Positions 1-60,849 of a DNA stretch of 60,849 nucleotides are shown here, one piece after another (the first letter of the stretch is position 1; each line of letters opens with the position of its first letter). The position numbers and the translations under genes are program-made. Location of the stretch: the IMG/VR virus record IMGVR_UViG_3300042452_000489, positions 1 to 60,849 of that record, one strand, 5' to 3'. This DNA is from a virus (lineage: Duplodnaviria > Caudoviricetes). The notes under the pieces are model-generated. The model saw only the letters and a list, made by a program, of their open reading frames with translations, was not told where the DNA came from and did not search any database.

Positions 1-253
1 TCGGTTCCACCCACGGCCAGCCGCAGCGCATCGCTGTAGATGCTGCGCCAGATCGCGGTTGTAGCGATCAGGCGACCCGAGTCCCGTGCCATGACATCAG
101 CCAGCGCGCTGTAGACGCTGGCAATCTTCGCCCGGTCGGTGGAGGTGGCCGACTTCAGGGCGGTGGCAACTGGTCCCGTGGCGGCTGGCCGTGGGGAACT
201 GACAAACGACGCCGCAACCAACAGGGTTGCGAGCGTGACCGGCAGGTACTGGA

Positions 254-454
254 TCAGCCCAGAAGGGCTTGGAGCAGCTGACTGCATGCGTCGATGACCT
301 TCGGGCTGGAGGAACTTTCCTTGATCAGGATCACCTGTTCGATCTGCTTCATGGTGCTGGGCTTCTTGGCCTGGAGCTTGAGGTTCGGAAGAACAAACTG
401 CCCGAACAGCACCAGCCCGAGGACACCAAGAGAAATCATCTGGAATGTGGTCAT
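254..454 (-). CDS. Small single-TM protein, holin-like (repeat copy)
   Basis: N-terminal hydrophobic helix ISLGVLGLVLFGQFVL followed by basic residues; ATGA overlap with the protease gene. Confidence 0.6.
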   Translation of the reverse strand: MTTFQMISLGVLGLVLFGQFVLPNLKLQAKKPSTMKQIEQVILIKESSSSPKVIDACSQLLQALLG

Positions 455-1413
455 AGGATCTTGGCTCCTGGGATGAAGATGGTGACCCCGCCGACGCTCT
501 GCGAGGCCGAGTAGTTGAGCAGCTTGTGCGGATCCAGAAGCCCCCAGCCATAGACGCTGTCATGACCAGCCTCCCCGGCATCACGGCATGTCTCACGCAA
601 CGCCTTGACCACGGACTTGTGGTCGATCTTCTTGCCCTGCTGCTTGGCGTCCGACGCCCAGAGGGCCAAGGCACCAGCGACAAAGGGCGCCGCCATAGAG
701 GTGCCGCTGATGGTGGCGTAGCCATTGGCCAGCCACGTGCTGGTGATGTCGGCTCCTGGCGCAGCGACGACGATCTCCTTGCCGCGCGAAGAGAACTCGC
801 AGGCAGAGCCGCTACGGTCCACGGCACCGACGCCAATCGTCTCTTGGAACGCGGCCGGGAAGTTGACCGCACCACCGTCGTTACCGGCGGCGCAGACGAT
901 GATCAGGCCCAGGCTGCAGGCGTGCTTAATCGCACGGTGCAGACCTTCGTCCGGCCGGGGGGAACCCAGCGACATGCAGATGATGTCGGCCTTCACATCC
1001 GCGGCGTAGGACACGGCAGCGGACACAGCCTTGTTGCTGCCCATGCCGCTGTGCCCCAGCACCTTCAGACCCAAGAGCTTGGCCTCGGGGGCGATCCCCT
1101 TGGCGAGGCCGGACCTCGCACCGATCACGCCAGCCACGTGCGTGCCATGGCCGAGCGTGTCCTCGTCGGATCCATCGGACGAGAAGTTGCGGTACTCGGC
1201 CACCGCATCGATCAGAGCCGTGTGCTTGGAGATCCCGCTGTCGATCACCGCAACCGTGACGCCGGCGCCCTTGGTCTGCTTCCACAGACTCGGGATTCCA
1301 TACGACTCAACAGCCCAGTCCACACCGTCCTTGCCCGAGAGCGGGACAGCCCCGAAGTCAACCCGGTAAGGAGGCAGGTGAACGTAGTCACTCATCGGTG
1401 CCGAGAGTCTCAA
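451..1413 (-). CDS. S8 subtilisin-like serine protease (repeat copy; start may be the ATG at 1395)
   Basis: VAVIDSG (Asp), GHGTHVAG (His), AAGNDG (oxyanion Asn), SGTSMAAPFVAG (Ser). Confidence 0.95.
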   Translation of the reverse strand: MRLSAPMSDYVHLPPYRVDFGAVPLSGKDGVDWAVESYGIPSLWKQTKGAGVTVAVIDSGISKHTALIDAVAEYRNFSSDGSDEDTLGHGTHVAGVIGARSGLAKGIAPEAKLLGLKVLGHSGMGSNKAVSAAVSYAADVKADIICMSLGSPRPDEGLHRAIKHACSLGLIIVCAAGNDGGAVNFPAAFQETIGVGAVDRSGSACEFSSRGKEIVVAAPGADITSTWLANGYATISGTSMAAPFVAGALALWASDAKQQGKKIDHKSVVKALRETCRDAGEAGHDSVYGWGLLDPHKLLNYSASQSVGGVTIFIPGAKIL

Positions 1414-1720
1414 GCGTCATGAGAACGATGCGGAGCAGGGGCACCAAGACGTTGACGATGAACGTCCAGTCGAACCCGAGGGCCGAGTACTCCGACCCGA
1501 GGGCGAACGCCGTGACCGCCTCGTCCTCGGCGATATCCCAAGCGTACATGGCGCGGACGTCGTCGCTCTTCAGAACCGGGATCACCAGCCGGGCGATCTT
1601 GTCAACGATCTCCCACTGCTCCAGTGCCGGGAGGTCACGGCGAAAACCCTTCGCCACCTCCAGCACCTTGGTCAGAAGGTCGCGGTGAGCCAGCAGCCAC
1701 TTCAGAACCTGCAGGTTCAT
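1388..1720 (-). CDS. Membrane protein with C-terminal hydrophobic helix (repeat copy)
   Basis: GFDWTFIVNVLVPLLRIVL; AGGA RBS and ATGA coupling. Confidence 0.7.
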   Translation of the reverse strand: MNLQVLKWLLAHRDLLTKVLEVAKGFRRDLPALEQWEIVDKIARLVIPVLKSDDVRAMYAWDIAEDEAVTAFALGSEYSALGFDWTFIVNVLVPLLRIVLMTLETLGTDE

Positions 1721-2085
1721 GGTTTGTCCTCATGGTCAAGTACAGCGATCCCAACCACGGCGTGGCCGGCGATGTCCAACAGCGTGTCCCTAATAGCAAA
1801 TGTCTCCAAAGGCCCTCGGAGACGACGGCATTTCTCCCCTACCCGGGCGACTTGGTATTTCCAGGGGACAATCCCGTCTTCCTGCACCCCGAGGGCGTTG
1901 GACAGGGGGTTCTCCCGGCACCCGTAATACCCCCGCTTCCTGGTGAGCAGACGGTACAGGGTAACGCAAATCTTCCAGTACGGGTCATCGGCCAGGAGCT
2001 GGTCCAGCTCACCAAACAGTCTGGCGGATCGCTCTTTGCAGTCTTCCGTACTCGGCCCAGAAGCTGGGGTGATGGTCGGGGTCAT
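1717..2085 (-). CDS. DUF1599 / nucleotide-modification-associated domain-like protein
   Basis: KRGYYG...NPLSN...RVGEKCRRL...IRDTLLDIAGHAVV resembles the K-x-x-DYG...DK-x-x-RL...DTLLDLANY pattern. Start inferred. Confidence 0.6.
   Translation of the reverse strand: MTPTITPASGPSTEDCKERSARLFGELDQLLADDPYWKICVTLYRLLTRKRGYYGCRENPLSNALGVQEDGIVPWKYQVARVGEKCRRLRGPLETFAIRDTLLDIAGHAVVGIAVLDHEDKP
1789..1805 (-). promoter_or_regulatory. Candidate late-promoter motif upstream of the protease cassette
   Basis: AGACATTTGCTATTAGG resembles the repeated motif GGGCATTRGTCAGTAGG; AT-rich patch inside a GC-rich ORF. Confidence 0.45.
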
Positions 2086-2353
2086 CGTCTCTGTCCTCCA
2101 TGTCCACCAAAAATGCGCATCTAGCATGGGCCCACTCCTCGGCGAACGTGTCAACCAAGTTGTCCTTATCCTGGGTATTCAGCAGGTAGATGGTCCCTGC
2201 CTCCTCCTCCGGATCGAACTGAAACGTCCCCAAGTTGCCGCCCATTTGCTTCGGCGTCCGCAGGTACATCCTGACGGGAAACATCAGCGGGAACCTGCTC
2301 GTCGCCCACCGCCTCAGCTTGCGTAGCAAGGGCCGCCGCCAGTCGCTTGACAT
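2009..2353 (-). CDS. Zincin-like small protein with degenerate HExxH (EEWAH)
   Basis: GTIYL...DTFAEEWAHA...HHPSFW layout resembles small phage metallopeptidases. Confidence 0.5.
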   Translation of the reverse strand: MSSDWRRPLLRKLRRWATSRFPLMFPVRMYLRTPKQMGGNLGTFQFDPEEEAGTIYLLNTQDKDNLVDTFAEEWAHARCAFLVDMEDRDDDPDHHPSFWAEYGRLQRAIRQTVW

Positions 2354-2636
2354 CAGTCAGCCTCAGTATCACCAGCCAGGGCTTGTTGTTTCGGCGGTGA
2401 AGAACGACAGGGAGATTCTCTCCGCAGTCGCCGCAGGCTTGGTCCACCCAGTCGTATGGGTTCCCTCGCTCGCACCGCTTGACCTCTAGGTGAATGTCCG
2501 CTTCCGTGGCCACATCGGGCGAGTCAGGAGAACCGCTGAATTGCTGGCCTCTTCGCGACTTCAGGCCGGTGGCTTTGGCCCATTCTTTGGCCGCATCCCG
2601 CTCGCCGCGGGCGCCCTTGGCGCGGCTGTTAGTCAT
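2166..2636 (-). CDS. PD-(D/E)XK Holliday-junction resolvase-like nuclease
   Basis: NSRAKGARGER...SPDV...IHLEVKR...PVVLHRRN. Confidence 0.8.
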   Translation of the reverse strand: MTNSRAKGARGERDAAKEWAKATGLKSRRGQQFSGSPDSPDVATEADIHLEVKRCERGNPYDWVDQACGDCGENLPVVLHRRNNKPWLVILRLTDVKRLAAALATQAEAVGDEQVPADVSRQDVPADAEANGRQLGDVSVRSGGGGRDHLPAEYPG

Positions 2637-2895
2637 GCTGCTTCCACCTCACCGTGATGAAGGTTCCGATCCACGCACCCGCAGCCAGAGGGAACAGGTA
2701 GAAGATGTTCTTGCTGTAGCTCACCACGCCGACCGCCAGCAGGGAGTAGAGGACCGACGACACCGAAGCCGCAAGTATGGGCCGGCGCTTCTCCACGCAG
2801 ATGATGTAGTAGGCGTAGAGCATGTCTACGATCACGTACACCAGGAAGATCAGGGCGGCCGTGGCATAAGAAAAGTCGCTATTCATTTCTTCCAC
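2629..2895 (-). CDS. Small multi-pass membrane protein
   Basis: Three hydrophobic segments; coupled to neighbouring genes. Confidence 0.7.
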   Translation of the reverse strand: MEEMNSDFSYATAALIFLVYVIVDMLYAYYIICVEKRRPILAASVSSVLYSLLAVGVVSYSKNIFYLFPLAAGAWIGTFITVRWKQHD

Positions 2896-3125
2896 TTGGC
2901 GTGTTGGAGTTGGGCATGACGAACCTCAATCTCAACGAGGTAGTCAAACTGCTCGCGGATCAGCTGGACCACCTCGGATGCACGCCTCCGGTCCAGCACC
3001 TTGCTGTTCTTGCCGATCCACGTGCCGACCGGATTGCCGAGCTGCATGTCCCGGCTCGGGTTCTCCGTCTCCCACCAGTAGTCCACGGTGAGGTTCATCG
3101 TCTTGGTGCGATCACCCGTCAGCAT
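2883..3125 (-). CDS. Hypothetical protein
   Basis: Fills the operon slot with overlapping start and stop. Confidence 0.55.
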   Translation of the reverse strand: MLTGDRTKTMNLTVDYWWETENPSRDMQLGNPVGTWIGKNSKVLDRRRASEVVQLIREQFDYLVEIEVRHAQLQHAKWKK

Positions 3126-3495
3126 TGTCAGGCTCCCGGGAGGCCATGAGGTTTCCGATTACCTCCAGCACATGGTTCGGCCTGGGCTTGGCCGCGCCCA
3201 GCGACAGGAGGTAGGACGAGAGAGTCTCGCCCGTCTGCCGGTCGGCTAGATCCGCGACCATCCGGCCGTACTCGTCTCGGATGTAGTCATGCGGGACGAG
3301 CATCAACCGCTCGGCGTCGGCGTGAATCTCGCACCAATCGACTATGTGGTTGGCCGCGTCGGCCTGACACCACACACCAGCGATCACCACTGCGATCTCG
3401 CATCGCGCCCTGGACAGAGGGCAGTAGGCCCTGACCTGCAGGGTGTCGTTGCGCGTGACCCGGGTGACCGTGACTATGGAGTGCGTGTCTTCCAT
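3112..3495 (-). CDS. Thermonuclease (SNase)-like protein with degenerate active site
   Basis: VTRVTRNDTL (cf. V-x-RV-x-DGDT), RDEYGRMVA (cf. DKYGR-x-LA), LSSYLLSLGAA. Confidence 0.6.
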   Translation of the reverse strand: MEDTHSIVTVTRVTRNDTLQVRAYCPLSRARCEIAVVIAGVWCQADAANHIVDWCEIHADAERLMLVPHDYIRDEYGRMVADLADRQTGETLSSYLLSLGAAKPRPNHVLEVIGNLMASREPDNADG

Positions 3496-3872
3496 GACCC
3501 GACGTTTCGCTCGCGTTCTTCTAGGTAGTAATCAGGGATCGGCGTGGGGTCATACCCGAGATGCTTCTTCCGCAGCAGGCTGGCCAAGTACTCCGCATCA
3601 AAGTTGTCGGGGTCCGACTCCAGCTTCGCCGTGAGAACTGAACTATTGTACAGGCTCGGGAAGTTTCCTGCAACTCGGCCCGAGTGAAGGATGTCATGAT
3701 CGCGATGACAAAGGCGAACGTAATTCCTCACATCGTTCTTGCGACCACGGCCGCCGATGATGTGATGAACGTCCAGCTTCCTGCGGCCATCTGATTCAGG
3801 CCACCAGCAGATCGCGCAGCAGCGATGCAGCTCCACCCACTCAAGCAGCGCAGCCTTCTCTTGCTTATTCAC
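3474..3872 (-). CDS. HNH-type endonuclease
   Basis: CAIC...LDVHHI...N...RLCHRDH. Confidence 0.75.
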   Translation of the reverse strand: MNKQEKAALLEWVELHRCCAICWWPESDGRRKLDVHHIIGGRGRKNDVRNYVRLCHRDHDILHSGRVAGNFPSLYNSSVLTAKLESDPDNFDAEYLASLLRKKHLGYDPTPIPDYYLEERERNVGSWKTRTP

Positions 3873-4281
3873 TGACCCGCTCCAGATCCCTGGTCAGGTA
3901 ATCGATGCACTTGGCCAGCCTGACGGTGGCCTCCTGCGACTTGCCCTGGCATGCCATGTTGCATGGGTGGCACAGAACCCCGCGGAAGTGACCGCCGTCA
4001 TGGCAGTGGTCGAACTTCTGCGAATGCGAATCCTCAAGCGGTGCGCCGCAAGACTGGCACGCCGGGATCTCCATGAAAAGCCGGACCTCATCCTTGGTCA
4101 GGCCATACCTGGAGGCGCGATGGACAACGCTATAGCTGTCGCGTCTTTTGTAGCCCGCCGTGGCGCGTGTCTTGCATTCCCTGCACCACGCCTGCAGCCC
4201 GTCCTTGCTTCGATTCTGGCGATGGAAGTCACCGACAGGCTTGACTTCACCGCAGCATGAGCATCGCTTCTCGGTCAGCAC
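3865..4281 (-). CDS. Endonuclease VII-like protein with N-terminal zinc finger
   Basis: CSCCG...FH...KDG...CREC, then YGLT...CQSC...DHCH...RGVLCHPCN; AAGGAG RBS with GTG start. Confidence 0.85.
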   Translation of the reverse strand: MLTEKRCSCCGEVKPVGDFHRQNRSKDGLQAWCRECKTRATAGYKRRDSYSVVHRASRYGLTKDEVRLFMEIPACQSCGAPLEDSHSQKFDHCHDGGHFRGVLCHPCNMACQGKSQEATVRLAKCIDYLTRDLERVSE

Positions 4282-4316
4282 ACTCCTTTGCGCTTCCCAT
4301 CTCCGTGGGTCGCGGG

Positions 4317-4346
4317 AGTGTACATCCGCACACCAAATTCAGTCAA
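4317..4346 (-). promoter_or_regulatory. Sigma70-type promoter for the nuclease operon
   Basis: TTGACT-N18-TACACT, 35 nt upstream of the EndoVII start. Confidence 0.6.
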
Positions 4347-4349
4347 ATG

Positions 4350-4607
4350 AACAGACCCCATCCCCGCCGAAGAGGCTGGGCCTCCCGGTTTGCCAAGGGG
4401 TTGGCACCGATGGTCGCCTTATCATTAGGCTCTTCGGCTTACGACCGGGACGTTGGGGTAATGCCGGATCTAATACCGGCCCGTTGCCCGGGTTTCGCGC
4501 GACCACCAGCTGGACTTCTGCGGACTAGCCGCTCCTGCGTAGGCAGGCTTTTCTTTAGGCTGGCGCTGTTATTAGCGTGCTAGACTGCCAGGAAATGACG
4601 CACGTGG
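4350..4607 (-). ncRNA. Candidate structured non-coding RNA
   Basis: No credible ORF and a dense set of hairpins (GCCGAAGAG 4366-4374 with CTCTTCGGC 4430-4438, TGCCAA/TTGGCA, GCCGG/CCGGC, CCTGC/GCAGG) between two promoters. Confidence 0.45.
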
Positions 4608-4613
4608 GGGAAC

Positions 4614-4641
4614 ACTGTAATTGTTTTGCTAGGAAAGTCAA
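4614..4641 (-). promoter_or_regulatory. Sigma70-type promoter upstream of the structured region
   Basis: TTGACT-N16-TACAGT in an AT-rich patch. Confidence 0.55.
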
Positions 4642-4711
4642 TCAATTCCAAGGCCGCTGGCGTGCGATTAGACGGCCGTTAAGGCAGGTGCGGCCAGATG
4701 GCGGCGTGTTG

Positions 4712-5329
4712 TCAAACGGGCGCCTCGCGTGCAGCCAGAGGCCCGTAGAAGTATCTCTCGTCCTTGCTGACGTCCCAGTCACAGGACTCGGCTTGGTACA
4801 CCTCCTCTTGGACGCAGTAGCCGCAGGCCCTCGGGTCTGGGTTGGAGCCGCAGAAATACCCGTCCTTCCATGCTATGCGATTTGTTGGCAGGGCGCAAAG
4901 GTTCCCGTCCTCCAAGGCCATGACATGGGCGCACTTGTTCTGCTCGGGAGTAAGCGTAAAACCTGGGCGCTCCAGCGAGCTGGGGAGCCAGTCTACCGTG
5001 AATAGATACTCACCGGACACCTTGCCTGACCGAAGGTAACAGTCGGCCTGATGGTCCCGCAGGTAGGAGAACACGGTCACCACCGGGCGGTCGGAGAAAC
5101 AATCCCACAGCTGGACATCCGGCAGCGATCTCCCGCCACCCATGCTCATCGACAAGGCATGGATCGGCACGCCACGGTAATGGGCACCCGACTTGAGCAT
5201 CACGTGGAAAGACAGGGCCCTGCCAGGAATGGACTGTATGGCAAAGGCATACGCTTCCTCATGCCCCGACTGTCGGCTAATGAACGGCCGCCGCACGTAG
5301 CACCGAAGGAATGGGATGTCAGCATTCAT
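4712..5329 (-). CDS. Phage hypothetical protein
   Basis: 205-aa ORF with globular composition (LWDCFS, GEYLFTVDW, NLCALPTNRI). Confidence 0.8.
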   Translation of the reverse strand: MNADIPFLRCYVRRPFISRQSGHEEAYAFAIQSIPGRALSFHVMLKSGAHYRGVPIHALSMSMGGGRSLPDVQLWDCFSDRPVVTVFSYLRDHQADCYLRSGKVSGEYLFTVDWLPSSLERPGFTLTPEQNKCAHVMALEDGNLCALPTNRIAWKDGYFCGSNPDPRACGYCVQEEVYQAESCDWDVSKDERYFYGPLAAREAPV

Positions 5330-5511
5330 CTTTGCACCTGTTGCAGGTTTCGGTTTTACGAGTCACGTTCTTGCTACCTGTCGCTGCCGGCGACAGGCGT
5401 GCCATGCAGCACTCGGTAACGCCGTGCCTCGCGTCCCGCGGCCGGGCGGCGCGGAACCGGCGGGGTGATATGCGGAACGACGGCGGCTATCAGGAACCGC
5501 ATAAACACTGG

Positions 5512-5863
5512 TTCTGTGGCTACTTGCTGCCATGCTCTGCGGGCGGCTCTGGCATCGGCATCCAATACTGCGGGCCGTCCACAGCGTTGTTCTCCCGGCA
5601 GACCTTGTAGGTGCCGACGCTGGTGTTGGGATACCACCAGCCCTCGCCCGCTGGGTCGATGGCTCCGATGTTGATGTCGAACCCGTCTTCCCACCATGCG
5701 TTTCGCACAATCCACACGCCTGCCGACCACCAGCCGACAAGGATGTCGGTGCCGTCCTTTGGTGCGGTTTCGATTGGCTGCCAGTTGTTGCCCATGTCTC
5801 CCTTTCTACGCCCACAGAACCAGCGGATGAAGCGGACGGCGGGGCCGCCGCTTATCCTGCGTG
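5512..5863 (+). mobile_element. Integron-type gene cassette carrying a reverse-oriented DUF551 gene
   Basis: Starts at G|TTCTGT (5511-5517) and ends in an attC-like site whose inverse core ACAGAAC (5814-5820) is complementary to that start. Confidence 0.6.
5520..5795 (-). CDS. DUF551-family protein
   Basis: WQPIETAPKDGTDIL...PQYWMPMPEPP; GGGAG RBS. Confidence 0.85.
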   Translation of the reverse strand: MGNNWQPIETAPKDGTDILVGWWSAGVWIVRNAWWEDGFDINIGAIDPAGEGWWYPNTSVGTYKVCRENNAVDGPQYWMPMPEPPAEHGSK

Positions 5864-5869
5864 TTCACT
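5814..5869 (+). other. attC-like recombination site
   Basis: AAC-CAGCG-GATGAAGC-loop-GCTTATC-CTGCGT-GTT: 5-nt spacer, 8-nt L box with one extrahelical base, 7-nt L box, 6-nt spacer. Confidence 0.65.
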
Positions 5870-6113
5870 TGAACCGCTCCAACAGCCCCCTCACCACGCG
5901 TTCCGTGAAGTCCGCGCAACGGTACGATGCGTCCTCCGCGACACCATGCAGAACATCCCGCTCCTCGTCGGTGAGCGTGAAGTTTTGTTGCGAGGAAACT
6001 TGACGCCGCAGCCGCTCAATCTCGGCCGCAGCCTCGTCCAGCAGCGCCATCGGCTCGCCTTCCTGCTCGGCTCGCAGTGATCTCTCTCGCAGCTCTTGCG
6101 CTATATCAGTCAT
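5865..6113 (-). CDS. Hypothetical protein
   Basis: MTDIAQELR...EAAAEIERLR...LTDEER, a common small-phage-protein pattern. Confidence 0.75.
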   Translation of the reverse strand: MTDIAQELRERSLRAEQEGEPMALLDEAAAEIERLRRQVSSQQNFTLTDEERDVLHGVAEDASYRCADFTERVVRGLLERFK

Positions 6114-6319
6114 ACCCCGCACTCCAGCAAGCTGCTCGGAATCATATTACGGATAGTCTCAGCCAAGTCAATCGTTTCGCTGTCGGCGTCACCGTGCTTG
6201 ATAAGAGATCGGCACTTGTTGTCGATGTCTGACAAAGCCCGCAACGCCTGCTGGCCAGACAGGGCAGCATGAAACTCATAGTCGTCGTCAGGCAGCGTGA
6301 AGTTTAGCGAGGCGCGCAT
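6110..6319 (-). CDS. Hypothetical protein
   Basis: GGAG RBS; ATGA coupling to the next gene. Confidence 0.75.
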   Translation of the reverse strand: MRASLNFTLPDDDYEFHAALSGQQALRALSDIDNKCRSLIKHGDADSETIDLAETIRNMIPSSLLECGV

Positions 6320-6417
6320 GGTGGACTCCAGAGGTTAACGAGAAGCAAAAGGACGGCAAGAACACCATAGAAGTACAGGTCCGGCATGATGTCGATGATT
6401 GTTAGCAACTCCCCCAT
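6304..6417 (-). CDS. 37-aa hydrophobic peptide
   Basis: Manual translation MGELLTIIDIMPDLYFYGVLAVLLLLVNLWSPPCAPR fills the gap. Confidence 0.4.
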   Translation of the reverse strand: MGELLTIIDIMPDLYFYGVLAVLLLLVNLWSPPCAPR

Positions 6418-6420
6418 ACG

Positions 6421-7026
6421 CTAATAAGCCTTTCTTTCAGACGGTTTACTTCCGCCTCTAAAATCCTTATGCGTGCCGCGAGAATAGAATTCGCGCTCCT
6501 CAGTCTCTCCTCCTCCGTGGAGGAACATGTCGGTGTCGCCATCGACAAGGTCAAGACAGTGGTGCGGGTACAGCAGATAAGTAAGCTGCTCGGCTGGTCG
6601 CAGGAATCTCCTGGGGCAGACGAGGGTGGGGACGTCATGCCCTCGGCCGCGGTCATAGACGACTTGCTCGGTCCAAGAGTCATCTCGGTCAAGGGTGGTG
6701 AGCCACACCCAGCAGCCTGTGGGCTTGGAGATGTACACGTAGGCGATGTGCCCAATGCGCTCTCTCGCAAGTCCTCGCATGTCGTCAACGAACACGGTGT
6801 CATATGGGTAATCTTTCGGTGACGAGAACGTCAGCGACCTCTCCTTGATCTCCACGCTCATCAGGGCCACGGCGTCAGGCGACTCTACGTGGTCGGTGAG
6901 CTTGTTGTGCCTGCCGATGACCAGCTTCTTTCCGTGAGCCACTGAGCGTCCCTGGCTTCGCAGGTCGTCCACCCAGCGGCGCTCGGCTGCATGGCCATCA
7001 GCCAGTGATGTACGGAACAAACGCAT
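6421..7026 (-). CDS. Putative PD-(D/E)XK-fold nuclease
   Basis: G-x-x-AE...SPD...VEIK motif; GGAG RBS before the ATG at 7026. Confidence 0.55.
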   Translation of the reverse strand: MRLFRTSLADGHAAERRWVDDLRSQGRSVAHGKKLVIGRHNKLTDHVESPDAVALMSVEIKERSLTFSSPKDYPYDTVFVDDMRGLARERIGHIAYVYISKPTGCWVWLTTLDRDDSWTEQVVYDRGRGHDVPTLVCPRRFLRPAEQLTYLLYPHHCLDLVDGDTDMFLHGGGETEEREFYSRGTHKDFRGGSKPSERKAY

Positions 7027-7501
7027 GTCTACTCCATGACAGTGCGGCAACCTCAACTCTCGGCATCCGGACTCCCGCGAACCGACCAGACGCATGCAGA
7101 TCCAGTACGGCCACGGCGATCTCCGCGGGGCTCGGGTAGTCCGGCTGCAGGCCGTCATCCAGCCACTCCAGCTGGCTCGGGATGTATTCCTCCTGGCGGA
7201 TCTCGTCGGCCTGTGACCTCACAACCGAGGCCCACCGCGTGGACCGCCCGAAGATTTCCCCGATGTCCTCGTCATCCAAGCCAGGGTCCAGCATCGCCAC
7301 CACCGCCAGCCGTTCGTCGCTCGGGATGGACCTGCAGGCCCGCAGGATCTTGACGACGCCTACGACCTGGGATGGCTCAAGCCCGATCTTCTCGGCCACT
7401 CGGCTCGGCGTCTCCCGGTTCGTCACGCACCTCCGGTGCAGCTCCTTTGCCATACCCAAAGCATGACGCAATCCATCGACGCATCCGAGTCCACCAGCCA
7501 T
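6998..7501 (-). CDS. Putative helix-turn-helix DNA-binding protein
   Basis: Two HTH-like segments (PSRVAEKIGLEPSQV; DEDIGEIFGRSTRW). Confidence 0.5.
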   Translation of the reverse strand: MAGGLGCVDGLRHALGMAKELHRRCVTNRETPSRVAEKIGLEPSQVVGVVKILRACRSIPSDERLAVVAMLDPGLDDEDIGEIFGRSTRWASVVRSQADEIRQEEYIPSQLEWLDDGLQPDYPSPAEIAVAVLDLHASGRFAGVRMPRVEVAALSWSRHAFVPYITG

Positions 7502-7622
7502 CTCGCTTCTCCTCCTTGATGAACGTCTGCGGGAACACGTGTTCGACATCGAACACGCTGATCACTTCCTCAACATCAACCAGACAGTCGGGCCGCTTGC
7601 TGCTTGTGGTCACGGCGAGCAA
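7377..7622 (-). CDS. Hypothetical protein
   Basis: Fills the operon slot; start uncertain. Confidence 0.4.
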   Translation of the reverse strand: MLAVTTSSKRPDCLVDVEEVISVFDVEHVFPQTFIKEEKRDGWWTRMRRWIASCFGYGKGAAPEVRDEPGDAEPSGREDRA

Positions 7623-8616
7623 TCTCCTTCCGGAACAGGGTCTGCACCCACCCCTTGGTTGAGCCGGCCGCCCAGTGCAGATAGCCAGAGGGCAGGGCCC
7701 CGAGCTTCATGCCGCCGTACTTGCCGCGGAGTGGGTTCTTGTAGGTGCCGACCGAACGCACGGCGCGTTCGCTCAGGTCGATCTCTTGTCCGCTCACCCG
7801 GCCCTCGGCACGGCCGGCGGTGTTCCTTCGCATGGCTTCGATCTGCTGGGCAGCGGCCACCTTCGCGGCCTCCTTCGCCGCCAGTTCTGCCATCTCCTCC
7901 GGTGTCAGCGGAGCCTCGGCAGCGGCCTTTCGGACAGCCTCCTTCACGGCCTTGTCGCCGTCGCAGAACATGTCCACGCTGGTGAAGATGGACTGGTCCA
8001 ATGATCCGCTGGTGCAATCCACCAGCTTGAAGCGGCTCTTGGTGCTGGCGGCAATCGCTGCAATGCGTGACTCCACGGTGCTGCCGTCGAAGTCCACCAC
8101 GCCGGCCAAGGGTCTGGTCGCCCGGCCGACGCACTGCAGCCAGAACGACCGTGATCGGGTTGGCCTGCCGAGGATCAGGGTTTCAGTGGGTGGGTAGTCG
8201 AAGCCCACGGCCACCACCACGCAGTTGCAAAGCACCTTGGCCTCGCCCGCCTTGAACTTCCGCAGGGCCTCGGCCCGCTCGTCGTCGTCTTGGTCGCCCC
8301 ATACTTCAACAGCCGGGATGCCGTAGTTGTGGTTCAGGTAGTGGCACGCGCCATGCATGGAGAACACCGAGCCGCAGAACAGGACAGTCGGCCCCTGCAT
8401 TTCCTCCGCGGTAATCATGCACAGCCTCTGCAGGTTCGGTTCCTTGTTCAGCTCGGCCTGGAGGGCTTGCTGGGCGAAGTCGCCGCCGACAACCTTCACT
8501 GCGCTTAGGTCCAGGCTGTCTACTCGGGCGAGCCGGCACACAGGCGGAACGGCCCATCCGTGGGCGATGGCCCAGTGCAGGTCGTAGCCTCCGATGAGTT
8601 GTTCGTAGAACTGCAT
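7576..8616 (-). CDS. SF2 helicase C-terminal half (RecA2 domain plus tail)
   Basis: VLFC, VLCNCVVVAVGFDYP, LGRPTRS...QCVGRATR (motifs IV-VI); own GGAG RBS and ATG at 8616. Confidence 0.85.
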   Translation of the reverse strand: MQFYEQLIGGYDLHWAIAHGWAVPPVCRLARVDSLDLSAVKVVGGDFAQQALQAELNKEPNLQRLCMITAEEMQGPTVLFCGSVFSMHGACHYLNHNYGIPAVEVWGDQDDDERAEALRKFKAGEAKVLCNCVVVAVGFDYPPTETLILGRPTRSRSFWLQCVGRATRPLAGVVDFDGSTVESRIAAIAASTKSRFKLVDCTSGSLDQSIFTSVDMFCDGDKAVKEAVRKAAAEAPLTPEEMAELAAKEAAKVAAAQQIEAMRRNTAGRAEGRVSGQEIDLSERAVRSVGTYKNPLRGKYGGMKLGALPSGYLHWAAGSTKGWVQTLFRKEIARRDHKQQAARLSG

Positions 8617-9119
8617 TGCTCTCTCCGTAGCATGGGCTTGCCGTCCATCCTGAACGGCGTGGCTGTGAATCCGGCGACCATGGCGCCGCTTTCCTGAAAC
8701 CACCGCAGCATCTCCACCACTGCGGGGCTGCACATCAGGTGTGCCTCGTCAACAATCACCAACTGCATGTCCTTGAATCGCTTGTATCGATGCTCACCGC
8801 CACGCTTGGAAAGCAGCGTGGGCTTGCTCGCGACGACGATCTTGGACGGCCACATGTCGTCCTCGTCGCTGACATAGCTCGCCATCTCAACGCCCGGGTC
8901 CAGGTCGCATATCTCCCGCACCTTGGAGACTGTCTGCCAGACCAGCTCGCGGAGGTGGCACAAGATCAATGTCCGTCCCTTGATCCGGTCGGCCATGGTG
9001 ACGAAGCACACGGTCTTCCCAGCCCCGGTGAAGAGGTGGTTGAGCGTGGCCTTCACTCCAGACTGCATCGCAGTCAGGTTGTCGGTGACCAACTGTTCTT
9101 GGTAGTCGCGTAGTTTCAT
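8520..9119 (-). CDS. SF2 DEAH helicase N-terminal half (RecA1 domain)
   Basis: LRDYQ (Q motif), TGAGKT (Walker A), IVDEAH, GFTATPFR. Confidence 0.9.
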   Translation of the reverse strand: MKLRDYQEQLVTDNLTAMQSGVKATLNHLFTGAGKTVCFVTMADRIKGRTLILCHLRELVWQTVSKVREICDLDPGVEMASYVSDEDDMWPSKIVVASKPTLLSKRGGEHRYKRFKDMQLVIVDEAHLMCSPAVVEMLRWFQESGAMVAGFTATPFRMDGKPMLRREQCSSTNNSSEATTCTGPSPTDGPFRLCAGSPE

Positions 9120-9127
9120 GGTGTGTT

Positions 9128-9170
9128 AAAGACCCCGGGGCCGGGCGGAGAGTTCCCGACCCCGGGGCGG
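9128..9170 (-). terminator. GC hairpin terminator or attenuator after ssb
   Basis: GCCCCGGGGTCGGG...CCCGGCCCCGGGGT followed by CTTT. Confidence 0.5.
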
Positions 9171-9181
9171 CGCGCACTTGC

Positions 9182-9523
9182 TCAACGGAAGTCGGTGGCG
9201 AACTCCTCCTCCTCCACCGACTCCTTCTTCTTCTGTCCGAGAAGCTGCAGTCGGAGAACGCGGACGACCTTGCGGCTCTTCCGCTCGCCGTCCTTCTCCC
9301 ACTGCTGCGTTTGGATCTCGCCTTCCACCAGCACCTGGACGCCGCGGATCAGGAACTCCGTCACGCGGCCGGGCTTCCAAAACTCGCAGTCGAAGAACTC
9401 CACGGAGTCCTTGTAGCCATTGACGGCGACAGAGAACTTCGCCAGTTCCGACTCTCCCACCATGCGGGACTCAACATCCTTGGTGAGATTGCCGACACAG
9501 ATGAACCGCTGGTAACCACTCAT
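9182..9523 (-). CDS. ssb: Single-stranded DNA-binding protein
   Basis: VGNLTKD, FSVAVN, VLVEGEIQTQQWEKDG, acidic C-terminus. Confidence 0.93.
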   Translation of the reverse strand: MSGYQRFICVGNLTKDVESRMVGESELAKFSVAVNGYKDSVEFFDCEFWKPGRVTEFLIRGVQVLVEGEIQTQQWEKDGERKSRKVVRVLRLQLLGQKKKESVEEEEFATDFR

Positions 9524-10173
9524 GCTTGGACCTCCTCCTTGTCCCAGACCTTCCTGAACTCGGCCTCCACCCGATGGAACACCTCCACCGGGATGGCCTT
9601 CTCTCTCGCTCGCAGACGAACCGTATCCAGTGCCTTCTGGGCATGCTCCCGACTGTCGGCCTTGGCGACCGCGCTGATCGCGTCCTGCTGGTAAGCAAGA
9701 TGCTTCGCAGTAGCCGTGCCGACCCGGGCTTCCGGCCTGGGGGCAGGCTGCTCGCTCACGCTGTGTCCGTCGTCGTCAGCCTCTCCACTGAACCCGCCGA
9801 CCAATGCCATGAGTAGGGTCCGCTTGGCATAGGTCATCGCAGCCCCGAACGCCTGCATGTCGCCCTTGGGCATCAGCAGCGGGGCCACTCCAGAGATCCA
9901 CTGGCCACCCTTGTGACGCAGCGTTCCGACGACGATCCACTGACCGCCCACCAGCCCCGGCCTGAAGTCAGGAAGGGCCAGCCCATGCTTCGTCAGCGGC
10001 CCGCGGAGCGAATCGCAGCACTGGGCGTAGCTGGCGAACTTGCTCTTGAAGTGCGGGTTGTTGCTGTCGTAAGCCACAATCGGATACTCGGCCTGCGCCT
10101 TCGCCAGGGCCTCGGTGATGGCATTCGTCTCGGGGCTGCTGCTAGGCCCAAGAATCGCGTTGTTGTCGTTCAT
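9520..10173 (-). CDS. ERF-family single-strand annealing protein
   Basis: ALAKAQ...NPHFKSKFA...GAAMTYAKR...DDDG. Confidence 0.9.
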   Translation of the reverse strand: MNDNNAILGPSSSPETNAITEALAKAQAEYPIVAYDSNNPHFKSKFASYAQCCDSLRGPLTKHGLALPDFRPGLVGGQWIVVGTLRHKGGQWISGVAPLLMPKGDMQAFGAAMTYAKRTLLMALVGGFSGEADDDGHSVSEQPAPRPEARVGTATAKHLAYQQDAISAVAKADSREHAQKALDTVRLRAREKAIPVEVFHRVEAEFRKVWDKEEVQA

Positions 10174-11021
10174 ACGTTCACGTACTCCTCTCCACGGGTT
10201 GCCCACGCCGGCACGGCCAGCTCAACGATCTCGTTGCTGTCGGCGGGCATGTAATGTCCGGTGGACCTCCGAAGCCGGACCTCCTCCATGACGTTGAGCA
10301 TCCGCTGGCCAGCCTGCTCAACCATTTCCTCTGGCAGGTAAAACACCCTGCACCCGTACGGCGGCGCCGTCTGGACAAAGACGAACGGCATCCGGTGTTG
10401 CGGATAGCCGACCGCCTTGGCCGACTCCACGTACAGCCACTCCTGCTCGGCGTACCCGTAGTCGATGACGCTGCGGTAGATGCGATCCCAAGAATGGGAG
10501 GTGGTCTTGAGATCCCACCACCTTCCCGTGCAGCAGGCATCGGGCCGGGTCTTGAGCTTGTGACCACCGATCTCAAAGAAGACGCTGACCTGCGTCTCCA
10601 CGGTCTTCTGCATCAGGTCGTAGGCCGCGTCGTTTTCGTACATGCCGTTGAGCATGAACCGAAACTGCGAAGCCTGATCTTCCGTGCAGATGATCCCCGT
10701 CTGGGCGCTTGCCCACTCCTTGTACGCCTTGGTGCTACGGGATCCGTTGGCACCCAAGATGTCCGCTGGCGGGATGTTGATCAGGTCATCCAGCTTCTGT
10801 CCGGACAAAACCCCAGTGACGATGGCGTCGAACGACGAGCCAACGCTGGTGGCATTGTTTCCGGACCAGTAAACATTCCCCATGTCGATCCACAGCTGCA
10901 CCTCGCCGCCGTGCTTGGCGACAGTGTGCAGGAACGACCGGGAATCAAACCCCTTCTCGCCGTGGTAGGCCGAGTTGCTCATGCCAACCACCTTGGTCGG
11001 CAATTCATTGATGCTGCTCAT
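10170..11021 (-). CDS. PD-(D/E)XK exonuclease (RecE/DUF3799-like)
   Basis: MSNSAYH, KTRPD, DLKTT, YGYAEQ-x-x-x-Y, FVFVQTAPPY; adjacent to ERF; GGAGG RBS. Confidence 0.85.
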   Translation of the reverse strand: MSSINELPTKVVGMSNSAYHGEKGFDSRSFLHTVAKHGGEVQLWIDMGNVYWSGNNATSVGSSFDAIVTGVLSGQKLDDLINIPPADILGANGSRSTKAYKEWASAQTGIICTEDQASQFRFMLNGMYENDAAYDLMQKTVETQVSVFFEIGGHKLKTRPDACCTGRWWDLKTTSHSWDRIYRSVIDYGYAEQEWLYVESAKAVGYPQHRMPFVFVQTAPPYGCRVFYLPEEMVEQAGQRMLNVMEEVRLRRSTGHYMPADSNEIVELAVPAWATRGEEYVNV

Positions 11022-11247
11022 CCACTCACCTCCTTGGAAAAAGCCCCATCCGTGGGGCGAAGACAATCCGTTAGGGCCTCCTGCCCGACCGGAACTCCTT
11101 GATCGCTTCCGCCAACTGTCCAAGCGCCAAAAGCCCAAGCGCGGACTCAATTCGGTGCAAGAAAATGCAGACGCACAGCAGCGTCAGCCACAGCCCGCGA
11201 ATAATGGGCTGGCGATAGAAAGAGGCCAGACAAAGAACCCAGCTATA

Positions 11248-11265
11248 CAACTGAGCTAGTTGCCC
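11248..11265 (-). other. tRNA 5'-end-like fragment, candidate attP core
   Basis: GGGCAAC-TA-GCTC-AGTTG fits tRNA positions 1-18; no anticodon or T arm follows; 85 nt from the integrase start. Confidence 0.45.
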
Positions 11266-11274
11266 GTTGGTCCG

Positions 11275-11302
11275 GTTATAGCGGTTTTTCAGGGGGGTGC
11301 AA
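11275..11302 (-). promoter_or_regulatory. Sigma70-type promoter for the recombination arm
   Basis: TTGCAC-N16-TATAAC, flanked by the inverted repeat TGCCCGTTG (11261-11269) / CAACGGGCA (11300-11308). Confidence 0.55.
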
Positions 11303-11349
11303 CGGGCATCCTCCTGGCTGTACTCTCCCACCCGCCGGGAGTACTCACC

Positions 11350-12249
11350 ATGAGCATCACCGAGTTCGCACGTTCCTACTGGCGTAGGGTTGGCGGGAGC
11401 CCCGGCTACCTGGAGCAGCTCTTGGTTCTGACCAAGCGTCTGCCATGGCAGGCGTCCGACTTGACGCCCGACAACATCGACAACTACTTGGACAGCGCCT
11501 TGGAGCATCTCTCGCCCTCCACCGTGGCCAACCACAGACGCATGCTGCGGACGCTCATGCGGTTCGCCGCAGAGCAGGGTCACGTGGACAAAGATATAGT
11601 GAGGCCGCTCAGGAGAGTCAAGACCCCGGCCCCATGCCCAATCGCCTTGGACCATAGGCAGATAGCCCACTGGGTCAGCACAGCCAAGGCCATGCCCGGC
11701 GGCACGCTCACGTGTCCGTACAGGCTGCTGCTGCCGGCGTGGATTCTCACTGCCTACAGCACAGGCTTGCGAACAGGCGACTTGCTCGCGATCAGATACG
11801 ACCAAATCCGTGGTCACCGACTTCTCCTTAGTCAGCTCAAGACGTCAGAGCCGCATGTCGCGTGGCTTGACGACTCCGCCATTCTGGCGATTGAGTCCCT
11901 CCCTCGTCGCGGCCCGAAAGTCTTCGGATCGCTGACGAACAAGGACCGGATTTTACACGCGATGCGGCGGCTCGTCAAGCAAGCCGGTCAAGGCGGGACG
12001 ACGAGATGGCTCAGAAGAGCAGGGGCAACCTACTGTGAAGCCGCCGGGAAAGATGCCACTAGACACTTAGGACACAGGGATCCCGGCATGAAGAAGCGGT
12101 ACATCGACAGGCTGCTGCTGGCGGAGCTGACGGAGCATGGTCCGACCGCACCGCCAATCCCCGAGACGATGCTCAGAGGCCAGCCAGTTCCTCCAGCCGG
12201 TTCTGCTTCTTCCGCTCGCGAGCCCGCTGTGCCGCTTCGGACTGGATGA
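11350..12249 (+). CDS. Tyrosine recombinase / integrase
   Basis: SPSTVAN core-binding helix, TGLRTGD (Arg), QLKT (Lys), WLRR in place of HxLR, HLGH, RYI (Tyr); GGAG RBS. Confidence 0.88.
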   Translation: MSITEFARSYWRRVGGSPGYLEQLLVLTKRLPWQASDLTPDNIDNYLDSALEHLSPSTVANHRRMLRTLMRFAAEQGHVDKDIVRPLRRVKTPAPCPIALDHRQIAHWVSTAKAMPGGTLTCPYRLLLPAWILTAYSTGLRTGDLLAIRYDQIRGHRLLLSQLKTSEPHVAWLDDSAILAIESLPRRGPKVFGSLTNKDRILHAMRRLVKQAGQGGTTRWLRRAGATYCEAAGKDATRHLGHRDPGMKKRYIDRLLLAELTEHGPTAPPIPETMLRGQPVPPAGSASSAREPAVPLRTG

Positions 12250-15200
12250 TCTTGTAGAGAAGGTATAGCCGCTTCTGCTCGTCGGGCATGTTGGCCAAGA
12301 CATCGTCTGGCACGGCGAGGTTTTCGTAGGTCCGCACCCCGGGCGTCGTCTCAAGGATGCTGTTGAGCATGTCCCTAGCCGCGAGCCGCTTGGCCCGATC
12401 CTGATCAACGTCCGTGAGCTTTGCGCCAGCCAAGAGATTAAAGGCCGCCTTCTGCATGGCCTCGCCCGTGGTGAGCCGGTCGTCCGTAGCCTGCCGATAC
12501 AGGCCAAGCCCACGTGAGCCGAACGGGACGAAGTTGACGATGGCCTGCTCTAGCGGCCGTCCCATGGGCCCGAGGTCTTGTTCTAGGACAGAGTACAGGT
12601 CGCTCAGTTCACGCCCGCTGTAGAGCTGGCGGTTGGTGATGTACTCAATGGGAGCCTTGATCAGCGGGTTGGTCATCCCGAGGATGTTGCTGCCCGTCTT
12701 CCGAATGGAATCTGCCAGCCGGGCCGAGGAAGACGCACCAACCCCAGGCGAGAAGAGCTGGAACGTACTCTCCCACGGCAGGTCCACGTTGGTCAGGTAT
12801 CGCTTGAGTTCCTCGTTGCCAGACCCTCCGAGGAGCCCAGGCAGATCGGCCGGCAGCGGGATGGCTGCGGACTGCCGCAAGTACTCGGGGACGAACGAGT
12901 CTGCGGACGGCTCGGTGCCCCTCGTCACGGCACGGATCAGCTGGCTCTGCAGACCGCCCGGCCGCTCCACAAGGTTGGTGGCAATGCTAGGCAGGATGCC
13001 CTTCTGGAAACTGTAGAACGGCAGAACCCTTTTCAGGCCACGCTCAAACCCGGTGAAAGACGACGGGCGGTAATCCACGTTCGCCAAGAACGAGATGTCG
13101 GCTGCTCGGCGAGGATCGACGCCCTTGCGAAGCTGGTTGAGGAACACGCCTCCGCGGAGCGAATCTTCCACCCGTTGGCCAACGGCGTCGTTCAGCACCA
13201 AGAGTGGGTTGGTGTTCTCACGCATGGGGTTCTGCGTGAATCCAACGCCCCGCATGCTGGTCATGTCGTTGGCAAACTGCCGCCATGACCTCCCAGGCTG
13301 GTAGGCCGCCCGCCCAACACGCTGTGCGATGGTGTCCTTGTCCGCACCCAAGAACATGCCAGACATGGTGGACTCGGGAGCGCCGGTGATGTCGTCCAAG
13401 ACATTGCCGCCGGTCACCTGAGTAGCGCCGGTGAAGTCCAGATACTTTGCGATGCGCTCTTCGTCGGTGAGGTTCTCAAATCCCGGGGCGTTTCGCAAAC
13501 GCTTGGCGATGGCCCGGTAGTCACCCCGGCTCGCCCTGCCCGCAGCGAGCATGTCGCGGAAGTTGAACGCCCCGTGCGTGGCGGCATTGATCGCACCGCT
13601 GTAGGCGTTCCGCGTGTGGAAGCTCGGGCTTGCCAAGGCCCCAACCTTAAAGGCCGAGGTGAACTGATCGACGGCACCCATCAACCCACGCTCAGGCATG
13701 GCCAGCCGGGTCTTAGGCGACAGCGTCTTCAGAGCCTCCACTGCCTTCTCGTCCACCGAGAAGTTGGTGACGTCCGCTGACATGGAGGACTGCCATCGAC
13801 GGCGGAATGCATTGGGATCAAACCCAAGCGTCTTGGCGGCCTCGGCCAGCGGGATGCTCGTTCCGCCCGTCACAAAGTCGGCCGGGGTGTTCGCGGCTTC
13901 TTGCGTCAGTTGGCGGAACAGTTCGTCGGCATTGGCCTTGTTCGTCGCTTGGCCAGCCCGATAGCGAACCATGTTCGACCACGGGTCCGAGTCGAAGATG
14001 CCGCGGTTGTTTGCGGCGAACTGCGTATCGGCCGAGCGAAGAAGGTCGGCAAGCTGCTTGTAGTAGCCGCCGATCTGCTGGTTAACGTCGGCCAGCATCT
14101 TGGCTTGCCCGGCCGTATCAGCAGCCTGGAACGCAGCCGAGTTGGTGACGTCATCGATCCATGGCTGGTACGGAGACTGAATGCCAATGCGGTTGAAGGC
14201 GGTGTCCAAAATGCCCCTGACCTGATCGTCGCTTACCCCGAGCAAGTCTTTCTGGAGTTGGACCGAATCCAGCCTGGGGTCGATGTTGCCCGTCAACTGG
14301 CGGAAGGTCCGCATCCCGCCCGGGATGTCGGTGTACGCCTGCCGCGGACGACCGAAGTTATCCCGCACACCGAACAGCCGCTCGTCGCGGCCCCATGCCT
14401 TGGGAGAGTTCTTCTTGATCCCTTCCGGCGGAGCGTTCTTGCGGAAGAAATGCAGCTGCCTCGGGAACCATCCCGTCCCCTGCTGGCTGGACCATCGCGT
14501 GGTGGGAAGCCCGGCAGAATCTGCAACGGCGTTGAAGTAATTGCCCATCCCCGCAAACTCGTCCCGCACGTTGCGGAACTCGGGGATGTTCTCCATCACC
14601 CAGTCGGCCATGGCATCGCCGCTGCCTCGCGACGATGAGTAAAACAACCCTGACGGCAGCGAAGGGCCCTGCTGTGCAGCCGGGCGAACTCCACCACCCT
14701 CGGCCCAGTCGGCCATGGCCTGACGAAGGCGCTGACTGCCGAACGAGCGAAGTTCCTCTGGGATGGCTTGCCCGGCAAGGGATCCCGCGGACGTCGGGAA
14801 GAACTCCGGAGCCGACGCCTCCAGTGCCTCGCGCTGCAGTTTCGACAGCCGAAGACGGTCGGCAAACAACTCGTCGTCCGCGTTGCGAAAGGCCCGCCGT
14901 GCGGCGCTCTGAATCTTGTTGGTCGTCTCCAAGTCACGCGACCAGTACTCGCCCGCCCGGTTGTCGAAGGCCGAGGACAGCCACGTAGCGGCGTGGCCGA
15001 TGATCGGCGTGGTGCGGGTGGCATTGCCGAGGGCGTCACCAATTTTCGCAACCGCATCTCCGCCGCCGAACGGGAGGTCGTAGTTAAATCCGATGTTCGT
15101 CCCGGGGATACGGAAGTCCCCGAACGTCGCCATCGTCTCGTCTAGGGCCTCATCACCTACGCCGAATCGCTTGAACTGCGACTTCAGAGTCTTCTCGGCC

Positions 15201-15799
15201 TCGGCCCGGGCGGCCAAGTCGTTGATCTTGCCGAGCTGCTCGCGAGGCGTGGTGCGCCGCATGTACTCGCGGACACCGCTGATGCCCTTGGTGTCGGCGG
15301 CATCCAGGGCGACGTTGCGCAGAAGGCCCGATGCTTGGGCCGCCTTGCCCGCAGCCGTCTTAGCCCCTTGACCGAACAGGGCGCTGACGCCGAGCGTGCC
15401 GTAGGTCAGCGGGTCAAGAAGCACCTCCGCCGCCAAGCCGCCCGTGAAGTTGCTCCAATTGTCGTCCTCGCCGACGAGGTTGTACTGACGAAGCAGCTCT
15501 CGTCCGGTCACCCGGTCGTCGGACGAGCCCAAGAAACTCAGCGGCTTGCCAGCGAGGATGCCGCGAACCAAGGCGCCCGGGGTATCTAGGATGTACCCGG
15601 CAGTCGCCAGACCAGATGATCCGGCCTTGGCAAGCGCCTCAAGCATCCCGCCCTGCTCCTCCTCTGGCATGAGGTCGGAGATGCGAGGTCGCCGTTTGCG
15701 AATCGCGAACGGCTCTTCGTCCTCCAGCAACCCGAGGTCGGCAAGCTGCCTGACACGCTCGTCCGGATCGAAGATGTCGAACAGCGGGGACTGCGACAT
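12173..15799 (-). CDS. Large internal virion (DNA ejection) protein, about 1208 aa
   Basis: Last and largest gene of the structural arm; SPSFHTRN and PFYSFQK segments are typical of podovirus internal proteins. Confidence 0.7.
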   Translation of the reverse strand: MSQSPLFDIFDPDERVRQLADLGLLEDEEPFAIRKRRPRISDLMPEEEQGGMLEALAKAGSSGLATAGYILDTPGALVRGILAGKPLSFLGSSDDRVTGRELLRQYNLVGEDDNWSNFTGGLAAEVLLDPLTYGTLGVSALFGQGAKTAAGKAAQASGLLRNVALDAADTKGISGVREYMRRTTPREQLGKINDLAARAEAEKTLKSQFKRFGVGDEALDETMATFGDFRIPGTNIGFNYDLPFGGGDAVAKIGDALGNATRTTPIIGHAATWLSSAFDNRAGEYWSRDLETTNKIQSAARRAFRNADDELFADRLRLSKLQREALEASAPEFFPTSAGSLAGQAIPEELRSFGSQRLRQAMADWAEGGGVRPAAQQGPSLPSGLFYSSSRGSGDAMADWVMENIPEFRNVRDEFAGMGNYFNAVADSAGLPTTRWSSQQGTGWFPRQLHFFRKNAPPEGIKKNSPKAWGRDERLFGVRDNFGRPRQAYTDIPGGMRTFRQLTGNIDPRLDSVQLQKDLLGVSDDQVRGILDTAFNRIGIQSPYQPWIDDVTNSAAFQAADTAGQAKMLADVNQQIGGYYKQLADLLRSADTQFAANNRGIFDSDPWSNMVRYRAGQATNKANADELFRQLTQEAANTPADFVTGGTSIPLAEAAKTLGFDPNAFRRRWQSSMSADVTNFSVDEKAVEALKTLSPKTRLAMPERGLMGAVDQFTSAFKVGALASPSFHTRNAYSGAINAATHGAFNFRDMLAAGRASRGDYRAIAKRLRNAPGFENLTDEERIAKYLDFTGATQVTGGNVLDDITGAPESTMSGMFLGADKDTIAQRVGRAAYQPGRSWRQFANDMTSMRGVGFTQNPMRENTNPLLVLNDAVGQRVEDSLRGGVFLNQLRKGVDPRRAADISFLANVDYRPSSFTGFERGLKRVLPFYSFQKGILPSIATNLVERPGGLQSQLIRAVTRGTEPSADSFVPEYLRQSAAIPLPADLPGLLGGSGNEELKRYLTNVDLPWESTFQLFSPGVGASSSARLADSIRKTGSNILGMTNPLIKAPIEYITNRQLYSGRELSDLYSVLEQDLGPMGRPLEQAIVNFVPFGSRGLGLYRQATDDRLTTGEAMQKAAFNLLAGAKLTDVDQDRAKRLAARDMLNSILETTPGVRTYENLAVPDDVLANMPDEQKRLYLLYKIIQSEAAQRARERKKQNRLEELAGL

Positions 15800-17109
15800 C
15801 ACTCCCTCATCGGGTTGCTGCCGGACCAAGCGCTGGCAGCTCTGCGGCGGGCGATTTCGTCAACGATCCGCTGCGCCTTCCCGGCATCATAGCCGCGGAC
15901 GTTCACAAGGTAGTCCATGGTGCGCTGCTGCTCGTCAAGCGTAAAGGCAGTGGTGTTGCCCCACCACCCACTAGAGGAGTAGTTGGTTTTCACGTAGCTA
16001 TCGACTGCTGCCATCTCGGACGGGTGAATCTCTGGAGCATCGCGGTACTTGAGGGCACGCTCCTCTGTCGGCAGCTCAAGTTCGGCGGCAGCGATCTGCG
16101 CGTCAGCGAGCTTCTGCTTGGCCGGGTCGGGAACATTCCGCAGCATGGCCTGCACGGCACTGGATGCCATCACGCCAGCAGCCTCGGCATTGCGAGCATC
16201 CACGGCCGCCGCCATCGGGCCGGCAGGAGACATGTACATCAGGGCCCGGTCGCGGTCTTCGCCTTCCAGTTCATTGAGCATGTTGTAGGCGCCGCGGTTG
16301 CCAGAGTTGATGTTATGGCTTCCGCCGGCAAGCATGGCCGTGGCTCGCCACCGATCCGCGGCCTCGGTCTGTCGGCTATGCGAGCGATCCATAGACATCA
16401 GATTGAGTTGGGCCAGCGCTTGATCGGGGTTCTGCGCGAACATCCCGGCGACCTGAGTGGGCGCCAAACCAGTCATCTTGGCCCAGTGGTTGATCCGAGC
16501 CCTGTGCCGAGGCGAGATCAAGGGGGCGTTAGGGTTCTGGCCCGGCTCCGACCTTGCGCTCAAGGCGCCAGCCGCGCCGCCAACGTCAGGCTCCACGGCA
16601 ATGGGCGTGGCGGCAGCGTCAAGGTTGGGATCGTCGCCGTCAAAGTAGTCAATGATGGCGGGCGCAAAAGCGCCGAGCCCGAGAAGCCCCAGTCCGGTTG
16701 CCGCAACGCCCCACGGGAATCGCGGGTCGTCGGCCGCCTCGGGGCCGGGAAGACCGCGGCGGGCCGGGGCGCCGGGCAGATCACCGGGGTCGCGTGGCCT
16801 GTTAGGGATTTCGATAACAGGAGGCTCGCGACCGGGCGGAACAGCCAAGCCTCTGTCCGGTCTTGGGATTATGCCGCCGTCGCCGGGGGCCCCGGGAGGA
16901 GCGTTGCCCGGTGGGGGCGGAGGGCTTCCGCCAGAGGGAGGTGAGCCAGACAGGCCCGCCTGATCAAGAATCTGCCGCTGAACATGTGGCGGAAGGTTGC
17001 GGAAGGCCGGCGAGTTAATGTAGGCCCTCGCTGCAGCCGGGCTCATGCCGCTGATATTCGGGATGCGGCTCGGGGTAAGCCCGCCGGCGGCGCGTGCTGG
17101 ATTAGCCAT
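15799..17109 (-). CDS. Putative internal virion protein (starts MANPAR)
   Basis: GAGGAG RBS; Pro-rich N-terminal half and one hydrophobic helix; ejection-gene position. Confidence 0.6.
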   Translation of the reverse strand: MANPARAAGGLTPSRIPNISGMSPAAARAYINSPAFRNLPPHVQRQILDQAGLSGSPPSGGSPPPPPGNAPPGAPGDGGIIPRPDRGLAVPPGREPPVIEIPNRPRDPGDLPGAPARRGLPGPEAADDPRFPWGVAATGLGLLGLGAFAPAIIDYFDGDDPNLDAAATPIAVEPDVGGAAGALSARSEPGQNPNAPLISPRHRARINHWAKMTGLAPTQVAGMFAQNPDQALAQLNLMSMDRSHSRQTEAADRWRATAMLAGGSHNINSGNRGAYNMLNELEGEDRDRALMYMSPAGPMAAAVDARNAEAAGVMASSAVQAMLRNVPDPAKQKLADAQIAAAELELPTEERALKYRDAPEIHPSEMAAVDSYVKTNYSSSGWWGNTTAFTLDEQQRTMDYLVNVRGYDAGKAQRIVDEIARRRAASAWSGSNPMRE

Positions 17110-17118
17110 ATGCTCCTC

Positions 17119-18375
17119 TCAACCCGCCATGCGGGAGTTCTGTTCCTGATCCGCCATCGCGTGCAGGCGATTGATCTCGGCGATGATTCGCTGACGCTCC
17201 GCTGCGGTGACCGTGCCTTCGCTGGACATCATGTTGAGCTGCGCCATCAAAGCCCGAGCCCGACTGCGATAGTCGCTGCCGCGGTTGGCATCGGCCATGG
17301 CACTCGCCTGTGCGCGGATGGCACTGGTCTGACGGTTCTGCTGATCCACCGGCATGATGCCCGGCTGGCTACCAGTACGCCGGCCCTCGGCGGCTTTCTG
17401 GTACAGGGCATCCGCCTCGCGAGACAGCGCCGCGGACTCCGGAGTGATCCGGCCTTCACGCAGCTGGATCTCGTTGGCCTGCCGGATCCGCTCGCGAGCC
17501 ATGGCGGCGTAGTCGATGACCTCATCCTCGGCGGTCCCCACGGACGGGACAGGGCGGGACTCGTCAGCCAAGTCGGCAGTAGACTCCCCATCCTCGCCGA
17601 GGACGTCGATCTCACTGTCACCAAGGTTCCGTGCAGCCATCGCCGCAGCGCCGCCAAGAGCCGCAGCCCCCATGGCGGGATACATCCAGCTGCGACTCTG
17701 ACGACCGGGGGGGGCGGGGATGCCGGCCCGTCCACCACCACCGAGCTTGGGCTGGATGGTGAACTCGGCGTCGATGATGCCGTCGTCAAACGCACCAAGG
17801 CCACGCTCCTGACCGGCCAGCTGCCGCCAGCCTTCAGAAGCGCCGGGGGGAACCGACAGTCCGCGCTCGCCGCCGGCAGACAGCCCGCGCGACTCAGCCA
17901 TGGCAAGAGGGCCACCGCCGCTGGGGATCATGCCGCCCCGACGAACGCCTGGGCCTCCAACTCCGCCGACCGCCGAGCCTGGGCCACGCACGCCACCGAC
18001 AGGGACACCACCACCGCGGACGCCAAACGGAATCATGCCGCGAGTGTCCTCGCCCATGGGGAGTTCCATCTGGCGAGCGGGCCGTGCCCCCATGCCAAGA
18101 ACGTCAGCGTACTCAGGCTCCATGACAGCCGCAGCATTGGGCCCGCCCCGGCGCGTCATAGCCTCGCCCTTGCTGACGATCATCCGATAGGCGTCGAAGA
18201 TCGCCTCGTTATCGCCGTTTGCGATACGCGCCGCCAGATCGGGGTTGATGCGAGTCAGGCTATCCATGTTGGCGCCAACCAGCTTCAAGACCTGCCCGGG
18301 GATGGCCGGGTTGGCTCCGCTTGCCGGTCGCGTAAGCTGGCGAATGAAGTCCCCATACTTTTCGGCACTAGCCAT
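17119..18375 (-). CDS. Putative internal virion protein
   Basis: Gly-rich, hydrophobic MGAAALGGAAAMAA segment, helical C-terminus. Confidence 0.6.
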   Translation of the reverse strand: MASAEKYGDFIRQLTRPASGANPAIPGQVLKLVGANMDSLTRINPDLAARIANGDNEAIFDAYRMIVSKGEAMTRRGGPNAAAVMEPEYADVLGMGARPARQMELPMGEDTRGMIPFGVRGGGVPVGGVRGPGSAVGGVGGPGVRRGGMIPSGGGPLAMAESRGLSAGGERGLSVPPGASEGWRQLAGQERGLGAFDDGIIDAEFTIQPKLGGGGRAGIPAPPGRQSRSWMYPAMGAAALGGAAAMAARNLGDSEIDVLGEDGESTADLADESRPVPSVGTAEDEVIDYAAMARERIRQANEIQLREGRITPESAALSREADALYQKAAEGRRTGSQPGIMPVDQQNRQTSAIRAQASAMADANRGSDYRSRARALMAQLNMMSSEGTVTAAERQRIIAEINRLHAMADQEQNSRMAG

Positions 18376-18631
18376 TCTTCTTCCCCTTCTTCGGGACGTC
18401 GGCCAAGCCCTCACGCGGCATGTCGTCTTCGGTCACTTCGGGCGCGTTTGGCTTGCCGTGCATCTCCTCGTCCAGGTCGGCGAGGTCGTTCTTCTCGGGC
18501 TTGTTGAGCTGCGAGAGCAGCTTCTTCTCCTCGGCCTCGCTGGCACTGAGGAGGCGCTTCACAAACTTCTTCATCCCATCGCGGGTGAAGCCGTCAAGCA
18601 TTTCGTCCAGCTCAAAATCGATACGTGCCAT
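18368..18631 (-). CDS. Small charged protein
   Basis: MARIDFELDE..., 87 aa, coupled to neighbours. Confidence 0.65.
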   Translation of the reverse strand: MARIDFELDEMLDGFTRDGMKKFVKRLLSASEAEEKKLLSQLNKPEKNDLADLDEEMHGKPNAPEVTEDDMPREGLADVPKKGKKNG

Positions 18632-19076
18632 TGTATTTCCCGAAGGAGTTTCCGAGGTTCCCCGCGTTGCCAAGCAGGCCCCCGAGAGCATTGCCTTGGA
18701 ACTGCATGATGTTCTGGTTCCGCTGCAGTGCCGCCAGCGCGTTCGCGTAGTCGTTCTGCATTGCGATGTTGGAGACACCCTGCCCGAAGTTCTCTTGGTT
18801 GGACTGATACTGCAGAGTGTTCGCGGCGTCAGTGGCGGCGTCGTCGGCCTGCCCCCGATATGCCTGCGCCACGCCCTCGGCAAGTTTCTGCGCCGCCTGA
18901 ATGCCAGCGATGCCAGCGGTCCCGCGACCACGCGAGACACCGCTGCGATCCATGGGCTTCATATTGAACCGCGGATCAGCGGCGGCTTGGGCCTGCGCGA
19001 GGGCGTTGTTGAACGCGCCCTGCGAATTCGGGACCAACTGCGGAGCGTAGGTGGTGGTGTCGGTGTTGTAGAACAT
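18612..19076 (-). CDS. Gln/Ala/Asn-rich putative ejection protein
   Basis: Composition and position. Confidence 0.6.
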   Translation of the reverse strand: MFYNTDTTTYAPQLVPNSQGAFNNALAQAQAAADPRFNMKPMDRSGVSRGRGTAGIAGIQAAQKLAEGVAQAYRGQADDAATDAANTLQYQSNQENFGQGVSNIAMQNDYANALAALQRNQNIMQFQGNALGGLLGNAGNLGNSFGKYNGTYRF

Positions 19077-19078
19077 GC

Positions 19079-19459
19079 CTAATAGATATTGGCCAGCAGG
19101 CCGTTCAGGCCGCCCGCCGCCTGCCCGAGGTAGTTGAGACGCATGGACTGCTGCTGGTTAGCGAGCGAGTTGGCGTTCTGCTGGGCCTGCGACATTTGCT
19201 GCAGGCCAGCCAAGGCCGCTGACTGCTGGGCACGCTGGGCGTTGGCGAGGTACTCGTTGTTGGCGGCAGCCGCGGCACGCTCATAGTCCACGCCCGAAGC
19301 CATGGCGCGGGCGCGGTACACATCGCCGGCCGAGCCGGGGTACTGAAGAGCCGCACCATGAGAGGCAAGCCCCGCCAGTGCCTGCTGCTGCATGGGTGCC
19401 GTGATCGGCGGGTTGTTGGCGATGCCAGTGTCGTAGCTGATCATCTGCGGTTGTACCAA
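19079..19459 (-). CDS. Gln/Ala-rich putative ejection protein
   Basis: Composition resembles the next gene; both end in GGL(L/N)G-like segments. Confidence 0.6.
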   Translation of the reverse strand: MVQPQMISYDTGIANNPPITAPMQQQALAGLASHGAALQYPGSAGDVYRARAMASGVDYERAAAAANNEYLANAQRAQQSAALAGLQQMSQAQQNANSLANQQQSMRLNYLGQAAGGLNGLLANIY

Positions 19460-21954
19460 GCCTTGTTGAGGCGATCTATCGACGCATTCCCAGACGGCGT
19501 GTAGGGGTTGTCCTTAATCCACTGCTCGCGGTTCTTTTTTTCCCGCTCGCGGGACTCACGCATCATTTCTGCTTGACTCTTGCCTTCTGCATTATTGCGA
19601 CCCATGGCCGCAGCATTTGCTTGGGCGGCCAGTTGCTGGCGTTGCGCGGGGGTCACAACCCCGGTGCGGTCCATGATGCTGTCTGCCTGCTTCTGCGCGT
19701 TGCCGATTGCCTTGCTGTTCTCAGAGCCGAAGCTGCGGTATGAATCGCGCATCTGCGAGCCGAGCGAACCAATCGCACCAGCACCCTGCGACAACGCCGC
19801 ATCCAAGCGCCCAGCACCGTCACGCGGGATGTTGGCGTAGAACTGATTCATCCCACGGTTGAGCTGCCCGTAGGAGCCGGCCATGGTGTCGCGAACCGAC
19901 CCCAAGCCAGCGTTGATCCAGCTGGACAGGAGGTTGTTGTTTGCCGCCATGGAGCCGTCGATCTGCCGGCGAGCGTCTAGGCCCGACTGCATCAAGTAGC
20001 CTGCGATTGGCGACGAGGCGACGGAGTCTTGGAGCCCTCGCAGTGCGTCGTAGCCTTGGTTCATGGATGCCGTGATGCCAGAGGAAGACCTGTCGTAGTC
20101 GCGACCAAGGCCGGTGAAGGTGTTGTCCAGCATGCCGCGTAGTGCGTTGGCCTGATTGGCCGTGGATCGCAAGGAGCCGAAGGCGTTTGAGCCGTCGCGG
20201 CCAATCCCACGCATGGCCGTGTTCATCATGCCGGGGATGTTCGCAGCAGCGCTCAACCCGCTGTTCATGTTGCCGAAGGCCGACGACCCGGCGCCGGCAA
20301 TGTTGCGACCACCCGCGTCAAACATTCCGGTAAGGCTGCCGAGCTGATCCGACAGGGCGCCGATGCGATACGCGGCCTGATCGCCTGCGCCGTCGATGAT
20401 CCCGCTGCCAGCGCTTCCGTACCCGCCGATGGCCCCAATCGCAGAGCCAGTGCTTCCGCGAATCCCGTCGCCGCCCATGTCGCCAGTTCGGCCGAGGCCG
20501 CTCAAAACGCTGGCGTCAGCCGCGCTCATTTGGCCCGCGCCAAACGGCGACTGGCCGGGGAAAGGCGTGAGAGACTGCGGGCTTTCGTACCACGCGGGCG
20601 GCCCGGCAGGCGCACCACCACCACCGACTCCACCGGCACCACCAAGGCCACCACCGGCCCCGCCACCACCAAAGCTGCCGGATGCGTAGCCGAGCGGCGA
20701 GCCGCCAGCCGTCATGCTGACACCACCACTGCCGCCGCCTGCACCGCCGCCTCCAAACCCACCACCGCCGAATGCGTTGCCAGCCACGCCGATTTGACCA
20801 AGGCCAAGCTCGCGGGCCAAGCCAAGTCTGGCCATGTCAGACTGGTAGCTCGCGCCGGTGTTGTAGCCACCGAGGTCGGTGTTCGCCAGCGAGGCGAGGA
20901 GACTTCCCCTGGCGGACTGGGATGAGGCGCCGTACTGACCTTGGGCATTGCCGAGCGTCCCGTACATCCCGCCAAGCGCAGCGTTGGCAGAGCCGCCGAG
21001 GTTGCTTGCGGCGCCACCGAGCGCACCGTACATGCCGGCCCCAGCGTTGGCGATGTTCCCGCCAAGGGTCGCGGCAGACTGCCCGAGCGAGCCAGCGGCC
21101 TGACCGTAGGCATTGCCGAGCGACCCGGCCATGTTGCCGTAGGCGGCGGCGAGATTGCCGCCAAGCGAAGCGTTGGCTGCGTTGTAGCTGTTGAGCGCAG
21201 AGCCATAGGCCGAGCCCATGGCCCCAGCGGTGTTGCCACGGGCCGTTGCCAGCCCGGTGCCCAGCGCCCCGGCAGAGTTGGCGAGACTGCCAAGCACACT
21301 GCCGTAGGCCGTGCCGAGAGAGCCCGCGGCGTTGGCCCTGGCGTTTGCAGTTCCGGTCCCGAGCTGGGAGAAGGCATTGGCACCGGCGCCGCCGAGAGAC
21401 GCTGCGGCACCGCCGAGGTTCGCCAACGCCGAGTTGCGGCTGGCCCCGTACGCCCCCATAGCGCCTTGGTTGGCGGCCTGCATGTCGGCCATGGCGCGAT
21501 AGGCGGCAGACTGGTTCTGGGCCTGGGCACCGAATGCCCCGCCCATCATCTGGCCCATGGCACTCATGCCGGCGGTGCCAAGGTTCGCCAATCCAAGCTG
21601 ACGAGCGGCCTCCGTCTGCCCCATGGTGGCAGTCTGGTTGGAGTACAGGTTCTGGAGGTTGTTGCCGTAGGCGTTGTACAGGTTGGAGAGCGACGAGCCG
21701 ATTCCGGCCATGCCGGCCGAGTAGGCGCCGAGAGCGCTCGCCCCCGAGCCGGCAAACGAGCCGTACATGTTGGCCGGCTGGTTGTACAGATTCCCTATCG
21801 CCTGCTGCCGGGCGGCGCCGACCTGCCCCTGCGCCGTCGCGTTTGCGGCCCCGATCTGCCCTTGGGCCTGCCGGTCGGCCCGGTGCGCCGCTACGGCCGC
21901 AGCCTGAGAAACCGGATTGCCGTGAAAGGTGTAGTTGTTCGGGCGCGAAAGCAT
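19441..21954 (-). CDS. Gly/Ala-rich DNA pilot / ejection-tube-like protein
   Basis: 837 aa with 11-residue periodic repeats; GGAG RBS. Confidence 0.65.
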   Translation of the reverse strand: MLSRPNNYTFHGNPVSQAAAVAAHRADRQAQGQIGAANATAQGQVGAARQQAIGNLYNQPANMYGSFAGSGASALGAYSAGMAGIGSSLSNLYNAYGNNLQNLYSNQTATMGQTEAARQLGLANLGTAGMSAMGQMMGGAFGAQAQNQSAAYRAMADMQAANQGAMGAYGASRNSALANLGGAAASLGGAGANAFSQLGTGTANARANAAGSLGTAYGSVLGSLANSAGALGTGLATARGNTAGAMGSAYGSALNSYNAANASLGGNLAAAYGNMAGSLGNAYGQAAGSLGQSAATLGGNIANAGAGMYGALGGAASNLGGSANAALGGMYGTLGNAQGQYGASSQSARGSLLASLANTDLGGYNTGASYQSDMARLGLARELGLGQIGVAGNAFGGGGFGGGGAGGGSGGVSMTAGGSPLGYASGSFGGGGAGGGLGGAGGVGGGGAPAGPPAWYESPQSLTPFPGQSPFGAGQMSAADASVLSGLGRTGDMGGDGIRGSTGSAIGAIGGYGSAGSGIIDGAGDQAAYRIGALSDQLGSLTGMFDAGGRNIAGAGSSAFGNMNSGLSAAANIPGMMNTAMRGIGRDGSNAFGSLRSTANQANALRGMLDNTFTGLGRDYDRSSSGITASMNQGYDALRGLQDSVASSPIAGYLMQSGLDARRQIDGSMAANNNLLSSWINAGLGSVRDTMAGSYGQLNRGMNQFYANIPRDGAGRLDAALSQGAGAIGSLGSQMRDSYRSFGSENSKAIGNAQKQADSIMDRTGVVTPAQRQQLAAQANAAAMGRNNAEGKSQAEMMRESREREKKNREQWIKDNPYTPSGNASIDRLNKAWYNRR

Positions 21955-21958
21955 GGTT

Positions 21959-21979
21959 GTCTCCTACTGACTAATGCCC
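21959..21979 (-). promoter_or_regulatory. Candidate late promoter plus RBS
   Basis: GGGCATTAGTCAGTAGGAGAC; 20/21 identical to 31443-31463. Confidence 0.65.
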
Positions 21980-21980
21980 G

Positions 21981-23018
21981 TCAGGGGGCCTGCAGCGTCA
22001 CAACGCCAGCAGGCGTAAAGTCGGCCGCCACATCCACGGTTCCGTCGTCATCAAGCGCGCAGGTGTCGGCGTTAAACTTCTTTTTGGGCACTTTTACCGT
22101 GATTTTGCCGGGCGTGCCGGTGAAGCCGGCCCGGGGGAGGGGCGCCACGGGAGGGCCGCCCGGGAGGCCGCCGTTTATTATGTTGATGACCGTGTTCTGC
22201 ACGTAGGTCGCCAGATTGACGGTGTTGTCGTTGTTGGTGATGAAAACCTTTTCTTCGGTGAGGTAGGTGCCCCCCTCGTTGATGACGTCGCCTTGATTCA
22301 CCACGTTCGACAGGTTGGTGACATCGCCTTGGTTCACCACGTTCTCAAAGTAGCTGTCGCCCTCAAAGTTGTTGTGCGTGTTGTTGTAGAGGTTCTGCGT
22401 CGTCTCTAGCGTCGTCGAAAAATCGTTGTAGCTGCTGTCGGTGTACTGATTGTTGTACCACTCAGTCACGTTGTTGTTGTTGACGTTGTTGTTGTTGACG
22501 CTGGTGTAGTCGTTGTAGGTCTGGTAGTCGTTGTTGTTAAAGAGGTTGAAGTTCTGAGAGTTGTTGAACGTGTTGTTGGTGAGGTACTCATCCCCGTAGA
22601 ACGTGTCCCCGCCGAAGTAGTTTGCCGTGTTGCCACCTTGGTTGGTGGTGTTGTTGCTGATGTTCTGCGTGAAGTAGTTGTTGTTGGTGTATGGATTGTT
22701 GTAGTTGTTGACGTTCCACACGTTCCGCGGGTAGCTGTTGATGTTGTTGTTGGTGTCCCCGTACAGGTACTGCCAGAGATTCTGATTGGTGATGTCGTTG
22801 ATGTCGTAGGTGTTGGTGACGTTTCCCAGCCCTGGAGGGGTAGTGATCACGCCTCCCGGTGGCGGGCGTCTGCCGGCCCCCGAGTTGATTGCTACGGGGC
22901 CGTTGGTGCGCAGGCCCTGAATGCAGTTGGCGAACACCTGCAGGAGCGCTTGGTTCTGCTGCGCCCCAGGCGTCATCGACAGGGCGCTAGAGAGCTGGTT
23001 CGCCTGCTGGGTAAACAT
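21981..23018 (-). CDS. Asn-rich low-complexity protein, probable virion or tail component
   Basis: About 200-aa N/Y/T-rich core; tandem NVVNQGDV with a 36-nt period at 22283-22344. Confidence 0.7.
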   Translation of the reverse strand: MFTQQANQLSSALSMTPGAQQNQALLQVFANCIQGLRTNGPVAINSGAGRRPPPGGVITTPPGLGNVTNTYDINDITNQNLWQYLYGDTNNNINSYPRNVWNVNNYNNPYTNNNYFTQNISNNTTNQGGNTANYFGGDTFYGDEYLTNNTFNNSQNFNLFNNNDYQTYNDYTSVNNNNVNNNNVTEWYNNQYTDSSYNDFSTTLETTQNLYNNTHNNFEGDSYFENVVNQGDVTNLSNVVNQGDVINEGGTYLTEEKVFITNNDNTVNLATYVQNTVINIINGGLPGGPPVAPLPRAGFTGTPGKITVKVPKKKFNADTCALDDDGTVDVAADFTPAGVVTLQAP

Positions 23019-25375
23019 CAGGCCGTCACCCCGCCGACCGTAATGCCGTGCAGGACAACGGCGGCAGCGGCCTGAGATCCAGAAATATCAACGGCCAAAT
23101 GCCGGTCGCCACCTGCCGAGCGGTCATTGGCTCGGCCCGAGTAGCGGGCGGTGGTGTAGCCGTTGGAGTCGCCCAGAGCTGATCGCGCAGCCCGCATGTC
23201 AATGACGACACCACCGCTGGTCGCGACAGCACCTTCACCACGGTCGGACTGGACGGCATTCGCACGCGCCGTGGCCGAGTTGTTGTAGTGGACGTTGAGT
23301 GTCAAGGACGCCGTGGAGGCTGTCGGCTGGTAGAGGACTCCAATCTGCCTCGTCGGCTCGTCAATGATCGCCAAAGGTCCGGTACGGAACTGGTATGGAA
23401 CCGCAGCCGTCGATCCACTGACCGAGTCCACAAGGCCCGTGTTGGGCTTGAGGAGACTTCCAGACGCACCGCCGGCCACCAGCGACTGCTTGCCGCCCAG
23501 CCTGATCACCGTCGCGGCTCCAATCCCTTGAGCGTATGTCTCCTCCCACCACGCTTTCGTAGCCAAGGAATAGCACAACGCCCGCGGGGGAATGGAGCCA
23601 TCCGAGGACTTGCAGTAGTGGAATCGGATGACCCTCGCGGTGGGGTCGGCTTGGACAAAGAAGTTCACGGACTTGGAGAAGTCGATGATCCCGTCACGCC
23701 AGTAGTTGTCCACTGCCACCGACAGGGGCTCAATGGACGAGCCGTCGAAGGCGTACATCCCGAAGGAATCGACGCAGTAGATCCCGCCCTCAAACGTCGT
23801 CCAGCACCGCTTGTGCAGCAGGCCGCGATACCCGGCCAGGGTGACGGCCGCATCAATGACCGGCTGGGCGACATAGGTCAGGCGATACATGTGCCGCTCT
23901 TGGGCAACGATCAGCATGGCCCCGTAGGGCATCAGCCCAACGACCCGATCCTGCGAACCCGTGTTGTTCTGGAGGATGATCTCGTTGATGTCTGGGACGG
24001 ATTCCGCCTCGTCAATCTCCGAGAACATCAGCGTGTTCGGTCGCGTCCCATTGGTGTTGACGCCGTACCACGCCCGGTCCTGAAACCAACAGGCGTCTTC
24101 CATGTCCGTGGGTGGCGTGCCGAATCGATAGGCGTTGAGCTGCCCTGACGGCAGCGTGATCGGAAGGATGCCAAACCCGGGCCGGCTGGGGTCGATCAGC
24201 GTGGCCTCGTCCATGGAGTCTTCGTAGGACGTCGGCAGAACGCCGCCGGTCTTCTCCAAAAGAGCGATGCGATACAGGACGACCGCTTGGTTGGCGCTTG
24301 TTCGCCACAACTCCACGGCCTCGGCGCGGGTGTCCGCGGCGGCGTTTTCCCAGCGCCAGCCAATCGTCGCCACACCCGTGCTGGCTTCGACTGTCACCAG
24401 TTCCGAAAGGTTGCTGGGCACCGGCCCGCCATCCTCAATAGCAGTGGCGTCCAGGTATCTCAGCCCGCAACGGTAAGAGCCCTTGATCGGGGCGCGAATC
24501 AAGACCTCGGCCCTGGCGGTGGTGCCATCTACGGACGCCGTGGGCGCAACTGCATAGGCGCCGCGAGAGGTGATCACAGGGTTCGTCGGAGCGCCCGAGG
24601 AGTTGGCCGTGCAGTAGGCCGCAGCACCAGAACCGCTGATGGACGAGAACTGCACCGGGACGATACCTGCGTAGCCTGTCCCTCCAGACACCGTAATCGC
24701 GGTGACGGCGTAGGACATCACGCACTTGGCGGTGGCGTTGGTTCCTCCGCTGACGGCATAGATAGTCGCCGACGCAGTGGTCGTAGCCCCGCTCCCAGGA
24801 TTCACAACCCGAATCCCGCTCACGCGGCCTGCCGTGATGTCCACCTCGGCGATGGCATCGGTTACGCCTGAGAATGCAATGGTGGCGCCGTTGGTGTACC
24901 CAGAACCTGACGCCGTGGGTATCACAGCACCAAGACTGCCATCGACTCCGACAGTGACGGTGGCGCCTGATCCTCGGCCACCCGAGAACGAAATCTGCGG
25001 GCGGCCTGTGTAGGACACCCCGGCCTTGGTCACAATGACGCCGGCCACGCCACCGTTCTTCAACCGCGCCAAACCCTGCGCGTGCCCGGTGTGACCGTCT
25101 GTCAGGCCGCCTCCAGAAAACGTCACCACGGGCGGCTGGAAGTATCCACTTCCTTGGGCAACGACCTGGACGGCGGCGACGATGTTGGCAGTGGCAGCGG
25201 TGACAACCGTGGTTAACGCCGTGGTGGGAGCCCGCATCCCGATGTACTCGGCGTTGCCAGAGCCACCCCAACGGATTCCTCGCCCGCCGCCGTTCACGCC
25301 ATAGATGTACTTGTACGGCCCCTTAAAGAAGGAAACTTTGGTAGACCCAGTGAGCGTGGCGCCGCCGATGTTCAT
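23018..25375 (-). CDS. Tail nozzle / tubular-B-like protein with GSGY repeats
   Basis: 785 aa from the ATG at 25375; propeller-like segments (FQDRAWYG, LMFSEIDEAE); follows the adaptor gene. Confidence 0.65.
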   Translation of the reverse strand: MNIGGATLTGSTKVSFFKGPYKYIYGVNGGGRGIRWGGSGNAEYIGMRAPTTALTTVVTAATANIVAAVQVVAQGSGYFQPPVVTFSGGGLTDGHTGHAQGLARLKNGGVAGVIVTKAGVSYTGRPQISFSGGRGSGATVTVGVDGSLGAVIPTASGSGYTNGATIAFSGVTDAIAEVDITAGRVSGIRVVNPGSGATTTASATIYAVSGGTNATAKCVMSYAVTAITVSGGTGYAGIVPVQFSSISGSGAAAYCTANSSGAPTNPVITSRGAYAVAPTASVDGTTARAEVLIRAPIKGSYRCGLRYLDATAIEDGGPVPSNLSELVTVEASTGVATIGWRWENAAADTRAEAVELWRTSANQAVVLYRIALLEKTGGVLPTSYEDSMDEATLIDPSRPGFGILPITLPSGQLNAYRFGTPPTDMEDACWFQDRAWYGVNTNGTRPNTLMFSEIDEAESVPDINEIILQNNTGSQDRVVGLMPYGAMLIVAQERHMYRLTYVAQPVIDAAVTLAGYRGLLHKRCWTTFEGGIYCVDSFGMYAFDGSSIEPLSVAVDNYWRDGIIDFSKSVNFFVQADPTARVIRFHYCKSSDGSIPPRALCYSLATKAWWEETYAQGIGAATVIRLGGKQSLVAGGASGSLLKPNTGLVDSVSGSTAAVPYQFRTGPLAIIDEPTRQIGVLYQPTASTASLTLNVHYNNSATARANAVQSDRGEGAVATSGGVVIDMRAARSALGDSNGYTTARYSGRANDRSAGGDRHLAVDISGSQAAAAVVLHGITVGGVTA

Positions 25376-25641
25376 GTCGGGCCCTTCGCATAGAAGAGGG
25401 CGCCGGATGCGTTCTGGTAGATCACAGTCTCCAGCGTGCCGCTCTGGAATCGCTGAAGCGTAGTGATGGGCACCGTCGTCCCAGTGTGGGTCGTCCAAGA
25501 CATGGACGTCACGCCTCCGCGCACCGTCAGCTGGCCGGGGTTGATGCACTGCACGTTCACTTGCGTGACTGCAGCCCCGGGAGGAATGGCGTACGGGCTG
25601 ACGTTGGTAGCCAGCCCGGCCCACTTGCTGATGATGATCAT
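25372..25641 (-). CDS. Small tail protein resembling a detached nozzle N-terminus
   Basis: KWAGLATNVSPYAIPPGAA...N...GQLTVRGG; ATGA coupling on both sides. Confidence 0.6.
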   Translation of the reverse strand: MIIISKWAGLATNVSPYAIPPGAAVTQVNVQCINPGQLTVRGGVTSMSWTTHTGTTVPITTLQRFQSGTLETVIYQNASGALFYAKGPT

Positions 25642-26783
25642 CCTCTGTCCACCTTCAGGGGCGACCGCCACCCGCCGTCATGCCAGACCTGAGACGACCG
25701 TCCGGAAAGCGGTGCGAGCTGGTCCATCTCCATCGCGAGCCTGAGATCCCGCTGGTACATCGCAAACGCAGCGTCTGTCTTCTGTCCGCGAATTCTTGCC
25801 AAGAAGTAGTCGCAAGCGGAGTCCATGGCTCCGTACATGTGGGCCGGGATGTCGATTGGGTCAGTGATAATGGCGGCCGTGGCGGAGTACGTGGTCGGCG
25901 GGTCGCCCGCCAGCCCGGCCGCAAGCACTTGGCGGGCCCCTTGGACTGCCGTGATTTTCGCCTCCGCAACGTATGGCGACATGGATTCGATGGGGCCCGG
26001 GTACGCGGATCCGGTGCCAAGCCTGACGATGGAGCCGTTCGCGTTAACCGGCACGGCAGGGTTGGGCGCAGACCAAGTGGCCACGCTGTCTTCGTTTACT
26101 GACGCGCTGGAAATCCGCACGCCCGTCTCATGACCGCTCCATCGAATCGGCCGAGCCGTTCGGCGGTACGTGAAGTCAATCGTCTCCACAGCGGACGGGT
26201 AGCCGATCAACTTGATGGCCCATCCCGTGGAGTCCGGATCCTTGATGACCGTCCAGTGGTAGGGCTCTCCGGAGGAGTTGTTAACCCGCTCCACCTTCAT
26301 CGCCTCGTCCGGCGTGAGGTACATGCCAGACCACCAGTTGTATTCGTCTGATGGCTCGTCCATGTTTCGGAAGTCGGACGGCAGCGGGTAGACGGTGCGA
26401 TACAGCGTGTATGGTGCGCCAGTGACGTTGGCCTTGAGGGACAGTGTGGGATCCAAGACGACGACAGTATCACTGGTGCGCGAGGCCACCCGGCAAATCT
26501 CGTCGCCAATCTTGAGGTACGCGCCGGTGCCAGCCCATGCCGGCCACGTGCCGCCAGCGAGCGCGACAGATGTCCCTGACGATGTCACCGTTCCCGTGCT
26601 GTAGGGCGCCGAGGTGATCACCCGGCCATGCACGTGGTAGTAGGACCAGTCCCTGATCGTCGTCAGCTCGCTGTACGCCCGGTGTATGGCCGTGCGAATG
26701 TCCCGCTGCTCCGCGTCCTGGGGGCCGCCGTAGGACGAGGTGATCAGCGATTCAACGAGATCGAAGTAGGTCAGGTAGGCCAT
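25638..26783 (-). CDS. Head-tail adaptor / tail tubular-A-like protein
   Basis: Helical N-terminus, DWSY, YPLPSDF, DIPAHM; position before the nozzle. Confidence 0.65.
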   Translation of the reverse strand: MAYLTYFDLVESLITSSYGGPQDAEQRDIRTAIHRAYSELTTIRDWSYYHVHGRVITSAPYSTGTVTSSGTSVALAGGTWPAWAGTGAYLKIGDEICRVASRTSDTVVVLDPTLSLKANVTGAPYTLYRTVYPLPSDFRNMDEPSDEYNWWSGMYLTPDEAMKVERVNNSSGEPYHWTVIKDPDSTGWAIKLIGYPSAVETIDFTYRRTARPIRWSGHETGVRISSASVNEDSVATWSAPNPAVPVNANGSIVRLGTGSAYPGPIESMSPYVAEAKITAVQGARQVLAAGLAGDPPTTYSATAAIITDPIDIPAHMYGAMDSACDYFLARIRGQKTDAAFAMYQRDLRLAMEMDQLAPLSGRSSQVWHDGGWRSPLKVDRG

Positions 26784-26810
26784 GGAAATGGATCACAAAT
26801 AGGTCACGGG

Positions 26811-26827
26811 CCTACAGACAAGTGCCC
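26811..26827 (-). promoter_or_regulatory. Candidate late promoter
   Basis: GGGCACTTGTCTGTAGG, 14/17 match to the motif at 31447-31463. Confidence 0.55.
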
Positions 26828-26859
26828 CTTCAGGCCCGGGGAAGAGCCTGAAGGGGCAC
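26822..26859 (-). terminator. 14-bp perfect hairpin
   Basis: GTGCCCCTTCAGGC-N10-GCCTGAAGGGGCAC just after a stop codon; weak U tract. Confidence 0.55.
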
Positions 26860-26868
26860 CAAAACCGA

Positions 26869-27252
26869 TCAGGACTCCGAAACGAGCGTCACGCCCAGGC
26901 CGCTGGGGTCAGCCGGCGGGATGGTGTCCAGGGCCTCAAACGCCAGAGTGGCGGCGCCAGAGCGGTTTCCCGCGTCATCGACGTCCACCAGCGAGAGGAT
27001 GACGTTCGCCCCCTGCGAGACGGTCAACTCATCGAACTTGCTGGTATCGCCGGGGTACGCCTTGGAAGACGACTCCCCGTCTACGGTCACGGTCAGCAGC
27101 CGCTCAACAACGTCCACATCGGACGCAGGGGCGGCCACAATCGAATAGGTCAACTGATTGGGCACGGTCTTGCTCCTGGGGTAAACAGACAAACACTGCG
27201 GAACCAGCAGGGCACGCCTGAGACGATCAATCGCGCTTCCGGTCCACCACAT
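26869..27252 (-). CDS. Ig/FN3-like beta-sandwich protein (start uncertain)
   Basis: VDVDDAGNRS...DTIPPADP resembles FN3/Ig-like ends. Confidence 0.55.
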   Translation of the reverse strand: MWWTGSAIDRLRRALLVPQCLSVYPRSKTVPNQLTYSIVAAPASDVDVVERLLTVTVDGESSSKAYPGDTSKFDELTVSQGANVILSLVDVDDAGNRSGAATLAFEALDTIPPADPSGLGVTLVSES

Positions 27253-27259
27253 ATCAATG

Positions 27260-27410
27260 TCACTCTTGGGGGGTTTCGCTAACCACCAGCCCCGCCACCT
27301 CGCTCATCGGCACCACCTCCACCTGCGCCATGATCTCAGGCGTCATAAAGGCGAACGCCTGCACCAGAATTTCAAAAATGGAACGATCCGATCTGAGGTG
27401 AAGAGCGCAA
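27260..27410 (-). pseudogene. 3' remnant paralogous to the upstream 104-aa gene
   Basis: MAQVEVVPMSEVAGLV aligns with GQAVEVMPWSDVAALL. Confidence 0.45.
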
Positions 27411-27725
27411 CTAATCCACCGGCTTGCGCGGCAGCAAAGCCGCGACATCCGACCAGGGCATTACCTCCACCGCCTGTCCGAGAATGCTCTGGTCTGCCGC
27501 CTGCCACATGGCATGGAGCAATCCGCCAGGGCCGACCTCTGTTAGAACACGCGCCGACAAAAACCACCGCCCATCCGCGAGTTGCCCGGCGACGGGGACG
27601 CAGTTGGGCGTGCCGAACTGTGCGTGTAGTTCCGCCAGCCGCTCGGCAATCGGACGCGAGAATACCAGCACCAGTGCCGACGAGTCGGCGTAACTGATCG
27701 GCAACGCTAAATCTGTCAGATTCAC
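27411..27725 (-). CDS. Hypothetical protein, possibly fibre-associated
   Basis: GTGA coupling to the fibre-like gene. Confidence 0.65.
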   Translation of the reverse strand: MNLTDLALPISYADSSALVLVFSRPIAERLAELHAQFGTPNCVPVAGQLADGRWFLSARVLTEVGPGGLLHAMWQAADQSILGQAVEVMPWSDVAALLPRKPVD

Positions 27726-28585
27726 GTTGTCCTTCCGATGGCAGTTTGAAAGTCAGTCATCGCCGTGTTGTATGCCGCAACATCGTCGGCCGTAAGTGCC
27801 GCGCCGATGCTGTATGCGTAGATCGTCGCAGATGAAACCGATACGGGTGTGCCTGCCGAGTTCAGCGCAAAAATCCACAAATCGTTGGGATGAGTGCCAG
27901 GCGTTACGCCGGCGGCGGACGAGCCGGTTTCAGTCGCGCCGCGATAAACTTTTAGATCTGTATCGCCGCTGCGAGTGACGGTGCGCAGGCCGCCAGGCCA
28001 CGCGCTGGATGACTCGTTGACGTTGACAAAAGTTCCCCCGCCAAATATGACGCGATTTTGGGCGAGCCCAGCGTTAGCGCGAACCGCCAATAAAAAGAAA
28101 TCAGAGCCTGAAGCCGAGCCTATCAGATACCGTGTTGTGGTGTCCGTTACTGTCGCGCCCTTGTGATAAACCGCGATGTGGCCGGTAGTGGCGGTGATGT
28201 CGGCAGGGTCTAGGTCGGTGTCAAGATAGGCGTTTCCCGTTCCGACGAGTCCTCCGGTCAGCGTGTAGTCGCCAGAAACGAACGGCGATTGACCGCTAAC
28301 TGCGACATTGGAGTCCGTTAACCCGCCCAACTGTGTGTCTGTGCTGCTGGAGTTTCTGTAGAGGGGAACCAGTGCGGCCGAAAGATTGTCGCCGCACATG
28401 AGACTCAAACGTCTGAACTTTGCTCGCAGCCCGGCTGCAGCGTCGATCCGGCGGCAGAAACGACTCACGGCCGACAGAGTAGCACCGCTGACGCTTCCGC
28501 CGTTGGCGACGACGCGGGCCGCCCAGTCCGCTGCTTCAGGGTGTGTGGTCTGTCTCGGCCGCAGGAGCCGGTTGTTCATCGGCAT
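27722..28585 (-). CDS. Putative fibre or lectin-fold virion protein
   Basis: Starts MPMNNRLLRPR; beta-rich C-terminus (AYLDT, YSIGAALT). Confidence 0.6.
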   Translation of the reverse strand: MPMNNRLLRPRQTTHPEAADWAARVVANGGSVSGATLSAVSRFCRRIDAAAGLRAKFRRLSLMCGDNLSAALVPLYRNSSSTDTQLGGLTDSNVAVSGQSPFVSGDYTLTGGLVGTGNAYLDTDLDPADITATTGHIAVYHKGATVTDTTTRYLIGSASGSDFFLLAVRANAGLAQNRVIFGGGTFVNVNESSSAWPGGLRTVTRSGDTDLKVYRGATETGSSAAGVTPGTHPNDLWIFALNSAGTPVSVSSATIYAYSIGAALTADDVAAYNTAMTDFQTAIGRTT

Positions 28586-28589
28586 GCGG

Positions 28590-28922
28590 TCAACCCTTGA
28601 CGCAGACGGTCATGGCACAGGTGGTTCCGCCCGTGATGATGGGAGCCACAAACGGGAAGCCGAAGCAGGCGTCCGGAATCGGCAGGCAACCAACCGTCAC
28701 GGAAGTGGTGACCGCGGAGCCATCGGCGTAGATCGGCCTGGGGACGTCTTCAGCCGCAGCAGCGGCATGCCAAGAAATCTGGGTGGCACCACCCGTGTTG
28801 CCGATGATCACGCCTCCGCCGGCATAACGGCCAAAGGGGAATCGCGGAGTGCTGCTGGTGGCCGAGGCCGTGGAGGCAATAAGGACGGACCCGGTCGTAA
28901 AGTGTCTGGCGATCTCGCTCAT
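28590..28922 (-). CDS. Small beta-rich virion protein
   Basis: Thr/Gly-rich; coupled to neighbours. Confidence 0.6.
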   Translation of the reverse strand: MSEIARHFTTGSVLIASTASATSSTPRFPFGRYAGGGVIIGNTGGATQISWHAAAAAEDVPRPIYADGSAVTTSVTVGCLPIPDACFGFPFVAPIITGGTTCAMTVCVKG

Positions 28923-29446
28923 CGGTTCTTGACCCTGTAGGCGTGTTTCTCAATCACTCGTTCGCGAATCTCTTCCGTCTTGGCGGAGGGGTTGCGTCTC
29001 TTTTCCCGACGCACCTCATCTCGGACAATGCTTTCGGAGATCAGTTTCCTCTGGGGCGGGGCAGGGCCGGGGTCGTAGTTCACGCTTCCGGCCACCGACA
29101 TGCGGCGCTTCTTCGCCACCCGAAGAACGTCGTCGTTGGACGACACCCAGGCTTCGGGATCTCGCCAACCCCGGCCGTCAGCCACTCCGCCGCAGTAGTA
29201 CTTGCCCGAGATGTTGATGCCGGCCTTGCGGGCCTCGGCGGCCACGTACTTGGCCTGCCGCTCGGGCATGTCGTTGAGCTGCTGGTTGTTCAGCCGGCCT
29301 TCCATGTAGGCGCGGTCGGTGCCCTTGGTCCCTGGAGGGCATTGCAGCGCGACCATAATGGCCCACCGCTCCCCGTAGGGCAGGGCCTTGGTGTAGGTGT
29401 CTTCTGCTTCGCGTCCGAGTTGACGGACCTCAAAAGGGATGTCCAT
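28919..29446 (-). CDS. Hypothetical protein
   Basis: 175-aa ORF directly after the portal gene. Confidence 0.75.
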   Translation of the reverse strand: MDIPFEVRQLGREAEDTYTKALPYGERWAIMVALQCPPGTKGTDRAYMEGRLNNQQLNDMPERQAKYVAAEARKAGINISGKYYCGGVADGRGWRDPEAWVSSNDDVLRVAKKRRMSVAGSVNYDPGPAPPQRKLISESIVRDEVRREKRRNPSAKTEEIRERVIEKHAYRVKNR

Positions 29447-29452
29447 AAGAAA

Positions 29453-31441
29453 CTACTGTCCCTGCGGGGGTGGAGGCGGCTCTTGTGGGCCAGGAGGTGG
29501 CGGTGGCGGAGGAGGCGGCGGGACGACAAACCCCGACACATCCATCTGGTTGACCTTGCCCCACGCGGCCATGAGGCCGTTGAAAAGGTCGGGCTGTCCG
29601 GCCTGCAGCATGCCCTGCGCCACCGGCATCATGACCTGCATGAAGTTGTTCATGTTCTCGGTGCGAGTGGCGATGTTGGGCTTCCGCATGCTGCCGGCTT
29701 CGACGCGGTAGGAGTACTCCCGAACAATGGCCTCGGGATCCTCGCTCTGCACGTGCATGGCCCACGCCTGGGCGGCAAGGTTTCCAAGGATCGGCGCGAC
29801 GTCCTGCGGGTAGATCAGCCACCTTGCAAGCAGCGCTTCCTTGCGGGCGACCTCGGACAGGGCGTCCTCCAGCGTGTTCGCATAGTCGTCGGGCCTGACC
29901 GAGATTTGCTCGCTCTTCACGGCAGCTTCAGCAGCGCTTCGGAAGGATGCCCGCGACATGCCGTAGATGAGTTCTGTCAAACCCACCCGGCGATCAAAGA
30001 GCGCGGTGACTTCGGCGATGATGTTCCACATGTCCGATGTGACGCCGGGCATGTTGAACACTGACAGAACGTCGTTGACCGACCGGCCGATGGCCTCGGA
30101 GATTTCAACGATCTTGAAGCCGCCCTCGTTCTTCTCAAGGATCTTGGCCTTGAGATCAGGATCCGCGGCCTTGCTGACGCCGATGAGCGTCTGGCTGGAA
30201 GTCGCAATCCTCGTTGCCAAGAACGACATCGCCCAGTTGATGAATCGCAATTCCCCGATTCCCGGGCGGATCAGAGAGATAGGCCAAGAGTAGCCGGGCT
30301 TGCCGTGCCACCCGAGCAATGTGAACGGCCAGCCGTTCGGCTCCGCCCAGAAGGGGATGGGCCACTGAGCATTCATGAACATCGTCGGCGGTACGCCGGT
30401 TTCGTCCACCTCTTCAGCCAGCATGGCCGGCGGGACATTCAGGGGGAAGTCAACGCCCTCGGCGACGACGATGTAGCAGTTCGGCCCAAGGGCGTCGAAC
30501 TTGCCACGCAGATCCTTGTCGGCGTCCTTGAGCCGGTCGCCAAAGCCTGTCTTGGAATAAATCTCCCAGTAGCAGATCAGGTCGTTGGTCTTGCCGGTCT
30601 TGCGCTTGTATTCATACCCGCGTTCACCCTCGTCGGCGCGCTCGGAGTACGACTCCAGATGTCCCTTGAGGTCGTCTCGGGACACGCCGAACTTGGCGGC
30701 CACCTCATCCACAGGCTGTACCCTGCGACGGGCGGCCCAGCGGATGTCCTCATACTCGTCTGCGTCCGGATCCCAGACAAGGTTGTCAATGGAGTCAAAG
30801 AACGAGCCGGCCAGTTTGGTGTTCGCCCCGGGGGGCGTGTACAGCTCATGCCACCACACTGAGGCGCCCTTGATGAACGCCTCCTCAACCACCTTCCGCG
30901 AGTGCCGCTTGAGATCCAACTCGTTCGGGGTGTAGTTCAGGTAGTCCTCAAGGAGCTTGCTGACGACCTTCCGGCGCTCCTGCATGAACTGCTGCTGCTG
31001 GACGGCCTGCTGGTATGCCATGACCTGGGGGTCTGGCATCATCACCGGCTGGCCGTCTGGGCCGATGACGGGCCCGTTGGGGCCCATCTGCGGAACAGGA
31101 GGCCCGGGATTCACTCCCAAGAGCGCAGGGCCAACCATGGGATAGTCCCGCGGGTTGACCGTCCGAGCCGGGTTCCGGTGGTGGATCACCGCGGTAAAGA
31201 GACGAACAGCCTCCCACACGCGGTTGACACTCATCCGGAACGCCGGCGCGTCCAGCCCACGGTTGTAGCCGCGTTCCCCTCGCGCGTAGGCGTCCTTCCA
31301 CATCGCATCGGGGTCTGACGCATAGAACGCCATGGCCTCCGATGCGTCATCGTTGAAGGGCTTTTTGTGCTTCTCGGCCTGCTTGATGCACTCAAGCCAC
31401 CGCTTCACAATGGGGCGCAGGGGATTGTCGTCGGCCATCAA
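29453..31441 (-). CDS. Portal protein
   Basis: 662 aa after the terminase; LVWDPDA, SAAEA and YRVEAGS segments and a Pro/Gln tail typical of podovirus portals. Confidence 0.8.
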   Translation of the reverse strand: MMADDNPLRPIVKRWLECIKQAEKHKKPFNDDASEAMAFYASDPDAMWKDAYARGERGYNRGLDAPAFRMSVNRVWEAVRLFTAVIHHRNPARTVNPRDYPMVGPALLGVNPGPPVPQMGPNGPVIGPDGQPVMMPDPQVMAYQQAVQQQQFMQERRKVVSKLLEDYLNYTPNELDLKRHSRKVVEEAFIKGASVWWHELYTPPGANTKLAGSFFDSIDNLVWDPDADEYEDIRWAARRRVQPVDEVAAKFGVSRDDLKGHLESYSERADEGERGYEYKRKTGKTNDLICYWEIYSKTGFGDRLKDADKDLRGKFDALGPNCYIVVAEGVDFPLNVPPAMLAEEVDETGVPPTMFMNAQWPIPFWAEPNGWPFTLLGWHGKPGYSWPISLIRPGIGELRFINWAMSFLATRIATSSQTLIGVSKAADPDLKAKILEKNEGGFKIVEISEAIGRSVNDVLSVFNMPGVTSDMWNIIAEVTALFDRRVGLTELIYGMSRASFRSAAEAAVKSEQISVRPDDYANTLEDALSEVARKEALLARWLIYPQDVAPILGNLAAQAWAMHVQSEDPEAIVREYSYRVEAGSMRKPNIATRTENMNNFMQVMMPVAQGMLQAGQPDLFNGLMAAWGKVNQMDVSGFVVPPPPPPPPPPGPQEPPPPPQGQ

Positions 31442-31442
31442 A

Positions 31443-31463
31443 GTCTCCTACTGACCAATGCCC
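31443..31463 (-). promoter_or_regulatory. Candidate late promoter plus RBS
   Basis: GGGCATTGGTCAGTAGGAGAC. Confidence 0.65.
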
Positions 31464-31787
31464 TTACTTGGCCTTTTTGGGGTCAATGGCCTCCAGCTTT
31501 CGCTCCAGCATGGCCACCTTCTCGGCCAAAATGGCCATCTTGGGGTCACGCGGCTTGGTTTCCCAGAAACCAAAACGCTTCCAGTCAGGGAACTCGTTGA
31601 CCCCGGGATCGGTGACATGGTGGACCGAGGACTTCTCGGTCCCGCCCAGGCTCGGGGCGATCACCCAGATCGTCAGCGTCCGCGACGACACCTTGGTCAC
31701 CACGCCGATGTTCGGCTCGGCGTCATGGTGAGGATAGAACAGAACCCACTCACCCAGCTCGGCAGACGGCATCTGATATTCGTTCAT
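31464..31787 (-). CDS. Hypothetical protein (SH3-like beta domain plus coiled coil)
   Basis: Coupled to terL. Confidence 0.7.
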   Translation of the reverse strand: MNEYQMPSAELGEWVLFYPHHDAEPNIGVVTKVSSRTLTIWVIAPSLGGTEKSSVHHVTDPGVNEFPDWKRFGFWETKPRDPKMAILAEKVAMLERKLEAIDPKKAK

Positions 31788-33472
31788 CGCGCTTTTCCTA
31801 TTGGCCCCAAGATGACACAGGGATCCCTGGACTCACGCTGACGGCGTCGGCGGTCAGCCTGCCACTTCACCCACCAAGGCTCGGGGCCGTATGTCCTGGG
31901 GGGAGTGTGGTATTTCGGTTCGTAGGCGCAGAGGTACTCAAGCGTCTGGCAGGCATGGACCTCGCCCCTGGTCTGGGGCTCGTCGGTCACAAACACCTGC
32001 CCGTTGACGGTGGTCGTCTTCTTGCGGTAACGGCGCATCTCGCGGAGCAGATTGGGGCATGCGCCGCTCAGGAAGCGGAGTTTCGTCGTCCCATCTCCGC
32101 GGATATGAAGCATCTGGCGAACAAGCGCGGTGCGGGCTGCGATGTCGTCGGAGCCCGGGATGAAGTTCGTCCCGCCAATGTGGAACTTGAGCCCCCGCTT
32201 CTTCAGCTGCTCGGAGTACAGCTCATGGGGAAGCCGCCCAGACCCGAGGTCACGGAGCGACCCGCCGTGCATGTCCAAGATGCCGCAGTGGATGTGCTGC
32301 TCTTGGGCCTTCTTCCAGAACTCCTCGCCCCAGATCAAGGCGTTGCAATTGCGTATGTACAGCTCGTCGTAGACCAGGACAAACTTCTCGTCGGGTGGAA
32401 CTGCGGCGAATATCGTCGCCATCACCGCATGGCCCGGGTCGATGGAGACATACCGAGTCCAGTTCGCAGGCACCCGCCCATCGGGAAGTTCCGACCGCTC
32501 CATGACATGCACGGAGGGATTGAACGACGGGTACATGAGCGTGGATTCGGTGGTGAACTCGCCCTCGGCACGCATGCGGAGTTCGTCTTGGCCGAGAGAC
32601 GACCAGCGTTCGATGTTCTTCTTCTTTTCCTCTTGGTCGATGTGCGCGTTGTCCAAGAAGCGAAGGACAAACTTCCGGATGATCGCATCCTTCTTGCCTT
32701 CCTCCTCGGCGCGGTCGGCACGCTCGCACAGCCCCAAGAGCGCGTCATTCTTCGACCACGGCATGGCCGACCACACAAATCGCCCCTTGCGGTCAGAGAG
32801 CCGGGCCTGCATTTCACCGATCCACCGCTCGTTGGAAACGTCCTCGTCTATATGGACAAGATCGGCTTGAAAGCCCTGCGGCGGCTCGCCCTCGGAGGAG
32901 AAGCAATAGATCGTCCACCCGTTGGTCAGCTCGGCCTTGTTGAGGTAGCCGGCGTTCTTCTGCGTCCACGCCATGTCCTTGATCATTCGCGGCGGGATCA
33001 ATGGAGGGGCAGGCTTGGACTCCTTCTTGCGAGCCTCGTCCGTGCTGGGGTTGAAGGCACGCCACTTGCCCGTGACCTCGTCTTTGATGATGCGGAACGC
33101 GCCGGCCTTGAAGAGCATGGGGTAGACCACCATGCCGATGTGGGTCCAGCCCTTGCCGATGATCACCAAGTTTCCGCCTTCCTTGGGATACTTGCCGTGA
33201 GGGTCTTGGCCAGTGGCGGCGCGAGCGTCCTCAATGAACGTACACGCAGACTTGCCGCTGCGGTTGCCGCCGATTACCAGTCGCTCAGAAGCCATGCAGG
33301 CGTGGAACTCTTCTTGCTTTGCCATAGGAACCCACAGACGCAATGCCTCTAGGCGACGTTCGGCCAGTTCGGCCTGAACGTCCTTCATCTGCGACAGTGC
33401 GTGCTGCGTAAGCCCGGCGACCGGACCTTCAGGCACTGGCGGCGGCGGGATCTTGGGGTGTCGCTTTTTCAT
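31784..33472 (-). CDS. terL: Terminase large subunit
   Basis: Walker A GGNRSGKS, Walker B LVHIDE, RNase H-like VSIDPG, VYDELY. Confidence 0.93.
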   Translation of the reverse strand: MKKRHPKIPPPPVPEGPVAGLTQHALSQMKDVQAELAERRLEALRLWVPMAKQEEFHACMASERLVIGGNRSGKSACTFIEDARAATGQDPHGKYPKEGGNLVIIGKGWTHIGMVVYPMLFKAGAFRIIKDEVTGKWRAFNPSTDEARKKESKPAPPLIPPRMIKDMAWTQKNAGYLNKAELTNGWTIYCFSSEGEPPQGFQADLVHIDEDVSNERWIGEMQARLSDRKGRFVWSAMPWSKNDALLGLCERADRAEEEGKKDAIIRKFVLRFLDNAHIDQEEKKKNIERWSSLGQDELRMRAEGEFTTESTLMYPSFNPSVHVMERSELPDGRVPANWTRYVSIDPGHAVMATIFAAVPPDEKFVLVYDELYIRNCNALIWGEEFWKKAQEQHIHCGILDMHGGSLRDLGSGRLPHELYSEQLKKRGLKFHIGGTNFIPGSDDIAARTALVRQMLHIRGDGTTKLRFLSGACPNLLREMRRYRKKTTTVNGQVFVTDEPQTRGEVHACQTLEYLCAYEPKYHTPPRTYGPEPWWVKWQADRRRRQRESRDPCVILGPIGKAR

Positions 33473-33623
33473 ACTCGCCGCAACTATCCGTGCGCGGGGT
33501 CACCGGGTAAGCGCAGGTGTTCTCGTTCAACCAGCTTGGCGGGAACCTCTTGCACAGGCCGATCCCCGCTTCCTGCATCTCCTTGTTCAGCTGGTGCCAC
33601 CAGCGGCAGGTTTCGCACTTCAT
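33429..33623 (-). CDS. Small Cys4 zinc- or iron-binding protein
   Basis: CETCRWW...GLCKRFPP...YPVT...DSCGEY. Confidence 0.65.
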   Translation of the reverse strand: MKCETCRWWHQLNKEMQEAGIGLCKRFPPSWLNENTCAYPVTPRTDSCGEYEKATPQDPAAASA

Positions 33624-34119
33624 CCACAACCTCTACTTTCTGCATGGTCATAGCGGCCTCCAAGACTTGCCGCCGCAGTTCAGCCTCAAGCTCCTCTTCG
33701 CTCATCAGCTCAAGCGGCTTCTTGGCGCCGCCCATAGCCGTGTTGCCGACGATGAGTCGGACAACGGAATCAAGCATCTTGGTTCGGAACGCACCACCAA
33801 CCGGCGCGTCGTAGTACTGCTTCATGTACATGTTCGCGAACCCTCGCACGCCACCGGAGTACTCCATGAGGCACTCCAGCAGCTCAGACGAGTGGGGGAT
33901 GTTGGCCCCGCCGATCCTGGCCGCGGCAATGAACAGATCAACCGCCCCGCGTTCAATCTCCTCCAGCTTCTTGTTCCGCTTGCCCTTGCGGTCTTGGCGG
34001 ATCTTCTTGTTGCGGCACTTCCGGCAGCGGGAGTGAAAGCCGTCCTTGGCCTTATGGAAGTTCGCCGTGGTGGCGGGGAGCGACGTCCCGCAGCTGATGC
34101 AGACCTTATAGTCGGACAC
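33484..34119 (-). CDS. Zinc-finger protein, candidate terminase small subunit
   Basis: CISCG...FH...KDG...CRKC N-terminus; MSEEELEAEL tail; directly upstream of terL. Confidence 0.55.
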   Translation of the reverse strand: MSDYKVCISCGTSLPATTANFHKAKDGFHSRCRKCRNKKIRQDRKGKRNKKLEEIERGAVDLFIAAARIGGANIPHSSELLECLMEYSGGVRGFANMYMKQYYDAPVGGAFRTKMLDSVVRLIVGNTAMGGAKKPLELMSEEELEAELRRQVLEAAMTMQKVEVVDEVRNLPLVAPAEQGDAGSGDRPVQEVPAKLVEREHLRLPGDPAHG

Positions 34120-35479
34120 GCCACACGTTGCCGGTGACTTCCGGCTTCAAGCCAGAGTCCAGCACAGCCTTCTGGACGGAAGGGAAACAGTGGTAGTCAT
34201 GCCCAGCCAGGATGTGGCGGGCCTTGGGCTTCCACGCCGCGATGTCCTTCATCACGGATTCGCAATCATGCTCGGCGTCGATGTAGACGATGTCGTACTG
34301 GCCGGGGACATGCTCTGCCACGCCGGGAGAGCGGCCAACGCGCGGTGTGATCGGGAGTCCTTGGGTGTTTCGCAAAAAGACCTGGAAGGGCGAGCCCCGA
34401 CTGCCGTCGTAGCGTTTCGTCCCCGCGTCGTTCTTGTTGCCTTCCCACGTATCAACGCAATAGACGCTGGCGGCACCTGCCCTGGCCATTACAATCGCCG
34501 AGAGCCCAGCCCAAGACCCAACCTCAAGGACGGTCGGCGCTCGGTTGTGTTCTTGGATGAAGTCGCCAATCATCGCCTGCAGTGCGGCCTTATCGGCGTC
34601 CGGAAGGTCCATCCCCATGTCGTCGAACGGGGCATCCTGCTTCAGGTCAACAAGCGTGGCGCCGGCTTCGTAGTTGCACTCCCAGCAGTCCTTGAGCTTG
34701 GCGCTGACATCCTTGGCTTGGATGTATTGCGGCTTGCCCACGCACTTGGGCTTCCAATGACCAGCCCAAGCGTCCCAGTTGCAGTAGACCGGGTTGAAGC
34801 CCAGCTTCTGCGTGCCGACAAGCGAGACATCACGGGTCATGGTGACGTCTTCGGTCGATGCCTTGTCAGCCTGGAAGCGGTCCTTGAATTCGTAATAGAA
34901 CCATGGCTTGTCCTGATCGTCTTTCGGTTCCGTAAGGTCAAAGACCCGCATGTCGTACATGATCAGGCCGGTCGGCAGAGCAGCGCATTCCTGAATGCCC
35001 GACATCTTCACGGCCGTGTGGCGGTCGTACATTTCCAATTGGAAGTCGGGATTCGGGTGGCCGGTCTGGATGTTCTGCCACCGGAACACGTACACGCACT
35101 CCACCGGGGGAGGCCCGCAGTACGGAACGCCAATGATGCATGGGCCCTTGTGGTAGTGGTCCACCAAGAAGTCGAACGACGACTGGAAGAACGGCTTGGC
35201 GTCGGACTGGCCGGCGTTGATGTCCGGCTTCATGTCCGAGTCGATCATCACCAAGACATCCACGCCGAACTCCCGGGCCTGCAGGACGGCGCGGTTTCTG
35301 GTCATGGTGATCGGCGTGTCCGCGAGGTTCCAGACGCGGATCTGGTCGATACGCGGGTCGCGGGACAGCTCCACAACCAGCGGTGTCATCCATTCCCGAA
35401 TGTCAGGGACTTCAGAGGAGATGCCGCCGTTGCCGCCGTAGGAGAAGGTGACAAAGCCGACGTTGAACTTCTGCTGCAT
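34106..35479 (-). CDS. GT-A glycosyltransferase-like domain fused to a class I SAM methyltransferase
   Basis: TRNRAV...VMIDSD (DxD); VLEVGSWAGLS, VYIDAEHD, LAGHDY (Methyltransf_24-like). Confidence 0.8.
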   Translation of the reverse strand: MQQKFNVGFVTFSYGGNGGISSEVPDIREWMTPLVVELSRDPRIDQIRVWNLADTPITMTRNRAVLQAREFGVDVLVMIDSDMKPDINAGQSDAKPFFQSSFDFLVDHYHKGPCIIGVPYCGPPPVECVYVFRWQNIQTGHPNPDFQLEMYDRHTAVKMSGIQECAALPTGLIMYDMRVFDLTEPKDDQDKPWFYYEFKDRFQADKASTEDVTMTRDVSLVGTQKLGFNPVYCNWDAWAGHWKPKCVGKPQYIQAKDVSAKLKDCWECNYEAGATLVDLKQDAPFDDMGMDLPDADKAALQAMIGDFIQEHNRAPTVLEVGSWAGLSAIVMARAGAASVYCVDTWEGNKNDAGTKRYDGSRGSPFQVFLRNTQGLPITPRVGRSPGVAEHVPGQYDIVYIDAEHDCESVMKDIAAWKPKARHILAGHDYHCFPSVQKAVLDSGLKPEVTGNVWRVRL

Positions 35480-35502
35480 AGTACACCTCGGGGGGAGTGT
35501 GC

Positions 35503-35531
35503 AGTGTACTAAAGTACACTCATTTGGTCAA
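35503..35531 (-). promoter_or_regulatory. Sigma70-type promoter overlapped by a palindromic operator
   Basis: TTGACC-N17-TACACT; AGTGTACT-AA-AGTACACT at 35503-35520. Confidence 0.7.
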
Positions 35532-35536
35532 GTGAC

Positions 35537-37747
35537 TTATCGGGCCAACGCTTGGTTGCGTTTCATGTCCCGGCGGCCCGATCTGCCGGCCGGATATCCA
35601 GCGACGGCTTGCTGCGATTGGCGAACCCTCTCGTTGAAAGCTGACTTCTGTTTTGCCGAAAGCCCAGGCGGGTAGGTAATGCCAGTTTGCTGCATCTGAC
35701 GCATCGCTTCGGCTTGTTCGGACGAATGCAGGCTGCGGCCGGGCTGCGCAAATGGGTTTTCGTACGGCGTCCCGCGCGACGGCGGAGCGACTGGGTTCGC
35801 TTGGCCGGGAAGGGACGGAGGCATCATCCCTAGTTCCATCATTTTCTGTCTGGCGTTCTCCGCGGCAGGCCCGTCAGAGTTCAGCGCCCATTCGCGCACG
35901 CTAGGCGTGGACAGGTACTCCTTCCAGATGCCTTGGCTGCTGCCGGGCTTCGCGAATGGCTTTTCGGACGCGACTGGAGTAGCAGGTGGCGTCCCCCAGT
36001 TGCCTACAAAGAAGTCGTCCTCGGCGGGGCGTGGCGGCGGCAAGGGCTGTCGCGACGGCGGTGCGGGAGGGCCGTCCCCAAACCGCGATACGTCATAAGC
36101 AACTACGCCACTCACCGGGTTGGGTCGCCACTTCCACTGTCCGTTGCTGTAGGTGACAGCCTTGCCGGTTCCATGGTCAACGCGGATGGTGCCCTCGGCC
36201 GGCGGCTGATACGCGGGCTGGGTGGGGCGGTACGGTGTCCCCTGAGACGGCGGAGCGATGGGAATGGCTTGGCTTGGGAGCCCATAATTGCCGTATTCGT
36301 ACCCGGCAGTACCTTGGGGCCGCTGCGGGGATCCCTGAGCCTCCATCTCCGCAATCTGTCTGCGAAGTCCTTCGGCCTGCTGCGCGTACTGCTCCGCGGC
36401 GCCGGGGAAGGCTTCCCCCCACGTTCTCTTCGCTTCGTCCCACATGCGCGGCGGAGACGCCGCATCGCGCTCCGCCTTATCCAGTTCGTCACGCAGTCGG
36501 GACAACGGAAATTTCCCCCCCACCCAGCCGGTCCCCGGGCGAGGAGAAAGACCGGTGCCGCTGAACTCCTCGCCGGTCTGCGGGTTGTGCCAGTAACTAA
36601 CCACCATGGGCTTGTAGCTGCCCGGGTTTGGGTCGTAGAAGTCTCCCGCAATTTCGTTTATAGATCGCGTGCGACGTTGCGGGGCTCCCCAGCCGGGGAG
36701 GCCCTGGTCGCGGTCGTCCACCCCGTCGCCGTTGATGTCAGGGAAGCCCATTACTGTCCCGATACCGCCGCGGAGTTCTGGAGGCGTGCCGTACCCGGGC
36801 GCTGGTCCCTGCTGCCCGCCCATGCCGTACCCGTCGTTCATCGTTCCGCCGGGGTAGTAGGCGGGCTGCTGCGGGGCACCAGGGCTGGAGAAACCTGGCT
36901 GGAAGGCGTCTGGCGATGGCGGGGCAATGGTCGGCGCAGGGCGACCGGCCTGGCGATCTTCCCAATTCGCTATGATTGAAGCCGACCGCGGATCGTTGGG
37001 GTTGTTAAGCGCCCAGGTGTAGTACTGCCTGCCGCCATCGCGAAGCACTGTCTCGGGGAATGGCGACCCGGGGACATTTCTTACTGCGCTGGGGTTTCCG
37101 TAGCTTAGGTTTTGCTGCGGCGAGCCGCCAAACTGGCTGTTGAGCCGCGCGATCAGGCTGTCGCCATACTCAGGTGACATGGATGGAGCGCCACCGGCAA
37201 GACCCGCCTGCTGCATGGCAAGCTGGTAGTCGATGCCGGGATTCATTCCAGCGGCAGGGTTCGTCGGCCCGCCGGAATTGAAGGCGATCTGATTCTGCAT
37301 CCGCTGCTGGTTGATCTGGTTGACGAACGCATCCCGCTCCGCAAACGGGTCCATGCTGGCCCCCCAAGGAGTCTGGGCCGGCGCCATCTGGAAAGGCGGC
37401 GGCTGCATGGGGGAGATCCGCTCATTGGCCCCCTGTGGAGCTGACCAATTGGGCGTGGCCTGACCAGTGCGTTCGTTGAAGTAAGGCGTGCCACCCGCGT
37501 ACATGGTGTCGCCACCGAGCGGCAGCGGCCTAGACGGCGGTGCAAAGTCCGGACGGCGAGGGGCGCTCGGCTGCTGGCCATACTGTGGCCGCTCATTCGC
37601 GTTCGGGGTGTACGCCTGATAGGGCGTGCCCTGCGACTGCTGCTGCGGCTGCGCTTGGCCGGGCTTGTATTGATTCATGGAGGGCGGCTGCGCCCCGTAG
37701 GTGTTCTGCGTCGGCCTGTTGGCCGTTGGCCGCATCATGGAACTCAT
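35537..37747 (-). CDS. Pro/Gln/Gly-rich, probably disordered protein (736 aa)
   Basis: Low complexity; repeated (S)QGTPY / APPS(Q/R)GTPY; one DINGDGVDD loop. Confidence 0.7.
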   Translation of the reverse strand: MSSMMRPTANRPTQNTYGAQPPSMNQYKPGQAQPQQQSQGTPYQAYTPNANERPQYGQQPSAPRRPDFAPPSRPLPLGGDTMYAGGTPYFNERTGQATPNWSAPQGANERISPMQPPPFQMAPAQTPWGASMDPFAERDAFVNQINQQRMQNQIAFNSGGPTNPAAGMNPGIDYQLAMQQAGLAGGAPSMSPEYGDSLIARLNSQFGGSPQQNLSYGNPSAVRNVPGSPFPETVLRDGGRQYYTWALNNPNDPRSASIIANWEDRQAGRPAPTIAPPSPDAFQPGFSSPGAPQQPAYYPGGTMNDGYGMGGQQGPAPGYGTPPELRGGIGTVMGFPDINGDGVDDRDQGLPGWGAPQRRTRSINEIAGDFYDPNPGSYKPMVVSYWHNPQTGEEFSGTGLSPRPGTGWVGGKFPLSRLRDELDKAERDAASPPRMWDEAKRTWGEAFPGAAEQYAQQAEGLRRQIAEMEAQGSPQRPQGTAGYEYGNYGLPSQAIPIAPPSQGTPYRPTQPAYQPPAEGTIRVDHGTGKAVTYSNGQWKWRPNPVSGVVAYDVSRFGDGPPAPPSRQPLPPPRPAEDDFFVGNWGTPPATPVASEKPFAKPGSSQGIWKEYLSTPSVREWALNSDGPAAENARQKMMELGMMPPSLPGQANPVAPPSRGTPYENPFAQPGRSLHSSEQAEAMRQMQQTGITYPPGLSAKQKSAFNERVRQSQQAVAGYPAGRSGRRDMKRNQALAR

Positions 37748-37896
37748 CGGTCCTCCTGTTCCGTGGTGAGCGAGTCGGTGCCCATGCCGAAGCCTGTCAG
37801 CATTCGCAGGCGGGCCATGTCTGGCATGGCCTCGTCCATACGCGCCTCGGCAATGAGCTGCCGCAGGAAGTCAAGGTTTTGGATTGCTGGTTCCAT
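37744..37896 (-). CDS. 50-aa hypothetical protein
   Basis: Manual translation MEPAIQNLDFLRQL...; ATGA coupling. Confidence 0.5.
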   Translation of the reverse strand: MEPAIQNLDFLRQLIAEARMDEAMPDMARLRMLTGFGMGTDSLTTEQEDR

Positions 37897-37900
37897 ATAC

Positions 37901-37938
37901 AGAAAACGCCGCTGACAGGTTGCCCCGCCAGCGGCGTC
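37901..37938 (-). terminator. Intrinsic terminator after the capsid genes
   Basis: GACGCCGCTGGCGGG-GCAA-CCTGTCAGCGGCGTT-TTCT. Confidence 0.8.
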
Positions 37939-37965
37939 CCCCGATTGCCCGCGAAGGGCAAAATG

Positions 37966-38232
37966 TCAGGTGCCGATCAGGCCGTAGTTCTGAAGGGCAG
38001 TCTTCAAGGTTCCAAAGTCCGTCACGGCCGCACTGGTTGCCCGGGTCGAACCCGTGCCACCAAAGAACGCCAGGGTGCCTCCGGTTACGCCCAGGCGGAG
38101 CGTGGTTGCCCCGACCGTGAGCGCGCTAGAGGTGCCCGTGGTGTGCCGGACGACATTGCCGATCTCATTGCCGGCCTGCTCATCAGCAAGGCCGATAATG
38201 ATCTTCTGTCGAACGGAATCGTCCGCTGCCAT
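37966..38232 (-). CDS. Small virion protein (head fibre-like)
   Basis: TLAFFG...ALQNYGLI C-terminus; follows the capsid genes. Confidence 0.6.
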   Translation of the reverse strand: MAADDSVRQKIIIGLADEQAGNEIGNVVRHTTGTSSALTVGATTLRLGVTGGTLAFFGGTGSTRATSAAVTDFGTLKTALQNYGLIGT

Positions 38233-38244
38233 TTAGTTGCCCCC

Positions 38245-38799
38245 TCAAATCTGGACGACGCTGGCGATGATGCTGACGTTGTTGGTGGTGCCCGACACCA
38301 CCCGACCGATGCGGCCGACCTGCGGAGCGACAGTCACGCTGACCGTAGCACCGTAGCCGCCGGTGCCCGCCGAGTCCGTGGCGTTGGTGATGTTAGCCGT
38401 GGCAGCAGCCACAACATCACCAACAGCCACGGTCTGGCCGACAAGCAGCTCGGTCGGACCCTGAACCGTCACCCAGAACACATCATTCGCGGCAACGCCC
38501 GTCGATGGCAGGAACTCATCCACAACGCCGGCCACCGCATCGTTGGTCAGCCGCGTGTAGCCACTGACAGCGGTGAAGCTGCCAGCCGCGAACGCCACCG
38601 CCCGCTTGCCGAGCAAGGTAGCGCCCGAGCTGTTGCGGACTGCGATGCAGGTCTTCAGCCGATTGCTGCGGACCTGACCAGTTCGCGGATTGACGTCAGG
38701 GAAGGTCTTGATTTCCCCGACAATGCCCGTGCCGTCAGAAGCGGACGAAACCCCGAGGGTCTGCCCAAGTGCGAACGGCGGATCGTCAAAGAGACTCAT
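38245..38799 (-). CDS. Capsid decoration / cement-like protein
   Basis: Small beta-rich ORF directly after the MCP (FWVTVQGP, VAVGD). Confidence 0.65.
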   Translation of the reverse strand: MSLFDDPPFALGQTLGVSSASDGTGIVGEIKTFPDVNPRTGQVRSNRLKTCIAVRNSSGATLLGKRAVAFAAGSFTAVSGYTRLTNDAVAGVVDEFLPSTGVAANDVFWVTVQGPTELLVGQTVAVGDVVAAATANITNATDSAGTGGYGATVSVTVAPQVGRIGRVVSGTTNNVSIIASVVQI

Positions 38800-38816
38800 C
38801 TGTCAGTACCTCGCTT

Positions 38817-39926
38817 TCAGACAACGATCTTGAAGAAGTTACGCGGCGACTTGAACTTCAAGTTGCCGAGGGTCGAAACCACGTAGCGGAATTGCTGCGT
38901 CAGCTCGTCGTAAAACGGTCCCTCGCTCACCATGAGCTGGTTTTCCATGCACAGGAGTTCGATGTTGCCAACGGCAAGACCGTAGCCCGTGTTCGCGGGG
39001 ACAGAATTTTCCCCCGAGATTTCCACCCCGTCCAGCTCAAACACATCGGTGAAGCCATAGCTCCGGAGGCCGTTGGTGCGGCTGACGACCACCCGCTCCT
39101 TGGCATCCAGGGCGTTGAGGAAGTCGATGTACAGGCGCCGGTCGAACAGCACCATGTCCACCTGATCTTCCTTGCTGTCGTTCCGGCGAGTCTGGTGGAT
39201 CGCCTCACGCACAGCCTTCACGCAGTTGCTGGACCAGCTCGTTCCACCGAAGTAGGACGAGTCGGCGTTCACAATCACAGGGCTGAAGAAATCGAACTCC
39301 GGATCAGCGTTGCCGTTGGGCCAAGAGCCCACAGTCGGAGCCGAGCCGCCGTACGCGCCCAAGACGGTCGAAAGACCGGCGTAGGTGTCGTTCGGGTAGA
39401 AGAACGGATCCGCGCCGTCAGCCGTCCGGCCCGTGGCCGCGGTGTTGACGTTGATCGTCTGGGTCGCACTCATGAACGACTCAATGCCGTGGAACCGCAG
39501 CTCGTTGCCCGACGCATAACCGTCAACGATCCATTCCTTGGCAAGGTACTGCTCCATGCTGGTGAGCAGACGGTTCGACATCTTGCCGGCCACGTTGATG
39601 AGAGCCTGGGCCGAGCGGTTCTCAAGCATTTCACGCTTGTAGATCGCGTCCGTGACCTGCGCGCCACGGTACTCCAGCTCGGCCTTCTTCCAGAGGTTCT
39701 CGCGAGCGAACGACCGCGGCGTCTCACCATTGTTACCGCTCGGGTTATGGTTTCTGTACTGGATCTCCCAGTCGAAACCGCGCCCACTCATGTTGGTGCG
39801 GATCTGACCGGCGCCCTCAAGCGCGGCAAAGAACTTGTACTTCCGCAACGACGCAATCTCTTCTTCGCGAAGATGGTTGACAATCGTCGTTGCAATAGAA
39901 CGAGCCCAATCGACACTGCTACTCAT
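38817..39926 (-). CDS. Major capsid protein
   Basis: 369 aa between scaffold and decoration genes; DG...FHGIES and GFTDVFELDGVEI segments. Confidence 0.8.
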   Translation of the reverse strand: MSSSVDWARSIATTIVNHLREEEIASLRKYKFFAALEGAGQIRTNMSGRGFDWEIQYRNHNPSGNNGETPRSFARENLWKKAELEYRGAQVTDAIYKREMLENRSAQALINVAGKMSNRLLTSMEQYLAKEWIVDGYASGNELRFHGIESFMSATQTINVNTAATGRTADGADPFFYPNDTYAGLSTVLGAYGGSAPTVGSWPNGNADPEFDFFSPVIVNADSSYFGGTSWSSNCVKAVREAIHQTRRNDSKEDQVDMVLFDRRLYIDFLNALDAKERVVVSRTNGLRSYGFTDVFELDGVEISGENSVPANTGYGLAVGNIELLCMENQLMVSEGPFYDELTQQFRYVVSTLGNLKFKSPRNFFKIVV

Positions 39927-40951
39927 CAGATGACTCCATCATTTACGAGTTGGCCGCGAAGCCTGTCCTCAAAACTCATCCTCTGGCGCGGTGCCCGAGG
40001 CTCTGTGGTTCCGGCACTACGGTTCGGGGTTCGGGTGGCGCGCTCCCGCAGGAACTCCATGTTCGACTGCGCGACAGGGTCGGCAGGAACAGGCTGCGGC
40101 ACCATGGGCTGCTGCTGCATCGGGGGCATCGGCTGCGCCATCTGCGAGTGCATCTGGCGGTAGCGCAGATCCAGAAGATCGCGCTGCAGCATGCCAGTGG
40201 CGTATTTCCAGCGGGCCTCGGGCGAGGTAATCCCGATCTCGGAAGCCTGCTGGATGTACGCCTGGATAGCCTGACCTTCGCGGGAGACTTGGCCGTTCTG
40301 GTCGTACAGCCAGTCTGCGTTCTGGCGATCAAGATCCTGAACGTAGTTGCTGGCCTTGTACTGGCCGAGCTGCTTCTCAACCAGTTCCTGAGCCTTCTGC
40401 ATGGCCACTTCTTCGATGAAGGGCTTCAGCGTGTTCTCAGGGTCCGTGACGAACTTGCGAGCGAAGTTCGCGGTGTAGTCCTGATACGACCGCAGCTTCT
40501 CCTGCACGGAGATCGGGGCGTTGGGGTCGATGACCTCTTTGCCCGTCTGCGGGTCGCGGACGATGTAGGACTTGTAGGACTCTTCGACCTGCGGGGGATT
40601 CCACCACTTCGGCTTCTCGGCCGGCGCGGGCTGCGAAGCCTTGACCTGCTCCTGCTGCCACTGGCGGAACGCCTGCTCGTTGCGAAGGTATTCGTTGGCG
40701 TAGGGGACGACCTGCTGGTACTGCTGCAGGGCGCGCTGGGCTTCCTGGTAGCCGTTGAAGGAACGGTACAGGTTCTGAGCAATGGCCAGATCGTCCTGCC
40801 CCTGGAACTCGGGCAGGTGCCGGAACGCTTCGTAGGGGGTAGAAAAACCAGACGAAGAGTCGCCGGTTCCCTGCGGGGCCGCAGACTCAATCGGGGCGTC
40901 CGAAACGGGGGCTTCGGCGACGGCGGATTCGTTGAGTGTTTCGTCTGACAT
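39926..40951 (-). CDS. Capsid scaffolding protein
   Basis: Acidic low-complexity N-terminus, Gln-rich helices, short C-terminal helix; directly upstream of the MCP. Confidence 0.7.
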   Translation of the reverse strand: MSDETLNESAVAEAPVSDAPIESAAPQGTGDSSSGFSTPYEAFRHLPEFQGQDDLAIAQNLYRSFNGYQEAQRALQQYQQVVPYANEYLRNEQAFRQWQQEQVKASQPAPAEKPKWWNPPQVEESYKSYIVRDPQTGKEVIDPNAPISVQEKLRSYQDYTANFARKFVTDPENTLKPFIEEVAMQKAQELVEKQLGQYKASNYVQDLDRQNADWLYDQNGQVSREGQAIQAYIQQASEIGITSPEARWKYATGMLQRDLLDLRYRQMHSQMAQPMPPMQQQPMVPQPVPADPVAQSNMEFLRERATRTPNRSAGTTEPRAPRQRMSFEDRLRGQLVNDGVI

Positions 40952-40978
40952 TGCTGGTTTCACCTTGGGGGAAAGGCT

Positions 40979-40995
40979 CTACCAGACCAATGCAC
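40979..40995 (-). promoter_or_regulatory. Candidate late promoter
   Basis: GTGCATTGGTCTGGTAG upstream of scaffold-MCP. Confidence 0.55.
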
Positions 40996-41041
40996 AGGTA
41001 AGGGCGTTTTTGTTACGGGGAGACGCACGCCGGGTTAGGCA

Positions 41042-42163
41042 CTACTGATTCGACAGCCTTTTGATTAGTTCGTCGGCCTGCTGCTTGGCTTGGTAATCGC
41101 TGAGTTCGCCCGCGCCTGCGACGAGGAGGTCTGGCCCCAACTCAACGCCGGCATGGACTGCAGCAGCTCCTAGCCGACCAGCCTTGACCGCCGAGAGGAA
41201 TGGGCTGACGCTTGGCGGGACGGGGTTCAGAAAGGCGTCGGTGAGCATTCCTGCCCAGCGTGCTGGCCGGCGGGGGACGCCTCCACGCATGAAGAACTGC
41301 ATGCCGTCGTCTGCGGAGCCAGTTCCCTTCTGTGGGTCGCCAATCTGCGAGAGCAGAAAGGATTCGCCCGCCGCGCGCTGGTAGGGATTCCAGTTCGTAT
41401 CGGCGGGATCCTCGGCGTACTTCGCGCCATAGGCAGCGGTCTTCCAGTCTTGGTCTTGGACAGTCTCCTTGGCGATGTCGGCGTCCTTCCACGCAGAGGT
41501 GCCGCCGTCCACGCCAGCAATCGCCTGGACTGGAGCGGTGAACGTGTTCCATGCGTTGTGGAGGTTCTGCATGGCGTTCTTGTTCTTGCCTTCACCCCAG
41601 CCAAGCTCGGCCGTCGCGTACACGGCCCTCGGCAGGGAATGCATCCACGTTCCTGCCGTGTGCAGGGGAGAGCCTGGGCCAAGGACGCCAACCGACTCCC
41701 GCATGCTGCCAATCTCGTCGCGGAACCCGGCGTCGGTCGCTACGGAGCCTGCGTTGGTGGCGTAGTTCATCATCGCCTTGCGGGGTTCTTCCGACAGCAC
41801 CTGCCAAGCCTCTGGCTCCACCCCGGGCTCAGATGGAACGCCATAGGCCGCAAGCATCTTCTCCAAGTAATGCCGGCGGCGGGCGTCCATTTCGATGCGT
41901 GCGCGATCCTTCGGCCTCGTTCTGATCTCTGGGAAGCCGAGATTGGTGCGGGCACGCGCTTCCGCCTGCAGGTCCACCGGCATCTTGTCCGTCTCTTCGA
42001 TCAGAGCGCGGATGTACGCACTTGGGTTGGTTCGCGGGTTGAATCCCTGCGTCCCCGGTGTGTAGGCGTCAGGGAGCTTGAGGGATTCCAAGGCGCGCTG
42101 CTGGGCGGCACGCTCTTGGTCGGGGATGTTGCGGGCTTGCCACTGCCAGAATGATTCGGCCAC
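41042..42163 (-). CDS. Hypothetical protein, possibly internal virion
   Basis: 373-aa ORF with an amphipathic Gly/Ala C-terminus. Confidence 0.7.
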   Translation of the reverse strand: MAESFWQWQARNIPDQERAAQQRALESLKLPDAYTPGTQGFNPRTNPSAYIRALIEETDKMPVDLQAEARARTNLGFPEIRTRPKDRARIEMDARRRHYLEKMLAAYGVPSEPGVEPEAWQVLSEEPRKAMMNYATNAGSVATDAGFRDEIGSMRESVGVLGPGSPLHTAGTWMHSLPRAVYATAELGWGEGKNKNAMQNLHNAWNTFTAPVQAIAGVDGGTSAWKDADIAKETVQDQDWKTAAYGAKYAEDPADTNWNPYQRAAGESFLLSQIGDPQKGTGSADDGMQFFMRGGVPRRPARWAGMLTDAFLNPVPPSVSPFLSAVKAGRLGAAAVHAGVELGPDLLVAGAGELSDYQAKQQADELIKRLSNQ

Positions 42164-42478
42164 TTACCAGCTCCAGTTACACGCCATGGCTATTGGCCAC
42201 ACGCTCCAAGACCAGTTACAGGACCAATACCCGGGCTTCAGCTTGTCGGTCTTCTCAGAACAATTGTGCCGCGCCTTGAAGTTCTCGCGCCGGCCCTCGT
42301 CCCCGTGGCCGCGATCCGAAGAGCCTTCCTTGTAGTGCCCCATGGAGGCGTCCCCAAAACGGACCAGTCGCTCCTCGTCGCCTACCTTGGCGCGGACGAC
42401 AAACTTCTTGCCGCCCTGCACATCTCGCACGGGGCGGTTGGGGATGAGCTTTCGGATCTTGTCGCCATCAGAGTCCAC
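42164..42478 (-). CDS. Small basic viral protein (RFGD...RRENFKARH...GYWS type)
   Basis: Motif pattern recalled from small basic viral proteins; C-terminal CNWSW is duplicated. Confidence 0.7.
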   Translation of the reverse strand: MDSDGDKIRKLIPNRPVRDVQGGKKFVVRAKVGDEERLVRFGDASMGHYKEGSSDRGHGDEGRRENFKARHNCSEKTDKLKPGYWSCNWSWSVWPIAMACNWSW

Positions 42479-42758
42479 GGAGCGCTCCTTCCGGTGCAGG
42501 TGTGGAGTGCATCGCCATCAACTTGGCAAACGCCGCCGCCTCTTCCGGCGAACTAAATGATCCCAGCGACTGCCGCGAAGATTGCCACGCCGCCAACGCC
42601 TCGTCGTCCGACATCGTCCGACCGTCCGGCGTCAAGGTTTGTATCAGCAAAACTTCCCCGCTCGGGAGCGACAGCATCAGGGGCTTGCCGCTTGTGCTGT
42701 CCTCGCTCCACAGCTTCTCAAAGCCCATGGGCTGCATGTTTGATCGCGCAACGCCCAT
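42468..42758 (-). CDS. Hypothetical protein
   Basis: TGATG coupling; EVLLIQT...SDDEA...LGSFSSPEEA. Confidence 0.6.
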   Translation of the reverse strand: MGVARSNMQPMGFEKLWSEDSTSGKPLMLSLPSGEVLLIQTLTPDGRTMSDDEALAAWQSSRQSLGSFSSPEEAAAFAKLMAMHSTPAPEGALRGL

Positions 42759-43591
42759 CACTCTTCCCCCATGGCTGCGCCGGCCGCTATCGGAGCAAGG
42801 AGTCCGTACTTGCGGAGGATGCGGATGGAGTCTTCGGTGCCGGGAAACATCACGTAGTTGCGGGTGCCGCTGGCGCTGCGGCGCGAAAGCCCGTCCCAAT
42901 ATTGAATTCCTGGCACTCCTGCATTTCTAAGCTCAGAAAACACATCGAACGCCGCCTGCCTCCCTGCGGCGGCAGAGTGCCCCGCGAGCATCGGCCCTAT
43001 AGGGCCATTGAGATCGAAGTCTGGGCCTATCGTTCCGCCTTCGACTGCTGCATCAATCAAGCGCTCGTCGTCTATCACTGATCGCACGCGGTCGTTCTGG
43101 AGCGAAAGAGGCGCGTCATAATCCACCATGCTGGATGGCGAATGCGCTATTTCAACTTCGTACACGCGAGGCGGGGTTTCCAAGAACGGAAACTCTTTTG
43201 GAGTTATTGGCGCGCCAGAACGAAGCAGTTGCATTGCCTCTCTGAACATATTGCGACGAACGCGCGATCCTTTCCAAGAACCGTGGTCGCGCATTACCCT
43301 CATGGCCTCATCTGGAGTCTGATGGACAAACAGATAATCTGCGGCCATTTGCTCTGGTGATTGGTACTGCGGATGCAGTGGAATGTTCCTGTACTCTTCT
43401 GCCACTTTGGGGTTTTCGGCGAAATAAAGCCCCGGGCCATACGCCTGAGCGCCTTCGCCAGTGCCCATCTTGCTCGCATCAAACCTGTCGAAGTCATACG
43501 GGCTACCGTGGTACGCCCTGATGTACTGCGACTCTGGGGCTGATCGACCGACAGCAGCCAGGACGTCACTGAAGCGGGAGGGGTTAGCCAT
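42758..43591 (-). CDS. ADP-ribosyltransferase-fold protein of polyvalent-protein type
   Basis: AYHGSPYDFDRF...GEGAQAYGPGLYFAE...YEVEI...GIQY...NYVMF. Confidence 0.7.
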   Translation of the reverse strand: MANPSRFSDVLAAVGRSAPESQYIRAYHGSPYDFDRFDASKMGTGEGAQAYGPGLYFAENPKVAEEYRNIPLHPQYQSPEQMAADYLFVHQTPDEAMRVMRDHGSWKGSRVRRNMFREAMQLLRSGAPITPKEFPFLETPPRVYEVEIAHSPSSMVDYDAPLSLQNDRVRSVIDDERLIDAAVEGGTIGPDFDLNGPIGPMLAGHSAAAGRQAAFDVFSELRNAGVPGIQYWDGLSRRSASGTRNYVMFPGTEDSIRILRKYGLLAPIAAGAAMGEE

Positions 43592-45213
43592 CAGCGATCT
43601 TCCCCAGTCATCAGAAGCGGGGCCAGGACCGAAGCGCCAACACCCTGCTCAATGAGTCGGCGGCGCATTTCGTCGGACATGACCCCGCGGTAGATCGGCG
43701 GCGGCGATGACGATTGCGGGATGGCCTTGCGGGCGGCGTCCTGAACATCGCCAAGGTCGCGCAGCCGCTTATGGGCGGCATAGGCCGCAGATTGCTCTTC
43801 GGCCAGTCGCACCAAAAGAGGCATGTGCTGCCCAGCTGCCGCAGAGGCTTCGGCTGCGGAGAGCCCAGATCGACGCAGCTGGCTGGCGATTGCGGCTTGC
43901 AGCAATGTCCCCGCAGCCCCCACATGTTCCGGCCCGTCCGCAACGGCATTCACCAATACCGAAAACTGCGCTTGCGGCGCACGGGCGAATGCGGGGGCAG
44001 GGCCAGAGGGCTCTAGCGACCTTAAAACTTTGCGGGCCTCAACTGCCGGCCCGGTAAAGAAATCGGTTTGGTCCGCGATGGCGCCATAGCCCGGCACGGA
44101 AGCCTCGCCAGTGAAGGCTGCTTGCGATTGCGGGGCGGCATCCTCTACCAGCCCGCCCATCTTTCTGCCCAGTCGCTCCAAGGCGCCCTTCGCCACCTTG
44201 CCGTAAGCATGCTGGTAGTTCTCAATGTTGCCGCCGACCTTGTCGGCTATCGCCCTGGGGGATGCGATTTCGATGGCGCGGTGGCCCTTGCGTGCGGCCT
44301 CCAGGGCGAGGCGTTTGATGAGCAGGTCGGACCAAGCGTCTTCTAGGGGGAATGGAAGTTCCCTCTGCCCCGGCTCCCCAGAAACCACAAAGTCTCCATC
44401 GGGGCGGTAATCAACACGCCAGCCTGCTTCAATGACTCTCGCGACGTATTCTTCGTCAGTTTCGGACGGCAGTTGCTGCGGGGGCGGAAGGCTTGGCTCG
44501 GAGGCTGCCTCCCGCGCCTTCCGGTTGTGAATCCCTAAGTCCGACTGGAGTTCATTGATCCGCAGGGCGTCCCCGTGGGTATCGAAGCGGGCGTGGGCGA
44601 CGGCATCTTCGGCGGCGTCGGTGCTACTAGTTGCGGCGCGGCGCCAATGATTGCCGTATTCTCCTGCGCGGGCCCCTGGTTGCGTCAGCAGGATCTCGGT
44701 GTACCTATCGCCGCCTTGGCCGTAAGTGGCGTACTTTGGGTCGCCGTGAGCGCGGCCCTCACCGAGTCTGGATGCCTCGTCTTGATAGTCCAATACGCGG
44801 TCGGCCATGTAAGTCAGGCCACCGCCGCCGGGAACGGGCGCATAGCCTCGCTCCTGAATGACTGGCACATCGTCGGACAGCACAACCTCCTTGTGCGTGT
44901 ACACCGGGCTGCGTTCTTTGACTTGCCGCAAGAGTTCATCTCTCGGCACCACATCTCGGCCGGCGATGACCGAGTCTAGGTCAACCTCCCTCAACTCCCA
45001 GCCCGGGACGCCCTCCTTGTATCGCTTGATAAGCCCCGGGATCTCCTGCACTCGCACGTTGGCCGGCATGGCCTCAATGGCTCGCTCCAATCGCGAGTAG
45101 ATCCCAGGGCCGGGGTTGTACCCAAGAAGACCTGCGATGACGCGGCCGGCGTTGTCGGGATTAGCCGACACAAATTCCCTACTGAGGTCCGAAAGCCTGG
45201 AAGGGTTAGCCAT
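43591..45213 (-). CDS. Large-polyvalent-protein-type domain protein
   Basis: IYSRLE, YTEILLT, HW...AHARF...LRINELQSD, W-x-DL-x-x-KR motifs. Confidence 0.65.
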   Translation of the reverse strand: MANPSRLSDLSREFVSANPDNAGRVIAGLLGYNPGPGIYSRLERAIEAMPANVRVQEIPGLIKRYKEGVPGWELREVDLDSVIAGRDVVPRDELLRQVKERSPVYTHKEVVLSDDVPVIQERGYAPVPGGGGLTYMADRVLDYQDEASRLGEGRAHGDPKYATYGQGGDRYTEILLTQPGARAGEYGNHWRRAATSSTDAAEDAVAHARFDTHGDALRINELQSDLGIHNRKAREAASEPSLPPPQQLPSETDEEYVARVIEAGWRVDYRPDGDFVVSGEPGQRELPFPLEDAWSDLLIKRLALEAARKGHRAIEIASPRAIADKVGGNIENYQHAYGKVAKGALERLGRKMGGLVEDAAPQSQAAFTGEASVPGYGAIADQTDFFTGPAVEARKVLRSLEPSGPAPAFARAPQAQFSVLVNAVADGPEHVGAAGTLLQAAIASQLRRSGLSAAEASAAAGQHMPLLVRLAEEQSAAYAAHKRLRDLGDVQDAARKAIPQSSSPPPIYRGVMSDEMRRRLIEQGVGASVLAPLLMTGEDR

Positions 45214-45255
45214 CAGTAGTCTTCCCGCTCCTCAAAGAGAAACCAGAGCGGGTTG

Positions 45256-45600
45256 TCATCCATTGAGTAGGGATCGGATGATGGCACCTTCCTGCTCCTG
45301 CTGCCTGAGCTTGGTGGCCATCATGGCCATCTCCTTCTCATGCTCCATGCGGCGCTGTTCCCGCATCTGCGCCAGCCGGGAATCATGCTCTCGCTGGAAG
45401 GCACCAGACACCTGATTGGCCATGCCCTGGAGAGCCTGCCCCTGCTGGCCGTGCATGCCGGCGGCAATAGCGGCTACGCCAGGAATACCACTCGGCTGGC
45501 CGTAGCCCTTGGCCTTCTCCATGTCAGCCCGGTAGCGCCGCATGCGCTCCTGCTTGACACGGTCTTCTTCGGATTCAAACAGGTTGCCAAGATCCATCAT
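45256..45600 (-). CDS. Small Gln/Met-rich helical protein
   Basis: GAGG RBS; composition. Confidence 0.65.
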   Translation of the reverse strand: MMDLGNLFESEEDRVKQERMRRYRADMEKAKGYGQPSGIPGVAAIAAGMHGQQGQALQGMANQVSGAFQREHDSRLAQMREQRRMEHEKEMAMMATKLRQQEQEGAIIRSLLNG

Positions 45601-45608
45601 GTGTCACC

Positions 45609-46586
45609 TCACTTACTATTGCCCCGCGTGGCCCTGCGGATAGCCATGTAAATCAAGGCTTTCCCCGCGAGCCGCACAAAAGGAAGTTTTCTCTTAGTGG
45701 ATTCCTCTTGGAGCCAATCGCAGATCGTCTCCACGTTCTGCTCGCACCATGCGACACCCTGGCGATCCATCTCCGCCGCGCGCTTGTTACAAGAGCATGA
45801 CGGCGACGACTTGATGCCGATCTTGGACAGCAGCTTCTTCAGCTCCGTCCCGGGACCGGCGGCCGGGGTGGATTCGACCGGCTTTTTACTCTTAGCCGAA
45901 AACGAAAGCGCTTCCAAGCCCGTGCAGGGGTCAACCTCTATGGCAGGCTGCGTCTGCGGATCGTCGCATGAAGTCACATGGATGGTATGAGACGGGATCG
46001 TTACCAGCTCAGTGCCTATATGCCACGTACCGCCATCTTCTACGCACTGCGACTCCGTGCCGGTGTCCGCGTACCAAAGCCATACTAAGTTGCCGCAGAC
46101 GTCCTCCGCCTGATACACGCAGAGTGTCGGGCACTCGCCGCAGCCGCCGTCGCAGCAGCACAGATTCGCCTCGGATGCCGACTCGCTGCCAGGATTGCCA
46201 TCCCAGCACCCAGGAAGTTCGGGGTCAAAGAACGTGCCGGTAGGGCAGCATCCCTGCCCCGGGGACAGGGCCTCTAGTTCTGGGTAGTACGTAGAGCCGA
46301 GCGTCTCGCAGCCGCAGTCCTCGTTGTCCTGACACCCGCACGGGTTGGGATCACAGGGGACGCCGTGTCCAAGCCACTCCCCACCCTCCCCGGTGCAGGT
46401 TTCCTCGTCAGCCGTCTGCGTGCAACCGAACACCTCGTCGCAGCAGGCACCCAAGCAGGGAGTCTCCTCGCACGCCCCGTCGCAGCAGTACTCGCCCTCC
46501 TGGCAGCAAGTCTCGCCACAGCAGCACTTGCCCTGTTCGCCTGCGCCACAGTCCTTGTTGCCACAGCAGCACTTACAGCAAGGCAC
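45609..46586 (-). CDS. Cys-rich protein (about 40 Cys)
   Basis: GGAGG RBS with GTG at 46586; CC/CCC clusters, GACC...GGEW...C unit, C-terminal GPGTELK...CSC domain. Confidence 0.8.
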   Translation of the reverse strand: MPCCKCCCGNKDCGAGEQGKCCCGETCCQEGEYCCDGACEETPCLGACCDEVFGCTQTADEETCTGEGGEWLGHGVPCDPNPCGCQDNEDCGCETLGSTYYPELEALSPGQGCCPTGTFFDPELPGCWDGNPGSESASEANLCCCDGGCGECPTLCVYQAEDVCGNLVWLWYADTGTESQCVEDGGTWHIGTELVTIPSHTIHVTSCDDPQTQPAIEVDPCTGLEALSFSAKSKKPVESTPAAGPGTELKKLLSKIGIKSSPSCSCNKRAAEMDRQGVAWCEQNVETICDWLQEESTKRKLPFVRLAGKALIYMAIRRATRGNSK

Positions 46587-46622
46587 GGGAGCCTCCAAGG
46601 TCGAAACAGGCCAGATGGTGGC

Positions 46623-46639
46623 CCTAAAGGCAAATGGCC
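46623..46639 (-). promoter_or_regulatory. Candidate late promoter at the head of the structural arm
   Basis: GGCCATTTGCCTTTAGG, 12/17 match to the motif. Confidence 0.45.
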
Positions 46640-46982
46640 GGGAGAACGCAAACTAGAGGCCATGGAAGCGAATCACAGGCTGGAGCGCGGGGGATGGGTC
46701 GCGAAAACGCGGCAATGGCGCCACGTGGGGGCTAGAGGGGTGAAAAAAGTCGGGAGGGGAACGTGATGATGAGACGCTTCGGCCTGGGGGGGTTGGGGGT
46801 GTCCGAAACCCTGCGATTCGGCCGGGATAGAATCGGTCGCAAGTACTTGCGGCGCATAGACTTACGTTTTCCCGCAAGTCTACGCCGTCGAATCGGCCAA
46901 TCCTTGCGGAACCGTAAGGTTGCCTGGAAGGGCCTGAAACCGGGCCCGCGACTAGTTCGGATGCATCCGCCCCCCCTGCGCA

Positions 46983-47021
46983 TAAAAAGGCCCGGGGAAG
47001 GATTGCTCCCGCCCCGGGCCC
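46983..47021 (-). terminator. Intrinsic terminator
   Basis: GGCCCGGGG...CCCCGGGCC followed by TTTTT, downstream of the 47606 gene. Confidence 0.8.
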
Positions 47022-47045
47022 TCTCGCGTCAGGCTGTCCCTCGCG

Positions 47046-47606
47046 TCACTCGGCCGCGAATCCACAAGCCTCCCGCACTAGTTCCCTCACCCCGGGCAAC
47101 CCGAGCCGCTTTGCCAGCCGGTACGCCTTGCGGGAGTGTACGGGCGTTTTCGCGATCCGCTCGCAGGCAACCGCGACCGACTCGGGGGTCGGGTTGCAAC
47201 GCTCCCGCAATCGCTCCCGCATTGCCAGTTCCGCGGCGCAGGCCCGCATGACACTCACCTTGATCGGGTTGCCCGCACTATCCCGGGGAACCCTTTTCCC
47301 CCGTGCCTGCCTGCGCTGCCCGGTGAAACCGTGCCAGTGCGACCGCCGTGCATAGGCCCGCACGGAATAGAAGGCCCTTGCATGGTCGCCCCGGGGGATT
47401 GCGAGCCTCCCCCAGTTCCGGCCAAGCCAATGGGCATAAAACTGGCTCGCGGCCTCCTCGGCGGCATCTTCCGACAGCCCGTCTCGCAGGGCTGCAATCC
47501 TGAAGCCCTCCCGCAGTGTCACATGCTGCGCCGGTGAAAGATCGGCGGGGTTGTAAGGCTGCGGCGGGAACACGCACGCGGAACCGATGTCCTGGAAAAC
47601 TTTCAT
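47046..47606 (-). CDS. Hypothetical protein with an ECF-sigma region 2-like segment
   Basis: GGAGG RBS and own terminator; RDGLSEDAAEEAASQFYAHWL. Confidence 0.55.
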   Translation of the reverse strand: MKVFQDIGSACVFPPQPYNPADLSPAQHVTLREGFRIAALRDGLSEDAAEEAASQFYAHWLGRNWGRLAIPRGDHARAFYSVRAYARRSHWHGFTGQRRQARGKRVPRDSAGNPIKVSVMRACAAELAMRERLRERCNPTPESVAVACERIAKTPVHSRKAYRLAKRLGLPGVRELVREACGFAAE

Positions 47607-47649
47607 GGTCTTATCCTCCGTTGGTTGCCCCCGGGTTTCCCCCCGGGCG

Positions 47650-47945
47650 GTTTGCTTACTATCGCATACATCGGCAAGCGTTACTAGTCCCCTGAAACAC
47701 GGCCAAAAGATTTTTCCAAAGATTTTTTTCGGGGTGGGGCAATCTTACTAGTGCGATGCGATGCCGCGGTGAGAGTTGTAAGACTCTCCCGCGGTGCGTG
47801 TTGTGGAACGGTGCGTCTTCACTGGCATCAACTATGCCGCCAGCGTCCGCAGTGAAAAATCTTTCGGGATTTTTTGTGCGGTGAGGCAATGTAGATGATG
47901 CGGTGACGATGATGCGGTGAGAGTAAACGTTTTACTTAATCCGCA
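47650..47945. promoter_or_regulatory. Divergent early control region with repeated boxes
   Basis: AAAGATTTTT at 47706-47715 and 47718-47727, inverted at 47855-47864; TTACTAGT twice. Confidence 0.6.
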
Positions 47946-47969
47946 TGCGGGCAGTCGCGTGGAGGTTCC

Positions 47970-48311
47970 ATGTCCAAGGAAGATCGTTCCTTGGTGATCA
48001 TGGCGGCCCTGGCGGAACCGCTTCGTCTTCTCCGTGAGAAGGGCAGCGTTGCTGTGCCTTCTGACGAGCTGGCGATTCGGGCAGTCAAGGGGTGTCTGAA
48101 CACCAAGACGGGTGCGTGGCGGGCTACCAAGCCTGCTGGCGATGAGGCCGGGTTGCTCTGGCAACTGGTCAAGTTTCACCGCTCTGGCGGCAGTCTCTAT
48201 GGCTGGCCGTGGTTCGCAGACGAGCGGCTGCGTGACGAGTTGGACACGCTGGCAGTTGTGCTGCTCGGCGGGTCGCGTGCTGCCAGCGAATGGCAGCGTG
48301 TTCTGTCCTGA
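47970..48311 (+). CDS. Early hypothetical protein
   Basis: GGAGG RBS. Confidence 0.75.
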   Translation: MSKEDRSLVIMAALAEPLRLLREKGSVAVPSDELAIRAVKGCLNTKTGAWRATKPAGDEAGLLWQLVKFHRSGGSLYGWPWFADERLRDELDTLAVVLLGGSRAASEWQRVLS

Positions 48312-48424
48312 CGGGATTCGATCCCGGGCAGGTGGCTGCGGCTAACGGGCGATTGCCCAGGTAAGTCCGAATGCTGCCTGCTCGGGTTCGGTTGCCGTTG
48401 TGGTAACCATTCACGGAGGTGCGT

Positions 48425-49234
48425 ATGGTCGCGAGATCACGCACCGCCCGTCCGCTCGGTGTCATTCTGCACCGGGGCAGGTCTTCGTTCGACGGCTCGC
48501 CGTATGTGGTGATCATGCCACTCGGCAAGTCTTCCAATGCGAAGACCGGCAAGATGCTCCAGACCTACATCATAAGGTCGCATGTGCATCCTCTGGCGGC
48601 GGTGCAGTCCGGTGGCGACGTTGCGATCTGCAACGATTGCCCGATGCGTGGGCTGGTAGCTACGCAGAAGCGCAGGTCCAAGAAGAAGAACTTCAGGGCC
48701 TGCTATGTCAACGTCGGCCAGGGACCGACCATGGTGTACGGTGCGTTCAGACGCGGCCGTTACGTGGACTACAACCCGGTCGAACATGATCAGTTCATCC
48801 GTGGCCGCAAGATTCGCTTCGGCACATACGGTGAGCCGGTCCTGATTCCGTTCGATCTGATGATGCATCTGGCCAGCCTGTCCGATGGCTGGACCGGGTA
48901 CACCCATCAGTGGAGCAATTCGCTGTTCGGCGACTACAGGCAGCTGCTCATGGCGTCAGTCCATGGGCTCACCGGCCCGTGGTCGCGTGAGCATGCCAAG
49001 TCTCTCGGCTGGCGTACCTTCCGCACCATGCGGGGCGGCGAGCCGGCTGACGACGAGGTCTTGTGCCCGGCGAGCAAGGAAGCCGGTCACCGGCTGTCCT
49101 GTCTCACGTGCAATCTGTGTGACGGGGCTGGTCGCAGAAAGATCGGCCTGGATCTAGTTGATGTCTACATCCCCGGGCATGGTGGCAAGGCCGTGATGTC
49201 AGCGGTCGCCAATCTGCCCATCCTGCAAGCGTGA
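48425..49234 (+). CDS. Cys-motif phage protein, possibly Fe-S or radical-SAM-like
   Basis: NAKTG, C-x2-C...CY, RFGTYGEP, GYTHQW, CPA...C-x2-C-x2-C; GGAGG RBS. Confidence 0.6.
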   Translation: MVARSRTARPLGVILHRGRSSFDGSPYVVIMPLGKSSNAKTGKMLQTYIIRSHVHPLAAVQSGGDVAICNDCPMRGLVATQKRRSKKKNFRACYVNVGQGPTMVYGAFRRGRYVDYNPVEHDQFIRGRKIRFGTYGEPVLIPFDLMMHLASLSDGWTGYTHQWSNSLFGDYRQLLMASVHGLTGPWSREHAKSLGWRTFRTMRGGEPADDEVLCPASKEAGHRLSCLTCNLCDGAGRRKIGLDLVDVYIPGHGGKAVMSAVANLPILQA

Positions 49235-49242
49235 GGTGTGAC

Positions 49243-49470
49243 ATGCGGCGAATCGTAGATGCGTACTACTCCGCCGACCTGAAGTGCTGGGTCCGGCTGG
49301 AGCGTGAGGCGGATGGCGAGTGGTGCCACACGCCTGGATATGCCAGCCGGGCAGAGGCGGTTGCGTCTCACTTGTTAACGGCTACGGCAGTTGTGGCTCA
49401 CTTTGGCGGTCAAAGTGCAACGCAATGGATTCACCCTTGTGACAAAGGAGGTGCCAAGTGCCCGAACTAA
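49243..49470 (+). CDS. Early hypothetical protein
   Basis: GAGG RBS. Confidence 0.55.
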   Translation: MRRIVDAYYSADLKCWVRLEREADGEWCHTPGYASRAEAVASHLLTATAVVAHFGGQSATQWIHPCDKGGAKCPN

Positions 49471-49664
49471 CTGACCTGGAGCAGGGCAGGTGCTTTGTCC
49501 TGCTCAGTGACTGCGAGACATGGGACACGGCGCAGGACTGCGTGGTGCGGTTCTCCACTGCCGAACAGGATGCAAAGCATGAGTGGGGTGACCGGATCGA
49601 AGGATACCGGGACATCTCCATCGAAGAGCTGGTTCGACATTACCTTTCAACCACGGGGGTGTAA
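49458..49664 (+). CDS. Early hypothetical protein
   Basis: AGGAGG RBS with GTG. Confidence 0.6.
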   Translation: MPELTDLEQGRCFVLLSDCETWDTAQDCVVRFSTAEQDAKHEWGDRIEGYRDISIEELVRHYLSTTGV

Positions 49665-49665
49665 C

Positions 49666-49986
49666 GTGGAATGCCGGGCATACAACGGGTGGACCAACTA
49701 CGAAACGTGGAACGTCAACCTGTGGATCGACAACGAGCAGGCCGAGCAGGAGTACTGGCGTGAACGTGCCGGCGCGTGCATCGACATGACGGACAGCGAT
49801 GCGGACGCCATTGCGGCCCTATCAAACGAGCTGGAGGCCGTGTTCGATGACCTGTACGACGAGCAGAAGCCTGCCTACGGTGCGCTGTCCGACTTGCTTC
49901 GGGCAGCACTATCCGAGGTGAACTGGCATGAGATTGCGCAGCATCACATCGAAGCCGTGAAGGAGGAATCCGATGCGACGAGTTGA
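49666..49986 (+). CDS. Acidic early protein (YNGWTNYETW type)
   Basis: YNGWTNYETWNVNLW...VNWHEIA; very acidic. Confidence 0.75.
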   Translation: MECRAYNGWTNYETWNVNLWIDNEQAEQEYWRERAGACIDMTDSDADAIAALSNELEAVFDDLYDEQKPAYGALSDLLRAALSEVNWHEIAQHHIEAVKEESDATS

Positions 49987-50311
49987 AACCTACCGTGGCT
50001 CCAAGGAGTTCGTCCTTGCCTTGGAACCCGACGACTTGATCTTCATGCAGCCGACGTTCGACCGCATTCGCTTGGACTGGGCCAAGGAATGGCAGCGGCG
50101 GGGCAGCGTGGACGAGGGGTCATGCTGCCTCGGTGTCGGTGTGTCGGTGTACTACATGCGACCAGGGAAGCGTAAGCCTGAGCGTAGGCAGGTCATCTCA
50201 TGGACATGGACGCAGGGTGATCTGGAGGCAGATCGGACCCGCCACCTACCGCTGGGAATGCTCGCAGAGCATGGCGTGCTGGGTGTGTATGACTGTGGGC
50301 GGATGGACTAG
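49973..50311 (+). CDS. Early hypothetical protein
   Basis: AGGAGG RBS. Confidence 0.65.
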   Translation: MRRVETYRGSKEFVLALEPDDLIFMQPTFDRIRLDWAKEWQRRGSVDEGSCCLGVGVSVYYMRPGKRKPERRQVISWTWTQGDLEADRTRHLPLGMLAEHGVLGVYDCGRMD

Positions 50312-50321
50312 GGGGTGAAAC

Positions 50322-50576
50322 GTGCTGGACAAGCAAGTGTTCGATGCCCTGTGCGACAGCCAAGATGGCGGGCAGGTGCTGACTCGGCGGCTGAAGGCGA
50401 AGCCCATCGAAGATCAGCATGAGTGGGGCGATGCCCTGAGCGATGTGGTTCTGGGCGTGTATCGGGATGCCGACGACCGCGACCAGCTCCTTACGCACCT
50501 GCGGTACTGCGTGCGGGAGTTGCAGTCGGCTGTTGATGCTGTCCGCAGACTGGAGGAGGTGGCTGATGCCGTCTGA
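50322..50576 (+). CDS. Early hypothetical protein
   Basis: Fills the cluster slot. Confidence 0.6.
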   Translation: MLDKQVFDALCDSQDGGQVLTRRLKAKPIEDQHEWGDALSDVVLGVYRDADDRDQLLTHLRYCVRELQSAVDAVRRLEEVADAV

Positions 50577-50892
50577 GGTAGTCGGCAAGTTCCCCGTGCG
50601 GGGCAACCATGTGGTGCTATGCCGCGTGGAATATCACAAGGGCAGGGGGTACTTCTTCTGTGCCGACCCGGTGCAGGAGCGTGAGGATGGGATCACCGTC
50701 ATCAACCTTGGCATGGTGATGGCTGGCCGGATGGAGTTGTTGCAGGATGCCAAGCGGTTTTCGCAGAAGACATTCGACAGCCTTGTCCATGAGTATCGCC
50801 TGCTGTGCAGGGCCGAGGATCCCCGGGTCATGCGGCATGTGGCCGAAGCGACTGAACGTGTACCACAGGAGGTGAGCAATGCGTCTAGCTGA
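50566..50892 (+). CDS. Early hypothetical protein
   Basis: GGAGG RBS. Confidence 0.65.
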   Translation: MPSEVVGKFPVRGNHVVLCRVEYHKGRGYFFCADPVQEREDGITVINLGMVMAGRMELLQDAKRFSQKTFDSLVHEYRLLCRAEDPRVMRHVAEATERVPQEVSNASS

Positions 50893-51067
50893 ACTGGAGG
50901 CATTCATCGACCGCGTCAACGACGTTGACGATGGATGCTACCCGTGCAAGTACGGCCACGGCGGATGCTCTGACCGCTATCTCGGTCGGTGTTCGGACGA
51001 GGCTTGGCATCAGCAGTGCAGCGACGAGTCCGACGAGGAGTACGACGAACGAATGGAGGGTGAGTGA
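50879..51067 (+). CDS. Small acidic Cys/His protein
   Basis: GGAGG RBS; CKYGHGGC...C. Confidence 0.6.
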   Translation: MRLAELEAFIDRVNDVDDGCYPCKYGHGGCSDRYLGRCSDEAWHQQCSDESDEEYDERMEGE

Positions 51068-51181
51068 TGTGCCCCATGTGTGACTGCTGCGAGGTAGCGT
51101 GGGCCGCCCCGCTTGGTTCTCTCTGGCATGCCTGCTGCCGTGCATGTGGAATGCTGTACACTTTTACACCGGAGGAATGCG

Positions 51182-51628
51182 ATGAGCCTTGAGTACAGCA
51201 TATTCCGATTCAGTGATGACTACCCGACTGCCGATGGGCTGTCGGAGATGATCATGCAGGTGGCGATGAACGACGGCGGCGGCGAGATGGAGGGCGAGGT
51301 TCTTCGCCGTCTGGTAGATGCGGCGTGGCATCTCCGCACCATCGAAGCCACCGAGGAGGCGGAGGACGAGGACGAGGTGGACATTCCGTCCGTGCGGGAG
51401 CCGGGCTCCCTGTACATGGCCAAGTATGCCGCTGCTTGCAAGGCGATTGGCGAGCCATGCAGTGACGGCGATGCGTGGTGGGAGGATTGGTGGCCGACCA
51501 CCTGCCTGTGGCACCCCGATGACATCGCTCATCTGGCACGGCTAAAGGCGGGTGAGACTCGGGCTGTACGGAGACAGCTGCGGGAGGAGTTTGCCAAGCA
51601 CAAGGAGGTGTCCGATGGAACTGCGTGA
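51182..51628 (+). CDS. Acidic early hypothetical protein
   Basis: GGAGG RBS. Confidence 0.65.
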   Translation: MSLEYSIFRFSDDYPTADGLSEMIMQVAMNDGGGEMEGEVLRRLVDAAWHLRTIEATEEAEDEDEVDIPSVREPGSLYMAKYAAACKAIGEPCSDGDAWWEDWWPTTCLWHPDDIAHLARLKAGETRAVRRQLREEFAKHKEVSDGTA

Positions 51629-51842
51629 CTGCACCAGAGACGGCCGCATATGCGTCGGCGCAACGGTGTTCGTTGGGTCGCACGCTCTCGGCCGGGACGA
51701 TTACTGGGACACAGTGCGTGGTGTGTTCGACCAGACCACAGTCCTAGAGCCATACGCCCGCAATGAAACTGCCGAGGCGCTTGTCTTAACTGAGCATTCT
51801 TGGTGTTTCGTATCCGATGTCACGGAGTATTCCAATGGCTAA
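51615..51842 (+). CDS. Early hypothetical protein
   Basis: GGAGG RBS. Confidence 0.6.
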   Translation: MELRDCTRDGRICVGATVFVGSHALGRDDYWDTVRGVFDQTTVLEPYARNETAEALVLTEHSWCFVSDVTEYSNG

Positions 51843-52134
51843 AGCCAAAGCTGGATGTGTAACGACAAGCGAAACATGGGAGGGATTTCACTTCACGTGC
51901 AACGCAGACCAAGCAATGTGGCTTTTTGCTGCGATGAAGGATGCCCAGCGTGCGGTGCAGGCCCGGCCGCACCACGGGTTCAGTGGCGATGCCCCGTACG
52001 AACAGTTCCTGACCAGCGCCGACCAGTGGAAATTCTACGGCGACTTGGCCGCGCAATGCATGAGATACGCCGTGGACAACAAAGCGCATCCGCTGTGGCG
52101 GTATCCAGACGGAAGGATGGGCCGAAACGTGTGA
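51835..52134 (+). CDS. Early hypothetical protein
   Basis: GGAG RBS. Confidence 0.6.
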   Translation: MAKAKAGCVTTSETWEGFHFTCNADQAMWLFAAMKDAQRAVQARPHHGFSGDAPYEQFLTSADQWKFYGDLAAQCMRYAVDNKAHPLWRYPDGRMGRNV

Positions 52135-52157
52135 ACCCCGACACATGGAGGTGTCCG

Positions 52158-52286
52158 ATGTGGGCAGTGCGAACAAGGAAGGCAATCCTGGCGACGTTCA
52201 GTGACCGCTGGGAGGCGGAGGAATGGATGCGGACTTGGCGTTCCATCCATGGGGCAAGGTGTTACCTAGTGCGAACGGAGAACTGA
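52158..52286 (+). CDS. 42-aa early protein
   Basis: GGAGG RBS. Confidence 0.5.
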   Translation: MWAVRTRKAILATFSDRWEAEEWMRTWRSIHGARCYLVRTEN

Positions 52287-52287
52287 C

Positions 52288-52500
52288 ATGAGCTTTCGGC
52301 CGATGGTGAAGGTGGGCAACGAGTGGGCTGGTAACGGCGTGCGGTTTGCCACCAGGGAGGAGGCCGAGGCATCCGCCCTTGACCTGTCCTTGCGGTGGAC
52401 GTTGGTACTGGATCACAGGGCCGACGAGTCGGGCGATGCGGTAAACTGTGCGTGGGATCCGAGCCGAGGCAACGTGCGTCTGGAGGTGGTCAATGCCTGA
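52288..52500 (+). CDS. Early hypothetical protein
   Basis: GGAG RBS; WAGNGVRFATREEA. Confidence 0.7.
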   Translation: MSFRPMVKVGNEWAGNGVRFATREEAEASALDLSLRWTLVLDHRADESGDAVNCAWDPSRGNVRLEVVNA

Positions 52501-52735
52501 GAATCATTTCGCGGAACTGTATCGGCAGGTGCGACAAGCACTGGCGACCGGCAAGCGTAAGGCTGTGCATGCCGACATCCTTGCTGCCCACATGCATGAC
52601 CGGCCGCAGGGGTTCATCACGCGAGACAGCAGCGGGCTGGTGCGGCAGTACCGCAACAGCGTGTCATGTGATCCGGCGCATCTGATTGAGGCCGCAATCG
52701 CCTACCAAGAGGAGACTGCTAATGCCAACGATTGA
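52493..52735 (+). CDS. Early hypothetical protein
   Basis: GGAGG RBS. Confidence 0.6.
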   Translation: MPENHFAELYRQVRQALATGKRKAVHADILAAHMHDRPQGFITRDSSGLVRQYRNSVSCDPAHLIEAAIAYQEETANAND

Positions 52736-52895
52736 ACTGACCGACGAGCAGGCCGATGAGCTGCGTGATGTGCTGCAACGGGAGGTCGATCACTTGTCGC
52801 ATCTGGTGGAGGGGTCTTCGCATGCCGACGACATCATCGACCAGCATCGAAAGTCTGTCCTGTCCGACATCCTTGAACTACTGGAGATTGCGTGA
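52722..52895 (+). CDS. Early hypothetical protein
   Basis: GGAG RBS. Confidence 0.55.
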   Translation: MPTIELTDEQADELRDVLQREVDHLSHLVEGSSHADDIIDQHRKSVLSDILELLEIA

Positions 52896-53146
52896 TGACC
52901 TTTGAAGAATGGCAGGCAACCCGCCGGTCCATCGCTCAGGTGGGGCCGGCATACGATGCGGTGAAGAACCACTTCGGCTACGTGCCGGACGATGTGATCA
53001 GCGTGTACGAATACGACCCCGGCGTACTGGTCGCCCTCAGGACCGGGCAGTACTTCACGCACATCGGACGAGAGGAATACACCGGCACGCTGGATGCCGT
53101 GGAGCGGAGACTGTGGGACGATTACGCCAAGAGGGAGGTGGGATGA
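52892..53146 (+). CDS. Early hypothetical protein
   Basis: Coupled start and stop. Confidence 0.6.
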   Translation: MMTFEEWQATRRSIAQVGPAYDAVKNHFGYVPDDVISVYEYDPGVLVALRTGQYFTHIGREEYTGTLDAVERRLWDDYAKREVG

Positions 53147-53373
53147 TGGGCATTACCAATCCGTCTGCCGCGTGCGAATTGCACAGTGCGTTGGCTGACA
53201 TGCTGGAGGAGTATGAATACGACACCGAATGCCATGAGCAGACCGGGATGGACTCCCATTCGCAACGCGACATCATTCTGCGGGCGAAGCAGGCTATCGC
53301 TCACTTCACTGGAGAGCCAGTGGCACCGTGCTACTGGGAGGCCGAGGACTACGAAGCACCGGAGGATGACTAA
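53143..53373 (+). CDS. Acidic early hypothetical protein
   Basis: GGAGG RBS. Confidence 0.55.
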   Translation: MMGITNPSAACELHSALADMLEEYEYDTECHEQTGMDSHSQRDIILRAKQAIAHFTGEPVAPCYWEAEDYEAPEDD

Positions 53374-54062
53374 TGCGTGTGCTGGACCTGTACTGCGGGG
53401 CCGGGATGGCAGGTGATGGATACAAGCAGGCCGGGTTCGATGTGGTGGGTTGGGATGTGCGGCACCAGCCGAGCTATCCCTATGAGTTTCATAGGGGCAG
53501 CGCCTTGGATGCCTTGGAAGATCGGGCCTACCTCCAGACGTTCGACCTGATCCATGCGTCCCCTCCATGTCAAGCCCACACCAGGGCGAAGCATCTTCGG
53601 GATGCGCAGGGAGGCAAGTCCAAGTACGAAGATCTGCTGACGCCCACCTTGGAGCTGCTGCGAGACTGCGGCGTACCTTGGGTGGTGGAGAACGTGGTCG
53701 GCGCACCAGGGATGGAGGGTGCGGTGATCGAATGCGGCTCGGCCTACGGGCTGAAGGTCCGCAGGCATCGCCTGTTCCTAGCGTCCTTCCCCCTGGCTGG
53801 CTCGGGCTGCAAGCACAAGGAGCAGGGCAAGCCCATCGGCGTGTACCACGTAATGGGCGACACCTGCAAGGGCGTGTGCAAGAAGACTGGCAAGCTGGTG
53901 ATCGGCGGATCCACCGCACGCACCGTTGAGGAGGGGCGCGCCGCCATGGGGGTAGACCGTGCGATCACATGGAACGAACTGAAGGAAGGCTTCCCGCCTG
54001 CGTACACTCGTCACGTTGGCGAGCAGGCGTGGATGCATCTATACACCCAGGCTATGTCCTGA
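53373..54062 (+). CDS. Compact C5 cytosine DNA methyltransferase
   Basis: VLDLYCGAG (I), HASPPCQ (IV), VVENV (VI), RRHRLF (VIII), EGFPPAY (X). Confidence 0.88.
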   Translation: MRVLDLYCGAGMAGDGYKQAGFDVVGWDVRHQPSYPYEFHRGSALDALEDRAYLQTFDLIHASPPCQAHTRAKHLRDAQGGKSKYEDLLTPTLELLRDCGVPWVVENVVGAPGMEGAVIECGSAYGLKVRRHRLFLASFPLAGSGCKHKEQGKPIGVYHVMGDTCKGVCKKTGKLVIGGSTARTVEEGRAAMGVDRAITWNELKEGFPPAYTRHVGEQAWMHLYTQAMS

Positions 54063-54079
54063 GATGAGGAGGATGACTG

Positions 54080-54319
54080 ATGCCATACCCTGACTCTGAA
54101 TACCCCAGCATCCTGCGGGGAAAGGACAAGCGAGAGAGCCAGCGATTGCTGGCTGCGGCACCGTCCATGCTGGCCGCCCTCCAGTTGTGCGTGGAGATAG
54201 AGACTAGCTGCGACGGGCGAGTCATTTGCTTCTGCGATGACCCCGAGATCGCTCGGCACGGCAGGTGCTACGTCTGCACCGTGCGGGATGCCATTTCCAA
54301 AGCAGAAGGGAGGGAGTGA
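54080..54319 (+). CDS. Early hypothetical protein
   Basis: RLLAAAPSML...AISKAEG pattern. Confidence 0.7.
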   Translation: MPYPDSEYPSILRGKDKRESQRLLAAAPSMLAALQLCVEIETSCDGRVICFCDDPEIARHGRCYVCTVRDAISKAEGRE

Positions 54320-54456
54320 TGCGATTCATAGTCACTGAGACTCGGACCTACTCGGTTGACGCCCCATCCGAGGAGGCTGCGCGTGTTGTTCTTTCCCTTG
54401 CCAAGGGCGTCGGGGAACTCGTCATTACGGAGGGCGACCAATGCTCGGACGACTGA
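54319..54456 (+). CDS. 45-aa early protein
   Basis: GGAG RBS; coupled. Confidence 0.5.
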   Translation: MRFIVTETRTYSVDAPSEEAARVVLSLAKGVGELVITEGDQCSDD

Positions 54457-54665
54457 AGGAGTTGCTGTTCTGCCTGCGGGAACGGGCCGAGCTGCGGGCC
54501 GAGGTCGTCGCTCTGAAGGAGACGATCCTGGCCGAGCGTCAGGCCACGGCACGGGAGCGGTCGAAGATGATGCTCCTGCTGCGTGCGATGCGGGATGTGA
54601 ATGCGGACCTGGACACCAAGTTGCTGGAGGCAGGATGCTATGGCGAGGATCGACGGATGGACTGA
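54441..54665 (+). CDS. Small coiled-coil protein
   Basis: GGAGG RBS. Confidence 0.6.
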   Translation: MLGRLKELLFCLRERAELRAEVVALKETILAERQATARERSKMMLLLRAMRDVNADLDTKLLEAGCYGEDRRMD

Positions 54666-54777
54666 CTCAAAGGTAGACTACTGCATCGCCCTGCTTGTGC
54701 AGGCCGAGCGGATTGTGCGGGAGGTGGAGCCTGATCTCTATGAAAAGATCAGGCGTTTTCTTTTGGAGGAGGCGTGA
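54640..54777 (+). CDS. 45-aa early protein
   Basis: Manual translation MARIDGWTDSKVDYC... fills the gap. Confidence 0.45.
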   Translation: MARIDGWTDSKVDYCIALLVQAERIVREVEPDLYEKIRRFLLEEA

Positions 54778-54974
54778 TGGCTAAGGTAGGCGACTTTGTT
54801 TACGTGGACGGCAAAGTGTTTATCGCTTCTCGCCTTCCAACGGGAGTGCTCTATAAGTGCGAGGTGTTGGAGGACAGCGGGCCTTCGCAGACTTACTTGG
54901 TGAAGGCCGAGGGCGGTGGCGGCTCGCCACTCTATGTGTTCAATGAGGAACTTCGGGAGGTGAGTGATGGCTAA
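54774..54974 (+). CDS. Small SH3-like beta protein
   Basis: KVGDFVYV...; GGAGG RBS. Confidence 0.6.
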   Translation: MMAKVGDFVYVDGKVFIASRLPTGVLYKCEVLEDSGPSQTYLVKAEGGGGSPLYVFNEELREVSDG

Positions 54975-55230
54975 TGCCCGCAGGAAGATCAGCACTCAGG
55001 AACGCAAGGGCCGCGATGCCTTGATGCGCGTGGTCAACTGGGTCCACATCCTGGTGATCAAGCGACTGCTGGATTCTGGGAAGACAACATCGCAGGTGGC
55101 CCTGCTGTACGACCGCCTTCAGCGCGAGGCCGGGCGGATTGCAATAGAGCATGCCATGCCCGACTGGCATTACGTTGACGAGACGCAGGTTGCGGATCTG
55201 GTGTACCAATCCCTGATGAAGGAGGAATGA
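54967..55230 (+). CDS. Early hypothetical protein
   Basis: GGAGG RBS. Confidence 0.6.
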   Translation: MANARRKISTQERKGRDALMRVVNWVHILVIKRLLDSGKTTSQVALLYDRLQREAGRIAIEHAMPDWHYVDETQVADLVYQSLMKEE

Positions 55231-55592
55231 TGACTGAAGACATGCAGATTCTTACGTGGTTCCTTGGCAGCGAGCCGGTTGGCTCCATGCTGAACTGGCC
55301 GGTGCTTCCGCAGAAAGTGTGCGACTCCATCCGCTCCATTCACACGGAGTCCAAGCGGAATCCTGCCGACCCCGACGCGATCTGCAAGGCGTGGGAGCAG
55401 TTCTCCGGTGCCGTTGGTCCGACGCTCATCGGCCGGCTGCTGGCATCCAACGAGTGGCGGGAGTTTGTTCCTCTCGCCGAGGGGCACGGCGACGACTGGT
55501 GCAATGTGTGGTCGGACGACGACCGCCGGGTGGTGGCACGTGTTGTGTACAGCGACGGACTGGCCGTCAATGTTCGGTTTTCCGTTGAGTAA
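55227..55592 (+). CDS. Early hypothetical protein
   Basis: AGGAGG RBS. Confidence 0.65.
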   Translation: MMTEDMQILTWFLGSEPVGSMLNWPVLPQKVCDSIRSIHTESKRNPADPDAICKAWEQFSGAVGPTLIGRLLASNEWREFVPLAEGHGDDWCNVWSDDDRRVVARVVYSDGLAVNVRFSVE

Positions 55593-55748
55593 GGAGACTC
55601 TCCATGGACACGGATGTCCCGATGGTTCTTGAGCTGGTGGTGGTGATCCTGAGACTCGTACTGGAGGTGATTCGATGAGCCCAGTGGAAGACTTCGCCCT
55701 TGCGGTAGTTGGTATGATTCTCTTGTTCACATGGCTTGCATGGAGCCC

Positions 55749-56537
55749 ATGATGGTCTACCTCTACGCACGTGTATCGACGGACAAGCAGGAGAACGGAC
55801 GCGAGGCACAGGTGTCTCGCCTGGAACAGTGGGCCCAGCAGAACAGCCTGATCCCTGATGGGTTGTTCTGCGACGACGGCGTGTCTGCCTTCAGCGTCCC
55901 GCTCAGGGATCGCCCCGAGGGCAGGAAGCTCTGGGATCTACTGGCACCAGGGGACACGGTCGTCATCACAAAGGTTGACCGTGCCTTCCGGTCTTGGCTG
56001 GATGCGGCCATGACCATTGAGACATGCCAGAAGCTGGGCATCAAGCTCCACGTTCTGGACATGCCGTTCGACATCTCCACCCCGCACGGCGAGTTCGGCC
56101 TGTCGATGGTCGTCGCCGCAGCTCGGCTGGAGTCTCGCCTCCACGGCCAGCGGAAGCGGGAGGTCTACCACCACAAGCGGGTGAGTGGCCTGCCCTACAA
56201 CCAGCTCCGTCCGTTCGGCTGGGTGTCCACCAAGGGCAAGACCGGGAAGCTGGAAGGCTGGGCCGAGTGCGAAGAGGAACGCGAGATCGGGGCTCGCATC
56301 CTGCAGCTGCGGGCCGATGGCATGAGCTACCCTAAGATCGCCCTCTACCTCTGCCGCGAAGGCGTGAGGAAGCCGCGTCGTCGGAAGGATTCATCCGGCT
56401 ACTACCACGTGCAGGACGTCTTTCTTCTGGCACGTGCGGCTTCAGCCGGATATCCAATTGTTCCGCGAGAGTTCTGGCAAGGGCCCGACTACGAACAGAG
56501 GCTGCGCGCAGCGAAACCTCATGCCCCTCAGATATAG
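55749..56537 (+). CDS. Serine recombinase (resolvase/invertase family) with a short C-terminal DNA-binding domain
   Basis: YARVSTDKQ (catalytic Ser), DDGVSA, RPEG, KVDRAFRS, PFGW, GMSYPKIA. Confidence 0.92.
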   Translation: MMVYLYARVSTDKQENGREAQVSRLEQWAQQNSLIPDGLFCDDGVSAFSVPLRDRPEGRKLWDLLAPGDTVVITKVDRAFRSWLDAAMTIETCQKLGIKLHVLDMPFDISTPHGEFGLSMVVAAARLESRLHGQRKREVYHHKRVSGLPYNQLRPFGWVSTKGKTGKLEGWAECEEEREIGARILQLRADGMSYPKIALYLCREGVRKPRRRKDSSGYYHVQDVFLLARAASAGYPIVPREFWQGPDYEQRLRAAKPHAPQI

Positions 56538-56958
56538 CCCGTAGCGTCTGGCCTTCAACGAACCTGTCCACGGCCAGCCGCTGCCACTCCTCGGGCAAAT
56601 CTTGGATGGCCATGCCAAGGAAGTCTGGGCTCTCAAGCAAGGGGAGCATGACCTCGGCCTCCTCCAGGCTGACCTTGAACTCGCCGGGCTGTCTGGTCAC
56701 CCGCTTGATGGACTTGTACATGGCGTTCATGATCGCCCGTGCGAAGTACGCCTTGGGGTAGGGCAGTCGCTTCGGGTCGTACGTGCGTGCGGCCTTGGTC
56801 AGGGCAAGGAATCCCTCGCCCTCAAGGTCAGGCAACAGGACGGCCTTCTGCCACGCCGGCCGGGACTGGACGAAGAACTTGGCCAGCATCCTGGCCAGCG
56901 GCGTGTACTCAGCCGCTAGTTCTTGACGTTTTTTTGAGAGCTTCAATCTCTTTTGCAT
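56332..56958 (-). CDS. Phage-encoded sigma-70-family factor
   Basis: Region 2-like DLEGEGFLALTKAARTYDP...YFARAIMNAM; region 4 HTH GQTLRAISEGHEVS. Confidence 0.75.
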   Translation of the reverse strand: MQKRLKLSKKRQELAAEYTPLARMLAKFFVQSRPAWQKAVLLPDLEGEGFLALTKAARTYDPKRLPYPKAYFARAIMNAMYKSIKRVTRQPGEFKVSLEEAEVMLPLLESPDFLGMAIQDLPEEWQRLAVDRFVEGQTLRAISEGHEVSLRAASVRSRALARTLAEQLDIRLKPHVPEERRPARGSSRMNPSDDAASSRLRGRGRGRS

Positions 56959-57139
56959 GTTCGTCCAGACGATGCTCATGTTCCGTGAGCGCTTGGCGGA
57001 GTTCCTCAACGATCTCTGGCAGGGACTCCACGCTGTTGGCAATCACCGCCACCTTGGCGTGAATGCTGAATGCCCACGGGACAATCGCACAGCCAGCCAT
57101 CAGTGCGAACGTCCAGACCTCCGTCTCAATCGTCATCAT
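56909..57139 (-). CDS. TM plus coiled-coil protein (holin/XhlA-like)
   Basis: N-terminal hydrophobic helix, then heptad repeat HEHRLDEHAKEIEAL. Confidence 0.6.
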   Translation of the reverse strand: MMTIETEVWTFALMAGCAIVPWAFSIHAKVAVIANSVESLPEIVEELRQALTEHEHRLDEHAKEIEALKKTSRTSG

Positions 57140-57353
57140 CCGCCTCCCGAATCATCTTCACCAGGATAATGCCGGCGTATGGATGCAGCCTGCCGTCTTC
57201 AACATGCAGCTTCACCACGCGAACGGCCTGCTCGGTTTGCTCGGGGAGGTACTGGTAGAGGTGAGTCTCGCCATCATATCGGGCGAGGACTCGGTTAAGG
57301 CGTCGAACGCCTCCGACCGAAGACGCTTCATATCCTTCCTGTTTATGATCCAT
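57126..57353 (-). CDS. Hypothetical protein overlapping the upstream gene
   Basis: Fills the operon slot; start uncertain. Confidence 0.45.
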   Translation of the reverse strand: MDHKQEGYEASSVGGVRRLNRVLARYDGETHLYQYLPEQTEQAVRVVKLHVEDGRLHPYAGIILVKMIREADDDD

Positions 57354-57475
57354 TTGGCGATCCAGTTGCTGACAAGGCTGATCAACACAGGCAGGACAAA
57401 GAGGGCGAAGAACGAGCCGCACTCGGGGTGCATCCGCAGGTAGGTTTCTTTCATCCGCCTGCGGTACTCACGCAT
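57212..57475 (-). CDS. Single-TM protein (start uncertain, may extend towards 57580)
   Basis: GSFFALFVLPVLISLVSNWIAKWII. Confidence 0.55.
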   Translation of the reverse strand: MREYRRRMKETYLRMHPECGSFFALFVLPVLISLVSNWIAKWIINRKDMKRLRSEAFDALTESSPDMMARLTSTSTSPSKPSRPFAW

Positions 57476-57576
57476 GCCGATGCTGCCGTCTGGCACCACC
57501 AGCAGGCCGACCAGGGCGATGTCTCTGGAGTGTTTGCTGATCCCTCTTGCCCCCGATTCGTAGAGGCAGAGGTCCG

Positions 57577-57828
57577 CTACTTCTTTGGCTTGCAGTCTAC
57601 GCACTCCTGCTTGAGGACAGACTTGGCCTTGCACTTGCACCCGGGTGGACACGGGCAGTCGGTCACATGCCCGTCGCCATGGACGATCTTGCCGTTCACG
57701 CACCGGCCGCAGCACACTTCCGGCAGAGGGGACTTCTGTGTGTGCAGGGTGTACGAAGCGTTGACTGCAACAGCGGACGAGTAGTCCGGAGAGGCCAGTC
57801 CCAAGAGAATCAGCAGTGTCTTACCCAT
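57577..57828 (-). CDS. Small Cys-rich protein with a hydrophobic N-terminus
   Basis: MGKTLLILLGLA...CCGRC...GDG...CPCPPGCKC. Confidence 0.65.
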   Translation of the reverse strand: MGKTLLILLGLASPDYSSAVAVNASYTLHTQKSPLPEVCCGRCVNGKIVHGDGHVTDCPCPPGCKCKAKSVLKQECVDCKPKK

Positions 57829-58771
57829 GCTGCAGTAACCCCACGGTTCCGTAATCGGGCAGGCGCTGCGGCGGGTAGCCGTCGATGCTGCCGTAGGTCC
57901 AGCAGTCCCCGTTGGACACGCACACATCGAAGTCATCAGCCGATGTGAGGATCATCCCTGGCACCCACTCGCCGTACTCCTTCGGCCAGCCGGAAGGCTT
58001 TTGGTTCCAGCGGCCCCAGCTGTTGGCGATCATCCACACGCGGAACGGGAAGAACTCCTTGGAGTCGTCATAGCCAACGATGGCCATGTCATGATTCCAC
58101 CCGCCGCTTGCCCGGCCGTGGATGCCCTTGGAGTTGGAGTCCGGAGTCCACGCAGCGTACTGCCCTGAGTGGGCGGCGTACCCATTGAACAGGGCATCCA
58201 TCAGATCGCCCTGCGTCCGGACGTTGCTGATGACGCCGACCTTGTTCTTCCGACAGAGATCCTTCACGTTCTCGGGAACGCCACCAAACCCCCAGCGAGA
58301 GCCGATGCTGGAGTTGTACTTGGTGAGATCGACCACGCCTTCGTAGTGCGTGCGTGCCAGGAACCCGACGTCACGCTCAAACTGCGAGGCCCTGGCCGGC
58401 GACATGCCCTCACCGCCGTGTCCGCGGGCACCGTAGGTTGGTTCGGTCGCCCCGAGCTTGAACCAATCCTCGGGTTCCTTCTTGACCAGAATCTCCACGG
58501 CCCGGGTGATATCCCTGGCGTTTCGACTTCCGTGGCTGACGCAGTCCCCAGTCGTTTGCGCTTCGGTAAAGCACTTGTCATCAAGCTTCTTGGCGTACTG
58601 CCAGAGCAAAGCCCGCTTGCCAATGCCAGAGCCTTTGATGTTCGGCTCGCTGAAGTACTGGTATTTCTGCGTGGAAAGGAACTCGTCCTTTGCCCGCGGG
58701 TCGAAGATGTATCCCGTCAGCCCGTCTTCGTAGGCGCGAAACAGGGAGTAGGGTGTGTCTAGCTCACTCAC
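57821..58771 (-). CDS. Papain-like (C1 / clan CA) cysteine protease
   Basis: Q-TTGD-C-VSHG (oxyanion Gln, Cys), WNHDMAIVGYD (His), IANSWG (Asn). Confidence 0.9.
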   Translation of the reverse strand: MSELDTPYSLFRAYEDGLTGYIFDPRAKDEFLSTQKYQYFSEPNIKGSGIGKRALLWQYAKKLDDKCFTEAQTTGDCVSHGSRNARDITRAVEILVKKEPEDWFKLGATEPTYGARGHGGEGMSPARASQFERDVGFLARTHYEGVVDLTKYNSSIGSRWGFGGVPENVKDLCRKNKVGVISNVRTQGDLMDALFNGYAAHSGQYAAWTPDSNSKGIHGRASGGWNHDMAIVGYDDSKEFFPFRVWMIANSWGRWNQKPSGWPKEYGEWVPGMILTSADDFDVCVSNGDCWTYGSIDGYPPQRLPDYGTVGLLQHG

Positions 58772-59195
58772 ACTGAGACTCCACAGCCCGAATGCCTGCG
58801 ACGATCTTGTCTGCAAGGATGCTGTCGATGGCTACGTTCTCCAGCGGGTAGTGCTTGGAGAGAACCTCTTCGACAGCCTCGTCCAGGTCGGGGTACTTCC
58901 CGACGAGGTCGGTTCCACCCACGGCCAGCCGCAGCGCATCGCTGTAGATGCTGCGCCAGATCGCGGTTGTAGCGATCAGGCGACCCGAGTCCCGTGCCAT
59001 GACATCAGCCAGCGCGCTGTAGACGCTGGCAATCTTCGCCCGGTCGGTGGAGGTGGCCGACTTCAGGGCGGTGGCAACTGGTCCCGTGGCGGCTGGCCGT
59101 GGGGAACTGACAAACGACGCCGCAACCAACAGGGTTGCGAGCGTGACCGGCAGGTACTGGATCAGCCCAGAAGGGCTTGGAGCAGCTGACTGCAT
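58764..59195 (-). CDS. Exported or membrane-anchored helical protein (start uncertain)
   Basis: Hydrophobic LPVTLATLLVAASFV, Pro linker, helical domain. Confidence 0.65.
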   Translation of the reverse strand: MQSAAPSPSGLIQYLPVTLATLLVAASFVSSPRPAATGPVATALKSATSTDRAKIASVYSALADVMARDSGRLIATTAIWRSIYSDALRLAVGGTDLVGKYPDLDEAVEEVLSKHYPLENVAIDSILADKIVAGIRAVESQCE

Positions 59196-59362
59196 GCGTC
59201 GATGACCTTCGGGCTGGAGGAACTTTCCTTGATCAGGATCACCTGTTCGATCTGCTTCATGGTGCTGGGCTTCTTGGCCTGGAGCTTGAGGTTCGGAAGA
59301 ACAAACTGCCCGAACAGCACCAGCCCGAGGACACCAAGAGAAATCATCTGGAATGTGGTCAT
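59162..59362 (-). CDS. Small single-TM protein, holin-like
   Basis: Same as 254-454. Confidence 0.6.
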   Translation of the reverse strand: MTTFQMISLGVLGLVLFGQFVLPNLKLQAKKPSTMKQIEQVILIKESSSSPKVIDACSQLLQALLG

Positions 59363-60321
59363 AGGATCTTGGCTCCTGGGATGAAGATGGTGACCCCGCC
59401 GACGCTCTGCGAGGCCGAGTAGTTGAGCAGCTTGTGCGGATCCAGAAGCCCCCAGCCATAGACGCTGTCATGACCAGCCTCCCCGGCATCACGGCATGTC
59501 TCACGCAACGCCTTGACCACGGACTTGTGGTCGATCTTCTTGCCCTGCTGCTTGGCGTCCGACGCCCAGAGGGCCAAGGCACCAGCGACAAAGGGCGCCG
59601 CCATAGAGGTGCCGCTGATGGTGGCGTAGCCATTGGCCAGCCACGTGCTGGTGATGTCGGCTCCTGGCGCAGCGACGACGATCTCCTTGCCGCGCGAAGA
59701 GAACTCGCAGGCAGAGCCGCTACGGTCCACGGCACCGACGCCAATCGTCTCTTGGAACGCGGCCGGGAAGTTGACCGCACCACCGTCGTTACCGGCGGCG
59801 CAGACGATGATCAGGCCCAGGCTGCAGGCGTGCTTAATCGCACGGTGCAGACCTTCGTCCGGCCGGGGGGAACCCAGCGACATGCAGATGATGTCGGCCT
59901 TCACATCCGCGGCGTAGGACACGGCAGCGGACACAGCCTTGTTGCTGCCCATGCCGCTGTGCCCCAGCACCTTCAGACCCAAGAGCTTGGCCTCGGGGGC
60001 GATCCCCTTGGCGAGGCCGGACCTCGCACCGATCACGCCAGCCACGTGCGTGCCATGGCCGAGCGTGTCCTCGTCGGATCCATCGGACGAGAAGTTGCGG
60101 TACTCGGCCACCGCATCGATCAGAGCCGTGTGCTTGGAGATCCCGCTGTCGATCACCGCAACCGTGACGCCGGCGCCCTTGGTCTGCTTCCACAGACTCG
60201 GGATTCCATACGACTCAACAGCCCAGTCCACACCGTCCTTGCCCGAGAGCGGGACAGCCCCGAAGTCAACCCGGTAAGGAGGCAGGTGAACGTAGTCACT
60301 CATCGGTGCCGAGAGTCTCAA
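59359..60321 (-). CDS. S8 subtilisin-like serine protease
   Basis: Same as 451-1413; full D/H/S triad. Confidence 0.95.
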   Translation of the reverse strand: MRLSAPMSDYVHLPPYRVDFGAVPLSGKDGVDWAVESYGIPSLWKQTKGAGVTVAVIDSGISKHTALIDAVAEYRNFSSDGSDEDTLGHGTHVAGVIGARSGLAKGIAPEAKLLGLKVLGHSGMGSNKAVSAAVSYAADVKADIICMSLGSPRPDEGLHRAIKHACSLGLIIVCAAGNDGGAVNFPAAFQETIGVGAVDRSGSACEFSSRGKEIVVAAPGADITSTWLANGYATISGTSMAAPFVAGALALWASDAKQQGKKIDHKSVVKALRETCRDAGEAGHDSVYGWGLLDPHKLLNYSASQSVGGVTIFIPGAKIL

Positions 60322-60628
60322 GCGTCATGAGAACGATGCGGAGCAGGGGCACCAAGACGTTGACGATGAACGTCCAGTCGAACCCGAGGGCCGAGTACTC
60401 CGACCCGAGGGCGAACGCCGTGACCGCCTCGTCCTCGGCGATATCCCAAGCGTACATGGCGCGGACGTCGTCGCTCTTCAGAACCGGGATCACCAGCCGG
60501 GCGATCTTGTCAACGATCTCCCACTGCTCCAGTGCCGGGAGGTCACGGCGAAAACCCTTCGCCACCTCCAGCACCTTGGTCAGAAGGTCGCGGTGAGCCA
60601 GCAGCCACTTCAGAACCTGCAGGTTCAT
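60296..60628 (-). CDS. Membrane protein with C-terminal hydrophobic helix
   Basis: Same as 1388-1720. Confidence 0.7.
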   Translation of the reverse strand: MNLQVLKWLLAHRDLLTKVLEVAKGFRRDLPALEQWEIVDKIARLVIPVLKSDDVRAMYAWDIAEDEAVTAFALGSEYSALGFDWTFIVNVLVPLLRIVLMTLETLGTDE

Positions 60629-60849
60629 GGTTTGTCCTCATGGTCAAGTACAGCGATCCCAACCACGGCGTGGCCGGCGATGTCCAACAGCGTGTCCCTA
60701 ATAGCAAATGTCTCCAAAGGCCCTCGGAGACGACGGCATTTCTCACCCACCCGGGCGACTTGGTATTTCCAGGGGACAATCCCGTCATCCTGCACCCCGA
60801 GGGCGTTGGACAGGGGGTTCTCCCGGCACCCGTAATACCCCCGCTTCCT

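Follow-up and report, generated by a model that had tools for sequence, protein, structure and literature searches.

Is the small gene at 5520-5795 of this phage genome an ordinary early gene, or is it the cargo of an integron-type gene cassette that is bounded at G|TT and exchanged as a unit? The question was raised by a sequence-only reading of the DNA, which described an attC-like hairpin on one side of the gene, a 12-bp complementarity around it and a second hairpin that could serve as the recipient site. The window analyzed here is the whole stretch of 60,849 bp, which is an entire IMG/VR virus record rated 100% complete. It contains matches to portal, head and virion proteins, and it encodes Erf, SSB, helicase and nuclease genes. 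The source of the phage is lake water. Among GenBank phages, neither the DNA of 4000-7500 nor the portal protein found a match, and the lineage is uncultivated.

The genes flanking the cassette are all located on the minus strand. In their reading order, the 85-aa gene (5865-6122) is followed by a gap of 69 nt, which is the seat of the hairpin, then by the 91-aa gene (5520-5795) and, after a gap of 190 nt, by the 205-aa gene (4712-5329). The features of the locus are as follows, with their positions in the window.

5454-5513, plus strand: array-end site joining the cassettes to the phage backbone, conserved in other loci and in the position of an attI.
5508-5519, no strand: left arm of the 12-bp inverted repeat (inverted-repeat search), with the first cassette bases, complementary to R''.
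5512-5863, plus strand: 352-bp gene cassette, from the TT of the first GTT to the G of the second GTT, delimited by the shared block in other phage backgrounds.
5520-5795, minus strand: 91-aa cargo gene, an ORF with the start WQPIETAPKDG and the end YWMPMPEPP, read with the phage early genes.
5796-5813, minus strand: cargo leader containing the ribosome-binding site GGGAG; it travels along with the cassette and shares its conservation in the alignment.
5812-5823, no strand: right arm of the 12-bp inverted repeat (inverted-repeat search), which contains R''.
5814-5869, top strand plus: attC-type recombination site, according to its fold, the covariance model R1 and the family of like sites.
5865-6122, minus strand: 85-aa backbone gene upstream of the cassette, whose stop codon overlaps the R' box.
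11260-12249, plus strand: tyrosine recombinase encoded by the phage itself, of Xer-like type rather than an integron integrase (Pfam Phage_integrase, 28 bits).

The attC geometry claimed for 5814-5869 is borne out by the minimum-energy fold. On either strand, 5806-5875 folds as a single imperfect hairpin, in which R'' (ACAGAAC, 5814-5820) meets R' (5863-5869; GTTCACT in place, GTTCTGT in the circular form). At the base of the hairpin, GAAC (5817-5820) is paired with GTTC (5863-5866) in the folds of both strands, and the AAC triplet of R'' thereby pairs with the GTT triplet of R', as in attC sites. A 2x2 internal loop adjoins the R box. The inner stem consists of the L boxes AAGCGG/CCGCTT, extended by CGGC/GCCG and interrupted by three bulged bases, and it is closed by an apical loop of 3 nt. 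Imperfect L''/L' repeats, extra unpaired bases and an unpaired spacer between R and L, which are further marks of an attC, are thus all present. On the minus strand, which is the folding “bottom” strand, two of the bulged bases are located on the 3' arm and one on the 5' arm. The fold energy is -17.0 kcal/mol on the plus strand (z -3.1; 2 of 200 shuffles fold equally well) and -16.9 kcal/mol on the minus strand (z -3.0). The textbook consensus of the R boxes is RYYYAAC / GTTRRRY, which the R boxes of 5814-5869 do not match as a whole; only AAC and GTT fit. A free scan of the window for GAAC...GTTC hairpins was unspecific (92 matches, mostly in coding DNA), and an Rfam scan of 4500-7000 gave no relevant match.

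A hairpin between two genes could also be a transcription terminator, and the sequence-only reading had named this, together with failure of an attC model and breakpoints elsewhere in relatives lacking the gene, as the outcome that would speak against its claim. The hairpin has no T-run, as an intrinsic terminator would. A terminator scan of 5200-6300 listed two other sites and did not list the attC hairpin on either strand, and no promoter-like site was found on it. The model match is given below.

The 12-bp complementarity between 5508-5519 and 5812-5823 was recovered as a perfect inverted repeat, whose arms are 12 nt long, 100% complementary, 292 nt apart and placed around the 91-aa gene. 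The bases after G|TT are therefore complementary to the cassette's own R'' at 12 of 12 nt, as is characteristic of a cassette. Within the window, the 9-mer CCACAGAAC occurs exactly at the two arm positions only. By our own arithmetic, 60 kb of sequence, the size of the window, should contain about one 12-bp inverted repeat within 400 nt, and the repeat alone is for this reason not significant. This expectation speaks for a reading in which a chance hairpin and a chance inverted repeat surround an ordinary phage gene, as does the second hairpin, which is no more stable than shuffled sequences. However, the exact placement of the repeat and the end complementarity across the family lift it above chance. 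Identical limits elsewhere, hundreds of sites, the model match and the integrase-linked arrays, which are all described below, contradict the chance reading, to which we give practically no weight.

At the other side of the cargo, the array-end site (5454-5513) contains the small hairpin (TATGCGG at 5469-5475 and CCGCATA at 5497-5503) that had been taken for the recipient site. This claim stands in part. The hairpin exists, and it lies in a conserved array-end site, but its stability is like that of shuffles (z -1.4 on the plus strand and 0.0 on the minus strand) and it has no attC score. As a candidate for a second attC, the 5454-5513 hairpin was rejected, with no match to the covariance model R1. 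In gene orientation, the sequence after the cassette starts with AAC CAGTGTTTATGCGG. This array-end sequence recurs in many loci beyond many different last cassettes, the junction being always at AAC, and in other loci the similarity to the left flank of the window ends exactly at 5510. The array-end site resembles attI in position and a few bases alone. The other end of the array, which holds one cassette, is marked by the 85-aa gene.

To see where the unit begins and ends, we compared the locus with other viral loci. In the blastn search of 4000-7500, the loci L038-L043 match only from about 5504/5511 to 5865/5866, with 94-95% identity, and in 37 loci found via the 205-aa gene both neighbours match at about 70% but the cassette does not. 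Relatives of the 91-aa protein are present in 8 viral loci. Aligned in gene orientation, the shared block opens exactly at the AAC after the upstream stop codon and closes exactly at ...TAGCCACAGAAC; on the plus strand, its limits are the GTT at 5511-5513 and the GTT at 5863-5865. The whole 355-nt stretch 5511-5865 is found in 11 loci (94.6-98.9% identity), which represent three other flank contexts, some of the loci overlapping on the same contigs, and the window is the fourth context. The upstream flanks of the 11 loci are unrelated, starting right past AAC/GTT. In L040, only the upstream flank is unrelated, because the downstream flank is the homologous array-end site. Besides, most of the partial matches (72 of 79) start at cassette base 1 and combine the same attC type with other cargo. 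In L042 the same gene keeps its 3' limit and forms a 5' fusion with the upstream gene, and L044/L045 contain an 87% relative without the hairpin.

The same unit is thus found in different contexts with its limits at G|TT, and the proposed 352-bp unit is confirmed at both ends by breakpoints in other phage backgrounds. The empty site for which the sequence-only reading had proposed a search did not turn up: among the loci compared, no relative has the window's two flanks and no cassette. L069, which looked like an empty site, is the end of another cassette.

Lake-water metagenome runs of several years contain the stretch. In the assembled contigs of four lake runs, 5772-5905 stands out by a depth increase of up to about tenfold or more, which would fit a high-copy repeat. 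Contigs break off or diverge at positions 5511, 5816-5818 and 5861-5866, and at 5511 a loose contig end runs into a neighbouring cassette of the L043 type. No contig of the four runs joins 5511 to 5864 or contains a circle junction, which, coming from contigs only, is a weak absence. Contig joints at 5516>5815, 5524>5805 and 5527>5804 were discounted, their sides being shorter than 31 nt beside the inverted repeat.

The site of the window belongs to a large family. In gene orientation, many small genes in the viral loci L001, L042 and L043, from which the architecture was read off, are preceded by AAC, 9 nt, a 6-bp stem, a loop, the stem complement, CAT with 6 nt, and GTT. The loop is 3 to about 50 nt long, and the sides of the 6-bp stem covary (AAGCGG/CCGCTT, CAGCGG/CCGCTG, CAGGAG/CTCCTG and CAACGG/CCGTTG). 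The 5' arm of the window type was found in 51 viral stretches and that of a second type in at least 138. With the pattern detector, 452 elements (224 distinct sequences) were found in 238 loci of 881 kb, compared with 7 in shuffled copies, and their lengths cluster at 41-48 and 79-83 nt. The number of loci is not a number of distinct phages, and shared 60-mers cannot group the loci because the attCs themselves link them.

For 158 non-redundant consecutive pairs, the bases after one GTT were compared with the bases before the next AAC. It turned out that the ends of a unit are complementary over 4.5 nt beyond the triplets on average, with at least 4 nt in 121 of the 158 pairs, against 1.6 nt for the site's own upstream bases and 1.8 nt for permuted partners. 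Such complementarity is what one would expect of units that have each gone through a circular form closed at the site.

We also summarized where similarity is lost between units of different context. When the cargo start is shared, similarity is lost at the GTT in none of 90 distinct flank combinations and ends at the AAC in 40; in most of the remaining pairs, differences in loop length stop the ungapped walk. When the cargo end is shared and the downstream sequence differs, the break is located at the next AAC or within 25 nt after it in 33 of 37 cases, and at the far GTT in 2. The unit is therefore the hairpin with its downstream gene, with the crossover at the gene-strand AAC, which is G|TT on the plus strand of the window. 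Among pairs of sites with at least 95% identity, both flanks differ in 1734 of 2081, and this is left unexplained by one G|TT crossover by itself.

Near-identical hairpins with both flanks different are the expected leftover of recombination in repeats. They fit a reading in which the hairpins, located at the 5' ends of early genes, would have a regulatory function as RNA or DNA structures, for example in translation control or transcript processing, and in which the mosaic limits come from homologous or microhomology recombination aided by Erf and SSB. Both Erf and SSB are encoded by the phage, and the loop of the long-form sites holds a ribosome-binding site and a start codon, as would suit a regulatory structure. 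However, recombination in repeats fails to explain why the far end is complementary to the bases after, and not before, its own hairpin, why the breakpoint is at an AAC of 3-4 nt rather than inside 40-80 nt of shared sequence, and why the sites stand in line with canonical attCs beside IntI (see below). The hairpin also has neither a T-run nor a promoter-like site. We regard this reading as quite improbable; the hairpin may have a regulatory side-role.

Known phage repeats offer a comparison. The promoter-early stem-loop (PeSL) shuffling cassettes of T4-type phages, which the regulatory reading calls to mind, and the short boundary sequences of lambdoid phages are exchanged by homologous recombination within the repeat. 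The sites of the window's family are like them in that repeated intergenic stem-loops bound exchangeable small early genes. Unlike PeSL, they have a breakpoint at a fixed triplet and circle-like complementary ends, and both the model and the linkage to IntI place them in the attC family.

The cargo of the window was described as antisense to the attC top strand, which we confirmed and which is the rule across the whole family; the cargo is therefore read along with the early operon of the phage. In 140 of 171 distinct cargos, the ORF on the forward strand is longer than that on the reverse strand. Coverage of 70% or more of the cargo is reached by the forward ORF in 148 and by the reverse strand in 60. 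Of 107 long sites, 66 have the start of their longest forward ORF within the attC loop, where a ribosome-binding site and a start codon are located. Because the ORFs start inside the attC loop, many cargo proteins share attC-encoded leaders. The cassettes appear to be built for bottom-strand expression, the long-form attC providing a ribosome-binding site, a start codon and a short leader peptide.

A total of 169 cargo proteins fell into 100 clusters. Pfam matches (E <=1e-4) were obtained for 12 of 99 cluster representatives, and 87 had none. The matched families are DUF551 (in a cluster of 27), Dam, N6_N4 (N6_N4_Mtase) and C-5 DNA methylases, as well as HNH, HTH_17, HAD hydrolase, MUG113 and two weak matches of zinc-ribbon type. 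The array cargo in phages consists mostly of tiny ORFs without assigned function. The 91-aa cargo protein of the window has no Pfam or PHROG match at E <=0.01. It had been labeled a DUF551 gene, and a marginal likeness stands, but the score (11.5 bits, E 0.56) falls short of the 22 bits set as gathering cut-off. The C-terminal WMPxPxPP motif is all that it has in common with a true DUF551 cassette protein. At most, it is a remote relative of DUF551.

Do sites of this family occur beside integron integrases? We searched an 18-mer of the commonest type in a collection of species-representative genomes, and got 62 matching stretches, where about 17 chance matches are expected at uniform composition (own arithmetic). 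Eight of the 62 loci, from 7 assemblies, contain the full element, and the 54 without it are probably chance. The integron integrase model TIGR02249 scored above its curated cut-off in 4 of 5 element-bearing assemblies tested and in 0 of 14 controls. In two assemblies, integrase and elements are located on one contig (L308 and L309).

L308 is a 15.8-kb contig with 66% G+C from a Cyanobium culture assembly, and its bacterial genes include an ABC transporter, recR and a lipoyl-synthase-like radical-SAM gene. IntI is located at 9903-10991 (457 bits), and from there the array reaches the contig end. The array contains a duplicated mazE/mazF cassette (Pfam) with attC sites of about 100 nt, which are textbook-like and have the R boxes CTCTCTAAC / GTTAGAGAG. 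Three phage-type cassettes, whose ORFs run on the opposite strand, are also part of the array. At G|TTAGAGAG, the last phage-type site meets the mazEF cassette, and phage-type and canonical sites are therefore used at the same point and with the same polarity. A stringent single-hairpin scan of L308 found one site only.

The second contig, L309 (7.6 kb), comes from a Planctomycetaceae MAG and carries ABC, rhodanese and ROK genes. Its IntI (1047-2180, 444 bits) is followed by a cassette with the attC type of the window and the same leader. The ends of this first cassette are those of the window (GTTCTGTGG / CCACAGAAC), and its cargo is a true DUF551 protein (46.7 bits); the second cassette has the ends GTTAGGTGC / GCACCTAAC. 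No phage genes were found on the two integrase-bearing contigs. The cargo DNA of the bacterial cassettes of L308 and L309 is 80-92% identical over 100-220 nt to that of cassettes in viral loci. The link to real integrons was thus substantiated, as the same attC family adjoins IntI genes on bacterial contigs.

A profile of seven of these integrases retrieved at least 540 relatives in viral contigs, and 80 loci were kept. In these 80 integrase loci, the detector found 22 sites in 16 loci. It turned out that 16 of the 22 sites are on the integrase's coding strand and upstream of the integrase, just where and in the direction in which a divergent integron has its attC bottom strands. The consensus of these 16 sites is closely like the phage sites: the bulged T before CCGCT is conserved, and AAC and GTT are invariant. 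We built a home-made covariance model (R1) from them and ran it on both strands of the whole 60.8-kb window with filters off. The only match with E <1 is 5814-5869 on the minus strand (23.8 bits, E 0.002), ahead of a runner-up with 12.5 bits (E 1.1), in a test that is partly circular because the training sites were picked by a phage-derived pattern, and in which E-values are rough. In L308, R1 matched the three phage-type sites, one further site and both mazEF attCs, all on one strand, and the canonical mazEF attCs scored 29.4 and 25.7 bits. The model thus agrees with the sequence-only reading on the site and on the implied strand, and the outcome of a mere terminator did not arise. Related viral loci hold more sites: L042 has 7 R1 matches and L118 has 13 in 5.4 kb, and both qualify as a CALIN (at least two attC sites), which the window with its one match does not.

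Which enzyme would act on the site? With TIGR02249, no integron integrase was found in the window, in agreement with the earlier observation that no IntI is evident, nor in any of 5 related viral records, four of which are at least 90% complete. When two integrases were searched by tblastn against all array loci, the sole match was the bacterial contig L249, which is the L309 contig. The window is accordingly not a complete integron, with no intI adjoining the array.

The phage's own tyrosine recombinase (11260-12249) had been named as a possible enzyme, in which case the phage would run the cassette system itself and recombine the sites. All three near-complete related viral records contain a homologue of this recombinase, and in one of them, L040, the homologue is located directly upstream of a small backbone gene and the same cassette; the absence of IntI from all phages searched would also suit such a system. 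Nothing in the protein points to this role, however. It is weakly Xer-like, scoring 27-34 bits with the NCBIfam XerC/XerD models (cut-offs 279-335) and 28 bits with Phage_integrase, and it has no TIGR02249 match. Its relatives are only 25-51% identical, yet the attC sites are near-identical across backgrounds, and the same sites stand in arrays beside true IntI genes on bacterial contigs without phage genes. We therefore consider a phage-run system improbable.

As there is no IntI in the phage or in the five related records, a lone attC cassette served by a host integrase is favoured. In our reading, with a probability of about 0.78, 5512-5863 is an integron-type cassette in a complete phage without intI, moved by a host integrase. 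The site structure, the model score, the breakpoints, the end complementarity and the integrase-linked family are observed here, and we infer the enzyme, its host origin and the timing of recombination. By this mechanism, the attC at 5814-5869 would fold as single-stranded DNA on the minus (“bottom”) strand, and a host-supplied integron integrase would bind the folded hairpin. Strand exchange would take place between G5863 and T5864, and the partner would be the conserved array-end site (G5511|T5512) or another attC. The outcome would be the excision of a 352-nt circle or the insertion of a different cassette.

In sedentary chromosomal integrons, such as those with the Vibrio cholerae repeats, the attC sites are homogeneous. 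The phage arrays are similar in that many cargos stand on near-identical attCs, with up to 13 sites in an array, and the linked bacterial array L308 carries a mazEF toxin-antitoxin cassette, as sedentary integrons do. Unlike these integrons, the arrays belong to phage genomes that lack intI, and they are co-transcribed with phage early genes.

Integron parts in phages were reported by Qi et al. 2023 (PMC9892861). According to the part of that paper on which we draw, 10,705 NCBI phage genomes were screened and integron parts were found in 21 phages, with 17 CALINs; 5 of 6 phage-borne attC sites were recombined by IntI1, bottom strands more efficiently than top strands. Within the same part of the paper, the phage CALINs share with our locus and its family the AAC/GTT R boxes, bulged L boxes, a variable loop, the G|TT crossover, ends complementary to R'', the lack of a phage integrase and DNA methyltransferase cargo. 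As far as the CALINs are described there, the window differs in having one model-supported attC, which is below the two-site rule, and the family differs in cargo that is antisense to the attC top strand, with the ORF start of the long form inside the attC loop. The phages screened there are NCBI genomes, whereas the window's lineage is uncultivated and without GenBank phage relative. A literature search on attC in viral contigs, DUF551 in integrons and cyanophage attC found nothing pertinent beyond PMC9892861. Phage-borne attC clusters as such have been known since 2023, and the window's lineage is unusually cassette-rich. Lineage-wide arrays, antisense cargo with starts inside the attC, and cassettes shared with bacteria are undescribed in the literature searched.

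In conclusion, one phage cassette leads to hundreds of attC sites and about 100 cargo protein clusters in uncultivated lake phages, and integron parts in phages had earlier been reported as rare (21 of 10,705 genomes in the part of PMC9892861 used here). We tentatively suggest, as a possibility that we ourselves find rather doubtful, that lake phages of about 60 kb keep integrase-less arrays for early accessory genes, borrow the integrases of their hosts and share a cassette pool with them. If this is true, phages would be not only carriers but a possible source of new integron cassettes, which would bear on the unsolved problem of cassette origin. If host integrases act, phages and chromosomal integrons would trade small genes directly, DNA methyltransferases included, and the early-gene mosaicism of the lineage would gain a site-specific, testable mechanism.

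Within the 85-aa backbone gene upstream of the cassette (window 5865-6122), the motif "LTDEER" is coded by a stretch of 23-26 nt (window 5956-5981). This stretch is 100% identical across dozens of small genes from viral loci, which are otherwise dissimilar, and it is also found, at 13934-13956, in a cassette of the bacterial integron on L308, a contig from a Cyanobium culture assembly. At other loci, members of the LTDEER gene family are cassette cargo themselves. In the related viral locus L042 (909-1181 and upstream), a gene of the 91-aa cargo type is missing its attC and forms an in-frame fusion with the first part of an "LTxEER" gene, which looks like a deletion that brought backbone gene and cassette together.

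Another unit, which contains no ORF, lies beside the cassette in L042 and in L040, a related viral record of 70 kb:

L040 3848-3930: ORF-less unit of about 80 nt, with the small backbone gene on one side and the cassette on the other
L042 about 640-720: ORF-less unit of about 80 nt, in the same position

It consists of a stem with a long loop followed by a T-run, and is flanked by GAAC at both ends.

At least 540 stretches of the viral contig collection, either phage or misfiled bacterial DNA, encode close relatives of integron integrases, and canonical attC sites adjoin some of these loci. The 16 integrase-linked sites that trained the covariance model (viral_contigs loci) have the usual divergent layout. 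In contrast, intI runs in the same direction as the attC top strands, not divergent from the array, both in L308 and in L309, a contig of a Planctomycetaceae MAG. The L308 array also carries two tandem copies of a mazE/mazF cassette (14197-15719).

Several other genes of the window were located:

3474-3872: HNH gene, adjacent to the endonuclease VII gene
3865-4281: endonuclease VII gene, adjacent to the HNH gene
7576-8733: helicase ORF, Helicase_C
8520-9119: helicase ORF, ResIII/DEAD

The HNH and endonuclease VII pair (3474-4281) is located on the downstream side of the cassette, at a distance of about 1.2 kb, and HNH genes are cassette cargo too in relatives (L122). The helicase (7576-9119) occupies two overlapping ORFs, which may reflect a frameshift, a wrongly placed start or a genuine split.

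In L040 (regions 2734-3597 and 4396-6292), the Xer-like recombinase gene is immediately upstream of the cassette, and two converging genes follow the array-end site. Judged by eye, these look like a sugar-nucleotide epimerase and a dehydratase, and the region may be a prophage edge or carry serotype-conversion genes.

What the first reader, a model, noticed from the sequence alone, without database searches (positions are those of the whole stretch)
56909..60628. Candidate protease-based lysis cassette: subtilisin plus papain-like protease plus membrane proteins, with no endolysin
Seen: nine tightly coupled genes encode an intact S8 serine protease, an intact papain-like cysteine protease, and six small proteins with TM or signal-like segments (one Cys-rich, one TM plus coiled coil). 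The block sits behind a late-promoter motif and far from the head genes. I recognise no amidase, lysozyme, transglycosylase or M15/M23 peptidase anywhere in the genome. Established: tailed phages normally lyse with holin plus a muralytic endolysin, and prohead proteases usually lie beside portal and capsid genes. Neither protease has an obvious signal peptide, as expected for holin-released enzymes. Inference: a lysis system that attacks a proteinaceous envelope (S-layer or the protein-rich wall of a planctomycete-like host), with the small proteins acting as holins, spanin analogues, adaptors or inhibitors.
Basis: partly seen in the sequence, partly recalled or inferred. Interest (0 to 1): 0.85.

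Follow-up and report, generated by a model that had tools for sequence, protein, structure and literature searches.

The report
Phage protease cassette, probable lysis module
A phage of planctomycete bacteria has no recognisable cell-wall-cutting enzyme but carries a papain-like protease with two conserved helper genes, a trio found in hundreds of uncultured phages, which may be an undescribed way for phages to burst their hosts.

Summary
The genes are real. The minus strand at 56909-60628 encodes an intact S8 subtilisin, a C1/papain-fold cysteine peptidase and six or seven small, mostly membrane or exported proteins. No muralytic family was found in 82 ORFs by Pfam or PHROGs. The late-promoter motif was not found.

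The cassette is two separable modules.
- g4-g5-g6 (signal-anchored helical protein, C1 peptidase, Cys-motif exported protein) is an old phage trio. It is intact in 73-74 of 80 distant loci from AT-rich phages up to 244 kb, and is fused into one membrane-anchored protein in some lineages. In planctomycete prophages the g6-like gene encodes a lipoprotein.
- g1-S8 (an intracellular-type subtilisin with an invariant HLPPY N-terminus) also occurs in unrelated phages that lack the trio.

Prophage copies in a Thermoguttaceae genome point to a Planctomycetota host.

None of 32 trio-carrying phage genomes passed the cut-off for any of 12 cell-wall-related families. A small, poor control set (0 of 5) was also negative, so this absence is not shown to be specific.

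Best reading (about 0.5): the trio is the phage's endolysin equivalent. The substrate and the role of S8 are unknown. A "protein wall" rationale is not needed. The scan holds eight unchecked first-reader notes of this cassette in other genomes.

The parts
60296..60628 (-). g1, 110 aa: helical protein with a C-terminal hydrophobic segment; partner gene of the subtilisin (second copy at 1388-1720)
   Evidence: ORF. Hydrophobic window 80-107. No Pfam or PHROG family. Found upstream of S8 in 21 of 23 relatives. A homologous ORF lies directly upstream of distant S8 genes in unrelated phages (seen in L186, L190, L198 and L203; BLASTP against the L190 ORF E 5e-5).
59359..60303 (-). g2, 314 aa: S8 subtilisin of the intracellular (ISP) type, without signal peptide or I9 prodomain, with N-terminal HLPPY and a conserved C-terminal ..IFIPGAKIL tail (second copy at 451-1395)
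   Evidence: PF00082 2.3e-49 and phrog_3677 6e-74. The best solved relatives are intracellular subtilisins (7y6m 1.4e-49, 2x8j 4e-42). HLPPY is invariant in 23 of 23 homologues. D52, H83, N172 and S233 are invariant in 10 of 10.
59162..59362 (-). g3, 66 aa: N-terminal transmembrane segment plus a short helical tail
   Evidence: Found by tblastn in 18 of 23 relatives. Fused to g4 in L017.
58764..59195 (-). g4, 143 aa: signal-anchored helical protein with a conserved GKYP.L motif; first member of the trio
   Evidence: TM-like window 10-30. Present in 23 of 23 relatives. A g4-like ORF lies just upstream of C1 in 73 of 80 distant loci. It matches the N-terminal domain of fused long forms (hhalign probability 90%, E 1.5e-6). 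The AlphaFold model is helical with pLDDT 83 and has no PDB fold match.
57821..58771 (-). g5, 316 aa (GTG start at 58771, overlapping the g4 stop by 8 nt): C1/papain-fold cysteine peptidase; candidate wall-degrading enzyme
   Evidence: The family has 471 clusters at 90% identity, 1226 representatives at 50% identity with E<=1e-3, and at least 599 pattern matches in viral contigs.
57577..57828 (-). g6, 83 aa: short signal-like N-terminus plus the Cys motif C-x2-C..GxIxHGDGHxTxCPC; third member of the trio
   Evidence: A g6-like ORF lies downstream of C1 in 74 of 80 distant loci. It matches the C-terminal tail of long forms (hhalign probability 91%, E 1.3e-6). In L029-L033 the homologue has a lipobox in 5 of 5 cases and a coiled-coil stretch.
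57212..57475 (-). g7, 87 aa: single-pass membrane protein with a low-complexity tail
   Evidence: TM-like window 16-44. Found by tblastn in 18 of 23 relatives. No family match.
57126..57353 (-). g8, 75 aa (or 98 aa from GTG 57422): no TM segment; overlaps g7 by about 140 nt; status uncertain
   Evidence: Both overlapping frames give tblastn matches in relatives, so the true reading is unresolved.
56909..57139 (-). g9, 76 aa: N-terminal TM segment plus coiled-coil tail; holin-like or i-spanin-like architecture
   Evidence: phrog_1296 'holin' E 4e-5, DUF7365 4e-4, weak XhlA and Rz-like spanin hits. Present in 21 of 23 relatives; the two misses are truncated loci. Proteins of the same architecture follow the trio in L030 and L033 and lie near it in 42 of 80 AT-rich loci.
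56332..56979 (-). Neighbouring gene, not part of the cassette proper: phage sigma-70-family factor immediately downstream
   Evidence: PF04542 Sigma70_r2 1.3e-5 and phrog_351 4e-4. Present in 21 of 23 relatives.
58909..60849 (.). Terminal direct repeat of the record (equal to 1-1941); it duplicates g1, S8 and the start of g3/g4 in the window
   Evidence: 1941 nt with 3 mismatches.

Best explanation
The block is the late or exit module of a temperate tailed phage of about 59 kb that infects Planctomycetota. It is built from two independent parts.

(1) The core is a three-gene unit: g4 (membrane-anchored helical protein), g5 (C1/papain-fold cysteine peptidase) and g6 (exported Cys-motif protein). 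I read this trio as the phage's endolysin equivalent. g5 would be made in the cytoplasm and reach the envelope when small membrane proteins of the block (g9, a TM plus coiled-coil protein; g7; perhaps g3) permeabilise the inner membrane. There it would work with g4 and g6, which are already outside, and cut a peptide bond that holds the wall together. That bond could be in peptidoglycan stem peptides or cross-links, or in a protein that tethers the envelope. In other lineages the same three parts form one polypeptide with its own N-terminal anchor, so export there needs no holin. In planctomycete prophages the g6-like protein is a lipoprotein with a coiled coil, which fits an outer-membrane or spanin-like step.

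(2) g1 plus the S8 subtilisin is an accessory pair. The enzyme is of the intracellular-subtilisin type and is probably held inactive by its HLPPY N-terminus. Its role is open: helper protease in envelope breakdown, activator of the trio, or degradation of host proteins.

Shown: the gene content, the folds, the catalytic residues, the conservation and fusion patterns, the host phylum, and the absence of known muralytic families.
Inferred: lysis, the compartment in which g5 acts in this phage, the order of events and the substrate.
For: - Fold and residues of g5.
- Not CHAP or NlpC: no such chain among the rows listed (ranks up to 50), and no Pfam hit.
- The trio is kept in 23 of 23 close relatives. 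In 80 distant viral loci it is kept in 73 (g4-like) and 74 (g6-like).
- Fusion evidence: hhalign g4 against long forms 90%, E 1.5e-6, and g6 against long forms 91%, E 1.3e-6. Among 149 representatives, 9 have g4-like fused N-terminally, 5 have g6-like fused C-terminally and 2 have both. Fifteen of 17 with 150 aa or more before the C1 domain start with a TM-like segment.
- g6-like proteins have a lipobox in 5 of 5 planctomycete prophage loci.
- g9 gives a weak holin or spanin-type PHROG match and has the TM plus coiled-coil architecture. Proteins of the same architecture follow the trio in L030 and L033.
- In L030 the module sits between the replication genes and terminase/portal-like ORFs, which I named by eye.
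- L033 has its own capsid-protease fusion (phrog_4523 5.6e-86), so C1 is not the prohead protease there.
- No muralytic family in 82 ORFs of the window.
- 0 of 32 trio-carrying records (29 at least 90% complete) pass the cut-off for Amidase_2, Phage_lysozyme, SLT, M23, Amidase_3, M15_4, CHAP, GH25, NLPC_P60, GH19, GH108 or PG_binding_1.
- BFVD fold neighbours include phage C1-fold proteins whose records are named 'Peptidoglycan binding-like' and 'N acetylmuramidase (Fragment)'.
- Papain-family domains are already known in mycobacteriophage lysin A (N5 domain; PMC3314691, passages read).
- Host.
Against: - No experiment and no expression timing.
- g5 has no signal peptide in this phage, and S8 is of an intracellular type.
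- The absence of known endolysins is not shown to be specific. Five records without the C1 gene (only one complete) were also 0 of 5 for Phage_lysozyme, Amidase_2 and SLT. GH19 and GH108 rang in no control genome.
- Most structural proteins of this phage also escape Pfam, so a divergent lysin could be hidden among the ORFans.
- C1-family enzymes normally cut proteins, not peptidoglycan (recalled).
- The protein is unusually conserved (58-86% identity across 23 loci), and inteins interrupt it in 43 of 149 representatives. That pattern is more usual for replication and packaging enzymes (recalled).
- In L033 the module lies between capsid and head-decoration genes.
- The holin and spanin assignments rest on architecture and weak E-values only.
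- g9-type HMM hits were 0 of 80 in the distant loci.
Confidence: 0.5

Rival explanations
1. The proteases are not lysis enzymes. They would process or destroy proteins during infection: maturation of phage proteins, host takeover or nutrient release in the cytoplasm, or cleavage of envelope proteins for superinfection exclusion or receptor removal. Lysis would then be done by an unrecognised enzyme elsewhere in the genome.
For: - S8 is closest to intracellular subtilisins and keeps an ISP-like N-terminal motif.
- Neither protease has a signal peptide.
- g5 is highly conserved and is an intein hot-spot.
- In L033 the module sits inside the head gene region.
- Much of the proteome is unannotated.
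- The control set without C1 also lacks recognisable endolysins.
Against: - L033 has a canonical capsid-protease fusion.
- Fused relatives of g5 carry an N-terminal membrane anchor, and g6-like proteins are lipoproteins. This places the trio's action in the envelope rather than the cytoplasm.
- The trio is accompanied by small membrane proteins in very different phages.
- No candidate alternative lysin was found in 32 genomes.
Confidence: 0.3
2. One reading: both proteases together digest a proteinaceous envelope layer (an S-layer or the protein-rich planctomycete wall) in place of peptidoglycan hydrolysis. The whole nine-gene block would be one dedicated system for such hosts.
For: - The host phylum fits.
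- There are two intact proteases and no muralytic enzyme.
- S8 and the trio are always together in the window's own phage group: 23 of 23 loci and 57 of 60 S8 loci at 49% identity or more, the 3 misses being truncated.
- The profile also gives a weak match (E 0.0014) to a solved C. difficile chain named a putative cell-surface-associated cysteine protease. That this enzyme processes the S-layer protein is recalled.
Against: - The two modules are separable. There is no S8 beside C1 in 10 of 14 genome loci or among the recurrent neighbours in 80 AT-rich loci. Seventeen S8 loci have no trio within 5 kb.
- The trio is common in AT-rich phages and occurs in a Flavobacteriales assembly, hosts with ordinary walls (recalled).
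- Planctomycetes do have peptidoglycan (recalled).
Confidence: 0.12
3. The trio is an outer-membrane or periplasm-spanning disruption device, a spanin-like last step or an envelope-remodelling complex. The peptidase would serve only to activate or release its partners. Wall degradation would be achieved otherwise, for example by blocking wall synthesis.
For: - g6-like lipoproteins with a coiled coil occur in 5 of 5 prophage loci.
- TM plus coiled-coil partners are present.
- g4 has a novel helical fold with no enzyme-like match.
Against: - The catalytic Q/C/H/W residues are invariant in 45 of 45 sequences, and the peptidase is the most conserved part of the block.
- The window's own g6 has no lipobox.
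- No inhibitor-type lysis gene is known for large tailed phages (recalled).
Confidence: 0.08

Closest known systems
Cysteine-peptidase endolysin domains of the papain superfamily (CHAP, NlpC/P60, and the N5 papain-like domain of mycobacteriophage lysin A; PMC3314691, passages read)
   Same: A phage-encoded Cys-His peptidase of the papain superfamily in a lysis-like gene context. It would cut peptide bonds in the wall. Some structural neighbours in BFVD come from records named for peptidoglycan binding or muramidase.
   Different: g5 is of C1 (papain/cathepsin) type, not CHAP, NlpC or C39 type. It has no fused cell-wall-binding domain. It always comes with two dedicated partner genes, or is fused to them. 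No activity has been shown.
C1A peptidases with an N-terminal pro-region: xylellain (3ois) and procathepsins B/L/K/X
   Same: Best fold matches (E 2e-8 to 1e-5, TM about 0.45-0.6). Gln/Cys/His/Trp active-site residues and an NSWG-like motif are present. About 65 N-terminal residues precede the catalytic core, as in zymogens.
   Different: Sequence identity is 11-18%. The Pfam C1 model is not reached (18.1-18.3 bits against 20.7). The Asn of the NSW motif is not invariant. The family is almost wholly viral (nearest Atlas clusters 91-96% viruses).
Intracellular subtilisin proteases (ISPs) of Bacillus and Planococcus (PMC6220982, passages read)
   Same: Best solved relatives of g2. g2 has no signal peptide and no large prodomain. 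It has a short N-terminal extension with L-P-P-Y at residues 7-10, where ISPs have the inhibitory LIPY/F motif at residues 6-9.
   Different: The second motif position is Pro, outside the published pattern [LVI]-[IFLV]-P-[YFH]. The gene is phage-borne, paired with a small partner gene (g1), and carries an extra conserved C-terminal tail.
Holin-endolysin-spanin cassettes and signal-anchor-release endolysins of phages of Gram-negative bacteria (recalled)
   Same: A run of small membrane proteins surrounds an enzyme without a signal peptide. There is a TM plus coiled-coil protein (i-spanin or holin architecture). Relatives have a lipoprotein partner (o-spanin-like) and enzyme forms with an N-terminal anchor.
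   Different: No member matches a curated holin or spanin family convincingly; the best is phrog_1296 at E 4e-5. The enzyme is a protease-type fold. There are two obligatory partner proteins. In this phage the position next to the terminase is not kept.

Membership tests
Peptidase S8 (subtilase) | Match to PF00082 above the gathering score | tested here: met
   168.7 bits against a cut-off of 21.8.
Peptidase S8 (subtilase) | Asp-His-Ser triad plus oxyanion Asn | tested here: met
   D52, H83, S233 and N172 are invariant in 10 of 10 aligned homologues. That these positions are the catalytic residues is my reading from the recalled motifs DSG, HGTH, GTSMA and GND.
Intracellular subtilisin (ISP) subgroup | No signal peptide or I9 prodomain; short N-terminal extension carrying [LVI]-[IFLV]-P-[YFH] | tested here: inconclusive
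   There is no hydrophobic N-terminus and the best PDB matches are ISPs. The motif is L-P-P-Y, invariant in 23 of 23 homologues. It fits 3 of the 4 positions of the published pattern.
Peptidase C1 (papain family) | Match to PF00112 above the gathering score | tested here: not met
   18.1-18.3 bits against 20.7. Only 3 of 45 family members give any weak hit.
Peptidase C1 (papain family) | Papain fold with Gln (oxyanion), Cys and His, plus Asn/Trp | tested here: met
   Foldseek top hits are all C1A enzymes. Q72, C77, H227 and W252 are invariant in 45 of 45. The Asn of NSW is replaced in 2 of 15 close homologues.
CHAP / NlpC-P60 peptidoglycan hydrolases | Match to PF05257 or PF00877, or nearest fold of that type | tested here: not met
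   No Pfam hit. None appears among the PDB fold matches listed.
Canonical endolysin (muralytic enzyme) anywhere in the genome | An ORF matching a known amidase, lysozyme, transglycosylase or M15/M23 family | tested here: not met
   82 ORFs were scanned against all of Pfam and PHROGs. The single 'endolysin' PHROG hit (phrog_873, E 3e-4) lies at profile positions 1033-1121 of 1277, in an ORF of set A3, which is the set that gave the ART-PolyVal hit.
Holin | Small membrane protein of a recognised holin family next to the lysin | tested here: inconclusive
   g9: phrog_1296 E 4e-5, XhlA 0.03. g1, g3 and g7 match no family.
Two-component spanin (Rz/Rz1 type) | Inner-membrane TM plus coiled-coil protein and an outer-membrane lipoprotein with a lipobox | tested here: inconclusive
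   g9 has the i-spanin architecture, with weak Rz-like hits (E 0.03-0.09). The window's g6 has no lipobox, but its homologues in L029-L033 have one in 5 of 5 cases.
Signal-anchor-release type endolysin | N-terminal membrane anchor on the enzyme itself | tested here: not met
   g5 has no hydrophobic segment. The feature is met only in fused relatives: 15 of 17 long forms.

The most novel reading that the evidence does not exclude
The g4-g5-g6 trio is a widespread, so far undescribed class of phage lysis enzyme. It would be a three-part (or fused, membrane-anchored) endolysin built on a C1/papain-type peptidase. It would have replaced every known muralytic enzyme in hundreds of lineages of uncultured phages, from 59-kb planctomycete phages to AT-rich phages of 130-244 kb. 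It would cut a wall or envelope bond that no known endolysin class targets.
Probability: 0.35. Interest if true: 0.85.

Novelty: new variant of a known kind. Interest (0 to 1): 0.7.

Why it matters
If the trio is the wall-breaking system, it adds a new catalytic class and a new multi-protein design to phage endolysins. It would explain how a large set of uncultured phages, including the barely studied phages of Planctomycetota, leave their hosts. It would also give annotators a marker for the 'missing endolysin' in many metagenomic phage genomes.

The family is large: 1226 clusters at 50% identity and at least 599 pattern matches in viral contigs. Three family members gave no match in 50,697 deposited phage genomes, so nothing about it has been tested at the bench.

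The family is also an unusual intein host. Inteins sit exactly at the catalytic Cys and His. This marks it as a gene the phages cannot afford to lose.

Tried and rejected
- phrog_873 'endolysin' (E 3e-4). The hit lies at profile positions 1033-1121 of a 1277-position polyvalent-protein profile, in ORF 42758-43591. That ORF belongs to set A3, which gave the ART-PolyVal hit. Rejected as a lysin.
- GH108 sub-threshold hits (3 of 32 records). The one I checked, in a window-family genome, is an Arg/Gly-rich out-of-frame ORF with no counterpart in the window. The other two were not checked.
- M15_4 sub-threshold hits (2 of 32). The checked one lies in an ORF that I read by eye as DNA polymerase III alpha-like. 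Rejected.
- NLPC_P60 sub-threshold hit (1 of 32, 15.1 bits, in a 906-aa ORF). Not followed up.
- Late-promoter motif: k-mer counts and the consensus scan found nothing recurrent.
- Complex prediction for g5 with g4 (residues 36-143): no verdict. It is not used as evidence either way.
- Fold search of the g4 model: no match with E<=0.001 in the PDB. My idea that g4 might be a known wall-binding or propeptide-like domain therefore has no support.
- Pfam on 10 long family members found no domain in their N-terminal extensions.
- PHROGs on 9 module proteins of the AT-rich phages and on 10 proteins of L030 and L033 gave no lysis family.
- tblastn of three family members against deposited phage genomes: no match. 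No annotated or cultured relative could be used.
- Control for the 'no endolysin' tally. Five records with a distant S8 but no C1 gene were also negative for 3 families. Only one of them is complete. The control does not show the base rate and weakens the argument from absence.
- Literature. Searches found no paper on lysis genes of planctomycete phages or on C1-type phage lysins. For those I saw listings and abstract starts only. I read passages of PMC10318531, PMC6220982 and PMC3314691. Supplementary files were not consulted.
- Earlier scan notes: eight first-reader notes of the same cassette in other genomes, none checked.

Full report
**What the record is.**
- The window is a 60,849-bp virus record that CheckV rates complete.
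- Its first 1,941 bases repeat its last 1,941 with three mismatches. The unit genome is therefore 58,908 bp, and the upstream end of the cassette appears twice (g1 at 1388-1720, S8 at 451-1395).
- GC content is about 0.61, and no tRNA gene is present.
- Pfam and PHROGs recognise the following among the other 72 ORFs: helicase, Erf, SSB, exonuclease, endonuclease VII, RusA-like resolvase, tyrosine integrase, serine recombinase, methyltransferases, terminase, portal, major head protein, and tail and baseplate proteins.
- Most genes run on the minus strand. The cassette follows the DNA-metabolism genes without a gap and is followed by a sigma-70-family gene.

**The observation.**
- Nine ORFs lie at 56909-60628 on the minus strand. 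Their junctions are overlaps or abutments of 4-34 nt, except a 101-nt gap before g7 and an overlap of about 140 nt between g7 and g8.
- g2 is a clear S8 subtilase (PF00082 E 2.3e-49). D52, H83, N172 and S233 are invariant in 10 of 10 homologues.
- g5 falls just short of the Pfam papain model (18.1 bits against 20.7). A confident AlphaFold model (pLDDT 93) finds only C1A peptidases among the PDB matches listed: xylellain and procathepsins B, L, K and X, from E 2.4e-8. Q72, C77, H227 and W252 are invariant in 45 of 45 diverse family members.
- No CHAP or NlpC/P60 structure appears in that list.
- Five small proteins have a hydrophobic segment. g6 has nine cysteines and a short signal-like start. 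g9 is a TM segment plus a coiled coil. g8 has none of these features and may not be a separate gene.
- I could not find the 'late-promoter motif'.

**No known endolysin.**
- All 82 ORFs were scanned against the whole of Pfam and PHROGs. No amidase, lysozyme, transglycosylase, M15, M23, CHAP or NlpC family appeared.
- The one 'endolysin' PHROG hit (E 3e-4) maps to the far end of a 1277-position polyvalent-protein profile, in ORF 42758-43591. That ORF belongs to the set that gave an ADP-ribosyltransferase (ART-PolyVal) hit. It is not a lysin domain.

**The C1 peptidase family is very large, viral and uncultured.**
- The search found 471 clusters at 90% identity and 1226 representatives at 50% identity with E<=1e-3.
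- At least 599 viral-contig stretches matched the search patterns, and 584 of them were confirmed by tblastn.
- The nearest Atlas clusters are 91-96% viral.
- Three family members gave no tblastn match in 50,697 deposited phage genomes.
- Pfam does not model the family: 3 of 45 members give a weak PF00112 hit.

**Two modules, not one.**
- In 23 close viral relatives, S8, g4 and C1 are present in 23 of 23. g1 is present in 21 of 23. g9 and the sigma gene are present in 21 of 23, and the two misses are loci that end before those genes.
- Farther away the picture splits. Of 14 loci in bacterial assemblies, only the four closest keep S8 next to C1. The other ten do not, apart from one E 0.009 fragment on the opposite strand in L030.
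- In 80 distant viral loci (median GC 0.34, contigs up to 244 kb), my profiles find a g4-like ORF just upstream of C1 in 73 and a g6-like ORF just downstream in 74. The g9 profile finds none. No S8 is among the recurrent neighbours, which are several other small membrane proteins. These include a TM plus coiled-coil protein in 42 loci.
- Conversely, S8 relatives at 49% identity or more always come with the trio: 57 of 60 loci, with three loci truncated. Seventeen more distant S8 loci have no trio within 5 kb.
- Four of those seventeen (L186, L190, L198, L203) keep a g1-like ORF directly upstream of S8. BLASTP of g1 against the L190 ORF gives E 5e-5.
- So g1-S8 and g4-g5-g6 are independent units that this phage group has joined.

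**The trio works as one machine, in the envelope.**
- Some family members are 500-800 aa long. Profile comparison places g4 on their N-terminal domain (probability 90%, E 1.5e-6) and g6 on their C-terminal tail (91%, E 1.3e-6).
- Among 149 representatives, 9 carry a fused g4-like domain, 5 carry a fused g6-like tail and 2 carry both. Fifteen of the 17 with at least 150 residues before the C1 domain begin with a TM-like segment.
- In planctomycete prophages the g6-like protein is about 180-200 aa long. It has a lipobox in 5 of 5 cases, the same Cys motif, a coiled-coil stretch and a basic tail.
- These fusions and export signals argue that all three parts act together outside the cytoplasmic membrane. 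In this window g5 itself has no export signal, so it would need a membrane lesion to get there.
- The g4 domain is a helical bundle (pLDDT 83) with no match among solved structures.

**Context.**
- In L030 the module (C1, lipoprotein, a 141-aa ORF, a 97-aa TM plus coiled-coil ORF) lies between helicase- and primase-like ORFs and terminase- and portal-like ORFs. I named these by eye. This is where lambdoid phages keep their lysis genes (recalled).
- In L033, integrated in a 0.9-Mb Thermoguttaceae contig, the module lies between a capsid-prohead-protease fusion (phrog_4523, E 5.6e-86) and a head-decoration gene (phrog_122, E 9e-17).
- That placement is odd for a lysis cassette. It does show that the C1 enzyme is not needed as the prohead protease.

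**Absence of endolysins in trio carriers.**
- I searched 32 whole virus records that carry the trio: 11 of the 59-kb group and 21 AT-rich records of 92-244 kb. Twenty-nine are at least 90% complete.
- None passed the cut-off for Amidase_2, Phage_lysozyme, SLT, M23, Amidase_3, M15_4, CHAP, GH25, NLPC_P60, GH19, GH108 or PG_binding_1.
- Five of the large records were also negative for M15_3, Lysozyme_like and Hydrolase_2.
- Of six sub-threshold hits, the two I checked were artefacts.
- Against this, my only control set was also 0 of 5 for three families. It consisted of five records with no C1 gene, only one of them complete. In addition, GH19 and GH108 rang in no control genome.
- The absence is therefore suggestive, but it is not shown to be specific to trio carriers.

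**The subtilisin.**
- Its best solved relatives are intracellular subtilisins.
- ISPs lack a signal peptide and carry a short N-terminal pro-peptide whose LIPY/F motif blocks the active site (PMC6220982, passages read).
- g2 has L-P-P-Y at residues 7-10, invariant in 23 of 23 homologues. The more distant phage S8s show LPP[YF]-like starts.
- This fits an enzyme made inactive in the cytoplasm. It does not reveal the target.

**Host.**
- Eight of 14 hits in species-representative genomes are in Planctomycetota assemblies: Pirellulaceae, Pirellulales, Planctomycetaceae and Thermoguttaceae.
- Two of these are in contigs of 0.9 and 5.5 Mb, so they are integrated prophages rather than binning errors.
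- The other six hits are in bins of other phyla on short contigs. One Flavobacteriales contig (GC 0.34) carries the AT-rich type of g6. This suggests that the AT-rich phages infect other hosts.

**Reading.**
- The most economical account is that the trio is the exit enzyme system of these phages, and that g9 and g7 provide the membrane step.
- Papain-superfamily lysin domains have precedent (CHAP, NlpC, and mycobacteriophage N5). Some phage C1-fold proteins in BFVD come from records named for peptidoglycan binding or muramidase.
- What is new is the C1 type of the enzyme, its two obligatory partners, its fusion variants, and its spread in uncultured phages.
- I put lysis by the trio at about 0.5, a non-lytic processing or takeover role at 0.3, the protein-wall version at 0.12, and a spanin-like, non-degradative role at 0.08.

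**Inteins.**
- Forty-three of 149 representatives carry at least one insertion of 120 aa or more: 30 insertions at the catalytic Cys, 10 directly after the catalytic His and 9 elsewhere.
- In L020 and L024 the insert starts right after ..TTGD and ends in ..VHN before the catalytic Cys.
- Precomputed Pfam marks PF14890 on two such proteins and PF05203 on one of them. I recall these accessions as intein-splicing and homing-endonuclease families.
- This marks a gene under strong constraint, and it is a curiosity in its own right.

**Earlier notes.** The scan holds eight first-reader notes describing the same cassette in other genomes, all unchecked. They agree with the observation and did not change my reading.

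Noticed in passing
window 1-1941 and 58909-60849: A 1,941-bp terminal direct repeat with 3 mismatches near its inner end. The record is classed 'linear' by its source, yet it looks like a complete, terminally redundant or circularly permuted genome of 58,908 bp.
   Followed up: partly
L020:4577-6723, L024:4577-6723 and proteins P0205-P0353: Intein hot-spot in a protease. 43 of 149 family representatives carry large insertions. Thirty are exactly before the catalytic Cys, 10 are right after the catalytic His, and some proteins have two or three. The L020 and L024 insert has LAGLIDADG-like motifs (by eye).
   Followed up: partly
window 57126-57475 (g7/g8) and 1717-2636 (three ORFs upstream of g1): Pairs or triplets of ORFs overlap by 140-190 nt in different frames, and every frame gives tblastn matches in relatives. 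Wrong starts, overprinting or programmed frameshifting were not distinguished.
   Followed up: no
L186, L190, L198, L203, about 6000-7050 in each: In unrelated GC-rich phages the g1-S8 pair is followed by a ~330-350-aa exported protein with a C-x-x-C-H motif. By eye it looks like a di-haem cytochrome c peroxidase. This is an odd neighbour for a phage protease.
   Followed up: no
window 42758-43591 (-): A 277-aa ORF next to the 540-aa ORF at 43591-45213 is the only ORF that touches an 'endolysin' PHROG (phrog_873). The hit lies at the far end of that 1277-position profile. The ORF belongs to the set that gave an ART-PolyVal (ADP-ribosyltransferase) Pfam hit.
   Followed up: partly
window 55731-56537 (+) and 56332-56979 (-): The serine recombinase gene and the sigma-factor gene converge. 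Their open frames overlap by about 200 nt. The phage also has a tyrosine-integrase-family hit (PF00589) somewhere in 1717-18414.
   Followed up: no
proteins P0257 and P0285 (C-terminal tails): Two long fused forms of the C1 peptidase end in a segment with a C-P-P-C motif. By eye this looks thioredoxin-like, which hints at a redox step in the envelope.
   Followed up: no
window 56332-60628, 20 nt upstream of each start: By eye I saw no clear Shine-Dalgarno-like purine run before most candidate start codons of the cassette. Most genes are joined by overlapping stop and start codons.
   Followed up: no
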